Shown one piece after another: positions 1-44,574 of a stretch of 44,574 nucleotides of DNA. The notes below the pieces were generated by a model. The model was not told the origin of the DNA. It saw nothing but the letters and a program-made list of their open reading frames with translations, and searched no databases. The translations under genes and the position numbers were made by a program. How positions within the stretch are numbered: the stretch's first letter is position 1; each line of letters begins with the position of its first letter. Source of the DNA: a bacterium (GTDB lineage: Bacteria; Patescibacteriota; Saccharimonadia; Saccharimonadales; UBA4665); contig JAJZWH010000001.1 in NCBI GenBank assembly GCA_021846765.1, positions 1 through 44,574 on the forward strand, read 5' to 3'.

Positions 1-19
1 TGATATAAAATATATTAAA

Positions 20-1540
20 ATGACAACCAATCAACAAATCGGTCAATTAATTGCTCAGATACGTCAAGAAAGAGGTTTAACTCAAAACGAATTTGCTAAA
101 CGTTTGTCTACATCACAATCAGCCGTTAATCGTATGGAGCATGGCAGACAAAATCTTAGCTTAGAAACTTTAGGTAGAATTAGCGAAGTTCTTAATAAAC
201 AATTAATTAGCGTAACAGGAACAGCAGTTAATTTAAGAATTGAAGGCGGTCATGAGCTCAAAGGAGAAATCAAGCTAAAAACCAGCAAAAACGCATCTGT
301 TGGTTTGCTTTGTGCCAGTCTATTAAACAAAGGCACGACAACTATTCACAACATAGCCAAAATCGAAGAAGTCAACAGGATAATAGAAGTTCTAATAAGC
401 ATTGGCGTGCAAATAAAATGGAAAAATGATAATGATTTACAGATCAAAGTCCCCGATATTTTAAATTTATCTAACATTAACCAAGAATCAGCCAAAAAAA
501 CTAGAAGTGTTTTAATGTTTATAGGACCTCTTGTTCATAGATCTAGAGAATTTATTATCCCCTACGCTGGTGGGTGTGATTTAGGAAGAAGAACAATACT
601 GCCTCATCTTTACGCCTTAGAAGAATTTGGCGTTAGTGTTAATACTCAATCAGGACATTATCGGGTTAGTTCTAAATTACAATTACCTAAGAGAAATGTT
701 GTGCTTTACGAATCTGGCGACACTACAACTGAAAATATACTAATGGCAGCCGCATTAACACCCGGAGTTACTACTATTAAAATGGCCAGTGCCAATTATA
801 TGATTCAAGATTTATGTTTTTATTTAGAGAAACTGGGAGTAAAAATTGAAGGTATAGGGACTTCTACTCTAATAGTTTATGGCATTTCAGAAATCAATAA
901 AAATGTCAGTTATTCGCCTAGTGAAGATCCAGTAGAAGCCATGACTTTTATTTCAGCTGCAATTACCACTAATTCATCTATTACCATTAAACGAGCACCT
1001 ATCGAGTTTTTAGAACTAGAACTTTTAAAACTGGAAAAAATGGGTTTAGTATACAAATTGTCAAATAAATATAAAGCAGATAATAATCGAACTGAACTGG
1101 TAGATATATTAATCCACAAACATAATGGACATCTAACTGCTCCTATAGATAAAATCCATCCTAACGTTTTCCCAGGACTAAACATTGATCACTTGCCCTA
1201 TTTTGTTCCTATTGCTGCAGTGGCTCATGGTCGAACCCTAATACACGACTGGGTCTATGAAGACCGAGCTTTAATGTATACAGAAATGAAAAAAATAGGA
1301 GTAAATTTAGAATTAGCCGACCCTCATCGAGTATTTATTACTGGTCCAACGAGATTTAAACCAGCTGATTTAGTCTGTCCAAGCGGCATCAGACCTGCAG
1401 TAATGTTATTGATTGGAATGTTGGCCGCTCCCGGTATATCCGTTCTTAGAAATGTTTATACTATTAATCGTGGCTACGAAGATCTATCTCAAAGACTAAA
1501 TAGTTTGGGAGCTAAAATAACTGTTTTAAACGAAGTATAG
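20..1540 (+). CDS. murA: XRE-type helix-turn-helix domain fused to UDP-N-acetylglucosamine 1-carboxyvinyltransferase (MurA-like)
   Basis: 506-aa ORF. Residues 1-65 look like an XRE HTH (IRQERGLTQNEFAKRLSTSQSAVNRMEHG). The rest is the MurA/EPSP-synthase fold, with the KTSKNAS lysine motif and the active-site Cys context YAGGCDLGRR. Confidence 0.8.
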   Translation: MTTNQQIGQLIAQIRQERGLTQNEFAKRLSTSQSAVNRMEHGRQNLSLETLGRISEVLNKQLISVTGTAVNLRIEGGHELKGEIKLKTSKNASVGLLCASLLNKGTTTIHNIAKIEEVNRIIEVLISIGVQIKWKNDNDLQIKVPDILNLSNINQESAKKTRSVLMFIGPLVHRSREFIIPYAGGCDLGRRTILPHLYALEEFGVSVNTQSGHYRVSSKLQLPKRNVVLYESGDTTTENILMAAALTPGVTTIKMASANYMIQDLCFYLEKLGVKIEGIGTSTLIVYGISEINKNVSYSPSEDPVEAMTFISAAITTNSSITIKRAPIEFLELELLKLEKMGLVYKLSNKYKADNNRTELVDILIHKHNGHLTAPIDKIHPNVFPGLNIDHLPYFVPIAAVAHGRTLIHDWVYEDRALMYTEMKKIGVNLELADPHRVFITGPTRFKPADLVCPSGIRPAVMLLIGMLAAPGISVLRNVYTINRGYEDLSQRLNSLGAKITVLNEV

Positions 1541-1559
1541 AGTCAAACAGCCAAAATAA

Positions 1560-1568
1560 TGCTATAAT
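1560..1568 (+). promoter_or_regulatory. Possible extended -10 promoter (TGcTATAAT) for the tRNA-Gly/tRNA-Arg pair
   Basis: TGCTATAAT lies about 20 nt upstream of the tRNA-Gly 5' end. There is no good -35. Confidence 0.3.
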
Positions 1569-1586
1569 CTCCTAGATTTAATGTAT

Positions 1587-1661
1587 GCGGGTGTGGTATA
1601 ACGGCTATTATCCCAACCTTCCAAGTTGGTGACGGGAGTTCGACTCTCCCCACCCGCACCA
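1587..1661 (+). tRNA. tRNA-Gly (anticodon TCC), CCA encoded
   Basis: Hand-folded cloverleaf. Acceptor GCGGGTG/CACCCGC, anticodon stem CCAAC/GTTGG with loop CTTCCAA, T arm GGGAG-TTCGACT-CTCCC. Confidence 0.85.
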
Positions 1662-1666
1662 TCCAA

Positions 1667-1743
1667 GCCCCGGTAGCTCAGCTGGATAGAGCAGAGGACT
1701 TCTAAGCCTAAGGTCGTTGGTTCGAATCCATCCCGGGGCACCA
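1667..1743 (+). tRNA. tRNA-Arg (anticodon TCT), CCA encoded
   Basis: Acceptor GCCCCGG/CCGGGGC, D arm GCTC-AGCTGGATA-GAGC, anticodon loop CTTCTAA. The anticodon stem has only 3 Watson-Crick pairs (27:43 and 31:39 are purine-purine) and the T stem has one U-U mismatch. Confidence 0.7.
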
Positions 1744-1868
1744 ATAATTCGTTAAATGATTTAATTATCTATAATAAAAAAGGTTATATTGCATCTGTTT
1801 TGGTGACTTAATTATTTATTCCAAAAGTATAATTATCCACATATTATGCACAAGACGTTTTAAAATAC

Positions 1869-1897
1869 TTGCATTTGGTTAGAACACTGACTAAAAT
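1869..1897 (+). promoter_or_regulatory. Sigma70-like promoter TTGCAT-17 nt-TAAAAT
   Basis: -35 TTGCAT at 1869-1874, an exact 17-nt spacer, and -10 TAAAAT at 1892-1897. Confidence 0.5.
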
Positions 1898-1903
1898 AAC
1901 AAT

Positions 1904-1993
1904 TACCATCGTTGAGGTGGTTATCATCGAAAGATGATAGGTGAAATTAGCAATAATTTCATCAACAAAGTACCCGGCAACGGGTATTTTGTT
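1904..1993 (+). ncRNA. Candidate ~90-nt small RNA or terminator-containing 5' leader of the 2040 gene
   Basis: Lies between the 1869 promoter and an intrinsic terminator. Three hairpins: TATCATC-GAAA-GATGATA, GAAATT-agcaat-AATTTC, and TACCCG-GCAA-CGGGTA followed by TTTTGTT (1971-1993). Confidence 0.3.
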
Positions 1994-2039
1994 ATTTAAG
2001 ACATTTTATAGATAATTAATACTCCTTTAGAGGATAAAA

Positions 2040-2519
2040 ATGACTGAGTTTAATAATCAAGTCTTTGATTGGATTGATCAAGCGGCCAGTGATACAGAGC
2101 AACAACTAAGAATTGAAACTATTCGTTCTACTATTGGCCAAGTTTTATTGACTAAATACCGAGATCTAACCCAAGAAATAGAGATCGCCAGCGAGGCACT
2201 CATCGATCTCGGATTAATTAATCGACAAGATCGTCAAGAGGATCTTCTTATTACTTCCCGACAATACGATCAAATATGTCAAGAGTTAAGCATTAATAAA
2301 GTTCTTGGATCACGCCTTTGGAGTGCCATGAAACGACAAACCAAAGTCGACAATAGATGGCCAGGCTTATTTGATGATCAAGAAAGATTAAACATTCGTA
2401 AATTATCAATCCTAGTCGAAAGTCAACAATTATATGGTCATAAGATAGGAGTTAAGTCAAGATACGCTGCCCAACTTCTAGTAGATCATCTTTTAGGACT
2501 CCAAGATAGAGATATCTAA
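2040..2519 (+). CDS. Hypothetical protein (159 aa)
   Basis: Clean ORF with GAGGA 8 nt upstream of the ATG. No motif I recognise. Confidence 0.6.
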   Translation: MTEFNNQVFDWIDQAASDTEQQLRIETIRSTIGQVLLTKYRDLTQEIEIASEALIDLGLINRQDRQEDLLITSRQYDQICQELSINKVLGSRLWSAMKRQTKVDNRWPGLFDDQERLNIRKLSILVESQQLYGHKIGVKSRYAAQLLVDHLLGLQDRDI

Positions 2520-2524
2520 AAAAC

Positions 2525-2553
2525 TTGCTGATTAGTCTTAAATTTCGTATAAT
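2525..2553 (+). promoter_or_regulatory. Sigma70-like promoter TTGCTG-17 nt-TATAAT for tRNA-His
   Basis: -35 at 2525-2530 and a perfect -10 TATAAT at 2548-2553. The tRNA starts at 2581. Confidence 0.55.
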
Positions 2554-2580
2554 CACCCCTGTTATAAAGTTCATAAATAT

Positions 2581-2658
2581 GGCGAATGTAGCTCAGTAGG
2601 TTAGAGCGCTGGATTGTGGTCCCGGAGGTCGTGGGTTCGAACCCCATCATTCGCCCCA
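2581..2658 (+). tRNA. tRNA-His (anticodon GTG) with encoded extra 5' G(-1) and CCA
   Basis: G + GCGAATG/CATTCGC acceptor with discriminator C, anticodon loop TTGTGGT, T arm GTGGG-TTCGAAC-CCCAT. Confidence 0.85.
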
Positions 2659-2698
2659 TCATACATTAATAAATAATAAGGAAAAGAGAATCCTGACA

Positions 2699-4546
2699 TT
2701 GAAAATTAAAAAAATATTTAATTATGCGAAAACTTATAAACTATTAGTGTTAGCCTTTCTGGCATTAATAGTCGGCCTAATTTTTTATTTCACTAACCAC
2801 CAAACCATTTCTGAATGGATTATGGGTACCGTTGCCATACTCGAATCGCTGCCCCTAGTGAAATCAATGTGGGAGGATATCCGTAGTGGTGCTTATGGAA
2901 TTGATATACTTGCACTAACGGCCATAATTACTGCTGTCATTTTACGCCAAGACATTGCCGCAATCATTATAGTTATTATGCTAACTGGTGGTGAAAGTTT
3001 AGAAGATTATGCCGAGAAAAGAGCCAATAGCGAACTAGATGCCCTACTTAAAGGATCGCCTCAACAGGCTCATGTAATTAGGGGCAGAAAAACTCTAGAT
3101 ATTAAGGCTTCAGAGGTAAAAGTTGGCGATAAAATTATTATTAAGCCTGGAGAAACCGTGCCTGTCGACGCTCTGATAATCGAAGGAGAAAGTAGTTTTA
3201 ACGAAGCAAGCTTAACTGGAGAAAGCTTACCAGTCATGCATTCGGTTAATGATCAAATTTTAAGTGGCTCACTAAATAGTGATCGATTGGTTACAGCTAA
3301 AGCTATTCACACGGCAGAAGACAGCCAATACCAACAAATAGTCAGACTAGTACAAAACGCAGCTAAGTCACAAGCGCCTTTCGTTAGATTAGCAGATCGT
3401 TATAGCGTGCCTTTCACTATTGCAGCCTATATTATAGCCATTAGTGTTTGGTTAGTTAGCCATCAAGCAATACGCTTCTTAGAAGTAATAGTAGTAGCTA
3501 CACCCTGCCCTCTATTACTAGCTGCACCTATTGCTCTGATATCCGGCATGAGTAGATCTAGTAGGTATGGTATTGTTGTCAAAACTGGTTCAGCGCTGGA
3601 AAAATTAGCTGAGGCTAAAACTATTATTTTTGATAAAACCGGAACACTAACAACTGGTATCTTAAGTCTTGATAGTATAAAAGCTATTGCACCCTATACT
3701 AAAGATGAAGTATTGGCACTAGCCGCTAGCGTTGAACAAAACTCTAACCATGTCATAGCTCAAGCAATAGTCAAAGCTGCTAATAACAAAAATATTAAAA
3801 TAACTAAAGTTAAACTAGTCAAAGAAATATCTGGCCAAGGATTAAGAGCTACCTATAAAGGAGATCAACTTATTTTAGGTAGAGGTGATTTTATGGCAAA
3901 ACAAGGAATAGAATTGCCCAAAAAAATTAAGAATCAACAGCAAACCATAGTATATATTGCCATTAACAATAGTTTAGCCGGAATAATTTATTTAAGTGAC
4001 AGTTTAAGACCAGAAGCCAAAAGTACTATTCAAAAAATACTTAAATTGGGCATTAAACGAACAGTTATGATAACCGGAGACAATAAAAGCACAGCCGAAA
4101 ATATAGCAAAAGATGTCGGCATTAAAACAGTCTATGCCGAAACTTTGCCAGGTGAAAAACTCCATGCCTTAGATGACATTAGCCAACGTCCAATTATATT
4201 TGTAGGTGATGGAGTCAACGATGCTCCAGTATTAACTGGTTCTGATGTAGGTATTGCTCTAGGCGCAAGAGGTTCAACTGCAGCTAGCGAATCAGCAGAT
4301 CTAGTTATTATGACTGATGATTTAAGTAAGGTTGCAACAGCCTTAGAAATAGCCAAAAAAACCTTTTCGATAGCCAGACAAAGTATTCTATTTGGTATTG
4401 GCCTGAGCTTAATATTGATGATTATTTTTGCAACTGGTAAGTTTAAACCAATCTATGGAGCCTTACTACAAGAAGTGGTAGACGTTGTGGTTATCTTTAA
4501 CGCACTAAGAGCACACAGCATTAAAGTTACCAATGAGACAAAATAA
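2699..4546 (+). CDS. P1B-type (heavy-metal) P-type ATPase without an N-terminal metal-binding domain
   Basis: TTG start. Carries DKTGTLT, the TGES-like TGESLPV, GDGVNDAP, and a transmembrane TPCP motif (VVATPCPLLLAAP). Confidence 0.85.
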   Translation: MKIKKIFNYAKTYKLLVLAFLALIVGLIFYFTNHQTISEWIMGTVAILESLPLVKSMWEDIRSGAYGIDILALTAIITAVILRQDIAAIIIVIMLTGGESLEDYAEKRANSELDALLKGSPQQAHVIRGRKTLDIKASEVKVGDKIIIKPGETVPVDALIIEGESSFNEASLTGESLPVMHSVNDQILSGSLNSDRLVTAKAIHTAEDSQYQQIVRLVQNAAKSQAPFVRLADRYSVPFTIAAYIIAISVWLVSHQAIRFLEVIVVATPCPLLLAAPIALISGMSRSSRYGIVVKTGSALEKLAEAKTIIFDKTGTLTTGILSLDSIKAIAPYTKDEVLALAASVEQNSNHVIAQAIVKAANNKNIKITKVKLVKEISGQGLRATYKGDQLILGRGDFMAKQGIELPKKIKNQQQTIVYIAINNSLAGIIYLSDSLRPEAKSTIQKILKLGIKRTVMITGDNKSTAENIAKDVGIKTVYAETLPGEKLHALDDISQRPIIFVGDGVNDAPVLTGSDVGIALGARGSTAASESADLVIMTDDLSKVATALEIAKKTFSIARQSILFGIGLSLILMIIFATGKFKPIYGALLQEVVDVVVIFNALRAHSIKVTNETK

Positions 4547-5153
4547 GAGTTACAGCTATGGGAATAAGTAAGTTATCTAATCCGTAGACTGAAAAATTCT
4601 CTACAGCGGTAGCTGCTAAAGCAGTTAATAAAATCAATACTACGCTCAACCCAAGATTGACCAATGAACTAACGATTATCAATATCAATAATGAAGTTAT
4701 TAAGAACGTCGCACTACCCACTAAACTTTTAGCCGCTCCAAAGACTTTATACATGGTGCTTTTACCAAAACGCACTCCAAAAATCGCGGCTAAACCGTCG
4801 GCAAGACTCATCTGCAATAAAGCTACGGCATAGATCCAATCATTTTTAGTAATAAAAGTTATGCCCCCAACAGCCAAAGCAAAACAAACTTCACCCACGC
4901 TAAATCTTTCTATTTCATGAATTGAGGCAAAAATATTTAAGCCTTTAGATATCAACACCACTAGTAAAAAAGCTAAACTAATTATTCTAATCCAATCCCA
5001 ACTAATATACAGTGGCCAAAAAGCCACAAAACTACCAACGAAGATATGAATTATTTTCCTAGACAACTCAGACTGGGAAGCTTTATTGCGCCAATGATGC
5101 TCATTAGCAAACAGAACAAGTCCGACAATAAGAACACTTAGAATAATATACAT
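4527..5153 (-). CDS. Polytopic membrane protein of the CTP-dependent polyprenol (dolichol/phytol) kinase / CdsA-like family
   Basis: 208 aa and mostly hydrophobic. The motif SLADGLAAIFGVRFGK resembles the GDGxAxxxGxxxGK signature of this family. Its 3' end overlaps the ATPase 3' end by 20 nt (convergent). Confidence 0.55.
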   Translation of the reverse strand: MYIILSVLIVGLVLFANEHHWRNKASQSELSRKIIHIFVGSFVAFWPLYISWDWIRIISLAFLLVVLISKGLNIFASIHEIERFSVGEVCFALAVGGITFITKNDWIYAVALLQMSLADGLAAIFGVRFGKSTMYKVFGAAKSLVGSATFLITSLLILIIVSSLVNLGLSVVLILLTALAATAVENFSVYGLDNLLIPIAVTLILSHW

Positions 5154-5203
5154 TATTACAACCTAGCATAGCACCAAAAAAGACTAAGCGCAGACTTTAC
5201 CAA

Positions 5204-6091
5204 TTAAAGGCCCCTACGTTTGGAAGCACGTTTAACTCGGCGTCTGCGTTTAGCCATAGACTCTGGTGTTGTTTGTTTAGTGGATATCTGTTGAATACCA
5301 TGCAAACTAGGTAGCACTTCTTTCTCGACACATTTTGAATGTAGGTGATGATGATCATATTTATTTTTGGGTTTTACTAAACTTAAAATAATATGCTCAC
5401 TGCCTATACTTATATTTTCTCGACAACAAAAACAACTATAAAGTTTACGAGCAATACCATGAGACAGATAAGCCCAGTCTCCGTCTTTAAAACGACCACA
5501 AAGCGAGAACTGTCGGGAAGGTAGCTGGTATTCTGTTGGTATATTTCCAATCAATGTTTGCTGATCTTTAGTTAAATTATCACTGCCAATAACTCCAAAA
5601 GAAAAAATAAGTTTTCCGGTTTCTTTTGCAGCTATTTCTGAAAAACCAGATCTTTTTAAAACAGAAACTGCTGCAGTGTTATCACTAACAACTTGAGCAT
5701 ATAAGGCACTGAAATCTTTGGCAAGATAATTACTTAATCCCCTAGTTGCTAAGGTTGCATAGCCATTACCTCTAAACTCTTCAGCTAGCCAAAATTTAAT
5801 TTCTGCTGAACCCTCATCATCTGGGGTCAGAACTATATTTCCAACTAGCTCTTCTTTATTCCATATGCTAAAAAGAGCTGGGTGATTATCTCTTTCTGGT
5901 ACTTTTCCCGTCGATCTTTTAGTCTGACCTTGAGAAATTAATGAATTTAGGTATTCGTTTTGCTGACTTTCTGGATATTCAAGATAAACAGTATCCTGAA
6001 AATCAAATATTTCGGGTTTTAGAACTAAATCTAATCGAGCAGTTCTAATTTTCTTTGGGAAAACATCTAATTCACCTAAATCCATAGACAT
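5204..6091 (-). CDS. GNAT N-acetyltransferase fused to a Cys/His-rich C-terminal region and an Arg/Lys tail
   Basis: RimJ/RimL-like GNAT core (FWLAEEFRGNGYATLATRGL). The C-terminal ~100 aa contain CGRF...SCFCC...HHHLHSKC and end in AKRRRRVKRASKRRGL. Confidence 0.65.
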   Translation of the reverse strand: MSMDLGELDVFPKKIRTARLDLVLKPEIFDFQDTVYLEYPESQQNEYLNSLISQGQTKRSTGKVPERDNHPALFSIWNKEELVGNIVLTPDDEGSAEIKFWLAEEFRGNGYATLATRGLSNYLAKDFSALYAQVVSDNTAAVSVLKRSGFSEIAAKETGKLIFSFGVIGSDNLTKDQQTLIGNIPTEYQLPSRQFSLCGRFKDGDWAYLSHGIARKLYSCFCCRENISIGSEHIILSLVKPKNKYDHHHLHSKCVEKEVLPSLHGIQQISTKQTTPESMAKRRRRVKRASKRRGL

Positions 6092-6165
6092 AATTTTAAA
6101 TTATTAAAAGACTATACAACTATTCTATTATATAAGCAAATCTTTACCCCTGAAATTAGGCATAC

Positions 6166-6242
6166 TGGTCGGGGTGATCCGATTTGAACGGACGACCTCA
6201 GCGTCCCGAACGCTGCGCGCTACCAAGCTGCGCCACACCCCG
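6166..6242 (-). tRNA. tRNA-Pro (anticodon CGG), CCA encoded
   Basis: The reverse complement is CGGGGTGTGGCGCAGCTTGGTAGCGCGCAGCGTTCGGGACGCTGAGGTCGTCCGTTCAAATCGGATCACCCCGACCA. Anticodon loop TTCGGGA. Confidence 0.85.
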
Positions 6243-6281
6243 TAAGTAATATTAACTTTTCCAGTATAACATCGGAAAAAT

Positions 6282-7037
6282 TTAATCAGCTTCTTTGGCC
6301 ATAAAATTTTTAATACTTTGAACTGAATCCATAAACTGAGCTGGAAATATAATAGTATTGCTTTTATCCGAAGATATCTCAGACAACACCTGAAGATTCC
6401 TCAATTGAAGAGCAATAGGATGTTTAGCAATAACGTCAGCAGCTTCTCCAAGCTTCTTAGCGCTGAGCGCCTCGCCTTCTGCGGCAATAATTTTAGCTCT
6501 TTTTTCTCTCTCAGCTTGAGCAGCTGCCGCCATAGCCCTTTGCATATTTTCCGGTAATTGAATATCTTTCAGTTCTACGGCGCTTACATATATACCCCAA
6601 TTATGTGTAACTTTATCTAGTATTTCCTTAATTGCATTATTAATTCTGCTCGTTTCGCTCAACACCTCATCCAGTAAACTTTGGCCAACTACATTCCTAA
6701 CTGTAGTCTGAGCAATTTGATAAGTTGCATCCATTGCATTCTCGATTGCTATAATTGATTTCGCTGGATCCTGTACCTGATAATAGGCAACTGCTGAAAC
6801 ATCGATGGAAACGTTATCTTTAGTTATAATTCTCTGAGGATCTACTGGTAGAGTAACTATTCTCAAGCTAACTATTCTCAATCGATCTATAAAAGGAATA
6901 ATCAGACACAGTCCGGGAGTTTTTATATTACTTTGCGCTCTGCCTAATCTAAAAACCACACCTCTTTGGTACTGATTAAGTATGCGTACACTGAGAACTA
7001 GCAAAATGACTACTATGATTATTAAGACGTAAACCAC
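6282..7037 (-). CDS. SPFH/band-7 (stomatin-prohibitin-like) membrane protein
   Basis: N-terminal TM helix, then an SPFH core (RGVVFRLGR..., [25 protein letters not shown]) and an Ala/Glu-rich coiled coil. Confidence 0.8.
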
Positions 7038-7137
7038 ACTGCCCCTTTAATACGTATTATAAACCATTTACTCAAATATTAGTGCAATTACTAAAAATTT
7101 ATTGTCTAAATAAAAATGTTAGCTCAATAGATATTTA

Positions 7138-7770
7138 TCAACATTCTTTTAAAACTCTATTAAAGATGATGTCTATTTCAGCAAATTCTGGATGTTCTAA
7201 ATCTAATTGAGCTGCCTCTTCTTGGAAGCATAATGAATCTACAGTCACTACATGAGCTAATCCAGCGCCCACCGTGGCTAACTGAAGTGTTGCTGGTTCA
7301 TCCGCTTCAATAGCTTGTGCTACTTCTTTCAAAAGAAAGCAAAATGATCCAGCTTCATCGTTTATTCTTTCATACATAGTCCACATAAATCTATTTTGAT
7401 CTTCATTAGCTATCTTAGTAACTACCTTAGGTTCGCAAGGAATTTCAGTTAATGGATATTCTTCTTTTAAAACACCTAGATATAGTAGAGCTCCGTTACG
7501 AAAAACTTTTTTTCCTTGAACAGAATCTATGTCCACTAAATCAGCACATGCTGCTGAGGCTATTGTCAGCAAAATACTAAAAGGATTATTCTCCATTAAA
7601 GGCTCAGCCGAATAACGAAAAAAATCATTGAGCTGATTGGGCTTATTGAATGGCGGACCACCGCATAGTTCAGTAATATATTTTATATCCTCTGCAACAA
7701 GCTGGCGATCTGGAAACCAACCTCTTAAACTACTCATAACTACAACTTCTACTAAAGTTTTTATATTCAA
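7138..7770 (-). CDS. Hypothetical cytoplasmic acidic protein (210 aa)
   Basis: Long ORF with no recognisable motif. Sits between the two tRNA-Pro genes. Confidence 0.5.
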   Translation of the reverse strand: MNIKTLVEVVVMSSLRGWFPDRQLVAEDIKYITELCGGPPFNKPNQLNDFFRYSAEPLMENNPFSILLTIASAACADLVDIDSVQGKKVFRNGALLYLGVLKEEYPLTEIPCEPKVVTKIANEDQNRFMWTMYERINDEAGSFCFLLKEVAQAIEADEPATLQLATVGAGLAHVVTVDSLCFQEEAAQLDLEHPEFAEIDIIFNRVLKEC

Positions 7771-7974
7771 CCATTTTTTTAATTCTCGATAGCTTAAATT
7801 GTAAACCCTAGGAGTATAAAAAGTCTAACAATATTAATATTTAATTCGACTTTTTTACAAATTTTCTATTGTATATTGCTCACATCAAAATGAAGTTCGA
7901 GCTTTTCTACTTTTCCTTTTAGGTATGCTTTTAAACCGTACTTTTTAACCAGATATATCATAGCGTCTAATTGT

Positions 7975-8051
7975 TGGTCGGGGATAGAGGACTCGAACCT
8001 CCGACCTCCGCGTCCCAAACGCGGCGCGCTAGCCAACTGCGCCAATCCCCG
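7975..8051 (-). tRNA. tRNA-Pro (anticodon TGG), CCA encoded
   Basis: The reverse complement is CGGGGATTGGCGCAGTTGGCTAGCGCGCCGCGTTTGGGACGCGGAGGTCGGAGGTTCGAGTCCTCTATCCCCGACCA. Anticodon loop TTTGGGA. Confidence 0.85.
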
Positions 8052-8102
8052 TTAAATATATCAGGGGTAGTATACCCTAAAGTAGAGTTAATTGACTAGT
8101 AT

Positions 8103-8915
8103 TTAATCAAAAATAAGATTTAAAGGTATGGCCGACAGAGCCTTGCCTGTATCTATGTCTACTTCAAAAATAAGTCCATTAAATTGCCAAGGCTTGTTCT
8201 GTTCTAAACTATTAGTATTAACTACGCCATCTCGCCATCTTTGAACGATTAAGGAGGTTTTAACGCCTAGACTAGAATTCAAAGCACCGACCATGCCAAC
8301 ATCGGTAATATGTGCTGTACCCTGAGACAATATTCGAGCATCTGCTGTAGGTACATGCCAATGATCGCCAATCACGGCACTGACTCGACCATTTAAGTAC
8401 TGACCAATGACTACCTTTTCGCTACTGTAATCTCCGTGAAAATTCACTACAGTTGCTATTTTTGGAATATCATTTTGTTCATCCAATATGCCATCAATAA
8501 TTTTTAACGGATTTTCTAATTTAGCGTTACTGTCACGACCAACCGTTTTACCTAGCAAGCTAACCACTAATACATTCCCTAGTACAGAATTAATATATTT
8601 CCAGCCCAATCCTGGAGTGCCTGAGGGATAATTAGCCGGACGGATAATAGGTTGTTTAGGATCACTCAATTGGGGCCATATTTCTTTTTGCCATAACGAC
8701 CAATTGCCACCTGTACAGAAATCTACTCCTGCCTTTTTTAATCTATTATAGTCATCTAATTTACATCCCCGACCATCGGAAACATTCTCTGCCTGAGCTA
8801 TGACAAAGTCTATTTCGTGAGTCTTTTTTATTGTCCTAAGCTGACTTTCTATTAAAGACAGGCCAGGGTCTCCCATAATGTCACCGATATATAAAAATCT
8901 AGCTCTATTTTGCAA
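8103..8915 (-). CDS. ymdB: YmdB-family metallophosphoesterase (2',3'-cyclic-nucleotide phosphodiesterase-like)
   Basis: TTG start. Carries FLYIGDIMGDPG and GDHWH motifs. Overlaps the end of rny, matching the conserved rny-ymdB arrangement. Confidence 0.8.
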   Translation of the reverse strand: MQNRARFLYIGDIMGDPGLSLIESQLRTIKKTHEIDFVIAQAENVSDGRGCKLDDYNRLKKAGVDFCTGGNWSLWQKEIWPQLSDPKQPIIRPANYPSGTPGLGWKYINSVLGNVLVVSLLGKTVGRDSNAKLENPLKIIDGILDEQNDIPKIATVVNFHGDYSSEKVVIGQYLNGRVSAVIGDHWHVPTADARILSQGTAHITDVGMVGALNSSLGVKTSLIVQRWRDGVVNTNSLEQNKPWQFNGLIFEVDIDTGKALSAIPLNLIFD

Positions 8916-10419
8916 ATTCTACTGCCCTAGTTTCTCTTATAACATTAACCTTTATAGTTCCCGGATATTGCATAGAAGATTCAATTTTCGTCGCTATATC
9001 TCTAGCTAATTTAATAGCGCTTAAATCATCTATTTGCTGAGGTCGAACAAAAACCCTCACCTCTCGCCCAGCACTTATTGCATAAGACTTCTCTATGCCA
9101 TTAAAACCATTAGCAATATTTTCTAGTTCTTTCATTCTCTCGCCAAAGTTTTCGGCACTAATATTTCTAGCTCCAGGTCGGCTTGCACTAATTGCGTCAA
9201 CTACTCTAATAATCAAGGCTTCGACACTAGTTGCTTCAACATCATCATGATGTTGTTCAGCGGCTAAAGCAACCTCTTCGGGAGCTCCATATTTACGCAA
9301 CATTTCACCTGAGATATGGTGATGCTTACCTTCAATTTTATGAGTTAAGGCTTTACCTAAATCATGAACTAAAGCAGCATATTTAGCTGTTTTAACGTTA
9401 GCACCCACTTCTTCGGCTATCATACCAGCCAAATGGGCCATTTCAGTTGAGTGCTTTAAGACGTTTTGTCCGTAACTAGTACGATACTTAAGCTCTCCTA
9501 ACAAATGTAGGATCTCTTTAGGAATACCAATAATCCCAACTTCTCTAGCAGCATCTTCTCCGGCTCTAATAACGTCTTTTTCAACGTTTTTTTGAGCTTT
9601 TTCAACAACTTCTTCGATTCTTCCTGGATGAATTCGTCCATCTTTCATCAACATCTCCAGAGTTTGTCGAGCAACTTCCCTTCTAACAGGATCAAACGAA
9701 CTTAAAACTACATAACCTGGAGTGTCATCAACCATAATATCGACACCAGTAGCACGCTGTAAGGCCTGAATATTACGACCTTCTTTACCAATAATACGAC
9801 CTTTCATTTCTTCGTCTTCAAGCTTAATAGAAGTTATCGTACGTTCAGCCGTAACCTCACTGCTCATCCGTTCCATAGCAGTAGTAATAATTAGAGCTGC
9901 CTGCTCTTCGGCATTCTCTTTAGCTTCATTCTGTAATTTGGAGACTAATCCAGTTAAATCACCCCGAATATCCCGTTCGGTCATTTCCATGAGTTTTTCA
10001 GCTGCATCGGTTTTAGTAAGTTTAGCTATTTTTTCTAATTTATCTTGCTGCTTAATCCGTATATCTCTAATTTCATCTTTTAATTTTTCCACTTCTAGCT
10101 CGCCGGCCCTTAATCTTTCAGTCCTTTTGTCTAAATCATCAAGTTTCTTATCTAATGATTCTTCTCTAACAACTAATCGATTTTCCAATTCTTTCAATTC
10201 TTTACGACGTGTTTGTTCATCGCGTCTAGCTTCCTCGGCTAACTTAAGAGCATCCTCTTTAGCTTGAGCAACTAATTTATCGGCTTCTTTCTGTGCCTTC
10301 TGTTTTTCTTTTTCTACTTGAGCCTCTAAGTTTCCTTGACGTCTTTTGCTAACAACACTACTAGCACCAAAACCAACACCAAGACCTACCACAGTCAGTA
10401 CTATGGATAATATGACCAT
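8905..10419 (-). CDS. rny: Ribonuclease Y
   Basis: N-terminal TM helix, a long Glu/Lys coiled coil, a KH domain (GRIIGKEGRNIQAL) and an HD domain (LVHDLGKA). Confidence 0.9.
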   Translation of the reverse strand: MVILSIVLTVVGLGVGFGASSVVSKRRQGNLEAQVEKEKQKAQKEADKLVAQAKEDALKLAEEARRDEQTRRKELKELENRLVVREESLDKKLDDLDKRTERLRAGELEVEKLKDEIRDIRIKQQDKLEKIAKLTKTDAAEKLMEMTERDIRGDLTGLVSKLQNEAKENAEEQAALIITTAMERMSSEVTAERTITSIKLEDEEMKGRIIGKEGRNIQALQRATGVDIMVDDTPGYVVLSSFDPVRREVARQTLEMLMKDGRIHPGRIEEVVEKAQKNVEKDVIRAGEDAAREVGIIGIPKEILHLLGELKYRTSYGQNVLKHSTEMAHLAGMIAEEVGANVKTAKYAALVHDLGKALTHKIEGKHHHISGEMLRKYGAPEEVALAAEQHHDDVEATSVEALIIRVVDAISASRPGARNISAENFGERMKELENIANGFNGIEKSYAISAGREVRVFVRPQQIDDLSAIKLARDIATKIESSMQYPGTIKVNVIRETRAVEFAK

Positions 10420-10650
10420 ATGTTTCCTTTCTTATTTTGGTGCTTTTATAAAAACTAGCAATATTTTTACTTTTAATTAAACAGTCGCTATCACTTCTCT
10501 AGTTAACTTAAAATAGTAAACTACTAATTTTATAAGTACCAAATTTTAATCACAGTTATAAATCAAATGCTTGACTTGAGAATCGTCTCTCTAAAAGAAC
10601 AAGCTAATTAAACTATACCTTGGATTGCTTCAATTGGTCAATCTTAGATC

Positions 10651-11043
10651 TTACTTTCTAGGTTTAGTAATCCTAGCAGGAGAACCATAAAAAGGCGTAA
10701 CAATGTGTTCATCTCTTCCTTTTTTGAGTTGATCAATAATGGTAATTATCCAATCATCACCCCGAGAACCAATAATTGGAATGTTCAGCCCATAAGCCAT
10801 AGCATTGGCTACACTTAAACCAATCCTTAATCCAGTAAAACTGCCCGGTCCCGTAAAAACCCCTAAACCATCCAAATTAGTTAAATTCAAAGAAGCCTTA
10901 CTGAGTAATTGATCAATTTTTAAATTAATGGTTTCGGCTAAATGTCGATCGGCTTGCCAAGATAATTGATTTAATAATTGTTTATCTCTATATAAATAAA
11001 GTTCTGCTATTGGTTGACTAGTTTTTAAGATTAAGATAATCAT
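10651..11043 (-). CDS. tsaB: TsaB (YeaZ)-like t6A biosynthesis protein, short form (130 aa)
   Basis: Carries GPGSFTGLRIGLSVANAMA. Only the N-terminal half of a usual ~230-aa TsaB is present. The start overlaps tsaE by 4 nt. Confidence 0.7.
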   Translation of the reverse strand: MIILILKTSQPIAELYLYRDKQLLNQLSWQADRHLAETINLKIDQLLSKASLNLTNLDGLGVFTGPGSFTGLRIGLSVANAMAYGLNIPIIGSRGDDWIITIIDQLKKGRDEHIVTPFYGSPARITKPRK

Positions 11044-11495
11044 TTTAGTGGTTCGCCCTTTAATAAATAAGCAAATTCTGGAGGAGCGTCAATAGATATC
11101 TGTCGACTATCTAAACCGGTAACTTTAATGTTGATTACAACTCTGTCTTTAGGCAAAACATCTTGTACTATCCTCGACCACTCAATTATAACAACAGCCT
11201 TAGGATTAGCTATTTCTTCGGCTAACATATCCTTAATAATCCCCGGATCAGTCAAACGATAAAAGTCAAAATGAGCAATAGACCCGCCATTAAAAGAATA
11301 ATCGTTACGAATGGTAAAACTTGGACTAGAAACAAAATCTTGACTTCCAGCAGCTAAAACCATGCTTTTGACTAACGTAGTTTTGCCGCCACCGACGTCA
11401 CTGATTAATTCAATCGTTTCTCCGCCTCTTAAGTTGCGACCAATAACCGATGCTAATCGTTTCGTAGATTTTAAATCTGATGAATTAAATAACAT
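11040..11495 (-). CDS. tsaE: TsaE (YjeE) t6A ATPase
   Basis: Walker A GGGKTTLVK and the HFDFYRL motif. Confidence 0.8.
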   Translation of the reverse strand: MLFNSSDLKSTKRLASVIGRNLRGGETIELISDVGGGKTTLVKSMVLAAGSQDFVSSPSFTIRNDYSFNGGSIAHFDFYRLTDPGIIKDMLAEEIANPKAVVIIEWSRIVQDVLPKDRVVINIKVTGLDSRQISIDAPPEFAYLLKGEPLK

Positions 11496-11594
11496 TCTAT
11501 AAATAATCTCTCATACTTTTTATTATCTGTTATTTGCTAATAAAAAACTAGATTATCTAGAGGTTTTTCTCTGCTAAGATTATAATGATTATTA

Positions 11595-12110
11595 ATGCTT
11601 CAACTTAGCACTTCACTACTCAATAAGCCAGTATTGTCATTACGAACAGGACAACCTATTGCCCAAGTCTCATCAACCCTAATCAATCCCAATAATTTAA
11701 AAATAGAAGGTTTCTATTGCACCGATCGTTTTAATGCTAAATCAATGATTTTGCTCTATCAAGATATTCGAGAATTTATCGATAAAGGTTACGTTGTCAA
11801 TGACCATGATGCACTTAGCGAACCGCATGATTTAATACGCTTAGCAGATATTATTAAAATTAATTTTAAGCTAATTGGCAAGCCGGTAGTCACTATCTCG
11901 AAAGAAAAAGTTGGCAAAGTGTCAGATTATGCCGTAGAAACCCAAACAATGTATATTCAGAAAATTTACGTTTCCCAATCTCTACTTAAAAATTTTAGCG
12001 GGGGAAGCTTAAGTGTAGATCGCAACAATATTAATGAAATAACCGACAAAAAAGTTATCATTAATGACCTACTTAAAAACAGTCCAATAACAGCCCCAGC
12101 TACAGCTTAG
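11595..12110 (+). CDS. Probable PRC-barrel domain protein (two repeats)
   Basis: LLNKPVLSLRTGQPIAQVSS... and LIGKPVVTISKEKVGKVSDY... resemble PRC-barrel repeats. Assigned from memory only. Confidence 0.4.
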   Translation: MLQLSTSLLNKPVLSLRTGQPIAQVSSTLINPNNLKIEGFYCTDRFNAKSMILLYQDIREFIDKGYVVNDHDALSEPHDLIRLADIIKINFKLIGKPVVTISKEKVGKVSDYAVETQTMYIQKIYVSQSLLKNFSGGSLSVDRNNINEITDKKVIINDLLKNSPITAPATA

Positions 12111-12718
12111 TCTTGCTTAGGACGTCCTATCCTAGCAGCTATATCTTGATAACTAAAACCTTGTCTTAATAAATAACGAAATAATTTTGGTTGATTATTG
12201 ATGTAACTATAAGATTTAGCTTTTTTATGAATTAATAAATCTAGAGAGTCATGATCAGTTTGTTTTAATTTGGTTAATACTTGGTCAATAATATTTTCTG
12301 GTATTTTTTTTTGCCGAAGCTTTAGTTGGATGGCACTGCGAGACAAAGGTCGGCTAAGTTGAACATCATGAATATATGCTTCAGCTAATTTTTGTTCGTC
12401 TATTATCGACAACTCAATTAGTCGATCTACTATTTTAATCGACATTTGACCATCTGAACCATTGGCTCTCAGAAAATCGATTACCTCTTGTTTAGAACGT
12501 AATCGACGATCTGCATAGCTTATAGCCTTATTATATAAAGAGGTGAATTTAATTTGTTTAATAAGCACTTGATAGTCTTCTTCGCTAATAGTTTTATTGA
12601 TTGCCAGTCCTAGACTAGTAACTACAGTTGAATCTACGTAACCCAAAGCTTTATTATCAACCGACACTCTATAAAAACCTGGCTTATGAACCAAGCTCTG
12701 AATATCTGTTATTTTCAT
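12107..12718 (-). CDS. recX: RecX regulatory protein
   Basis: Lies immediately downstream of recA. Has the three-helical-repeat pattern and basic composition typical of RecX. Confidence 0.7.
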   Translation of the reverse strand: MKITDIQSLVHKPGFYRVSVDNKALGYVDSTVVTSLGLAINKTISEEDYQVLIKQIKFTSLYNKAISYADRRLRSKQEVIDFLRANGSDGQMSIKIVDRLIELSIIDEQKLAEAYIHDVQLSRPLSRSAIQLKLRQKKIPENIIDQVLTKLKQTDHDSLDLLIHKKAKSYSYINNQPKLFRYLLRQGFSYQDIAARIGRPKQD

Positions 12719-12740
12719 TACGCCGCCCTTGAATATCTGA

Positions 12741-13769
12741 TTAAACTAAATCTTGTTCAATAATAGCTTGAGCTATTTTGTCTTGTATTTGAGGATTAGC
12801 TTTAAGATAGGTTTTAGCCGCTTCTCGACCTTGAGCAATTTTTTCTCCATTGTAGGAGTACCAGGCTCCAGCTTTCTCAACTATACCTTTAGTTGCAGCT
12901 AAGTCGATTATATCTCCAGTTTTACTTATACCTTCGTTGTACATAATATCGAATTCTGATTCTTTAAAAGGTGGTGCTATTTTATTCTTGACTACCTTAA
13001 CTCGAGTACGATTACCAATTACTTCATCACCCTGTTTTATTTGTCCGATACGTCTAATATCCATTCTAACGCTTGAGTAAAACTTCAGGGCATTACCTCC
13101 CGTAGTAGTCTCCGGATTACCAAACATTACACCGATTTTCATTCTAATCTGATTAATAAAAATAACCGTTGCTTTAGACCTAGATATTACACCAGTCAGC
13201 TTACGTAGAGCTTGGCTCATTAATCGAGCCTGTAACCCCGGTAAACTTTCACCCATATCTCCCTCAATTTCGGCTCGAGGAACTAGTGCAGCAACCGAAT
13301 CAATAACAATAATATCTACGGCGTTAGAGCGGACAAGTGTTTCGGTAATTTCAAGTGCTTGTTCTCCATTATCTGGTTGACTTAACAACAAGTTTTCAAT
13401 ATCTACACCAATCCGTTTAGCATAACTAGGATCGAGAGCGTGCTCAGCATCAATAAATGCTGCTGTTCCTCCACGTTTTTGTACTTCTGCAATAGCATGT
13501 AGAGTCAAAGTCGTCTTACCTGAAGACTCTGGTCCATAGATTTCTACTACTCTACCTCTTGGAATTCCCCCACCTAAAGCTAAATCAAGCGATAAACAAC
13601 CCGTGGGGGTAAATTCTACATTTCCCGATACATGACTTTCGCCCATCTTCATAATAGCCCCTTTGCCAAATTGCTTCTCTATTTGGTCTAATGCCACCCC
13701 TAGCGCCTTAGCTTTACCTTCTGGTGGTACCTCTACTTGAGTTTTAGGTGCTGTTTTAGTTTTAGCCAT
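12741..13769 (-). CDS. recA: Recombinase RecA
   Basis: Canonical [19 protein letters not shown] and [20 protein letters not shown] motifs. Confidence 0.97.
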
Positions 13770-13990
13770 AATATTTTATTTCCTTTCCCTAGTTGTGCTC
13801 TAAAATCAATCTTTATATTACTATATGTCTACTAAGCAATAAGTAAAAATGCTATAGCTTAATATTTAAATAAATATTAATAAAACAGTATTCTTCTTGA
13901 TATCTTGTAGCCAACATTAATGCATTTTTATCTAGCAATTTGCTATAATTAGCATTAACAATATAAAAGCGGGCTAAGTTAAAGACTAAA

Positions 13991-15811
13991 ATGCGTATTT
14001 CAGACAAAATGGTGGATGACATATTAAAACAAAGTGGTAAGGTAACTGCTGAGCAATTATCTAATCTACATGACCAAGAAAAAAATGAAAAACGGCCTTT
14101 ACAAGATTTAGTCATCTCCAGCAATATTTTTAGTGAGAAAGATCTTACTAAATTATACGCAGAAAATGTTGAAGTACCGTTTATAGAGCTAAATCCTAAA
14201 GACATAAAGCGCGAACTGCTCCAACGGCTACCAGAAAGAATTGCTCGACAATACAACGCCATCCTATTCGACATTGATGAAGATGGCAACAAATATATCG
14301 CCATGTCCGACCCCGATGATATTCAAGCAGTAAATTTCCTGCAAAAACAGCTAGGCACAAATCTAAAAGTCTATATTGCCCCAGAAAGTCAAATTAGATC
14401 TGCACTAGATAACTATCGTTCAAATATAGCCGGTGAACTAACAAAGGTCATAAGTAATGATGAAATTGCCTATCAAGAAGAAGAAGATAACGAATCAATC
14501 AATGAAAATGATCTGGCTGAAGATTCACCGATAGCTCAAACGGTAAATCTAATTATAGAGTATGGCATTAAAGCTGAAGCTAGTGATATTCATATCGAAC
14601 CTAGAGAAAATTATGTTTTGGTTCGTTATAGAATTGACGGTATGTTAAGAGAAGCCAACAAATTACCTAAAAAAGCTCAAGCAGCCTTAGTTAGTCGTAT
14701 TAAAATTCTTTCTAATTTAAAAATCGATGAGCATAGAGCACCGCAGGACGGGCGGTTCAAAATAGAAATAGGTAATCAGCTTTATGCTCTAAGAGTTTCA
14801 ACCTTGCCTATTGTTGATGGCGAGAAAGTAGTAATGCGTATCTTAAATGAATCGGTTAAAGCCTCAACCCTAGAAGGATTAGGTTTTTGGGGAGAAGCGC
14901 TTAAAATACTTAATCAAGCAATTATCCAACCCTATGGAATGATTTTAGTAACCGGACCTACAGGATCGGGTAAATCAACTACTTTGTTTAGTGTACTGTC
15001 GATGTTAAATACACCCAATGTCAATATATCTACCGTTGAAGATCCAGTTGAATATCGAATCATTGGGGTCAACCAAACTCAAGTAAATCCAATTGCCGGA
15101 ATGACCTTCGCTAATGGGTTAAGATCCTTATTAAGACAAGATCCAAACATCATTATGGTTGGCGAAATAAGAGATACAGAAACTGCCGATTTGGCCGTTC
15201 AAGCTGCTTTAACCGGGCATTTAGTGTTTAGCACTCTTCACACTAGCGATGCTGCTACTTGCCTACCTCGATTACTAGAAATGGGCGTAGAGCCGTTCTT
15301 AATAGCTAGTACTGTCCGAGCAGTCATCGGACAAAGACTAGTTCGTCGTTTGTGTCCCTATTGTCGAGAACCATATATCCCAGATAATGGAATAGTCGGA
15401 CGTATTAAATCTACGTTTGAACTCAAAGACATTAATGACTTTAAAAAAATTCATGAATTAGAATTAGCCGCTCTTAAAGACGGTATTGGCATCGAAAATT
15501 CAACTAATGAAAAATTGTCCGTACATGAACTAAGCAGCAATGATAAGAACATTATAAGATTATGGAAAGCTCATGAAGATGGTTGCGAGAACTGTAATCA
15601 TAATGGTTATAAAGGACGTATAGGTATATATGAAGTAATGGATAGTAGCCCATCAATTCAGAAAAGCATCGTCAGCAATACTACCAGTGAAGAGCTGGAA
15701 AACTTAGCCGAAAAGAATGGGATGGTATCAATGAAAATCGATGGCTTTATAAAAGCTCTTCGCGGCCAAACTACTCTAGAAGAAGTTATGCGGGTTACAA
15801 GTGATAGATAA
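13991..15811 (+). CDS. pilB: Type IV pilus assembly ATPase PilB (GspE family)
   Basis: N-terminal T2SE_N-like domain, Walker A GPTGSGKST, and the tetracysteine motif CPYC...CENC. Confidence 0.9.
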   Translation: MRISDKMVDDILKQSGKVTAEQLSNLHDQEKNEKRPLQDLVISSNIFSEKDLTKLYAENVEVPFIELNPKDIKRELLQRLPERIARQYNAILFDIDEDGNKYIAMSDPDDIQAVNFLQKQLGTNLKVYIAPESQIRSALDNYRSNIAGELTKVISNDEIAYQEEEDNESINENDLAEDSPIAQTVNLIIEYGIKAEASDIHIEPRENYVLVRYRIDGMLREANKLPKKAQAALVSRIKILSNLKIDEHRAPQDGRFKIEIGNQLYALRVSTLPIVDGEKVVMRILNESVKASTLEGLGFWGEALKILNQAIIQPYGMILVTGPTGSGKSTTLFSVLSMLNTPNVNISTVEDPVEYRIIGVNQTQVNPIAGMTFANGLRSLLRQDPNIIMVGEIRDTETADLAVQAALTGHLVFSTLHTSDAATCLPRLLEMGVEPFLIASTVRAVIGQRLVRRLCPYCREPYIPDNGIVGRIKSTFELKDINDFKKIHELELAALKDGIGIENSTNEKLSVHELSSNDKNIIRLWKAHEDGCENCNHNGYKGRIGIYEVMDSSPSIQKSIVSNTTSEELENLAEKNGMVSMKIDGFIKALRGQTTLEEVMRVTSDR

Positions 15812-15825
15812 AGAATAATAAAAAT

Positions 15826-17061
15826 ATGCCAAATTTTGATTACACAGCTCACCAAAAAAACGGAGAAATACAAAAAGGTACGATTGAAGCTACTGATCGA
15901 GCAGCTGCACTATCTACCCTAAGATCAAAAAACTTACAGCCTATCATAATTAAAGAAGCTCAGAGTAGTCGTGGTTTAAATATGGAAATTAATCTTCCTG
16001 GGCTTAACAAAGTCAAAAGTAAGGATTTAGTTATTTTTACCCGCCAGTTATCTACATTAGTCGATGCCGGAGTGCCACTGCTTAGATCATTGACCTTACT
16101 TAAAGATCAAACTGAGTCGCTACCTCTCAAGCATGGACTAACTGAAATAGTTAGCGATATTCAAGCCGGATCTAACTTAAGCGATGCTTTGAGTAAACAT
16201 CCAGATATATTCTCCCCTATTTATGTCAACATGGTGCGCGCCGGAGAGGCAGGAGGTATATTAGATACTGTTCTTGACCGATTAGCCTATCAACAAGAAA
16301 AAGATTCCGCACTGAAAAGCAAAATACGTGGAGCAATGATGTATCCAACAGTTATCTTTGCAGTAACTATAGTAGCCTTTATCATACTGATGACTTTTAT
16401 AGTACCTAAAATTGGTGCAATTCTTACCTCTTTGAGTAACGGTAAAGCCTCTTTGCCGATTTACACAAAAATTCTACTGGACATCAGTAATGGCATGAAA
16501 AATCCAAAGATCATTATCCCGATAATAATCATTCTACCTTTAGCTATAATCATTTTTCGTCGCTACAAAAAAACGCCCAAAGGACGCTACAAATGGCACT
16601 CATTCTTACTCAAAGTACCAGTCGTTAAAGTATTGATTACCAAAACTGCAGTTGCTCGATTTGCCCGCATATTCGCTTCTTTAATGAGTGCTGGAGTTTC
16701 TATAGTTGAAGCCATTAACACTACCGCTGGAGCCATCGGTAATGCGGTCATAGAAAAAGAATTATTAGATAGTGCTAAGGCTGTAGAGGCTGGCGGGCAA
16801 CTGTCTAGCGAATTGGCCAAAAGTGAACATTTCCCACCAATTGTCGTTCAAATGTTAGCCGTTGGAGAAGAAACCGGCACAACCGATACAATAATTTTAA
16901 AAGTTGCTGATTTTTACGAGCAAGAAGTGGACACGGCTGTTGAGGCCCTATCTTCAGTCATTGAACCAATTACAATCATACTGCTTGGTGCGATGGTTGG
17001 AATTATCGTTATTAGTGTCTATGGACCAATAACTAAGGTTTCGACAAGTGTTTCCGGGTAA
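15826..17061 (+). CDS. pilC: Type IV pilus platform protein PilC (GspF family)
   Basis: Two GspF repeats and three TM segments. Directly follows pilB. Confidence 0.9.
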   Translation: MPNFDYTAHQKNGEIQKGTIEATDRAAALSTLRSKNLQPIIIKEAQSSRGLNMEINLPGLNKVKSKDLVIFTRQLSTLVDAGVPLLRSLTLLKDQTESLPLKHGLTEIVSDIQAGSNLSDALSKHPDIFSPIYVNMVRAGEAGGILDTVLDRLAYQQEKDSALKSKIRGAMMYPTVIFAVTIVAFIILMTFIVPKIGAILTSLSNGKASLPIYTKILLDISNGMKNPKIIIPIIIILPLAIIIFRRYKKTPKGRYKWHSFLLKVPVVKVLITKTAVARFARIFASLMSAGVSIVEAINTTAGAIGNAVIEKELLDSAKAVEAGGQLSSELAKSEHFPPIVVQMLAVGEETGTTDTIILKVADFYEQEVDTAVEALSSVIEPITIILLGAMVGIIVISVYGPITKVSTSVSG

Positions 17062-17074
17062 AAAAATAAAATTA

Positions 17075-17103
17075 TTGACATTACCTTAAGCATAAGAAAT
17101 AAT
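17075..17103 (+). promoter_or_regulatory. Sigma70-like promoter TTGACA-17 nt-AATAAT upstream of the major pilin
   Basis: Perfect -35 at 17075-17080 and -10 AATAAT at 17098-17103, about 90 nt upstream of the pilin ATG. The RBS is AAGGTGG. Confidence 0.5.
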
Positions 17104-17192
17104 GTCTATTATCAGATACTAATAAATAATCTGGATATTAAACAAAAAATATAAGAAAATAGGATTATAAAGAAAGGTGGGTAATAGTTACC

Positions 17193-17630
17193 ATGCATAA
17201 AAAATTAAATTCGAAAGGTTTTACCCTAATCGAATTGCTAATAGTAATTATAATAATCGGAATATTGGCAGCGATATCATTTGTGGCTTATAGTGGAGCA
17301 ACCAATAAAGCACATGAAGCAGCAGCACAATCTACACTTCACGAAGCTCAAAGTAAAATGGCTGAATACTATGCAGACAATAGTAGCTATCCGGCCACTA
17401 TTACAGATTTCGATAACTGGATAGCCAGCTCTCAGGGAGGCAATAATACCTCACTAAGCCAAACTTTCGTTGGTCCTAACTATACATATACGGTTACCCC
17501 CACGGGTTGTGGTGATACCGTAGCCAGCGGTGGAGCAATTACTACAGGATCAACTGCATGCACAGGCTATAGCTTAACTGCTTCTGGCAGCATGTGGGGC
17601 AGTTCTACGGGTCTAACAGTCACCAACTAG
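17193..17630 (+). CDS. pilA: Type IV pilin (probable major pilin)
   Basis: Class III signal KG|FTLIELLIVIIIIGILAAI with Glu at +5. Has its own promoter and terminator. Confidence 0.85.
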   Translation: MHKKLNSKGFTLIELLIVIIIIGILAAISFVAYSGATNKAHEAAAQSTLHEAQSKMAEYYADNSSYPATITDFDNWIASSQGGNNTSLSQTFVGPNYTYTVTPTGCGDTVASGGAITTGSTACTGYSLTASGSMWGSSTGLTVTN

Positions 17631-17666
17631 AACCACACGATAAACATTAAAGTACTAGTAAAAATA

Positions 17667-17703
17667 TAAAACCGTTTGGGCATCAGCTTAAGCGGTTTTA
17701 TAA
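17667..17703 (+). terminator. Intrinsic terminator-like hairpin after the major pilin
   Basis: TAAAACCGTTTGGGC-ATCA-GCTTAAGCGGTTTTA forms a ~15-bp stem including G-U pairs, followed by a T/A-rich run. Confidence 0.5.
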
Positions 17704-17719
17704 TGAATACTAATCGGCA

Positions 17720-18136
17720 ATGAAACAGAAAAGTAGACCACAATTTAATAACAAAGGTTTTACCTTAATCGAATTGTTAGTAACAGTTATGGTCTTAGGT
17801 ATTGTTATTGTGAGTTTGGCAGGAATGTACTATAGCACTCAAATAGCTGAAGTTAAAAGTCAGCATTACGATCTAGCAGTGAGGGCCGCACGAACCGAAA
17901 TAGAAGATCTGCGCAATACAGGATATGATTCATTAACACCTGGTAGCACTATTAACTTTAGCTCTAGCTTACCCCCAAGCCTACCTTCAGGCGCTAATGG
18001 TAGTGTTGCTGTGAGTGAACCAATGTCTGGCTTAAGAAGAGTCGATGTGACAGTTACTTACAGTGAATTTGGAAGTACTCAAACCATTACCTTAAGTTCG
18101 GATATCGGGATAATTGGTATAGGACAAGCCCAATAA
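17720..18136 (+). CDS. Prepilin-type minor pilin (PilV-like)
   Basis: N-terminal KG|FTLIELLVTVMVLGIV. Confidence 0.75.
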   Translation: MKQKSRPQFNNKGFTLIELLVTVMVLGIVIVSLAGMYYSTQIAEVKSQHYDLAVRAARTEIEDLRNTGYDSLTPGSTINFSSSLPPSLPSGANGSVAVSEPMSGLRRVDVTVTYSEFGSTQTITLSSDIGIIGIGQAQ

Positions 18137-18137
18137 A

Positions 18138-18809
18138 ATGAAAAATATCCTCAATCATAGACAGGACGGCTTTACTTTAGTCGAACTGCTATTAGTAATG
18201 ATTATTATGGGTATCGTTGGCTTAGCTTTAACTAATTTCATTTCTACCTGGCTACAAACTGCCGGGATTAGTCAAGCCAGAGCCAATTTACTAAATAGTG
18301 CCGAAATTGCTTTGGATGACGCTAACAACGACATTATGCTATCTGGTAATGTCGACCAAACAAACCGTTGGCCAGATCCTAATGGCCCAGGAGGATCACC
18401 CTATGGTTGGCAATCGAATAGCCAAACTTTAATCTTGGCTAAAGTAGCTACCGATAGTAGCGGTAATCCAATTTTTCTAGACAGTTCAGATTACATAACT
18501 CAAAAAGATGATGTTATCTATTTTCTAAACGGGACTAATCTTTACCGTCGAGTTTTGGCTTCTAATAGCACGAATGACTCAGCCGTTACTACCTGTCCAG
18601 CTTCAGACGCTACTTCTACTTGTCCTCCAGATACTCTTATAGCATCGGGAGTAACCAATTGGTTGGTGTCTTATTATAATGCCCAAAACCAAGTAGTTAC
18701 GCCCAGTAGCGCGCGTTCAATTCAACTATCAATAACTTTAAGCGAACCTTATGGTAGTCAAATTATCAGTGCTAGTTATACTACAAGGATGGTATTTAGA
18801 AATGTTTAA
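18138..18809 (+). CDS. Prepilin-type minor pilin (PilW-like)
   Basis: N-terminal DG|FTLVELLLVMIIMGIV. Confidence 0.75.
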   Translation: MKNILNHRQDGFTLVELLLVMIIMGIVGLALTNFISTWLQTAGISQARANLLNSAEIALDDANNDIMLSGNVDQTNRWPDPNGPGGSPYGWQSNSQTLILAKVATDSSGNPIFLDSSDYITQKDDVIYFLNGTNLYRRVLASNSTNDSAVTTCPASDATSTCPPDTLIASGVTNWLVSYYNAQNQVVTPSSARSIQLSITLSEPYGSQIISASYTTRMVFRNV

Positions 18810-20244
18810 AAAATCCAAAGCCTACATAAGACACAAACAATTACCAATCAGCAAACAAGATCAAGGATGGTTGCTTATTTCGGCCATAGTCATGATTCTT
18901 TTCTTGACCGCGGTCGGTTTAACAATTAGTCAATTGGTTATTGTTGAATACCAAGATACTAGAATCGAAGAATACACCCAAAACGCTCAATTAGCTGCTG
19001 AAGCTGGAATTGAACAAAGTGTTGACGAATTAAACGCCAACAGCTCTTTTGCCGGCTACTCTACACCCCAGCAATTTTTCAATAACTCAGTTCAAGGAAT
19101 AGGTTATTTTACTACTACTATTACTACCAATTCTAATGGCACTTCTAAGACAATAGTATCCAAAGCTGATGTCTACCAAACAGCTAACGACACGACTCCA
19201 TCAGCCACTAATGCAATTAAAGTTACCGTTGTCGACACTAGTAGTGCTGGTTATTCAGTAATGTCCGGACCAGGAGGTTTAATTTTAAGCGGCAGCGCTA
19301 ATGTAGTTAACTCAAACGTCTATGTTGGAGGTACAATTACCATGAATGGTGCTGCCAAGATTGGAACTTACAATAAACCTGTGAATGTGGATGTCGGCAA
19401 CGACGCTTGTCCCACGGGACCCGATCCAGGCTCATCATATCCCGAGGTTTGCGACAATGGCACCCAACCAATTAACATGGCTTATAGTACCAATATTTAT
19501 GGCTCAGTTTGCGCAACTGGTCAAACTAGCACTGGCCCAAACAACAACATTCAAGGTGGTAATGGCGGCCAAGGACTAGAATTAGGTTGTACTGCCCCAA
19601 TAGCATCACCGCCTAGCTATAATAGAATGGCTCAAATTGATGCCGTAACCACTACCGCGTCGGGTTCGAGTAACGATTATGTCTGCAATCAATATCCTTT
19701 TAATAGATCTTGGCCAGCCAATCTAGAACTAACCGGCAATGTATCGATAGGTACCAGTTGTAACATAACAATTAATGGAAATGTCTACGTTACTGGCAAC
19801 TTAACTATCGGAGGAGCATCGACCATTACCGTTGCTAATAGTTTAGGGACAACTCGACCTGTAATTATAGTCGATGGGACTATAACTGTTGGTGGGTCCG
19901 CATCAATGGTTACTAATAGTAGTGGTACGGGTATAGAATTTATTAGTTTTGATAGCGCAGATTCATGCACGACTTCAATTACCAATTATTGCTCAACCAT
20001 CTCTGGTAATGCACTCCAACAATCTCAAACAATGCAAAACGTCACTGTCAAAGGAGCGGTAAATGTTCCTGGAATGATTTTTGATGCTTATTGGAGCGAA
20101 GTAACAATTAGCGGTAGCGGGAATGTTGGAGCCGCAACCGGTCAAACAGTTAATCTGGATGGATCAGGTTCTGTACTTTTTGGCACCAACTTAGCTTCTA
20201 GTAGTGGCACTTGGTCAATAACTAGTTACGAACCAGACTATTAA
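18802..20244 (+). CDS. Large PilX-N-like pilus-associated protein with a Gly/Thr/Asn-rich beta-helix-like C-terminal part
   Basis: I place the start at ATG 18802 (ATGTTTAA overlaps the upstream stop) rather than at 18751. The hydrophobic N-terminus GWLLISAIVMILFLTAVGL lacks the G|FTLxE cleavage motif. Repeats such as GNVYVTGNLTIGGASTITV are present. Confidence 0.65.
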   Translation: MFKKSKAYIRHKQLPISKQDQGWLLISAIVMILFLTAVGLTISQLVIVEYQDTRIEEYTQNAQLAAEAGIEQSVDELNANSSFAGYSTPQQFFNNSVQGIGYFTTTITTNSNGTSKTIVSKADVYQTANDTTPSATNAIKVTVVDTSSAGYSVMSGPGGLILSGSANVVNSNVYVGGTITMNGAAKIGTYNKPVNVDVGNDACPTGPDPGSSYPEVCDNGTQPINMAYSTNIYGSVCATGQTSTGPNNNIQGGNGGQGLELGCTAPIASPPSYNRMAQIDAVTTTASGSSNDYVCNQYPFNRSWPANLELTGNVSIGTSCNITINGNVYVTGNLTIGGASTITVANSLGTTRPVIIVDGTITVGGSASMVTNSSGTGIEFISFDSADSCTTSITNYCSTISGNALQQSQTMQNVTVKGAVNVPGMIFDAYWSEVTISGSGNVGAATGQTVNLDGSGSVLFGTNLASSSGTWSITSYEPDY

Positions 20245-20316
20245 ACTTAAGGTCAATAAGATGCTATAATTTTTAATAGAATAAGCATTATTTAAATAAT
20301 TTAACAAAAATATCCG

Positions 20317-20805
20317 ATGATTAAACAAAAACTAAGCAGTAGCAATCGAGGTTTTACCTTAGTAGAACTAATGATTATATTAGTATCTCTAGGTATTATA
20401 GTGGCGATTATTTATCATACGTATTCAGGTATTCAAAACCAATCTATTAATACTAAAAAAGAAACGGCTATTAGAACTCTTCAAGAATCAATAGAAAAAT
20501 TTTATTCTAAAAATATGTATTATCCCAGCCTGGCCAATATTAACAGTAGCGCCTGGCGAAACATTAATATGCCCGGCTTAACCAATACAATGCTTAAAGA
20601 CCCTACTTGGACAACTAAAAATACTTTGTGTAATTTAGAAGGAAAGGCTATTTTATTATCTACTCCTCAACCAGGATGTTACGGTTATTCCCCTACCAAC
20701 AATGGTGCAAGCTGCGCTAACAGCGATAAAACCTGTTCTGAATATACACTAAGTGCCATATTAGAAGGCAATAAAGGACTATATACTTTGCATCAATTAG
20801 ATTAA
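20317..20805 (+). CDS. Second type IV pilin-like protein
   Basis: N-terminal RG|FTLVELMIILVSLGII. C-terminal Cys pairs are present. Confidence 0.75.
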   Translation: MIKQKLSSSNRGFTLVELMIILVSLGIIVAIIYHTYSGIQNQSINTKKETAIRTLQESIEKFYSKNMYYPSLANINSSAWRNINMPGLTNTMLKDPTWTTKNTLCNLEGKAILLSTPQPGCYGYSPTNNGASCANSDKTCSEYTLSAILEGNKGLYTLHQLD

Positions 20806-20859
20806 TTTATTTTTATTGTAAAAAGTAAGTTATAATTAACTTAAAAGGCATACGCTTGG

Positions 20860-21969
20860 ATGGGCAAAATACAAAAATTACCAAACTTTTTTAAAGACAG
20901 ACCCCTGTTCGGTCTAGATATAGGCAATGGTTCGTTAAAGGTAATGCAAACTGAACCTGGTTCTAATACTGATGCGATTGGTCAAAGTGCCCGTAATGTC
21001 TGTAGATTAATTGGTTATGGCAGTTGTCATTTTGCCCCAGAGGCAATCAATAATGGGGTAATTATCCAGCCAGAAATAATAGCTGAAGCAGCTAAAAATT
21101 TATTTTCCAGTCATCTTATTGGCGACATTACAACCAATAGAACGTCATTAACTATTCCTTCCTATAGATCTTTTACTAGGTCTTTAATATTACCCGAATT
21201 ATCTGATAAAGAATTAGCTGATGCCATTAATACAGAGGCCGAACAATACATACCAGTTCCTATAGAAAAACTATATATTGACTTTGAACCAATTCGTACA
21301 TTAAAAGACACTAGAGAGTATCTAATGGTAGCGGTGCCTAAAGAAATTGTAGATTCATATATAGACTTAGCGTCAATCGTGGGACTTGAAGTTGTTAGCA
21401 TCGAAACTACCATGAGTTCGGCTGGTCGACTATTTTCTCATGACTACCAAAGCGATGTACCGACTATTATAATTGACTTCGGTTCGCTATCCTCAGATAT
21501 AAGTATTTTTGACAAAGTAATGTTAACTTCAAGTACCGTTCAAGGAGGTGGAGAAGTTTTTACCAAAACTATAGAAAAAACATTAAAAGTTACAGCTCAG
21601 GAAGCTCATATCATTAAAACTCGTTACGGCTTAGGAGTTAGTAAAAGACAAAAGGAAGTTCAAGCTGGTCTTGAACCAGTATTTAATCAAATAGTCAAAG
21701 AAATAAGAAGATTAATTAGATACTATGAAGAAAATTATGGCGCAGAAAGACCGATATCTCAAATTGTTACTCTTGGCGGTGGAAGTAATATACCAGGGCT
21801 AAATGAATTCCTCACCAATCAACTTCGTCTAGCAGTTAGACCTTGTGATCCTTGGCAATATCTTAGGGTAAATAAACTGAAATTACCTACTCATGCCGAT
21901 AAACAAATGTATGCGACAGTCGCAGGATTAAGCATGACCAATCCCAAAGAGGTATTTTCAAATGATTAA
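20860..21969 (+). CDS. pilM: Type IV pilus assembly protein PilM (actin-like ATPase fold)
   Basis: Carries FGLDIGNGSLKVMQ and the LGGGSNIPGL phosphate-binding motifs. Confidence 0.85.
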   Translation: MGKIQKLPNFFKDRPLFGLDIGNGSLKVMQTEPGSNTDAIGQSARNVCRLIGYGSCHFAPEAINNGVIIQPEIIAEAAKNLFSSHLIGDITTNRTSLTIPSYRSFTRSLILPELSDKELADAINTEAEQYIPVPIEKLYIDFEPIRTLKDTREYLMVAVPKEIVDSYIDLASIVGLEVVSIETTMSSAGRLFSHDYQSDVPTIIIDFGSLSSDISIFDKVMLTSSTVQGGGEVFTKTIEKTLKVTAQEAHIIKTRYGLGVSKRQKEVQAGLEPVFNQIVKEIRRLIRYYEENYGAERPISQIVTLGGGSNIPGLNEFLTNQLRLAVRPCDPWQYLRVNKLKLPTHADKQMYATVAGLSMTNPKEVFSND

Positions 21970-22570
21970 TTTAATGCCTCCTGAAATAAAAAAATCATAT
22001 TACTATGCTGAGAAAAATGACAAATTAATTAAGTTAGTACTCCTACTTATTATTGGTTTATTGGGAATTGGCATAATCGGAACCTATGGATGGGTTAGTT
22101 TGCATAGATCAATTAATTCCCAAAAGCAAAACGTAGCATATTTAAAAACAAATTTACAAAAGAATAATCTTGTAGCAACAGAAAATCAGGTAACAACTAT
22201 ATCCAATGATTTCTCTTTAGTTGTTAAAGTTTTATCTCAAGAAGTAGTTTTCTCAAAATTATTAACCCAAATGGCCGGAGCACTGCCCAGTGGAGTAAAC
22301 TTAACCAATCTAACTATTAACAACACAACATCTGGTTCGGGATTAGACATTACAGCAGAAGCACTCAATTACAACCTAGCAACACAAGTACAAGTCAATT
22401 TAGCCGACCCGGTAAATGGTATTTTCTCTAAAGTAGATATAGTCAATATTAGCTGTAATAGTCAAACATCCTCAGGCACAGTGGCCACTTATCCTTGTAT
22501 TGTTAACCTTAGAGCTGAATTTGCTAAAAACAACCAGTTTCTATTTATTAATCAAGGGACTAGCAAATAA
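21962..22570 (+). CDS. pilN: PilN-like bitopic protein
   Basis: The start motif INLMPPE, a single TM helix, and its position after pilM (8-nt overlap). Confidence 0.7.
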   Translation: MINLMPPEIKKSYYYAEKNDKLIKLVLLLIIGLLGIGIIGTYGWVSLHRSINSQKQNVAYLKTNLQKNNLVATENQVTTISNDFSLVVKVLSQEVVFSKLLTQMAGALPSGVNLTNLTINNTTSGSGLDITAEALNYNLATQVQVNLADPVNGIFSKVDIVNISCNSQTSSGTVATYPCIVNLRAEFAKNNQFLFINQGTSK

Positions 22571-23184
22571 TGAAGTTGAAAATTAATAGTCAAACAATTT
22601 ATTACCTAATGATTAGTCTAGTAGTCCTTATTGTTATTATTAGTCTTATAGCAACGAACGAAATTGTCAGTTTATTGGGTCAGCAAACAAATTCATTAAT
22701 ATCTCTAAAAGCCCAGAGTCAAGCCTTGACTAGTGAACAAGCCAATTTAGTTATAGCTAAAAAAGATGTTCTTAAATATTCTTCATTAGAAAAAATAACT
22801 CAATCAATCGTACCCCAAAATAAAGATCAAGCCCAAGCAGTCAGAGAAATAGTTAATCTGGCTCAACAAAATAATATAACCCTTAACTCTATAATTTTTC
22901 CAACTTCAACACTAGGTAACACAATTCAACCCAGCTCTAAGCTCTCCCTGTCCCAACTTACTCCAGTCAAAGGAATACCGCGAGTATACACACTGCCAAT
23001 TCAAGTACAAGTTAACCAAACAAATGATGCTGTCAGCTATGGTAGTTTTTATAATTTCTTAACAGACCTTGAACAAAACAGATTAACTTCTCAGGTTACC
23101 AGTTTAACCATTCAACCCCTAGCAACAAATCCCAAGCTAATTACCTTTTCGCTAACAATAAATGAATATATAAAACCATTATGA
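22570..23184 (+). CDS. pilO: PilO-like bitopic protein
   Basis: Single N-terminal TM helix plus a coiled coil. Its start overlaps the pilN stop by 1 nt. Confidence 0.55.
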   Translation: MKLKINSQTIYYLMISLVVLIVIISLIATNEIVSLLGQQTNSLISLKAQSQALTSEQANLVIAKKDVLKYSSLEKITQSIVPQNKDQAQAVREIVNLAQQNNITLNSIIFPTSTLGNTIQPSSKLSLSQLTPVKGIPRVYTLPIQVQVNQTNDAVSYGSFYNFLTDLEQNRLTSQVTSLTIQPLATNPKLITFSLTINEYIKPL

Positions 23185-23477
23185 ATAAAACTAAAAAACC
23201 AACAACCAACCAAAATATTCAAGCTATTGCCATTAAGCTTAAAAAATTTGCATGGTTAATTATATTAATCTTTTTCTTGATTATTTATGGATATATATAC
23301 CTGAAGATTAATAGTTTCGAAAGCCAACAACCATCATCGTCGGCCATTAGTTCTGACTTAAAAACTAGCGTTCAGCCAACTATTAACCCTAAGGTTGTTC
23401 AACAACTAGAAACACTTAAAAACAACTCGGTTAGCGTACAGGCATTATTTAATCAAGCTCGACACAATCCATTTTAA
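23181..23477 (+). CDS. Small bitopic membrane protein, last gene of the pilus operon
   Basis: ATGA overlap with pilO and one TM helix (FAWLIILIFFLIIYGYIYL). Confidence 0.5.
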   Translation: MNKTKKPTTNQNIQAIAIKLKKFAWLIILIFFLIIYGYIYLKINSFESQQPSSSAISSDLKTSVQPTINPKVVQQLETLKNNSVSVQALFNQARHNPF

Positions 23478-23490
23478 ATTTTAGTAATAG

Positions 23491-24525
23491 TCAAATTAAG
23501 GAAGCTTGATTGTTATCCTGGTTATTAATTTTGCCTAAATGGATGTAGGATTTAGAAGTTACTTTTCTTCCCCTAGGCGTACGTTCCAATAGACCTATCT
23601 GTAATAAATAAGGTTCTATCATATCCTCAATAGTCGTTCTTTCTTCGGCGGTAATAGCTGCTAAAGTTTCAACTCCAACCGGACCTCCATTGTAGTTATC
23701 AATTATAGTAGCTAGCAATAAACGATCAGTAGGATCTAGACCAAGCTCATCTATATCTAATAATTCCAAAGCTTTATAAGCCGTATCAGAGTCTATAATT
23801 CCGTCTCCATTAATATCCGCAAAATCTCTAACTCTCTTTAGCAACCGATTAGAAATCCTTGGTGTTAAACGAGACCTAACAGCTAATATATTGGCTGCCG
23901 ATGATTCAATTTTAACATTTAAAATCTTTGCTGCTCGATTAATAATTGCTTCAATCTGAGGAATAGTATAAAAATCTAAACGATGCACCAACCCAAATCT
24001 ATCTCTTAGCGGAGCTGCAATCGCTCCGCTTCTTGTTGTTGCTCCAATAATCGTAAAGTGTGGTAAATCGAGTCTTAAACTTCTAGCCGATGGCCCCTTG
24101 CCGATCATAATATCTAACTTAAAGTCTTCCATGGCTGTATATAAAACTTCCTCAACAGTTCGATGTAAACGATGAATTTCGTCTATAAATAAAATATCTC
24201 CATCAGAAAGATTAGTTAATAAACTAGCTAAATCACCTGGTCTTTCGACTGCCGGTCCGCTAGTAATCCTAATCTGAGCATTCATTTCGTTGGCAATCAC
24301 ACTGGCCATAGTAGTTTTGCCTAAGCCAGGAGGTCCATAGAGCAAGACATGATCCAATTGTTCATTTCTTTTTTGAGCAGCAGCAATAGCTAGCTTTAAA
24401 TTGTCCTTTAATCGATCTTGGCCAATATAGCTATTAAAATCCTTGGGTCTAAGGGTATTCTCTATTAACGAATCATCATTTTCTAATTCATTATCCGATT
24501 TGGAATTAACTATTCGATCTATCAT
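23491..24525 (-). CDS. ruvB: Holliday junction helicase RuvB
   Basis: Carries [21 protein letters not shown], and DEIHRL followed by GATTR. Confidence 0.95.
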
Positions 24526-24548
24526 CTAACTGCTATTTTAACAGCTTA

Positions 24549-25370
24549 TTAAGGAACAAGCTCAGGATTCCAACAAGTTCTTAAGTTTTTATCTTGTTTT
24601 TTGAGTAAATCAATTTCCACATTACTTAATTTAAAATTAAATATATCAATATTTTCTTTAATTCTATCTGGATTCACTGACTTTGGGATAATAACTACTT
24701 CTTGTTGTAGGGCCCAACGTAACATGATTTGAGCGTAACTTTTATTATATTTATCGGACAATTGTTTTATAACCTGATTATCCATAGCTTTAGCGTGTGC
24801 TAAAGGAGAATAAGCTTCCACGACTATTCCCTTTTTTGAACAATACTCTCTTAGTTTTGATTGTTGCAAGAAAACGTGCATCTCAACTTGATTAATTGAT
24901 GGCAATTCTTTTGCATATTCTTCCATGCTTAATAGATGTCTTGGGGTAAAATTACTAACTCCAATTGATTTAGTCAAACCTTGAGTTTTTAATTCTTCAA
25001 CCGTTAACCAAGTTTTTTTTCTTAAGACCGGAACAGGAAAATGGAGTAACAATAAATCAACATAGCTAATATCTAAATTTTTTAAAGATTGCTCAAAGCT
25101 TTTACGACTTTTTTTGTCTCCAAAATTTTGAACAGCTATTTTAGTAGTTATAAAAATTTCCTGTCGACTAATTTTAGATTGTTTAATGGCTCGCCCCAAA
25201 TAAGCTTCATTGTGATAAGCTTGGGCAGTATCGAAATGACGATAGCCTGCTTCAATAGCTGCATTAAAGGCCTTGGAAAATTTTTTTTCATCAGTTATTT
25301 GCCATAAACCTAGCCCTACTTGAGGTATAGAATTGCCGTCATTTAACTTTATTAGTGGTACTTTAATCAC
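24549..25370 (-). CDS. Aldo/keto reductase (DkgA-like)
   Basis: Carries GYRHFDTAQAYHNE and IGVSNF, and is 273 aa long. Confidence 0.85.
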   Translation of the reverse strand: MIKVPLIKLNDGNSIPQVGLGLWQITDEKKFSKAFNAAIEAGYRHFDTAQAYHNEAYLGRAIKQSKISRQEIFITTKIAVQNFGDKKSRKSFEQSLKNLDISYVDLLLLHFPVPVLRKKTWLTVEELKTQGLTKSIGVSNFTPRHLLSMEEYAKELPSINQVEMHVFLQQSKLREYCSKKGIVVEAYSPLAHAKAMDNQVIKQLSDKYNKSYAQIMLRWALQQEVVIIPKSVNPDRIKENIDIFNFKLSNVEIDLLKKQDKNLRTCWNPELVP

Positions 25371-25375
25371 TTGAA

Positions 25376-25957
25376 CTATTTCCTTTCTTTTAATGCTTTA
25401 GTTATTCGTTGTTCTAGGGATAAATTTTGATCAATAGTACTTAAGGCTGTTCGAGCATCATAAATAGAATAGCCGAGACTAACCAAAGCTTGAACCGCTT
25501 CATCATCGTCCCCGTCGCCACTTCTATTGACAATCGCTTCGGCTGTCATAGAAGACATTAGCCCAACTTTATCCCTAAGCTCAACTATAATCTGTTCTGC
25601 AGCACGTCGACCAACACCTTTAGCTGTTTGCAACAGCTTAGTATCACCACCAGCAATAGCTTGCTTAACACTATCGACCGAACCGATATTAAGAACAGCC
25701 AGAGCAACTCTTGGGCCAACATTTTTAACAGATAATAGCTTTTCAAATAATTGCTTCTCGATCAAAGACTGAAAGCCATATAGATCATGAACATCTTCCT
25801 TTAATTGTTCGTAAATATATAATTTCTGTTCTTTGCCAGTTTCTATTTTTGCTATTTCCATATCTGTTAGAAAAACTTCATAACCGAGACCGTATGTATT
25901 AACTACAATTCGATCAATTAACTTTTCTTCAACTAGTCCTGTGATTGAGGCAATCAT
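25376..25957 (-). CDS. ruvA: Holliday junction DNA-binding protein RuvA
   Basis: The MIASITG start, two HhH motifs (VKNVGPRVALAVL, AKGVGRRAAEQII), and a C-terminal domain III. Confidence 0.9.
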   Translation of the reverse strand: MIASITGLVEEKLIDRIVVNTYGLGYEVFLTDMEIAKIETGKEQKLYIYEQLKEDVHDLYGFQSLIEKQLFEKLLSVKNVGPRVALAVLNIGSVDSVKQAIAGGDTKLLQTAKGVGRRAAEQIIVELRDKVGLMSSMTAEAIVNRSGDGDDDEAVQALVSLGYSIYDARTALSTIDQNLSLEQRITKALKERK

Positions 25958-25994
25958 TAATACTTATTATGTCACACTTTAAGATGATTAATGG

Positions 25995-26486
25995 TCAGGT
26001 TATAAACTGAGCATGAGTAATAGCTGCAGCTAGAGCATCTGCTGCATCATCAGGTTTAGGAATTTGTTCTAAAGTTAAGAGTATCTTAACCATTTCTTGG
26101 ACTTGTTTTTTATCTGCTCTGCCATATCCAGTTATAGCCATCTTAATCTGCAGTGGTGTATATTCTGCAATCTCTAATTTTGCTTGGACTCCAGCTAGTA
26201 AAATAACTCCTCTAGATTGAGCAACAGTCATAGCAGTAGTAACATTACGAGCAAAATATAGTTTTTCAATGCTTAACCATTGAGGTTTATATTCTTCTAT
26301 CAACTGTCTAACTTCATCGTATATTGTTAACAGCCTAAGTTCGGCAGCCTGATTAGCTGGCGTTCTAATAACTCCTGCATCCACTAATCTTAGATTTTTA
26401 CTGTCTGCTTCAATAAAACCAAAGCCTACAATTCCCGTACCTGGATCTATGCCTAAAATCTTTACATTTGATTGATAGTCTTTCAA
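25995..26486 (-). CDS. ruvC: Holliday junction resolvase RuvC
   Basis: ILGIDPGTGIVGFG and the C-terminal DAADALAAAITH. Confidence 0.9.
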   Translation of the reverse strand: MKDYQSNVKILGIDPGTGIVGFGFIEADSKNLRLVDAGVIRTPANQAAELRLLTIYDEVRQLIEEYKPQWLSIEKLYFARNVTTAMTVAQSRGVILLAGVQAKLEIAEYTPLQIKMAITGYGRADKKQVQEMVKILLTLEQIPKPDDAADALAAAITHAQFIT

Positions 26487-26487
26487 T

Positions 26488-27222
26488 TCAGTTAAGCTTA
26501 ACTAATATATCCTCAGGTATATCAAAATTAACATAAGTATTAGTAACATCATCTAAGTCATCTAATGCTTCCATTAATCTTAGTACTTTACCAGCAGTAT
26601 TTAAATCATCTATTTTAACCATATTAGTTGGTACATAAGTTAATTCTGCATCAACTACATTGAAACCACCGTTAAAAAAAGCCAATCTAACTTTATTTAA
26701 ATCTTTAGGATCGGTATAAATAATCGTTCCATCTTCTTCATCAATAATATCGTCAGCTCCTGCTTCAACAGCAGCCTCTAAAACTAAATCACCTTTTTCC
26801 GCTACTCTAATTAATCCTCGTCTTTCAAACTGAAAAGATACACTACCCTTTTCCGCTAAATTACCTCCATGTTTAGAAAATGCAAGTCTAACATCAGGAT
26901 ATGTACGATTTATATTATCTGTCATGCACTCCACCATAATAGCTACCCCACCAGGACCATAGCCTTCATATAACAATTCCTGTAATTGAGTAGCGTCTTT
27001 GTCTTTTTGTCTATCAATCGCTCTTTGAATATTAGACATTGGCATATTAGCAGCCTTAGCTTTATCAATTGCTAGACGTAATGAAAAATTAGTTTCTGGA
27101 TCAGTGCCATTTCTTGCAGCCACAGCAATAGTATTACCTAATCTGGTAAAAACAGCGCCACGAGCTGCATCTTTCACCCCCTTTTGTCGCTTAATAGTAG
27201 ACCATTTACTATGACCGCTCAT
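26488..27222 (-). CDS. yebC: YebC/PmpR family transcriptional/translational regulator
   Basis: The MSGHSKWSTIKRQKG start and the length (244 aa) are canonical. Confidence 0.9.
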   Translation of the reverse strand: MSGHSKWSTIKRQKGVKDAARGAVFTRLGNTIAVAARNGTDPETNFSLRLAIDKAKAANMPMSNIQRAIDRQKDKDATQLQELLYEGYGPGGVAIMVECMTDNINRTYPDVRLAFSKHGGNLAEKGSVSFQFERRGLIRVAEKGDLVLEAAVEAGADDIIDEEDGTIIYTDPKDLNKVRLAFFNGGFNVVDAELTYVPTNMVKIDDLNTAGKVLRLMEALDDLDDVTNTYVNFDIPEDILVKLN

Positions 27223-27286
27223 ATACTATCCTTCTTAATACCATTTTACATCTGTTATTTTAGCACACAAGAATAACTTATAGACA

Positions 27287-27314
27287 TTGACTTTTTATAT
27301 CAACCAAGGATAAT
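27287..27314 (+). promoter_or_regulatory. Sigma70-like promoter TTGACT-16 nt-GATAAT for tRNA-Lys
   Basis: -35 at 27287-27292 and -10 at 27309-27314. The tRNA starts at 27336. Confidence 0.45.
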
Positions 27315-27335
27315 GAAAGAAGTTATTTAAACTAA

Positions 27336-27412
27336 GGGCCCATAGCTCAGCCGGTTAGAGCACCTGCCTTTTAAGCAGGGTGTCGTGGGTTCGAGTCCCA
27401 CTGGGCCCTCCA
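27336..27412 (+). tRNA. tRNA-Lys (anticodon TTT), CCA encoded
   Basis: Acceptor GGGCCCA/TGGGCCC, anticodon stem CCTGC/GCAGG with loop CTTTTAA, T arm GTGGG-TTCGAGT-CCCAC. Confidence 0.9.
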
Positions 27413-27495
27413 ATCTATCCCGAGTTAAAAACTATCGCAACTAAGAGAGGGAGTATATAAAGTCCTTAGCGGGAATAATCTGCTAAAATATTCTT

Positions 27496-28152
27496 GTGAC
27501 CAACCAACAAATAATTCAACAAACCAAAGATTACGTAGAAAAACAATTCAGTGGCGAGGGAACTGGCCATGACTGGTGGCATATGTATAGGGTCTGGAAA
27601 CTAGCAAAACATATAACCTCCAAAGAATCTAAAGCTGATATGTTTGTGGTTGAGTTAGGTGCTTTGCTCCATGATATTGCAGATTGGAAATTCAATGATG
27701 GCGATATGGAAGCGGGACCAAAAGCTGCTCACAAGTGGCTTGAGTCCTTAGGTGTTAACGAAGACATAATTCAAGCAGTTGAAGACATCATACGTAATGT
27801 TTCATTCAAAGGCGCACAAGTTAAACAAAATATGAATTCACTTGAAGGTCAAATAGTCAGCGATGCTGATAAGCTTGATGCGGTTGGGGCTATTGGGATT
27901 GCCCGAACATTTGCATATGGAGGAGCTCATGATACCCCAATTTATGACCCAAATATAAAACCTGTTAATCATAAAACATTTGAGGAATATAAGAACAGTA
28001 AGTCGCATACCATTAACCACTTTTACGAAAAGTTGTTGCTTCTAAAAGATAAGCTATATACACAAACCGCTAGAGATATTGCCACTCATAGACACGAATT
28101 CATGCAACAATACCTAGATGAGTTCTATAAAGAATGGGATGGTGAGCTTTAG
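27496..28152 (+). CDS. HD-domain phosphohydrolase (YedJ-like)
   Basis: GTG start. Carries GHDWWH...LLHDIADWK...DADKLDAVGAIG. Confidence 0.8.
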   Translation: MTNQQIIQQTKDYVEKQFSGEGTGHDWWHMYRVWKLAKHITSKESKADMFVVELGALLHDIADWKFNDGDMEAGPKAAHKWLESLGVNEDIIQAVEDIIRNVSFKGAQVKQNMNSLEGQIVSDADKLDAVGAIGIARTFAYGGAHDTPIYDPNIKPVNHKTFEEYKNSKSHTINHFYEKLLLLKDKLYTQTARDIATHRHEFMQQYLDEFYKEWDGEL

Positions 28153-28180
28153 AAGCCATAAACTTATTAAATAACCCCTA

Positions 28181-28309
28181 CTAGGAATAGACTGAGCTTA
28201 ATCGTTTCTTACTAAGTTGTTCTTGTCTGTATTGATTATCCAAAAGAACTCTCCATCTAAGGAGTTCTTCAACATAAATATATAACTTAATTCCTTGGTG
28301 GGCCTCCAA
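28181..28309 (-). CDS. Mini-gene copy A (42 codons, TTG at the repeat edge): LEAHQGIKLYIYVEELLRWRVLLDNQYRQEQLSKKRLSSVYS
   Basis: One of three gap-free paralogous units. The frame is open to the same TAG in all copies and the substitutions are enriched for synonymous changes. No SD lies upstream and the start codon is uncertain. Confidence 0.5.
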   Translation of the reverse strand: MEAHQGIKLYIYVEELLRWRVLLDNQYRQEQLSKKRLSSVYS

Positions 28310-28402
28310 ATGTTCTTCACAACAGTTTGTAAGATAAGAATATTAGAATTTTAGTTGCATAACTATTGATTCTTGCAGCAATTTGTTTTTCCGTATCTGT
28401 TA
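28303..28402. repeat. Repeat module 2, copy A (~100 nt)
   Basis: Aligns with 29876-29974. The first ~60 nt are about 90% identical by hand count (CCTCCAAATGTTCTTCACAACA.TTTGTAAGATAAGAA...GAATTTTAGTTGCATA). Confidence 0.8.
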
Positions 28403-28495
28403 AAAGGTCTAATCTTACTAGGTGTTTTTGTTTGCACTTATCTCAATTAGCTGTTTTGATTGTAAATATTAATAAATAGTTGATAAAATTATCCC

Positions 28496-29233
28496 ATGTC
28501 AGAACAAGTTGATATAAAACAAGTAAACATAGCTTTTGCTGGTCTAACAGCCGCAGGGAAAACAACTCACTCCAAAATATTAGCCGAACAATTAGGTTTT
28601 GAGTATATTTCGGCCACTAAAACCATACTTGATATTATGGGTATGGATAAAGACCCCGATAGAGCCTGGTTAGATAGTTATGATGAAATCGAAAAAGCTC
28701 GTGAAGGTGACAGAGCTGACATTGAACTTGAAGCACGTATGACTGAATTAGCAAATACTCATAGTGGTCTTGTTTTGGATACCTGGGCTATGGCTTGGAT
28801 TTATAATGGCTCAACCCCTATGGTAAGATTATGGATAGAATCAGATGAAGATTCTCGTACTAGAAAGTGCTTTGTATCACAAGGTTCAGATAAACAGCGT
28901 GATTTAGACGCCAGCAGACTGTTAATAAACCAAAAAGATGGTGATACTAGGACTAAATTCATACGAAGACTGGGCTTTGATTTATTTACCGATAGACATC
29001 GATATGATGTTATTGTCGACAATACACAATTAATACCTGAAGCAACGGAAGCGTCAGCTAAAACTGGTATAAAAATATTCTCTCCTGTTGTATTAGCGGC
29101 TGTAAAATACTGCATTAATAAAATCACTAATCCATCTTTTGACATAGACAGTAATTATGCCAAAAATCTTATTAGAAGCTCAAATGGCATGATAATAAGC
29201 TTAGGAAGCGAGCATAAGGAGTCTTATGAGTAA
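28496..29233 (+). CDS. P-loop kinase, cytidylate-kinase-like (archaeal-type CMK/AAA_18-like)
   Basis: Walker A GLTAAGKTTHS. Overall resembles (d)NMP kinases. The C-terminal ~70 aa are unassigned. Confidence 0.6.
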   Translation: MSEQVDIKQVNIAFAGLTAAGKTTHSKILAEQLGFEYISATKTILDIMGMDKDPDRAWLDSYDEIEKAREGDRADIELEARMTELANTHSGLVLDTWAMAWIYNGSTPMVRLWIESDEDSRTRKCFVSQGSDKQRDLDASRLLINQKDGDTRTKFIRRLGFDLFTDRHRYDVIVDNTQLIPEATEASAKTGIKIFSPVVLAAVKYCINKITNPSFDIDSNYAKNLIRSSNGMIISLGSEHKESYE

Positions 29234-29780
29234 ATCAGAAATTGTATTAATCACGGGGAACGTAAATAAAGTGCGTGAATATGAACGTTTATTGGGTGTG
29301 CAGCTTGATTATCAAAATCTTGATTTGCCTGAAATTCAGGCTACTGATGTTAGACAGGTAGCTCGCAACAAAGCAGAGAACGCTTATGGGATCGTCGGTC
29401 GTCCATGTTTTGTCGACGATACGGGTCTAACGATTGAAGCATGGGGTCAATTACCAGGAGCATTAATTCGTTGGTTTCTCGATAACGTAGGCAATGAAGG
29501 ATTACTTAAAATGCTAGATTCAAATCAATCTCGCTCTGCTTACGTTACAACGGCTATTGGGTACTGTGATAAAAATGGGTTTAAGCTTTGCGAAGGACGA
29601 ATTAATGGAATAATAGCCAATGAGCCAAAAGGTGACAATGGGGTTGGTTATGATACAATCTTTATTCCTGAAAACCAGACTAAAACATTTGCAGAAATGA
29701 CCAATGAAGAAAAAGATTCTAGATCTATGCGTGCCTTAGCAGCAGCTGCAATGAAAACTGATTTGCAGATTGGGGCATGA
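29226..29780 (+). CDS. rdgB: Non-canonical purine NTP pyrophosphatase (RdgB/HAM1, ITPase)
   Basis: Carries VLITGNVNKVREYE, FVDDTGL, and GYDTIFIP followed by TFAEM. Overlaps the kinase gene by 8 nt. Confidence 0.8.
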   Translation: MSKSEIVLITGNVNKVREYERLLGVQLDYQNLDLPEIQATDVRQVARNKAENAYGIVGRPCFVDDTGLTIEAWGQLPGALIRWFLDNVGNEGLLKMLDSNQSRSAYVTTAIGYCDKNGFKLCEGRINGIIANEPKGDNGVGYDTIFIPENQTKTFAEMTNEEKDSRSMRALAAAAMKTDLQIGA

Positions 29781-29852
29781 CATCTATACCAACTGTTTAA
29801 GACTTATGCAGACCTCAATTCACAGATAAATATCTGGGAAGCATGTAGTTTA

Positions 29853-29878
29853 GTTGCAATAGTTTCACACAAAGACCT
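29853..29878. repeat. Repeat module 3 (26 nt, GTTGCAAT...CCT), copy B
   Basis: GTTGCAATAGTTTCACACAAAGACCT matches the 30597 copy at 21/26 and the 32479 copy at 19/26. Confidence 0.7.
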
Positions 29879-29974
29879 CCAAATGTTCTTCACAACACTT
29901 TGTAAGATAAGAAGTATGGAATTTTAGTTGCATACCTAAGCTTCGCATCGGCAATTCGTTTTCTCCATCTGTTA
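29876..29974. repeat. Repeat module 2, copy B
   Basis: See 28303-28402. Here it directly abuts module 3 with no mini-gene in between. Confidence 0.8.
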
Positions 29975-30047
29975 TCAAGTTCTATATCACTTTGTCTATT
30001 CCACTTATGCTTGCTACATCGCATAAAAAAGACTTTAATAGAATATT

Positions 30048-30551
30048 ATGAGCAAAGGGGAAGATTTAGGAGATAGAACAACCGAAGAATTTTCTAGAGC
30101 AGTTAGCGAAAAGATTTTGGGTGTTTTTGCGGTACGTAGAGAATTTAGGGAAGTAAACGCTCGCCGACATAAGACAGAGGAAGAGGCAACCTTTCGAGCA
30201 CCTAAAGGTTTTGTGTTTAGAGTTGTAGCTTTGAGTGATGGGGCGTTGACTTCTATTCACGACGGGCATAAACCAAAGCCTTGGTATGAAGAACGAAAAC
30301 GTGGCGATATAGTTTATGCACCTGTAATAGATTGCCATAGAAAAGATGGATTTACTTGGTCAACCTATACGTCATGGCTAAATGGTCCTCTAGAGTTTGA
30401 ACTTCCATCTTATGTGGCAAGTAGGACGCCGACAAGTATAAATAATGAGGACGTTCAAATTGACTTAGTTAGGGTTGAAGAGCTTGTTGCTGCACATACA
30501 AGGCGTGAGCCTTTGTCTAGAATACAGTTGGAAGAAGATGCTACTGTTTAG
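30048..30551 (+). CDS. Hypothetical protein (167 aa)
   Basis: Clean ORF that looks G+C-richer than its neighbours by eye. No recognisable motif. Confidence 0.55.
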   Translation: MSKGEDLGDRTTEEFSRAVSEKILGVFAVRREFREVNARRHKTEEEATFRAPKGFVFRVVALSDGALTSIHDGHKPKPWYEERKRGDIVYAPVIDCHRKDGFTWSTYTSWLNGPLEFELPSYVASRTPTSINNEDVQIDLVRVEELVAAHTRREPLSRIQLEEDATV

Positions 30552-30596
30552 TTATATAGTCTGATAATAAATATCTCTTCATTTATGTTAAGGATG

Positions 30597-30622
30597 GTTG
30601 CAATCACTTCACACAAGGCCCT
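30597..30622. repeat. Repeat module 3, copy B'
   Basis: GTTGCAATCACTTCACACAAGGCCCT. Its end plus the next 5 nt (GGCCCTCCAAT, 30617-30627) is identical to the tRNA-Lys 3' end (27404-27414). Confidence 0.7.
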
Positions 30623-30679
30623 CCAATAATTTCATTTCTAGACCCCTATTTATTTAGAGGGTTTCTTATATTAATAAGT

Positions 30680-31450
30680 ATGGGTGCTTACAATACAGAA
30701 ACTTACGAAATCAGTCCGCACTTTAAGTATTCTATCGCAGACAACCCTTCATTAGACAGTTTAAAACAACTAGCAAATATTGATATAAAGAGCGAAACAA
30801 GTGAATTTAGTAAAGCTGAGTATATAATAGGCTTCTCTCATCAGTTATTTACGCACAATGGAGACAACGAACCATCTGCTGCTGACCCACTAACTATACT
30901 CAGAGAGGCAAAAGAAGGGCAATCGTTTCGATGTGTTGAATATAGTACGTTGGCTATGGGATTGCTGTGGGCCTACAAAATACCTGCCAGAACTATTGGG
31001 CTGAAAACATGTGACGTAGAAATTCGTAAATATGGTGCTGGGCATGTAGTAATTGAGTTCTGGTGCAAAGATTATAACAAATGGGTTATGTGTGACGTGC
31101 AAGCAGGTATTATCCCTAAACATAATGAAATTCCAATATCTGCCTATGAGCTATCAAATTATCTTAAATTTCATGAAACTATTACTTTTGCACCTATAGA
31201 ACACTCCAGATTCAAACAAAATAGTAGATATGGCGACAAGAAAAGCTATGAAGAATGGATAAAAGACTATCTATGCTTTATAGATACACCCCTAGACTTA
31301 ACGTTTGATATTAAAGATAGACGAAAACAGCAAATTGTAATGTTGGTGCCACTTGACAAAAAATATCCAAAATCTTTTCAGGGATTGTTTGACATGAATG
31401 CCCTGTATACTCATAGCGTAAAAGACTTTTACCCAGAACTACACATATAA
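30680..31450 (+). CDS. Transglutaminase-like cysteine peptidase superfamily protein
   Basis: Cys-His-Asp spacing: FRCVEYSTLA..., GAGHVVIEFW..., WVMCDVQ. Confidence 0.65.
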   Translation: MGAYNTETYEISPHFKYSIADNPSLDSLKQLANIDIKSETSEFSKAEYIIGFSHQLFTHNGDNEPSAADPLTILREAKEGQSFRCVEYSTLAMGLLWAYKIPARTIGLKTCDVEIRKYGAGHVVIEFWCKDYNKWVMCDVQAGIIPKHNEIPISAYELSNYLKFHETITFAPIEHSRFKQNSRYGDKKSYEEWIKDYLCFIDTPLDLTFDIKDRRKQQIVMLVPLDKKYPKSFQGLFDMNALYTHSVKDFYPELHI

Positions 31451-31456
31451 CTCCCA

Positions 31457-31594
31457 CTAGGAATATATCGAACTGAATCGTTTCTTGCTAATAAGCTCTT
31501 GCCTGTATTTGTTATCCAGCAATCCTCTCCATCTAAGAAGTTCTTGGGTGAAAATATATAACTTAATTCTTTGGTGGGCCTCCATGTTACTCAT
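31457..31594 (-). CDS. Mini-gene copy C (core 42 codons from ATG 31585; in-frame ATG at 31594 gives MSN-MEAHQRIKLYIFTQELLRWRGLLDNKYRQELISKKRFSSIYS)
   Basis: The ATG at 31594-31592 overlaps the TGA of the upstream 288-aa gene (ATGA), which suggests translational coupling. Confidence 0.6.
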   Translation of the reverse strand: MSNMEAHQRIKLYIFTQELLRWRGLLDNKYRQELISKKRFSSIYS

Positions 31595-32457
31595 GTTTTA
31601 TATGACGGATTGCAATAGTCACAATATCCTGCATAAGCAGTTTTTTTCTGATGAGGAAAAATTACGTCTTGGGTGAATTTGCATTTATCACACTCGTAAA
31701 CATCATACAAAGGGATGTCAGTCAGTCTCCCGCACTGTTCACAGGGTAAGCCTGGTTTAGGCGAAATCCTATGAAAACCAGGAGTATTACAGCTAGGACA
31801 TAATCTTTTTATATTTTCTATTAGGTCTTTAGTAGCTACCTCTATGTTTTTCATTCTTGATTTATTAACATGCGCCCTAAAGTCTGTTTCAAGCCATATT
31901 GATTTGTATTTCTCTAGATAGTTTGTGGCAATTTCAATAAGATTATCTTTAGTTACTATTCCCTTAACCATATTTTTATATTTTTTCTCTGAGCTTCTTA
32001 TGACAATGCCATGTTTTGGGAAGTTAATGTTATCTGCAAACTCTAAAACTTCTTCAAGGTTATTGGCTGTAGTATTTTGTGCATAACTGACTATCTCTAC
32101 ATGACCACCAAATATTTCCAGACCGAGTTTATTATCTATAAAAACAACTATTTCGGTATTGGTTATGCCAAAAGGAGCTGCTGGGTGTGGACCAAAGGTA
32201 CCTTCACTGGCAATTCCTAAATCTAAGTTCAATAACTCCATTGCAGCTTTAGCTTTAATGATTGCTGTTTCTTTTTGATTAGCGGGTCTTTCTTTATCTA
32301 GGGTAAAAGTACCGAACTTATCTGTATCTAAGTCTGTGGGTACTAATACTTCTATTCCAAGTTCCTTCATAAATAGAGGTGCTATGACTTGTTCTTTTTT
32401 ATGCTTTGTCCCTAAGGCAGCTTTTCTAGAATTCAATAGTGTACTTATATTAGTCAT
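31591..32457 (-). CDS. Uncharacterised 288-aa protein with a C-terminal double CxxC zinc-ribbon
   Basis: CPSC...CEQC and CDKC...CDYC in the last 70 aa. I do not recognise the N-terminal ~210 aa. Confidence 0.65.
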   Translation of the reverse strand: MTNISTLLNSRKAALGTKHKKEQVIAPLFMKELGIEVLVPTDLDTDKFGTFTLDKERPANQKETAIIKAKAAMELLNLDLGIASEGTFGPHPAAPFGITNTEIVVFIDNKLGLEIFGGHVEIVSYAQNTTANNLEEVLEFADNINFPKHGIVIRSSEKKYKNMVKGIVTKDNLIEIATNYLEKYKSIWLETDFRAHVNKSRMKNIEVATKDLIENIKRLCPSCNTPGFHRISPKPGLPCEQCGRLTDIPLYDVYECDKCKFTQDVIFPHQKKTAYAGYCDYCNPSYKT

Positions 32458-32478
32458 TTTATAATTATATTAGAACAT

Positions 32479-32504
32479 GTTGCAATAGATAAACAATCAA
32501 ACCT
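32479..32504. repeat. Repeat module 3, copy D
   Basis: GTTGCAATAGATAAACAATCAAACCT. Immediately followed by the mini-gene unit D. Confidence 0.6.
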
Positions 32505-32514
32505 ATAACTCCCA

Positions 32515-32661
32515 CTAGGAATATATCGTACTTAATCTTTTCTTGCTTAGCTGCTCTTGCTTATACAGAATATCCAAAAGTTGTCGCCACCTAAGGAGTT
32601 CTTGGGTGAAAGTATATAACTTAATTCTTTGGTGGGCCTCCACGAACTGTATTTCATTCAT
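32515..32661 (-). CDS. Mini-gene copy D (core 42 codons from GTG 32643; in-frame ATG at 32661 gives MNEIQF-VEAHQRIKLYTFTQELLRWRQLLDILYKQEQLSKKRLSTIYS)
   Basis: Same frame, length and stop as copies A and C. Lies upstream of, and on the same strand as, the 288-aa gene. Confidence 0.55.
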   Translation of the reverse strand: MNEIQFVEAHQRIKLYTFTQELLRWRQLLDILYKQEQLSKKRLSTIYS

Positions 32662-32759
32662 TTTTCTGTTTAAGTTAGGTAAGTTGTATCTGTAAATAGG
32701 GCTGATTTCTGTGGGGTAAACTTTTTGGTCTTTTTTAACTGAAAATCCAGCAGGAAATA

Positions 32760-33618
32760 TTAAGTCTTTGGATTGGCTACTCTATCAACGTGTTGTGGGT
32801 TGTTAGGGTCAAACTTAGCTTGTGATAAATAATTAAACACTTCAGTTGCAGACCTACCATTTTTTAGTTGATTAGTGATATATTCAGCCATCTGTTTGTA
32901 GCCAACATAGTATGCAATATCTTTAGTAAAGATTGCTTGCTTAGTACCCAAGTTATCACCCCTACTACCTCTGTAGATACGGTCAATGTGTCCCCATACT
33001 CTAGGAGCTAGTGATGATATCGCTGCTTCGTCAGCACCTTGTAGCTGTAGCCTTACTAGCTGACGCGCATAGCTTGATTTCAAACATCTCTTTACGAGTT
33101 CTCTGAACTCCATCAACAGTACCAAGAGCTAAAGCAATATCAACATAACGGTCGTATGCTTTATCAGGAAGCTGTCCATTCACAGCTTCTTCTGCTAATA
33201 CTCCGAGTCCTTCTTCAGCATCTAAATAACCTGCAAGTCCAGTGGCTAGTTTCTTATCGCCAGTTTTATAGCCATTCTTTCCTCTAAGAGCATGGACTAG
33301 TAGCTCATGCGCCAGTAATGCACGCGCGTCTTTAGGCGAAGCAGATTCACGACGAGACGCAATCTTTATTTTACGGTCAGAGGCTTCGACAGAAAGCGAA
33401 GTACCGTCGGTTGAAACAACTTGCCATTCACTCCACTCAGGGTCATTATTATCTGTCAAGTCCCCGAAATCTTGGACACTTTGTCTCGGACCTCTGTTAA
33501 CATGACTTTTCCGATGAAGGGACTCTTCAGAATTATGTGTAAACTTGTATATAATATTACATGGTCTAGATATGTTAGACGAAACAGCTATTCGAGAAAA
33601 AGCCGACGAAGATGGCAT
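32760..33618 (-). pseudogene. Decayed HExxH metalloprotein gene (DUF1704-like), frameshifted and 5'-truncated
   Basis: ORFs 33031-33618 and 32760-33125 overlap in different frames. HELLVH plus EEGLG motifs sit in the first ORF, and the second continues the same protein. There is no credible N-terminus. Confidence 0.6.
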
Positions 33619-34030
33619 AACTCATATATCTACAGGAGTTGCTGTTGTTAAAGATGGTCAAATTCTGTTGGTGCGCCGCTCAAAGGATGACTTTCTTGGA
33701 GGTTATTATGAATTACCTGGTGGCGGTGTTGATAATGGAGAAACAATCGAACAAGCCGCAATGCGTGAAATCAAAGAGGAAACAGGTTTAGTGCCTTCTA
33801 AAGTTATAACAACATTCAAAGGATTTGATTATAAAACAGATAAAAAGCCATTCGTAAGACAAGTTAATTTAATTATCGAAGCTAAACCTGGAGAAGTTAA
33901 GTTAAGCCCTGAGCATGATGACTTTTTATGGGCTAACAAAGATGACTTAGGCAATATCAAGATGACTGAAAATATGATTGATTGTGTTTATGATGCGTTC
34001 TCTAAGCTAAATGCCTTGTTTTACGTCTAG
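33572..34030 (+). CDS. Nudix hydrolase
   Basis: Nudix box GGGVDNGETIEQAAMREIKEETGL. I prefer ATG 33572, because the TTG at 33545 overlaps a perfect TATAAT (33550-33555). Confidence 0.8.
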   Translation: MLDETAIREKADEDGITHISTGVAVVKDGQILLVRRSKDDFLGGYYELPGGGVDNGETIEQAAMREIKEETGLVPSKVITTFKGFDYKTDKKPFVRQVNLIIEAKPGEVKLSPEHDDFLWANKDDLGNIKMTENMIDCVYDAFSKLNALFYV

Positions 34031-34041
34031 AGAATTAAATT

Positions 34042-34611
34042 TTAAGTTTTGTTCTTAACCCACTTCTTGAATTCTTCTACGCTTTTAACATTATTTCTTA
34101 AAACCGCTTCATAGATATTGAAACTATCTGTTTTAATTTCTTTATCATTTCTAGCTGCTTTTAACTCAAGAATTATCTTTTTAGTCTCATTATTGAGTCT
34201 ATCCTTTATCCAATCATTATTGATTCTAAGGGTATCTTCGTTCCCAAACCAAATATCCACTTTCCATCTATTTTTAGAGAAATCATTTTTTACACCTACA
34301 TAATAAGCCTTAGGAAATTCTGGATGATTTTTAGAACTATGCTTAACAAAATCGTAATACAAATAACCGTTCCATTGGTTTTGTTGGATAAGCTGATTTA
34401 ATGCCTCTAGTGCAGCTACTCTGGCCCTATCTGTAGGAACTATTACATATATATCAAGGTCTGGCCCTAGCATTAAGTTATAATCATAACTTCCAACAAT
34501 TTTGACTTCTCCAATTCTAGAAAGCAGCGAATAAATGCGTGAGTAATCTAGAAGCTTATCCGCCTCCTCGTGCCACATTCTAGATAAAGTCAGAAGTCCA
34601 ATTATTTCCAT
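34042..34611 (-). CDS. Pol-beta-superfamily nucleotidyltransferase-like protein
   Basis: GS...DLD signature (VKIVGSYDYNLMLGPDLDIYVIV) followed by a helical C-terminal domain. Confidence 0.55.
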   Translation of the reverse strand: MEIIGLLTLSRMWHEEADKLLDYSRIYSLLSRIGEVKIVGSYDYNLMLGPDLDIYVIVPTDRARVAALEALNQLIQQNQWNGYLYYDFVKHSSKNHPEFPKAYYVGVKNDFSKNRWKVDIWFGNEDTLRINNDWIKDRLNNETKKIILELKAARNDKEIKTDSFNIYEAVLRNNVKSVEEFKKWVKNKT

Positions 34612-35042
34612 CTTACTATTTTATAATTATAGTGGTTTAAGTCATGATAGGACGCATTAGATAAAAAAGAAAGTTACCCAAAGAATATCGGTTAGATAGT
34701 AATTCGGTTACTCTAGTTCTCATTATGAAGAAAACTATGTTTAATGCAATTATTGAAGAAAAACTACCAAAATACCTAAAAGCTGATGTTAAAAAAATCA
34801 ATCATTGAAGTCAGCAGCATGCACAGTAGGGCAGTATTTAGAGCCCTGAATCGTAGTAGGAAACGATCTAACTGAAAATCTCAGCCTAAACTTGGTAAGT
34901 CAAAAAATACTGATCTGGTATGTGTTTTAGAGCAAGATCAATATTATTTAGTATCAGAACACCACTTAGTTTAATAAACCCATCGGTAGTTATATTGTAT
35001 TTGCCAATAAGTTAAACGATAATATTATAAGCTTAAGCATTT

Positions 35043-35702
35043 ATGGAAAACCAAGACAATAATCAATTTACTCAACCGAGCGATGTTCAACCCAGCTATA
35101 GTAATAAACCACAATCTACAAATAGATTAGTAAAAATATTAATATCTCTATTAGTAATATTGGTTATTGTAATAGTGGGATTAGGAGTATACGTTTGGCA
35201 ACACAATAAAGTAGTCGATCTAACCAAGCAATTGAATTCGACGAAAACAACAATTCCTCAAGACAAAAAAACTGATAATGTCTTGAGCTATAACTCTCAA
35301 CAATTTACGAACCTTATCTATAGTCAGTTGCAATCAGTTATGCCTAGCAACTACACCATAATTAACTCAACATCTAGCCCCACTACATCAGACACTATTG
35401 CGGTTAGCGTTGGCCACGAGATATCTAATACAGCTGAAAATGTTGGTCCAGGAATCGCTGCAACGGCTTATAACTTTATAGTTCAGCCTCAAGGATACAC
35501 AATAACCTTGTACTGTTCAGCGCTGTCATCGAACAACAATCCATCATGTCCTTCAACCGTCCAGACAGCGATAGAAAAATTGGTTAGTAAAGAGATGAGT
35601 GGTTTTCAATATATTAAAAATGGTGGCTACCTAGATGGTTTAGATGGACCCAATCCTAAAGTTGACGTATATAAAAATAACTTAATAGATTGTTATTGTT
35701 AA
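35043..35702 (+). CDS. Membrane-anchored extracytoplasmic protein (N-terminal part of a probably longer gene)
   Basis: A Gln/Asn-rich N-terminus and one TM helix (LVKILISLLVILVIVIVGLGVYVW), then a Ser/Thr/Asn-rich region. Confidence 0.6.
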   Translation: MENQDNNQFTQPSDVQPSYSNKPQSTNRLVKILISLLVILVIVIVGLGVYVWQHNKVVDLTKQLNSTKTTIPQDKKTDNVLSYNSQQFTNLIYSQLQSVMPSNYTIINSTSSPTTSDTIAVSVGHEISNTAENVGPGIAATAYNFIVQPQGYTITLYCSALSSNNNPSCPSTVQTAIEKLVSKEMSGFQYIKNGGYLDGLDGPNPKVDVYKNNLIDCYC

Positions 35703-36093
35703 TTACAGTAGTTTTGGCAATGGTACTTTTCTAGGCTGTTCAGATAAAAGCGAATATCCTGTTGTATATCAAGAAGTTCAGTCGTTACTAAATGCTACAC
35801 CAACTACAGGCTCCGGATCTCCGCAGCCAACTACCAAACCACAACTAGTTTTCCCCGCTCCTTTCATTGGAAATAGTCAGACTAATGGTTATAAATATGC
35901 CTACATGGGTTACGGTGCCGCTGAGGGATACTTTTATAAAGAAGGCAATATCTGGTACTATCTTGGCTCTGGTCAGTTCGGTTTAAATTGTACTCATTTA
36001 AGCTCCAACACAAGCACTAATATTCAAGCCATGATTGCTTTTCAAGGTCAACCATGCACGACTAATAACGGCAATAGCTCAACTGTACAGTAA
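35689..36093 (+). pseudogene. Continuation of the 35043 gene in the +1 frame (frameshifted C-terminal part)
   Basis: The frame of the 62-aa ORF (35905-36093) stays open for 72 codons upstream, to 35689, with no ATG/GTG/TTG. It overlaps the end of the upstream ORF by about 12 nt. Confidence 0.45.
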
Positions 36094-36267
36094 AATTTAC
36101 AGATAAAATAATTTAATTATTAACAGTCCTATACACTCCAAAAGAGTTCCATTAAAAACAAGAGATTGGCATATTTCAAGCAAGAACCTACTACTCCTAC
36201 TTCGGTATCAAGTTATCTGCCTAAGTTCAAGCTGTTTAGCATAATCAACTACCATCATCTTTTTACT

Positions 36268-38403
36268 CTAGTAAAAATCGTGGAGTTTTAATTTATCTCG
36301 TAAAATAATTAACGGCTTTGGTAGCCACCAATTATATTTACCTAGTAATTTCATACTGGCCGGAACCAAAACTAAACGAACAACAAATACATCAACCAAT
36401 ACCGCCACTATCAAACCAATAGACACTTCTTTCATACTTACAACTTCCCCACTAGCAAATGAACCAATAACCACTAACAACAAAATTGCTGCAGTGGTAA
36501 TAATTTTGCCAGTTTTTTGTACGCCCCAAGTAATTGCTTGAGTCATATCTTCGTGCTGAGAAAAGTTTTCTCTTATTCGGCTAAACAGAAAAGTTGCATA
36601 ATCCATAGATAAACCAAAAGCTAGCGAAAATATTATAACCAGCTGAGATGCGTCCAATCCGTTTAATTTAGTAAAACCTAAAATACTAGCCAAATGACCG
36701 TCTTGAAAAATCCATACTAATACGCCAAAAGCCGCCGAAAGAGAAAGTGCAGTTAAGATAATAGTTTTAAGAGGTATAACAATACTTCCAAGAAGCATAT
36801 AGAGCAAAATCATCATCGATACAATTACTATAATCCCAACATATATTCCATCGTGTTCAATTAAGGTAATCTGATCAAGTAAATCGGCACTATTACCACC
36901 AACCATAGCTCTAATGCCTTTTACATTAATACTTCGAATAGTTTTAACTAAATTTTCATTTTGTGAAGACTGATTATTTTTAGGAATAACTTCTAAAAAT
37001 AAATAACCAGAATTTTCTCTAACCTCCCCTAAACCTTTAACCCCATTTAAGGATATTATTTTATTAATATAAGCCATTGCAGAAATTCGATTATTAATTT
37101 CTTTTAACGGAATCACTAAGTTTAGAGGCGATAAATTACTATATTTAAAATTCTTGGATAGCGAGTTAGCAACAACTCTAGCAGATGAATTTTTTGGCAA
37201 TACATTGTAATTAGAGGACGTAAACTGAACATGCAAAAAAGGCAATCCAGCAAGCAGCAATAAAGCCAGAGTAATAACAATTGTCAATAAAGGATACTTG
37301 ATAACTTTATCAACAATCAATTTCCATATATTTCCTTTTTTACTTTCTTGCATACGATAACGTTTGGGTATTATATTGGAAACCTGCAATGCGTTGACTT
37401 TTGGTCCGAGTAAAGCCAAAATAGCCGGTAAAAATAACAACGAGCCGATAACCGCAATTAAAACTGCCGCAGCCCCACCAATACCCATGCTTCGTATATA
37501 GCCAATCGGAAACAAGATTAACCCAGATACAGCAATCATAACAGTCAAGCCGCTAAAAATAACTGTTCTTCCAGCAGTAGCCATAGTTCGGCAAAGGGCC
37601 AATTCTTGATTATTAACATGAAGCTTTAATTCTTCGCGATAACGATTAACTATAAACAAGCTATAATCTATACCCAAACCAAGGCCGAGTAGTCCTACTA
37701 TATCTAAAACATAGACTGACACAGGTATGGCGATAGTTACTAATCTGCTAATTACTAAAGCGCCAATCACACCATATAATCCCAATCCTAAGGGTAGCGA
37801 TGCAGCAACTAGGCTACCAAAAATTAATATCAATAATAGAGCGACTATCGGAAAACTATATTTTTCCGCTATAGCTAAATCTTTTTGAATATACCTACTT
37901 AATTGATTATCGGTTACTGCACTACCTCCCAAACTAACAGACAATGTCTTACTCTTAATTAAAGATTGAATCTGGGTAATGTCATTGGCTTGTTGATCTA
38001 TATTTCCCCTTAAGCCTACTAAAGCATAGGTTAAATGTGGGTTATTAGAAACGAACTGTTCACCACCTTTTGCATAAAAAGAATTTGTCCCTGTTACTAT
38101 CGGTAAACTAGCAATTTTAGCAATAATCCTCTCGGCTGCCTGCTTATATGCCGACTGAGTATAAACTAGTTTTTTAGATGAAAATAGCAGTATTAATGAA
38201 TCCTGATTACCGCCAAAATCTTTATTAACAATTATATCTGCTCTTTGAGACTGAGAGTTGGGAACATTAAATCCATTATCTACTAAATCATTAAAAATAC
38301 CCGAAGCATAAACTGCTCCTCCAGCCATACATAATATTCCGAAAATAAAAAACCATAATCGAAAACGATAAATTAATTTACCAAAATTAATAAGCATAGG
38401 CAC
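36268..38403 (-). CDS. MMPL-family (RND superfamily) membrane transporter
   Basis: 711 aa with a 2 x (1+5 TM) architecture, two extracytoplasmic loops, and GLGIDYSLF / GLSMDYATFL motifs. Confidence 0.85.
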   Translation of the reverse strand: MPMLINFGKLIYRFRLWFFIFGILCMAGGAVYASGIFNDLVDNGFNVPNSQSQRADIIVNKDFGGNQDSLILLFSSKKLVYTQSAYKQAAERIIAKIASLPIVTGTNSFYAKGGEQFVSNNPHLTYALVGLRGNIDQQANDITQIQSLIKSKTLSVSLGGSAVTDNQLSRYIQKDLAIAEKYSFPIVALLLILIFGSLVAASLPLGLGLYGVIGALVISRLVTIAIPVSVYVLDIVGLLGLGLGIDYSLFIVNRYREELKLHVNNQELALCRTMATAGRTVIFSGLTVMIAVSGLILFPIGYIRSMGIGGAAAVLIAVIGSLLFLPAILALLGPKVNALQVSNIIPKRYRMQESKKGNIWKLIVDKVIKYPLLTIVITLALLLLAGLPFLHVQFTSSNYNVLPKNSSARVVANSLSKNFKYSNLSPLNLVIPLKEINNRISAMAYINKIISLNGVKGLGEVRENSGYLFLEVIPKNNQSSQNENLVKTIRSINVKGIRAMVGGNSADLLDQITLIEHDGIYVGIIVIVSMMILLYMLLGSIVIPLKTIILTALSLSAAFGVLVWIFQDGHLASILGFTKLNGLDASQLVIIFSLAFGLSMDYATFLFSRIRENFSQHEDMTQAITWGVQKTGKIITTAAILLLVVIGSFASGEVVSMKEVSIGLIVAVLVDVFVVRLVLVPASMKLLGKYNWWLPKPLIILRDKLKLHDFY

Positions 38404-38600
38404 AGTTTATGTCTTAATAATCAAAAGGTATACCAAAATTTGAACAATATATAAAAGTATATATGTAGTGTAAGTTTTTTGACAATAAAGCCTTATTATA
38501 ATAAAAGTAATTATTTTTACTTACATAGTCTATATATAAGCTTATTATTGAGCTAACGATAAATTAAGTACCCAAAAAGAAAATAAGGAGGCCAAAAATC

Positions 38601-38987
38601 ATGAGTAAATTATTATTGCTATTATCATTTATGAGCTTAGTAATACTAGCTATTGGTACGACTTTTTTTGCCAATTATCCAATTTTCCAACTAGCCAGTA
38701 GCAGTAGCTTTTACGAACACATCAGAGAAATACTTGCATCAATATTATTTTTACAATTAATTACGCATCCGCCACGTCATTTAGTTTTTCGCATATTATC
38801 AGGATTAGTGGCGATTAGCATAGGTGGTTGGGCAATTGCCGTAACCTACGCTAGCATGATGCCATTATTGGATACTTTATCACTCTTGGCATCAGCTGCA
38901 GCAATTGGTGTTACGGCTCTTGAAGTCAATCCAGAATCGGCAAAAAGAAACCGTCCCGAAAAATCAACCAGCCCACTAATAGCTTAA
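38601..38987 (+). CDS. Small polytopic membrane protein, unknown function
   Basis: Strong RBS AAGGAGG 8 nt upstream and about 4 TM helices. Confidence 0.6.
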   Translation: MSKLLLLLSFMSLVILAIGTTFFANYPIFQLASSSSFYEHIREILASILFLQLITHPPRHLVFRILSGLVAISIGGWAIAVTYASMMPLLDTLSLLASAAAIGVTALEVNPESAKRNRPEKSTSPLIA

Positions 38988-39010
38988 AATTTACTTCGAA
39001 GGAGTACTAT

Positions 39011-39373
39011 ATGCAACCAAACAATCAATACACCGACCAGGCGCCTCAGAAAACAAACAATAATCAAAACCGTCAACCTACTTTGGTTATATTAGCTCAT
39101 TTAGTTTGGATAATTGGAGTGGTGATAGCTATTATATTAGCAATACGGTTTTTATTGATTCTGTTCGCTGCCAATTCTGCCAATGGATTTGTCAATTTTA
39201 TCTATACCATTAGCTATCCGTTGGCTAGGCCTTTCTTTGGAATATTTAATTATCAGATACATTACGGAGTTTCAAGAGTAGAATTTGCTAGTTTAGTAGG
39301 CATAGCGATCTATTCAATCGTTGCTTACTTAATTGCAAAAATACTAACCATTAACCATCCTCAAACTATTTAG
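39011..39373 (+). CDS. YggT-like membrane protein
   Basis: RBS GAAGGAG. IRFLLILF...FIYTISYPLARPFFGIF resembles the YggT repeat (from memory). Confidence 0.5.
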   Translation: MQPNNQYTDQAPQKTNNNQNRQPTLVILAHLVWIIGVVIAIILAIRFLLILFAANSANGFVNFIYTISYPLARPFFGIFNYQIHYGVSRVEFASLVGIAIYSIVAYLIAKILTINHPQTI

Positions 39374-39881
39374 AATGTTTTTTAGATCCTTTTCGTTTGT
39401 TGTATACCAATAACCAAAAAAAGACAATTGCCACTAAAGAGCCAAAGCCAACAATAGATGACTGGTATCTAATCAACTTTAACCAATAGGAGTTATTCAT
39501 TATAGATAGCATAATATTAGTAGGTAATAGTGGCACAATTAATATTGGAGCAAATAAACTTACAGCTAAAGATGGTATGACATTTAATAACCGATAGTGT
39601 TTAGCCACAGATCTGAATTGCAATATTATACTCAAAACCGCTGGTCCTAAAAGCAGTAATAAATTAACGGTTACGGCAGAGGGACTCAAATGCACCGGGA
39701 AAGCATAATGATGCTTGGCTAAATTGGCAGCTATGCTATTAGAATTACGCGATTCAAATGACAATAATACATATCCTAGGCACAAACTTAAAAATACCAA
39801 TGATGCGTTAATTCTAAGTAGATAAAAACCTGCTAAAGGAATTAAGAATATTACTAGTAACCATAGTAAACCGATTGACAT
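39366..39881 (-). CDS. Polytopic membrane protein, unknown function
   Basis: 171 aa, about 5 TM helices, basic C-terminus. Confidence 0.55.
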   Translation of the reverse strand: MSIGLLWLLVIFLIPLAGFYLLRINASLVFLSLCLGYVLLSFESRNSNSIAANLAKHHYAFPVHLSPSAVTVNLLLLLGPAVLSIILQFRSVAKHYRLLNVIPSLAVSLFAPILIVPLLPTNIMLSIMNNSYWLKLIRYQSSIVGFGSLVAIVFFWLLVYNKRKGSKKHSK

Positions 39882-39933
39882 ATGCGATTATAGACCCATT
39901 AAGTACTATAGCATGAGCACCTTAAATAAAGTC

Positions 39934-40836
39934 CTAAGCGCCTACTTTATCTTTTCGACGACCAGTTTTTGCTGAATGCTCAGTATACTCAATAATATTG
40001 GCTGCAACATTGCGACCAGTAACTTTTTCAATCCCGAAACCGGGAGAAGCGTTAACTTCTAAGACAAGAGGTCCTCTGTCTGATCTGAGCATATCTACAC
40101 CAGCTATAGTTAAGCCCATAGCTTTAGCTGCTTTCTGAGCTGTACGTCGTTCTATATCAGACAACTTAACAATTGTTCCTTGTCCTCCTTGGTGTAAATT
40201 AGAACGGAAATCATCATCTAGGCTTTTCCTCATCATACTAGCAACGACTTTACCGTTAACAACAAAAGCTCGAATATCTGAACCTTTACTTTCAGAAATA
40301 TATTCTTGGACTAAAAAATTTACATTTTCTACATTAAATGCTTGCATAACCGCTAAGGCTGCTTTTCTAGTTTCGGCTAAAACAACTCCTGTACCATGAG
40401 TTCCTCGGGCAACCTTAATAATAGCTGGCGCTCCTCCAACCTGTTCTAAAACGCCCTCATAATCTGCAGTCTCTCGTGCAAAAACAGTCTTCGGAATACC
40501 GACACCAGACTTAGCTAATAATTGCATGCTCCTTAGTTTGTCTCTAGCCCTAACGATAGCAATAGAACTAGTAGTAGTAAAAACATTTTGCATTTCAAAC
40601 TGACGAACTATAGAAGTTCCATACTTAGTTAGATTAGCTGAAATTCTAGGAATAATTGCATCGATATCACTAATTATCTCTCCTTTGTAATTAACTATTG
40701 GATTGTTCTGTTCCAGGGTAACGAAACATTTTGCATAATTAATTACCCGAACTTGATGACCGCGCAACTTTGCTTCTTCAACCAAACGCATCGTAGAATA
40801 GTTTTTGCTTCCTTTAGATAAAATAGCTATATTCAT
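39934..40836 (-). CDS. rimK: RimK-family ATP-grasp ligase (alpha-L-glutamate ligase)
   Basis: Length and motifs are typical of RimK (IIKVARGTHGTGV, NLHQGG, VAGVDMLRS..GPLVLEVNASPG). Confidence 0.85.
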   Translation of the reverse strand: MNIAILSKGSKNYSTMRLVEEAKLRGHQVRVINYAKCFVTLEQNNPIVNYKGEIISDIDAIIPRISANLTKYGTSIVRQFEMQNVFTTTSSIAIVRARDKLRSMQLLAKSGVGIPKTVFARETADYEGVLEQVGGAPAIIKVARGTHGTGVVLAETRKAALAVMQAFNVENVNFLVQEYISESKGSDIRAFVVNGKVVASMMRKSLDDDFRSNLHQGGQGTIVKLSDIERRTAQKAAKAMGLTIAGVDMLRSDRGPLVLEVNASPGFGIEKVTGRNVAANIIEYTEHSAKTGRRKDKVGA

Positions 40837-40868
40837 TATTAAACCTACTTTCTTTCTATTGACGATAA

Positions 40869-42188
40869 CTAATTAGCCAAACGTTGACTTAAGTATTTAG
40901 CAATCGCAATCTGCTTCTCTTCTATAAACGCCCCAGTATAAATCTGGGGAGATTGATTAACTTCAAGACAATACCATAATTTTGTTATTTTGTCTTGTAC
41001 AATATCCACTCCAGCTATTTGTAATTTAAATAATTTAGCAGCTGCAATAGAAATATTAATTAAAAATGAAGGCAGTTCATTGACATCAACTATCTCTGGT
41101 GTACCTCCTTGAGCAACATTATTTAAATGATTATTTTGATTACTTCTAGTCCGCTTAATAACCAAAACAACCTGACCTCCCAAAACAAGAAAACGATAGT
41201 CATGATCGTTATTAATATATTCTTGGGCTAAAAGCCAAATTCCTAAATCTTGAGCTTGCCTAATAATCATGTCAAATTGACTTTTACTATCCACTAAATA
41301 ATTATTTTGACCTTTAAATCCCTGAGTATCCTTTAAAACAAAAGGTATGCCCAGTTCAGCTACTATTTTTTCATAAGCTAAACTAAGTCTAGCTAAATTC
41401 ATAAAGATGGTCTTAGGAATATTAATTGAATTATCACTTAAAGTTATGTATTGATATATTTTAGCCGGATCAGGGCATTGATTAACGGCACGATCTATAT
41501 AATCTATGTTTCTATTGGCTAGATATTGAGCAATGGTAGCCGATACATAAGAATGACCATACACTCCACTGGTAATAAAATAGCCTAGTCCATAATCAGC
41601 AATATCTTGATTGTTAGAACTTATTAAAATTTTATTAGTTTGATTACCGCTATAAAAAATTAACTCTTCATAAGAGACGATATCAGCATTCAGATCTTCA
41701 TTTTGAATAAATTTAACAAAATTAGTATTCGCCAAGCTCTTTTGGGAAACAAATAAAATAATCTTTTGATTTCCTAATAAATTATTTCTTTTAGAGACAT
41801 CGATTAAAAACTTTCCTTTTAATGTCCGTCTACCAATCAGTAAGGGAAACCTATTGTTGGCTCTATTAGCTAAAGTTACTTTGGATTTAATAATTTTATC
41901 GGCCATCTTGATACGAATATCTACCTTATATCTGACTTCCTTTTGACCAAAAGAGTTTTTAACTGTAACTAATGAATACTTTCTAGTTTTAATTGGATCG
42001 CCTGTAAAATTAGGTGAAGATGGTCCGAATAGAGTATAGGAAAGTTGACCATCTTTTTCGCTTATATTACTGGCCCAGATAGCAGAACTGTCGGCTCCAC
42101 TATCAATTTTAGCCAATATATTGTCTAGGCCGTAATCTGGCAAGCTAATCATTTCTGTTGTACCAATATTAGCAAGTGATTTATGCAT
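40869..42188 (-). CDS. Fusion of a RimB-like retropepsin-fold domain (DUF785, putative ATP-dependent zinc protease) with a second RimK-like ATP-grasp domain
   Basis: N-terminus: AKIDSGADSSAIWA...FPLLIGRRTLKGKFLIDVS. C-terminus: NNVAQGG...IAGVDIV...YCLEVNQSPQ. Confidence 0.75.
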   Translation of the reverse strand: MHKSLANIGTTEMISLPDYGLDNILAKIDSGADSSAIWASNISEKDGQLSYTLFGPSSPNFTGDPIKTRKYSLVTVKNSFGQKEVRYKVDIRIKMADKIIKSKVTLANRANNRFPLLIGRRTLKGKFLIDVSKRNNLLGNQKIILFVSQKSLANTNFVKFIQNEDLNADIVSYEELIFYSGNQTNKILISSNNQDIADYGLGYFITSGVYGHSYVSATIAQYLANRNIDYIDRAVNQCPDPAKIYQYITLSDNSINIPKTIFMNLARLSLAYEKIVAELGIPFVLKDTQGFKGQNNYLVDSKSQFDMIIRQAQDLGIWLLAQEYINNDHDYRFLVLGGQVVLVIKRTRSNQNNHLNNVAQGGTPEIVDVNELPSFLINISIAAAKLFKLQIAGVDIVQDKITKLWYCLEVNQSPQIYTGAFIEEKQIAIAKYLSQRLAN

Positions 42189-42216
42189 AATTTATTTACA
42201 GATCAAGCTATTATAT

Positions 42217-42342
42217 TTATTTAGATACATGATGAACTCTTAAGTAGGCAATATAGATAACCAATACGACTACAACAATAATTATAATCAGCAACGGAAT
42301 GAAACCATGTTGATCATATTTAATATTGGCTATTTTCTTCAT
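42217..42342 (-). CDS. Possible 41-aa single-TM micro-protein (MKKIANIKYDQHGFIPLLIIIIVVVVLVIYIAYLRVHHVSK)
   Basis: Found by hand translation because it is below the ORF-track cutoff. Sits in the 190-nt gap between dnaJ and the ATP-grasp fusion, on the same strand. Confidence 0.35.
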   Translation of the reverse strand: MKKIANIKYDQHGFIPLLIIIIVVVVLVIYIAYLRVHHVSK

Positions 42343-42382
42343 CTAAATTCTGTTAATAATACCTATCTAAAGTTTAGCAAGT

Positions 42383-43516
42383 CTATCGCCAAAAACCATG
42401 CTTATTCTTGCTGTTGTCTAAACTAGCGAAATTCTTCAGTAAGTCTTGTTGTTCTTTAGTTAAGTGACTAGGCGTATCAACGATTATAGTCACAATGTGA
42501 GCTCCACGACTAGCACCCCTTAAATGAGGCACTCCGTGTCCAGATAATTTAAAATCACTATGACTTTGGGTACCAGATGGTATTTTCATTCTAACAGGCC
42601 CATCGACTGTATCTACTTCTATCTCTCCACCTAGAGCAGCAGTAACCATATCCACATGTTCATCGCTTAAAATCAAATCACCCTCTCGAGTAAATTTATT
42701 ATCTGGTTTAACTCGAATATTAACATAAAGATCACCTTTACTTCCTCCGGCGACAGCCTGTCCGTGTTCGCGTAATCTAATAGTAGCTCCATCGTCAACT
42801 CCAGCCGGTATTTTAAGATTTATTTTCTGCTTTTTTACTTGCGTACCCTTGCCATGACAAACGGTACATACTTTCTCAGGAATTTTACCTTTACCATGAC
42901 AAACTGAACAAATACTCGCTTGTTGAATATTTCCAAAAACAGTCCTGGTAATATTTACCACTTGGCCACTGCCTCCACAATTGTCACATTTTTTTAAATC
43001 ATATCCGGGCTCAGCAGTCGATCCATGGCAATGCTCACAAATATCTTCTAAAGATAAGCTAAGTTCAACATCTGTACCAAAAACAGCTTGATTAAAATCA
43101 ATTTCCACTCTAGTCTCGACATCGTGACCTCTATTGGATTGCTGAGCATGCCTATTATTACCGCTGGTTCCTCCGCCAAAAAAACTTGAGAAAATATCAC
43201 CTAAACCTAAGTCTCCAAAATCAAAATTAATATTCTGTCCGGCACCAAAACCTTCAAAACCACCAAAACCCCCACCACTAGAACCTCCACCAAAACCCCC
43301 TCCACCAACTCCAGCATGACCAAATTGATCATAGCGTTGACGCTTAGCTGGATCTTTTAAAACTTCATAAGCTTCGTTGACTTCTTTGAATTTAGCTTCA
43401 TCACCTCCCCGGTCTGGATGGGACTCAATAGCCGCTCGTCTAAAAGCTTTCTTGATCTCGTCGGCAGAAGCATTTTTATTTACCCCTAGTATTTCATAGT
43501 AATCGCGTTGAGCCAT
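42383..43516 (-). CDS. dnaJ: Chaperone DnaJ
   Basis: J domain with HPD, a G/F region, and four CxxCxGxG repeats. Confidence 0.95.
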
Positions 43517-43598
43517 TTATCCCTAACCTATTTTAAGAGTTGTTTAATTGTATCACTCTTAAGCTTTAATTTACTATTTAAACCCATTAAGCTTTTTA

Positions 43599-44574
<976 letters not shown>

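Follow-up and report, generated by a model that had tools for sequence, protein, structure and literature searches.

A tRNA-Lys-anchored array of small cassettes in a Saccharibacteria genome, probably left by a large serine recombinase with its attachment site in its own gene

The cassettes downstream of tRNA-Lys(UUU) in the window, the whole 44.6-kb stretch of DNA analysed here, are most likely a stack of remnants, without a recombinase, of small mobile elements that inserted successively. The island itself very probably derives from small integrative elements of one family, which a large serine recombinase (LSR) inserted at the 3′ end of this tRNA and which later decayed. Systems in which elements integrate serially and site-specifically at a tRNA and then decay are already known; new here is an attP that would lie inside the LSR gene and scatter orphan tail segments through a compact array, in a lineage of the Candidate Phyla Radiation (CPR). 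An intact tRNA, bounding direct repeats, polymorphism at these repeats and, in relatives, a recombinase beside the att site were all found. The parts of the island are collected in Table 1. The last nine nucleotides of the tRNA, RGNCCTCCA, recur as a direct repeat that terminates each of the five cassettes in the window. Two parts of the distal region are met elsewhere in better order: the MATCAP-like gene is intact (446 aa) in L011–L013, and the NUDIX and 189-aa genes form one cassette between D10 and D1 in L040, L041 and L043.

Table 1. Features of the tRNA-Lys island in the window
Feature	Position	Strand	Remarks
tRNA-Lys(UUU)	27336–27412	+	ARAGORN, Rfam; ends ...ACTGGGCCCTCCA; intact
att core (attB/attL)	27404–27412		last 9 nt of tRNA-Lys, GGCCCTCCA
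Cassette C1	27413–28308	+	HD-domain gene, then D1a
HD-domain gene (C1)	27496–28152	+	Pfam HD
D1a	28170–28308		tail ORF 28181–28309 on −
Cassette C2	28309–29881	+	left-end module, two genes, D10a
Left-end module (C2)	28309 to ~28470		AATGTTCTTCACAAC type
Cytidylate-kinase-like gene (C2)	28496–29233
Ham1/ITPase gene (C2)	29226–29780
D10a	29853–29881		short end element of C2; ends ...AGACCTCCA
Cassette C3	29882–30625	+	left-end module, one gene, D10b
Left-end module (C3)	29882 to ~30040		same type as in C2
Gene of C3	30048–30551		167 aa, function unassigned
D10b	30597–30625		ends ...GGCCCTCCA
Cassette C4	30626–31584	+	transglutaminase-like gene, then D1b
Transglutaminase-like gene (C4)	30680–31450		Pfam
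D1b	31444–31584
Cassette C5	31585–32642	+	DUF6671 gene, GTTGCAAT element, D1c
DUF6671 gene (C5)	31591–32457	−	Pfam
GTTGCAAT element (C5)	32479–32504
D1c	32502–32642
LSR, last 87 codons	32515–32775	−	attP-type arrangement; tblastn
Distal island part	32760–34611		three genes; no end repeat after them
MATCAP-like gene	32760–33618	−	frameshifted; Pfam
NUDIX gene	33545–34030	+	Pfam
189-aa gene	34042–34611	−

Contigs from related genomes part from the window exactly at 27412, 30625/6, 31584 and 32642, and the presence/absence polymorphism at CCTCCA sites that the first-pass annotation had predicted is thus real. The tRNA-Lys CCA is followed, from 27413, by four alternative sequences in contigs whose YebC-side flank is 98–100% identical. 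An extra cassette of about 1.28 kb sits exactly at 30625/6 in five contigs (L016, L017, L019, L023 and L024), and two others (L006 and L030) terminate there. L022 (GCA_027331825.1) is without exactly 31585–32642, that is, C5 is absent with exact breakpoints. The left ends of cassettes were compared at some 28 loci in at least 20 species of Saccharibacteria: at more than 80 junctions the same ends were joined to the tRNA, to D1 or to D10, always directly after ...CCTCCA (GGNCCTCCA). The cassette architecture is repeated in at least 20 species, and the same cassettes occupy differing positions in other species. In L033 a copy of C4 (95.6% identical) comes straight after the tRNA CCA, and in L016 a copy (99.8%) comes after a different D10. 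C1 is 100% identical in L035 and 99.9% in L016, and C1–C3 together are 99.9–100% identical between genomes whose backbones are only about 70% identical to the window; judged from these identities, the cassettes have recently been transferred horizontally. All D1 units detected lie downstream of the 3′ end of the anchoring tRNA and on the opposite strand; of the 21 species loci scanned, 15 are anchored at tRNA-Lys(UUU) and one at tRNA-Val.

LSRs combine an N-terminal resolvase catalytic domain, with its active-site serine, and a large C-terminal region (recombinase, zinc-ribbon and coiled-coil) in some 450–600 residues. Proteins with these class features (resolvase domain, length) are found in the relatives and not in the window: they are 510–626 aa long and contain an ALCRVSTxxQ motif, and PF07508 and PF13408 are recorded on some homologues. 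In L064, L066, L068 and L070 the LSR gene abuts the 3′ end of tRNA-Lys and is transcribed towards it, with a frame that crosses the junction. In L064 the protein has 558 residues and a Pfam Resolvase domain (PF00239, E = 5e-14); the ORF encoding it runs across the CCA junction in the frame of D1. L066 lies on a 988-kb contig and has, besides the LSR at the tRNA, 18 nt that repeat the 3′ end of the tRNA exactly; the layout of the LSR at the tRNA is the same in L068 and L070. A 135-aa LSR fragment lies at the tRNA in L052 (E = 6e-43), and N- and C-terminal LSR pieces are present in L007 and L010, variant contigs of the window's own population with flanks 99.9% and 98.9% identical. The LSR frames in relatives read into the antisense strand of tRNA-Lys. 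Among 91 homologues with a locatable C-terminal FP.G motif, 40 finish with EGPVGLEPTTPCLKGRCSN.LSYGP, the translation of the antisense strand of tRNA-Lys(UUU), 16 end in the antisense of another tRNA and at least 12 in a D1-like tail, (L/I)xxE.xRW(R/Q)x(I/L)(L/I). A PDB sequence search with the LSR gave no detectable match.

Window ORFs of at least 90 aa scanned with Pfam contain no recombinase or transposase domain and no intact copy; ORFs at 39934–44510 were assigned solely by clustering with RimK, DnaJ and DnaK relatives. The annotation of L001, a 99.99% identical contig, shows no recombinase or transposase between 16.5 and 27.2 kb. The earlier statement that no recombinase is visible is thus correct for an intact gene but overlooked a 3′ stub of the LSR body (32643–32775, minus strand). 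This stub is in frame with the D1c tail (32515–32642), with the att core inside the frame. By tblastn the 87-codon stretch made up of stub and tail matches residues 473–519 of P0065 at 83% (E = 4e-20), P0066 over 77 continuous residues (E = 1e-24) and P0019 over 84 (E = 2e-13). Most D1-bearing loci have no intact LSR within 10 kb on either side. Breakpoints at the predicted sites, the LSR in relatives and the stub in the window together favour the suggestion, made at first reading, of serial recombinase insertion at a tRNA attB; with a serine recombinase family found, the unknown cassette-shuffling mechanism offered beside it is not needed.

Direct observation covers the boundaries and their polymorphism, the LSR genes of relatives, a reading frame that continues through the core and a conserved tail; we propose the following course of events. 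In the free circular element attP would lie inside the 3′ end of the LSR gene. In its attP form this gene would encode the body (...FPAG..KKVY.P.IS.IY.Y...), an 8–9-bp core and then the conserved 42-codon ELLRWR helix, the core reading NTG GAG G.. on the coding strand and hence ..CCTCCA on the tRNA strand. Integration would split the gene: the body would come to adjoin the tRNA and read into its antisense strand, and the tail, as D1 or the deleted form D10, would land at the far end of the element and close it with a copy of the core. Further rounds of insertion, at the tRNA or into cores within the island, combined with loss of the LSR body would then give an array of one- and two-gene cassettes, each closing with D1 or D10 and RGNCCTCCA; the window would hold five such cassettes and one LSR stub. 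The sequences point to the LSR as the catalyst of the insertions. Cassettes without an LSR would have moved in trans, although serial insertion with independent deletions could produce similar arrays. We infer that crossover probably takes place at the discriminator T in CC[T]CCA. LSR att sites are typically about 40–50 bp long with dyad symmetry and exchange at a 2-bp crossover; here only a weak ATTT/AAAT symmetry is seen by eye, centred on the discriminator T. In the tRNA-Val array, where the tRNA ends in CCACCA, D1 ends in GGACCACCA, so that core and discriminator position co-vary.

It is unlikely that the cassettes are exchanged by no dedicated enzyme at all, but by natural transformation and RecA-dependent homologous recombination between D1, left-end modules and tRNA segments, the edges being the limits of homology. 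Such a route could draw on the competence and type IV pilus genes and recA nearby and on D1 copies 78–90% identical over 139 nt; the L022 deletion is compatible with exchange in the 29-nt 3′ stretch shared by D1b and D1c (by eye), and the block common to L016 and L035 begins at the tRNA. The left partners (tRNA, D1 and D10) nevertheless share only about 9 nt and are joined at the same nucleotide in many independent combinations, relatives bear exact copies of the tRNA end (21 nt in L063, besides the 18 nt in L066) and an LSR gene is constructed around the junction. The spread of cassettes and some deletions probably owe something to homologous recombination, but the junctions do not arise from it.

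Returning to insertion by the LSR, the repeats first described as "mini-gene units" do bear core copies at their edges, but from their sequence they are best described as the other half, the detached 3′ end, of the LSR gene. D1 encodes the conserved 42-residue C-terminal helix with ELLRWR, predicted as a single helix (pLDDT 89), and its entropy is 0.39 and 0.38 at the first two codon positions and 0.69 at the third (permutation p = 6e-4). The D1 tail is joined to an LSR body solely in the attP-type arrangement, and in every case where D1 adjoins the body (the window, L011, L067, L069, P0019, P0025, P0066 and P0187) their reading frames agree. This continuity argues against D1 being an independent gene for a 42-residue protein, such as a small regulator or antitoxin-like product, that sits at the cassette edge and resembles the tRNA end by coincidence. 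The third-codon-position bias would suit such a gene, as would the NTG that is usually a valid start (TTG, ATG, GTG) and the intact ORF in 26 of 42 unique units, though separated from any LSR; the intact ORFs could mean that the peptide has a function of its own. Yet D1 has sharp edges, and its apparent start codon begins with a variable base that lies outside the unit and makes the codon CTG in four units; no Shine-Dalgarno sequence was seen upstream in the copies read, and the helix motif also ends LSRs less than 50% identical to each other. We regard an independent gene as very improbable.

An integron-like origin, with an IntI-type tyrosine recombinase encoded elsewhere that recombines folded, attC-like D1 with the tRNA end in the role of attI, is likewise very improbable. 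It would account for the small size of the arrayed cassettes, their many toxin-antitoxin pairs, the constant polarity of the end repeats and the precise exchange points. For neither strand of the 41 D1 units compared did RNAalifold give a consensus fold (energy 0.0), the terminal inverted repeat of D1 lacks co-variation, no RYYYAAC/GTTRRRY boxes were seen by eye and genes lie in both orientations. With XerD-, Hin- and TnpA-like probes, phmmer gave no match below E = 0.06 in 507 ORFs from 387 kb of D1-bearing loci, and the enzyme found physically linked to the sites is instead a serine recombinase. Elements of the IS200/IS605 type (Y1 HUH transposase, subterminal hairpins) were also considered and rejected: the TnpA probe had no match in these ORFs and D1 has no conserved hairpin.

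Motif mapping reproduced every coordinate at which the first-pass annotation had placed copies of the tRNA-Lys end at cassette boundaries: GGCCCTCCAAT occurs at 27404 and 30617, TGGGCCTCCA at 28299, 31575 and 32633, and CCTCCAAAT at 28303 and 29876. RGNCCTCCA has seven copies in the window, all on the plus strand; six fall within 27404–32642 and the remaining one inside ruvB at 23681. In 100 dinucleotide-preserving shuffles the mean was 1.26 and the maximum 4, none reaching seven. The notion that the motifs are chance matches, or GGAGG ribosome-binding-site complements of minus-strand genes, can draw on the frequency of plain CCTCCA (17 on the plus strand and 4 on the minus), but with this excess and clustering, and with other genomes breaking exactly on the motif sites, it is refuted by the comparative data and has next to no probability left.

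Several known systems resemble the island in part. Accretion of ICE and CIME at tRNA-Lys occurs in streptococci. Tycheposons of Prochlorococcus have an inward-facing integrase, mostly of a tycheposon-specific tyrosine-recombinase lineage, and hallmark replication genes in conserved order (bioRxiv 10.1101/2020.12.28.424599). As in tycheposons and the streptococcal ICE/CIME, the full-length tRNA is proximal with partial tRNA repeats between modules, degenerate elements accumulate and strain heterogeneity is highest beside the tRNA. The tycheposon integrase/replication module is absent from the window and from the LSR-bearing relatives, whose recombinase, unlike that of tycheposons, is an LSR whose reading frame is split. 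Integrons and CALINs (attC clusters without an integron integrase) share with the island compact arrays of one- and two-gene cassettes, many toxin-antitoxin pairs, a repeat of fixed polarity at every cassette end and many arrays without an adjacent integrase; the island differs in having no IntI, folded attC or conserved core boxes, and in its mixed gene orientation, tRNA-end anchor and enzyme family.

SSV-type elements of Sulfolobus carry attP within the integrase gene and break int into two pieces when they integrate into a tRNA gene; mycobacteriophages with integration-dependent immunity have attP within the repressor gene. The elements described here would likewise have attP in coding sequence, so that integration alters the C-terminus of a protein and leaves parts of the gene at opposite ends of the element beside a tRNA. 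Those systems use tyrosine recombinases, whereas here the enzyme is a serine recombinase and only its last 42 codons are detached. Staphylococcal SCC/SCCmec elements are placed at the 3′ end of rlmH (orfX) by the LSRs CcrAB or CcrC, and their tandem arrays also contain pseudo-SCC elements without ccr. By analogy, insertion in the island would be driven by an LSR at the 3′ end of a conserved gene that is not inactivated; short direct target repeats bound the elements, accretion is serial and recombinase-less members presumably moved in trans. Unlike SCC, the target is a tRNA rather than rlmH, the cassettes are far smaller (0.7–1.6 kb) and attP would lie inside the recombinase gene, each element thereby leaving behind a detached recombinase tail.

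The last nine nucleotides of tRNA-Lys(UUU) read RGNCCTCCA, the att core. The window holds seven copies of this motif, all on the + strand and six of them within 27404-32642; 1.26 are expected per window, and seven were reached in none of 100 shuffles. We note an extra match, GGACCTCCA at 23681-23689 (+), inside ruvB, where no boundary signs are seen. The motif coordinates of the first-pass annotation were all correct on rechecking. The sites coincide with three repeat families, namely the cassette-end repeat D1, its deleted form D10 and a left-end module, and the region therefore splits into five cassettes.

Cassettes, repeats and related features of the window
Feature	Position	Content	End repeat
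tRNA-Lys(UUU)	27336-27412	ends ...ACTGGGCCCTCCA	
C1	27413-28308	HD-domain protein	D1a
C2	28309-29881	cytidylate-kinase-like and Ham1	D10a
C3	29882-30625	167-aa unknown	D10b
C4	30626-31584	transglutaminase-like	D1b
C5	31585-32642	DUF6671	D1c
D1	three copies, ending 28308, 31584, 32642	139 nt; 42-codon ORF on minus strand	
D10	copies ending 29881, 30625	~29 nt, GTTGCAATAG..CACACAAGGNCCTCCA	
D10-related piece	32479-32504		
Left-end module	directly after sites 28308 and 29881	AATGTTCTTCACAAC...	
MATCAP-like gene (tyrosine carboxypeptidase family)	32760-33618 (-)	two overlapping ORFs, 121 and 195 aa	

The window was compared with contigs whose YebC protein is identical and whose flank on the YebC side matches its own at 98-100%; all sequences are metagenome assemblies. 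Four different sequences directly follow the tRNA CCA in this set: the window type and those of contigs L003, L007 and L010. The sequence in L003 comprises a SpoU methylase gene, a D1 unit and a peptidase S66 gene; that in L007 encodes a 263-aa, apparently membrane-associated protein. In five contigs (L016, L017, L019, L023 and L024) the match to the window reaches 30626, where an additional cassette of ~1.28 kb, with a D10 of its own, comes before C4; L006 and L030 terminate at 30626. A second divergence between L016 and the window falls exactly at 31584, and 31585-32642 is exactly missing from L022. Cassette presence/absence with breakpoints at the CCTCCA sites, which the first-pass annotation had proposed as a check, is seen in related contigs at 27412, 30626, 31584 and 32642. 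Motif statistics and comparative breakpoints together rule out that the cores are chance matches or Shine-Dalgarno complements.

The joins YebC-tRNA-C1 and membrane-protein-tRNA-C1 are each found again in independent contigs, mostly with k141 names. We take these for MEGAHIT assemblies whose final k-mer, 141, is longer than the 77-nt tRNA and would span it. Two k141 contigs link distant window positions via 13-nt overlaps: L002 (1-476) joins 35409 to 36983, skipping 35410-36982, and L006 (4218-4352, matching window 28913-29047) joins 26397 to 28913 in inverted orientation. These two joins are probably assembly chimeras, and could also be rare rearrangements.

The edges of D1 are razor-sharp, with conservation extending from the second base of the apparent start codon to ~12 nt past the stop codon. 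Of 42 unique units, 26 have an intact ORF and nine a broken one. Codon-position entropy is 0.69 at third positions against 0.39 and 0.38 at the others (p = 6e-4); this greater variability indicates that D1 evolved as coding sequence. The peptide is predicted to form one long helix, and neither Pfam (searched with the peptide) nor Rfam gave a match for D1. Rfam returned only the tRNA, plus one sub-threshold match antisense to it.

In relatives, a large serine recombinase (LSR) gene adjoins the tRNA. Locus L064 has a 7.3-kb element between the tRNA-Lys 3′ end and a D1 unit adjoining yebC. The gene on its tRNA side, transcribed toward the tRNA, encodes 558 aa that include a Resolvase domain (PF00239, E 5e-14); an ImmA/IrrE-like peptidase gene occupies the far end. 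The recombinase ORF has no stop before the junction and passes from ...STNV directly into EGPVGFEPTT..., antisense to the tRNA and in the D1 ORF frame (NTG GAG G..). Using this protein, tblastn located further pieces. In L052, 135 aa of the C-terminal part abut the tRNA (E 6e-43), and L007 has an N-terminal piece that includes the catalytic-serine motif. The window, L055, L011 and L010 have short C-terminal remnants beside D1 or the tRNA. The order in L066 is tRNA-Lys, LSR, cargo, D1, 169 nt and an exact 18-nt copy of the tRNA end, and in L067 the LSR ORF runs uninterrupted into D1. Both L068 and L070 show cargo, LSR, a tRNA-Lys gene entered by the LSR ORF, and backbone, the tRNA-Lys being recognised here from the EGPV... 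tails. The L070 cargo (647-6617) comprises a DEAD/ResIII helicase and two N6_N4 DNA methyltransferases; intact members of the element family can thus deliver restriction-modification or defence-like genes. We also observe that the LSR codons ..KKAPE(G/E)ADF.. give, on the tRNA strand, a GC-rich hairpin and then a T-run (L066, oriented, 10168-10200; L067, oriented, 557-590; L010, after the tRNA). From this arrangement, the LSR gene 3′ end may double as the tRNA-Lys transcription terminator.

The LSR belongs to a large, coherent family. One search yielded 314 homologues at E <= 1e-10, mostly of 510-626 aa and on contigs up to 988 kb. A representative library gave 4,157 profile matches at E <= 0.001, which will include more distant serine recombinases; the profile included LSR body columns (the body being the part before the core), so the matches are mainly of the LSR family, and tail-bearing members were chosen by alignment extent. 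The conserved end is ...FPAG..KKVY.P.IS.IY.Y..ADFT.(L/M). Tail classes were counted in the 91 homologues with a locatable C-terminal FP.G motif. The tail is EGPVGLEPTTPCLKGRCSN.LSYGP in 40, an antisense translation of the window's tRNA-Lys (tblastn 92.6%), and the antisense of another tRNA in 16, one of which ends ..CCACCA; others carry a D1-like helix. The D1-like motif (L/I)xxE.xRW(R/Q)x(I/L)(L/I) is present in P0019, P0025, P0066, P0089, P0104, P0126, P0130, P0187, P0191, P0204 and P0211, with a close variant, RWY, in P0152. Such tails occur in different 50%-identity clusters, and the helix is therefore a native, ancient part of the enzyme.

The first-pass annotation saw no recombinase between 27.4 and 34.6 kb. 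The window ORFs that were scanned against Pfam contain no recombinase or transposase domain, and none appears at 16.5-27.2 kb in the precomputed annotation of the near-identical contig L001; RecA, RecX and RuvABC are the only recombination proteins. Phmmer probes (XerD-, Hin- and IS608 TnpA-like, serving as probes only) found nothing among 507 ORFs from D1-bearing loci. The window indeed has no intact LSR, but it does contain the 3′ end of an LSR gene. The stretch 32775->32635 (-) matches residues 473-519 of the full-length LSR P0065 (83%, E 4e-20), and continuous alignments of 77 residues with P0066 and 84 with P0019 extend across the stub (32643-32775 (-)) and D1c. This continuity identifies 32515-32775 as an LSR gene 3′ end of attP type, with the core GGGCCTCCA within the reading frame. 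The remaining cassettes retain only the tail segment, as D1 or as D10, the latter an internally deleted form with the frame M-E-x-L-V-stop. Their left ends have ATCTGT(T/A)A in common at fixed offsets (89 boundaries, 33 copies within 100 nt of them, ~2 expected), and many have a terminator-like hairpin where intact LSR genes encode ..KKAPE.ADF... We read the cassette left ends as what is left of the LSR 3′ region, tblastn verifying this for the GTACGACAAATTC-type left end only. The MATCAP-like gene is intact (446 aa) in L011-L013.

Other accounts of D1 were weighed. Orphan D1 peptides possibly have a function of their own. It is also possible that D1 represents the last 17 nt of the tRNA split by a 121-nt insertion (left end CCCACTAGG vs tRNA CCCACTGGG); chance matches were put at 0.03-0.4, a rough estimate that varies with the offsets allowed. 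A free-standing mini-gene with three alternative start codons was rejected: the first base lies outside the unit, CTG stands at the 'start' in four units, and the frame is continuous with the LSR body. An attC-like hairpin is ruled out, there being no consensus fold on either strand and no co-variation in the terminal inverted repeat. Viral contig scans with the tRNA end, the D1 end and D10 gave zero or seven chance matches, none fitting the D1 profile. The 168-171-aa neighbour gene (window 39366-39881) was dismissed as a recombinase; it encodes a hydrophobic membrane protein of the conserved backbone.

A D1 peptide profile found 23 loci in species-representative genomes, nearly all Saccharibacteria/Saccharimonadales MAGs, and a D1 DNA profile gave 1-4 units per locus in a single orientation. 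In 15 of the 21 loci scanned, a tRNA-Lys(UUU) is encoded 0.7-4.6 kb downstream on the opposite strand, and tRNA-Val takes its place in one more; two more distant metagenome loci show the same arrangement. The array always sits between a ruvB-ruvA-ruvC-yebC block and a membrane protein-rimK-dnaJ-dnaK block. The tRNA-plus-array segment is found in both orientations. Depending on the species, the tRNA adjoins either yebC or the membrane-protein gene (window 39366-39881 (-) and 26488-27222 (-); L014, L016, L035, L040 and others), so the segment has been inverted repeatedly. At more than 80 junctions, the left ends that follow the tRNA in one genome follow D1 or D10 in another, always immediately 3′ of ...CCTCCA.

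The tRNA-Val locus, L049 (oriented 8859-10125), is the same kind of array in one Saccharimonadales genome. Its tRNA-Val(CAC) ends ...CCCCACCA, i.e. CCACCA, and its D1 unit, whose ORF has a premature stop codon, ends GGTGGACCACCA (GGACCACCA) and not ...CCTCCA. The matching of tRNA and D1 ends suggests that the crossover takes in the discriminator position.

Array cargo includes the toxin-antitoxin pairs RHH-PIN, RelB-YafQ, Phd-YoeB and HicAB as well as NUDIX, HD, Ham1, SpoU, peptidase S66, DUF2268, serine hydrolase and APH (phosphotransferase-family) genes. L035 and L016 carry C1-C3 at 99.9-100% identity, on backbones that share only ~70% identity with the window; for C4 the figure is 99.8% in L016 and 95.6% in L033, where it lies directly at the tRNA. 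Near-identical cassettes in diverged backbones indicate recent transfer between species. The arrays contain a single kind of classical transposase, of the IS3 family (rve), which was seen within one array beside a PIN/RHH pair (L015:310-1206; L046, oriented, 11195-12223). Near the island lie type IV pilus and competence genes (window 13991-23477; L063:2270-3760; L066:70-1524): PilB- and PilC-like proteins, three N-methyl pilins (one with a ComP_DUS-like match), PilM and PilN, with ComEC in relatives. They are relevant to the uptake of cassette DNA.

Building on the established site, its polymorphism, the linkage of LSR and site, the continuous frame and the conserved tail, a mechanism can be proposed. 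The LSR would recombine attP (D1-core-left end) with attB (the tRNA end), insertions would pile up serially, LSR bodies would be lost, and the LSR-less cassettes may be mobilised in trans. Neither circular forms nor empty sites were seen. A common core of 8-9 bp is within the range for LSR systems. Tentatively, and rating it as rather unlikely, we combine a state switch with a capture platform: attP between LSR body and helix would be a built-in switch, and orphan tails and cores would be landing pads. The recombinase would bear the helix only when the element is excised or beside another tail segment; upon integration at the tRNA the helix would be lost and the LSR would read into antisense tRNA. 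Such a switch could decide which way recombination runs, with no need for a separate directionality factor, and a visiting LSR could mobilise recombinase-less cassettes at the landing pads. If this holds, Saccharibacteria would have an integron-like gene-capture platform built on a serine recombinase.

Few mobile elements have been recognised in the Saccharibacteria, which are tiny epibionts. The locus is a conserved hot spot between the ruvCAB-yebC and rimK-dnaJK blocks, with cassettes swapped between species at near-100% identity; the exchanged cargo comprises toxin-antitoxin pairs and nucleotide house-cleaning enzymes, and restriction-modification-like genes in relatives. The natural attB (tRNA end) and attP (D1-core-left-end junction) can be read straight from genomes and could become an integration tool for these hard-to-engineer bacteria. 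For a serine recombinase, a reading frame split across attP is unusual, and it makes the direction-control hypothesis testable. We did not find the locus described in the literature on Saccharibacteria/CPR integrons, cassettes and tRNA islands, nor, in the literature searched, an LSR with an ORF spanning attP. By their defining tests, integrons, tycheposons and IS200/IS605 elements differ from the window system. It works like SCC composite islands and tRNA-anchored additive islands, and its attP, which splits a gene, has parallels in SSV-type integration and, in mycobacteriophages, in integration-dependent immunity.

Follow-up and report, generated by a model that had tools for sequence, protein, structure and literature searches.

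Repeated 42-codon frames at a tRNA-Lys gene of a Saccharibacteria-type genome as probable displaced ends of large serine recombinase genes

In a Saccharibacteria-type genome, repeated units of ca 140 nt mark the borders of stacked, acquired cassettes. We consider it very probable (about 90%) that these units are the displaced 3′ ends of large serine recombinase (LSR) genes, each together with one half of an att site, which were split off by integration at a tRNA-Lys gene. Rather than gene duplicates, the copies are att-site scars that separate integrations have left at this tRNA. All positions given below are counted in the window, that is, the whole stretch of 44,574 nucleotides that was analysed (GCA_021846765.1, JAJZWH010000001.1:1-44574).

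Results and Discussion

The units and their reading frame

The three units of the window, called A (28167–28308), C (31443–31584) and D (32501–32642), are all located on the minus strand and can be aligned to each other without gaps. Each of them holds an open frame of 42 codons, at 28181–28309 in A, at 31457–31585 in C, and at 32515–32643 (or up to 32661) in D. Over the 129 nt of the frame, the identities are 79.1% for A and C, 81.4% for C and D, and 76.7% for A and D. In a preliminary description of this DNA, the units were presented as copies of a mini-gene with a coding-type substitution pattern. The frames and peptides reported there were found again here, and a recount of the differing codons gave exactly the same numbers, namely 20 between A and C (9 synonymous) and 17 between C and D (7 synonymous). 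The frames are also missed by annotation, as was expected there.

The coding-type evolution is upheld by copies from other genomes. Among the ca 36 copies from related genomes, the 42-codon frame is the only one that is consistently open. In 18 independent ungapped copies, of which 16 have the frame open, the three codon phases have entropies of 0.43/0.34/0.90 and dN/dS amounts to 0.14, both taken over a stretch outside the query that was used for retrieval. The peptide keeps its length and its motif down to ca 40% identity. In the first 21 nt at the 5′ end of the units, no codon periodicity is seen (0.36/0.37/0.28), which confirms a constraint at the nucleotide level in this part.

The tRNA-Lys gene and the CCTCCA core

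The island that contains the units starts behind a tRNA-Lys(TTT) gene on the plus strand (27336–27412; identified by ARAGORN, 74 bits with Rfam), which is the target of the integration. The last six nucleotides of this gene, CCTCCA (27407–27412), are the core that is common to every unit. The invariant 5′ end of the units, TGGAGGnCCA, mimics the 3′ end of the tRNA-Lys (…GGGCCCTCCA), and the 5′ edge of the units is sharp, as can be seen when ...TGGGCCTCCA is compared to ...TGGGCCCTCCA of the tRNA-Lys. A 29-nt motif from the 5′ end occurs three times, with 0 expected in shuffles, and GGNCCTCCA occurs six times, with 0.33 expected. Five of these six occurrences, all on the plus strand, are the tRNA, units A, C and D, and the partial element B2 described below.

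For the almost invariant first ca 33 nt, the preliminary description had suggested a superimposed role as a recombination site, an RNA structure or a Shine-Dalgarno (SD) sequence. A DNA-level role is borne out in the form of the recombination site. The GGAGG is the complement of the CCTCC(A) end of the tRNA and not an SD sequence.

The units are found only in arrays beside tRNA-Lys(TTT), and an array of one to four co-oriented units adjoins this gene in all loci of sufficient extent. When the junctions are tabulated, identical cassette heads are seen behind the tRNA in some cases and behind a unit in others, without exception adjoining CCTCCA. In the window, neither a further unit nor a further CCTCCA core was found beyond position 32642.

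The island and its cassettes

Downstream of the tRNA-Lys, the stacked cassettes make up a variable island (27413–34626), the distal limit of which is uncertain. In order, it consists of an HD-domain cassette, a cytidylate-kinase-like gene with Ham1, a 167-aa frame, a transglutaminase-like gene, DUF6671, a MATCAP-like pseudogene, and a NUDIX gene with a 189-aa frame, and the cassettes are shared mosaically with six other loci (L004, L006, L008, L009, L014 and L015). Unit A, which matches the unit model with E=2e-40, closes the distal side of the HD-domain cassette (27413–28308), and unit C does so for the transglutaminase-like cassette.

A repeated cassette head on the plus strand (28309–28365) begins right after the CCTCCA of unit A (aatgttcttcacaac...), and its second copy (29882–29938, plus strand) is 90% identical to the first. 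Heads of the 28309–28365 type are also located behind units in four other loci (L004, L006, L010 and L019). This head has no detectable recombinase homology, and most cassettes of the window, which measure about 1 kb and carry one gene, have no recombinase remnant at their heads. Such recombinase-less cassettes could have arisen through deletions, or else have been mobilised in trans.

The cassette at 30609–31584 is 95% identical to its counterpart in L006, compared to 68% for the core flank. Within this cassette, the gene is 96.7% identical and unit C only 86.8%; the orthologous orphan unit diverges 4-fold faster than the adjacent gene, and its stop is lost.

Two partial elements that share the CCTCCA end are absent from the preliminary description. 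Relic B (29852–29881, plus strand) has ca 30 nt, ends in CCTCCA (AGTTGCAATAGTTTCACACAAAGACCTCCA) and is located at the distal end of the kinase and Ham1 cassette, directly in front of the second cassette head. It resembles a decayed T-arm and acceptor end of a tRNA, from which we infer that it is a displaced tRNA 3′ half. Relic B2 (30596–30625, plus strand; GGTTGCAATCACTTCACACAAGGCCCTCCA) closes the 167-aa cassette on its distal side, and the cassette head that follows it in the window sits behind an intact tRNA in L006.

The parent recombinase

Unit D is still joined to a recombinase remnant. This 3′ part of an LSR gene (32643–32769, minus strand; ...DLIFPAGFSVKKDQKVYPTEISPIYRYNLPNLNRKMNEIQF) is in frame with the unit and is 67% identical to family member P0090 over 45 aa (E=9e-17), the matching region being 32635–32769. 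In total, 78 family members match at this place, and tblastn with the L023 enzyme as query gives a match with E=0.004. Together with the upstream remnant, unit D constitutes an attP-type, unsplit junction, and its flank is the same as the attP flank of L028. The remainder of the remnant's gene is deleted. The window does not contain a recombinase gene, only the tRNA antisense sequence and the 45-codon remnant upstream of unit D, and units A, C and D are therefore orphans. Upstream of unit A, a search for recombinase homology detected none, and no recombinase sequence is present upstream of unit C.

Complete elements were found in five cases (L023, L025, L030, L031 and L032). In all of them the unit is at the far end of the element, followed by the cargo and the LSR gene, which crosses the core into the antisense strand of the tRNA-Lys. 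The elements are bounded by attL and attR with a common core, and these junctions can be recombined in silico into attP and attB. When the excision of L023 is simulated in this way, recombinase and unit fuse in frame, giving ...ADFTK-VEVDQEFNLYTYIDELIRWRQLL...ALYS*. Among the 114 members of the recombinase family, about 88 have the translation of the tRNA antisense strand as their C-terminal end, and 6 have a native tail with the motif EL[IL]RWR that is homologous to the mini-ORF. Unsplit tails that align with the peptides of the window are present in P0044, P0030, P0091, P0092, P0098 and P0129, and in L027 the match of the unit DNA model falls on the terminal part of an LSR gene that is intact (E=1e-20). 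The divergence of the tail follows that of the recombinase (rho 0.53). Profile searches with the 42-aa peptide returned no long protein, and the unsplit forms were reached only via the recombinase.

The parent protein has ca 555 aa and a Pfam Resolvase match, with PF07508 (Recombinase) and PF13408 (Zn-ribbon) being present in more distant relatives. Its sequence similarity to PDB entries is too low for any match. The AF2 model has the layout of an LSR, that is, a catalytic domain, the alphaE helix, a recombinase domain, a zinc ribbon and a coiled coil, and Foldseek relates this model to Bxb1, phiC31 and other integrase–att complexes with E~1e-13. The 42 codons correspond to a linker and one long alpha-helix, in line with the helical product proposed earlier.

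Proposed mechanism

We propose that the recombinase gene of the circular free form of the element would contain attP, ca 42 codons upstream of its stop. In the integration, the 6-bp attP core CCTCCA would recombine with the identical 3′ end of the tRNA-Lys (discriminator plus CCA), the crossover probably taking place within CCTCCA, and the tRNA-Lys would be left intact. Most of the recombinase gene would then lie beside the tRNA and read into the tRNA antisense strand, and its final 42 codons would be moved to the opposite end of the insert, where they would form attR. Repeated insertion at the same tRNA would stack the elements in tandem, and each older insert would consequently be bounded by a recombinase tail. 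Most inserts would later drop the recombinase gene and keep the cargo alone. The invariant first ca 33 nt would represent the half-site bound by the recombinase and the core from the tRNA end.

For stacking of this kind, an attL-type site must be used for integration, something that characterised LSRs do not usually do. The homology, the geometry of the elements, the in-frame junction and the structure of the arrays are directly visible in the sequences. Since neither a free circular element (or circular attP reads) nor an empty attB site was recovered, the excision and integration are deduced only from the junction sequences, and the enzymes are presumed to be active. The coding-type substitutions are proposed to result from selection on the tail during the time it was part of working recombinases, and the orphan peptides are probably without function.

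Alternative explanations

The preliminary description had regarded the frame as a 42-codon gene with several paralogous copies that annotation has missed. As an autonomous gene, it could for example encode a small DNA-binding protein, a recombination directionality factor (RDF) or an antitoxin. We judge such an autonomous gene to be improbable. The single open frame with its low dN/dS and the conserved length and motif of the peptide would be in agreement with such a gene, but the dN/dS of 0.14 and the codon periodicity are to be expected just as much from selection on a recombinase tail. Gene callers do sometimes predict the 42-codon frame; however, all of the 'stand-alone' database calls (118 aa or less) bear unrelated N-terminal extensions, and the peptide itself is the C-terminus of a 555-aa recombinase. 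Translation of unit C would be permitted by an alternative upstream ATG at 31592–31594 (ORF to 31594), which overlaps the stop of DUF6671 as ATGA, and the copy in L001 is located 8 nt upstream of a gene. In the copies at large, on the other hand, the first codon is NTG with a free N (ATG, TTG, GTG or CTG, and CTA once), and a conserved SD sequence or promoter is absent because the conservation starts exactly at TGGAGG, the upstream sequence being unrelated between copies. Ca 21 of the ca 36 copies are intact, the others (about 40%) being disrupted by stops, frameshifts or truncations, and the orphan copy shared with L006 decays faster than its neighbour gene, which would also speak against an autonomous gene.

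Another option considered was that the units are attC-like sites of an integron-type system, in which structured single-strand sites bound promoterless cassettes and the integrase is a tyrosine recombinase. The co-oriented repeats of ca 140 nt between single-gene cassettes at a fixed chromosomal location, the abundance of toxin–antitoxin pairs in the arrays, and a short imperfect inverted repeat at the ends of unit A would fit this scenario, which is nevertheless very unlikely. The DNA of A, C and D folds no better than shuffles on either strand (z −0.8 to +0.7), no inverted repeats of at least 40 nt were found, and a 3-nt periodicity, foreign to attC sites, is seen in the middle of the unit. 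The recombinase that accompanies the units belongs to the serine integrases, and the checked ORFs beside the tRNA, the window island and the sampled array ORFs yielded no tyrosine recombinase. Membership among integron attC sites, for which the hairpin fold of an imperfect single-stranded palindrome (R''/L''-L'/R') would be expected, is contradicted by the folding results, and neither an adjacent IntI-type tyrosine recombinase nor attI turned up in the checked ORFs beside the tRNA and the sampled array ORFs. Least likely of all is that a miniature non-autonomous transposable element, a REP-like repeat or a structured ncRNA carries the open frame by accident. The units are indeed multicopy, intergenic, sharp-edged and about 140 nt long, but instead of being dispersed they are restricted to one locus by tRNA-Lys. 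A search for terminal inverted repeats and target-site duplications found none, the unit has neither an Rfam match nor a folding signal, and the strong codon periodicity in one frame cannot be accounted for by an RNA or a MITE.

Relation to known systems

The closest known cases to the displaced recombinase ends proposed here are the Mx8 and SSV integrases, whose genes span attP, and dsiB at ssrA in Dehalococcoides. In the ssrA islands, a serine recombinase of ca 540 aa, DsiB, adjoins attL and points toward the target RNA gene, the islands are stacked in tandem downstream of one small-RNA gene and bounded by repeats of its 3′ end, and many of them have no integration module (PMC3146451). McMurdie et al. 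2011 deemed the overlap to be probably non-functional and described no conserved displaced tail (PMC3146451). The present elements share with the DsiB/CcrB islands the overlap of the recombinase gene 3′ end with attL and the tandem arrangement behind one RNA gene. They differ in the target, which is the terminal CCTCCA of tRNA-Lys with a 6-bp core, compared to a T-loop insertion in the tmRNA (ssrA) with a 20-bp repeat, and in the displaced 42 codons, which evolve conservatively under purifying selection and still form the end of the recombinase in unsplit genes.

As with the integrases of the myxophage Mx8 (Int, or IntP) and of the archaeal SSV type, the integrase coding sequence includes attP, and a tRNA gene serves as the target. 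Integration gives the Mx8 integrase gene a new 3′ end and partitions that of SSV. However, those enzymes are tyrosine recombinases, while the present one is a serine recombinase by Pfam and fold and hence not a member of that group. In SSV an N-terminal part is split off, here the C-terminal 42 residues, and Mx8 is a phage, whereas here small elements (4.5–8 kb) and cassettes of ca 1 kb in Patescibacteria are involved. The predicted domain layout and fold are like those of Bxb1, phiC31, A118/LI and TP901-1, and a common core as short as this one would agree with a crossover at a central dinucleotide, as in the characterised large serine integrases. In the latter, attP is outside the gene and the targets are protein-coding or intergenic, and they do not have the extra tethered C-terminal helix that is encoded here beyond the att core. 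New here is a serine integrase that targets a tRNA in Patescibacteria.

One can speculate, rather tentatively, that the tail swap is a built-in device for directionality and regulation and that the orphan units are live att sites for cassette exchange in trans. If so, only the circular form would encode a recombinase with the native C-terminal helix, competent for integration, and the enzyme produced from the integrated form would end in a meaningless tail translated from the tRNA antisense strand. Single-gene cassettes without a recombinase would be captured, shuffled and exchanged in trans. Such a system would be the counterpart of the integron with a serine recombinase, working at tRNA-Lys across Saccharibacteria/Patescibacteria, and would offer a ready-made tool for site-specific integration in these hard-to-engineer bacteria.

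The arrays resemble sedentary chromosomal integrons in their fixed locus, the co-oriented repeats of ca 140 nt, the mostly single-gene cassettes, among which toxin–antitoxin cassettes are frequent, and the mosaic sharing of cassettes between genomes. They are unlike integrons in that no IntI was found in the ORFs checked and no folded attC is seen; what is repeated is a fragment of a gene, and insertion takes place at the 3′ end of a tRNA rather than at attI.

The units and their coding signature

Units A, C and D (28167–28308, 31443–31584 and 32501–32642) lie where the preliminary description placed them. They align without gaps, with pairwise identities of 75–83% over 142 nt, and the minus strand of each is open for 42 codons up to a common TAG end. 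The earlier hand counts proved to be exact: A and C are 79.1% identical, with 20 differing codons of which 9 are synonymous, and the corresponding values for C and D are 81.4%, 17 and 7. A 29-nt motif at the 5' end of the units occurs three times in the window and not at all in shuffled sequences.

Further copies were retrieved from genome loci using a codon-degenerate pattern for the core K-L-Y-x-[FY]-x-x-E-L-L-R-W-R, which gave 25 matches (one of them a chance match) in 21 loci, mostly from Saccharibacteria-type MAGs, and a DNA profile search added copies beyond these. For 18 non-redundant ungapped copies, the entropy by codon phase, measured outside the retrieval stretch, is 0.43/0.34/0.90, that is, a clear 3-periodicity. 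The frame is open in 16 of these copies and dN/dS is 0.14, and distant relatives of the peptide (ca 40% identical) keep the same length and the motif [LMV]EV..G..LY...[DE]EL[ILM]RWR.LLD..[FY].Q..L..[KR]R. Together, these results confirm that the units evolved as protein-coding sequence in the mini-ORF frame, as the substitution pattern had indicated. With the peptide as query, a Pfam search gave no family, and a single-sequence search against 5.8 billion proteins gave one match.

Alternatives considered

The coding signature was originally ascribed to an autonomous mini-gene. However, the conservation sets in sharply at TGGAGG, and the base preceding it, at the position of the supposed start codon, can be A, T, G or C (the codon is CTA once). 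The sequence further upstream is unrelated among the copies and has no SD, conservation extends ca 12 nt beyond the stop codon, and about 15 of some 36 non-redundant copies carry stops, frameshifts or truncations, including copies retrieved without codon bias. In the single clear orthologous pair, unit C and its counterpart in the related locus L006, the transglutaminase-like neighbour gene is 96.7% identical and the unit 86.8%, with the stop lost in L006. The idea of a stand-alone gene is thus not upheld. We have also considered the window units as pieces of a longer upstream ORF, which is true for D only. In a 118-aa database protein (P0005), the N-terminal part of the cytidylate-kinase-like cassette gene continues in frame into a tail unit, which points to recombination or deletion joining cargo to the unit.

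Another option is that the antisense frame on the plus strand is the real gene. It has wobble positions in common with the mini-ORF and a dN/dS of 0.16, but it is interrupted at varied places in many copies. Conservation could also follow an RNA structure rather than codons; here, no hairpin or folding signal was found on either strand of any copy, and an Rfam scan of the window returned tRNAs only, with no unit match. The same folding result speaks against an attC-type or other hairpin recombination site, and the absence of units from viral contigs against a phage origin. The nucleic-acid role suggested for the invariant first ~33 nt stands in part: the first 21 nt have no codon periodicity, and the stretch would be a recombinase half-site, whereas the RNA-structure and SD options found no support.

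The recombinase gene and its displaced tail

The source of the frame is seen in L023, a distantly related locus with the same neighbourhood. The tRNA-proximal gene of its island is a 577-aa Resolvase-family ORF that crosses the core CCTCCA into tRNA-Lys antisense (...ADFTK-VEGPVGFEPTT...) and reads the core in the frame used by the mini-ORF; a unit lies at the far end of the island from the tRNA. Joining the two cores in silico yields the in-frame fusion ...ADFTK-VEVDQEFNLYTYIDELIRWRQLLDNSYRQVQLNKRRENALYS*. L025, L030, L031 and L032 share this layout, with elements of 4.5–8 kb; restriction-modification, OLD-nuclease and reverse-transcriptase genes are among their cargo.

At E <= 1e-10, 382 proteins belong to the recombinase family. 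Among 114 members examined, ca 88 end in tRNA-antisense translation, and six keep an unsplit native tail homologous to the mini-ORF, such as P0044 (...ADSTK-MEVDQGTNLYTLVDELIRWRSLLDNRFKQYRLNMGRQKELYS). The DNA model of the units also matches an intact gene, that of L027, over its final 140 nt (E=1e-20), with the conserved sequence past the stop codon included. The window itself retains a trace: immediately upstream of unit D, and in its frame, the minus-strand segment 32635–32769 is similar to the pre-core part of the recombinase (67% identity over 45 aa, E=9e-17, with matches to 78 members of the family). The flank of D is the attP flank of L028. The sequences show that the tail forms part of the recombinase gene and that core and tRNA end coincide, and the integrated elements share this geometry.

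The divergence of the tails correlates with that of the recombinases (rho 0.53). One pair is discordant, L029 and L023, with recombinase bodies 84% identical and tails 38%, which suggests that tails are exchangeable between elements, as would follow from the joining of an older recombinase gene to the unit of a newer element in an array. A second subfamily at tRNA-Lys is found in L032 (recombinase 10001–11611), where the core is read in a different frame (...GG-PS...); there are two tail units (3651–3875 and 4614–4837), and the tails of this subfamily keep the ELIRWR-x-LL motif.

Directly upstream of the recombinase gene there is a conserved ORF of 68–71 aa (L023 12655–12870; L027 57–263; L029 25–240), a candidate directionality factor or regulator. 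Just past the distal unit, fragments resembling the 3' ends of other tRNAs (TCGAATCCCATGCAAGCTCATACCA; GGGTTCGAGCCCGTCTAGATACTCCA) are found in the orientation opposite to tRNA-Lys (L023 ~9940–9965, L025 ~9940–9966).

As to the nature of the enzyme, Pfam assigns a Resolvase catalytic domain to the recombinase, and more distant relatives also match the Recombinase and Zn-ribbon domains. A PDB sequence search gave no match; a search by fold was needed. P0044 as modelled by AlphaFold (mean pLDDT 81) has the layout of a large serine recombinase, and the best Foldseek matches (E~1e-13) are full-length serine integrase–att complexes, including those of Bxb1 and phiC31. The model ends with a low-confidence linker of ca 20 residues (505–526) and one long helix (526–558), which corresponds to the mini-ORF product and agrees with the helical peptide predicted earlier.

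Junctions and cassette arrays at tRNA-Lys

In attL and attP, a common arm TAGTAAAATCAG follows CCTCCA, and then a hairpin and a T-run (L023 14440–14472, with equivalent positions in L025, L027 and L029). From element to element the hairpin differs by compensatory changes (gcccc/ggggc, gcctcc/ggaggc, gtccc/gggac, accgtc/ggcggt), and it is embedded in recombinase codons (...KKAPEGA...). On the tRNA strand it is predicted to be an intrinsic terminator right past the CCA, supplied by the element; attR junctions retain the chromosome's own terminator. Because CCTCCA is the sole sequence common to all four site types, we infer that the crossover occurs within the discriminator and CCA, which would leave the tRNA intact.

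Alignment of the loci to the window places the units in every case next to one and the same tRNA-Lys(TTT) gene (27336–27412 in the window), in arrays of 1–4 co-oriented units between the tRNA and conserved genes, RimK/DUF192 on one side and YebC-RuvC or ComEC on the other. At its end the tRNA reads ...CCCACTGGGCCCTCCA, and on that strand the units all terminate in ...TTTGGTGGnCCTCCA. The window has six occurrences of GGNCCTCCA where 0.33 would be expected; the tRNA, A, B2, C and D account for five of them. A check for co-variation of the unit start with the acceptor end of the tRNA was uninformative, as the tRNA end is invariant across genomes. The tRNA-Lys and island segment of the window is inverted relative to the RimK/DUF192 and YebC/RuvC flanks when compared with L016, L019 and L021.

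The arrays are stacked, with a mosaic composition. A given cassette head can be found behind the tRNA or behind a unit, in every case immediately past CCTCCA: |gtacgacaaatt follows the tRNA in L002 and units in L004 and L013, |ataatttcattt the tRNA in L006 and the partial element B2 in the window, and |aatgttcttcac units in four genomes and the partial element B in the window. The transglutaminase cassette with unit C (30609–31584) is 95% identical to L006, where it lies directly at the tRNA, whereas identity is only 68% in the adjoining core genes. The arrays contain numerous RelB/YafQ and Phd/YoeB pairs together with assorted single accessory genes, and no recombinase or integrase is present among the ORFs checked in the window or sampled arrays.

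One head, beginning right past CCTCCA, is repeated in the window at 28309–28365 and 29882–29938 (90% identity) and also follows units in L004, L006, L010 and L019. It has no homology to the recombinases and is possibly a promoter or P' half-site. Cassette heads in general (the D4 repeat and others) were considered as recombinase remnants, and no similarity was found. Elements B (29852–29881) and B2 (30596–30625), both of ca 30 nt and ending in CCTCCA, bound a kinase+Ham1 cassette and a 167-aa cassette, respectively. They resemble a decayed tRNA T-arm and acceptor end (GGTTGCAATCACTTCACACAAGGCCCTCCA compared to GGGTTCGAGTCCCACTGGGCCCTCCA in the tRNA), and could represent 3' halves of a tRNA that were displaced by integration of another, classical type.

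Proposed explanation and relation to known systems

We consider it very probable, at roughly 90%, that the units are coding-derived gene fragments and att scars with a superimposed recombination site, and not an autonomous gene. Recombination of attP with the tRNA end would split the recombinase gene upon integration, repeated integration would stack the inserts, and later loss of the recombinase genes would leave cargo and orphan tails, whose peptides would themselves be without function. What looks like a conserved orphan mini-gene is in this way explained without a new protein, and an ORF lacking a start codon can show a strong dN/dS signal if it is a piece of a gene that its own recombination site has split.

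The closest precedent is provided by the Dehalococcoides ssrA islands (PMC3146451), for which the recombinase overlap was judged probably non-functional and, unlike for the units here, no conserved displaced tail was described. The Mx8 and SSV integrases likewise extend across attP and are altered or split on integration into tRNA genes, but they are tyrosine recombinases, while the present enzyme is a serine recombinase. In the Saccharibacteria literature on integrons, hypervariable regions, genomic islands and serine recombinases we found nothing relevant.

The analysis has uncovered a large serine integrase family, and all five elements with DNA examined lie at the extreme 3' end of tRNA-Lys, a class of target that was reported in 2014 as unknown for serine integrases. 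Since the arrays and elements carry toxin-antitoxin, restriction-modification, OLD-nuclease and reverse-transcriptase genes, this locus is probably one of the main points at which accessory and defence genes enter these reduced genomes. Of interest are the tRNA-targeting integrase family, a gene architecture in which the gene would split itself, and the Patescibacteria cassette arrays. As an integration system for Patescibacteria genetics, the predicted enzyme could be used together with its 6-bp core and tRNA-Lys attB, and the unit model can be used for delimiting islands in MAGs.

Finally, two other features of the window can be mentioned. A MATCAP/DUF1704-like gene at 32760–33618 (minus strand) is present as two overlapping ORFs of 121 and 195 aa and is probably a frameshifted pseudogene; the version in L008 is intact, with 446 aa. 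At 17193–18809, three adjacent ORFs with a common 49-nt repeat encoding the prepilin-type N-terminal motif KGFTLIELL probably constitute a pseudopilin gene cluster.
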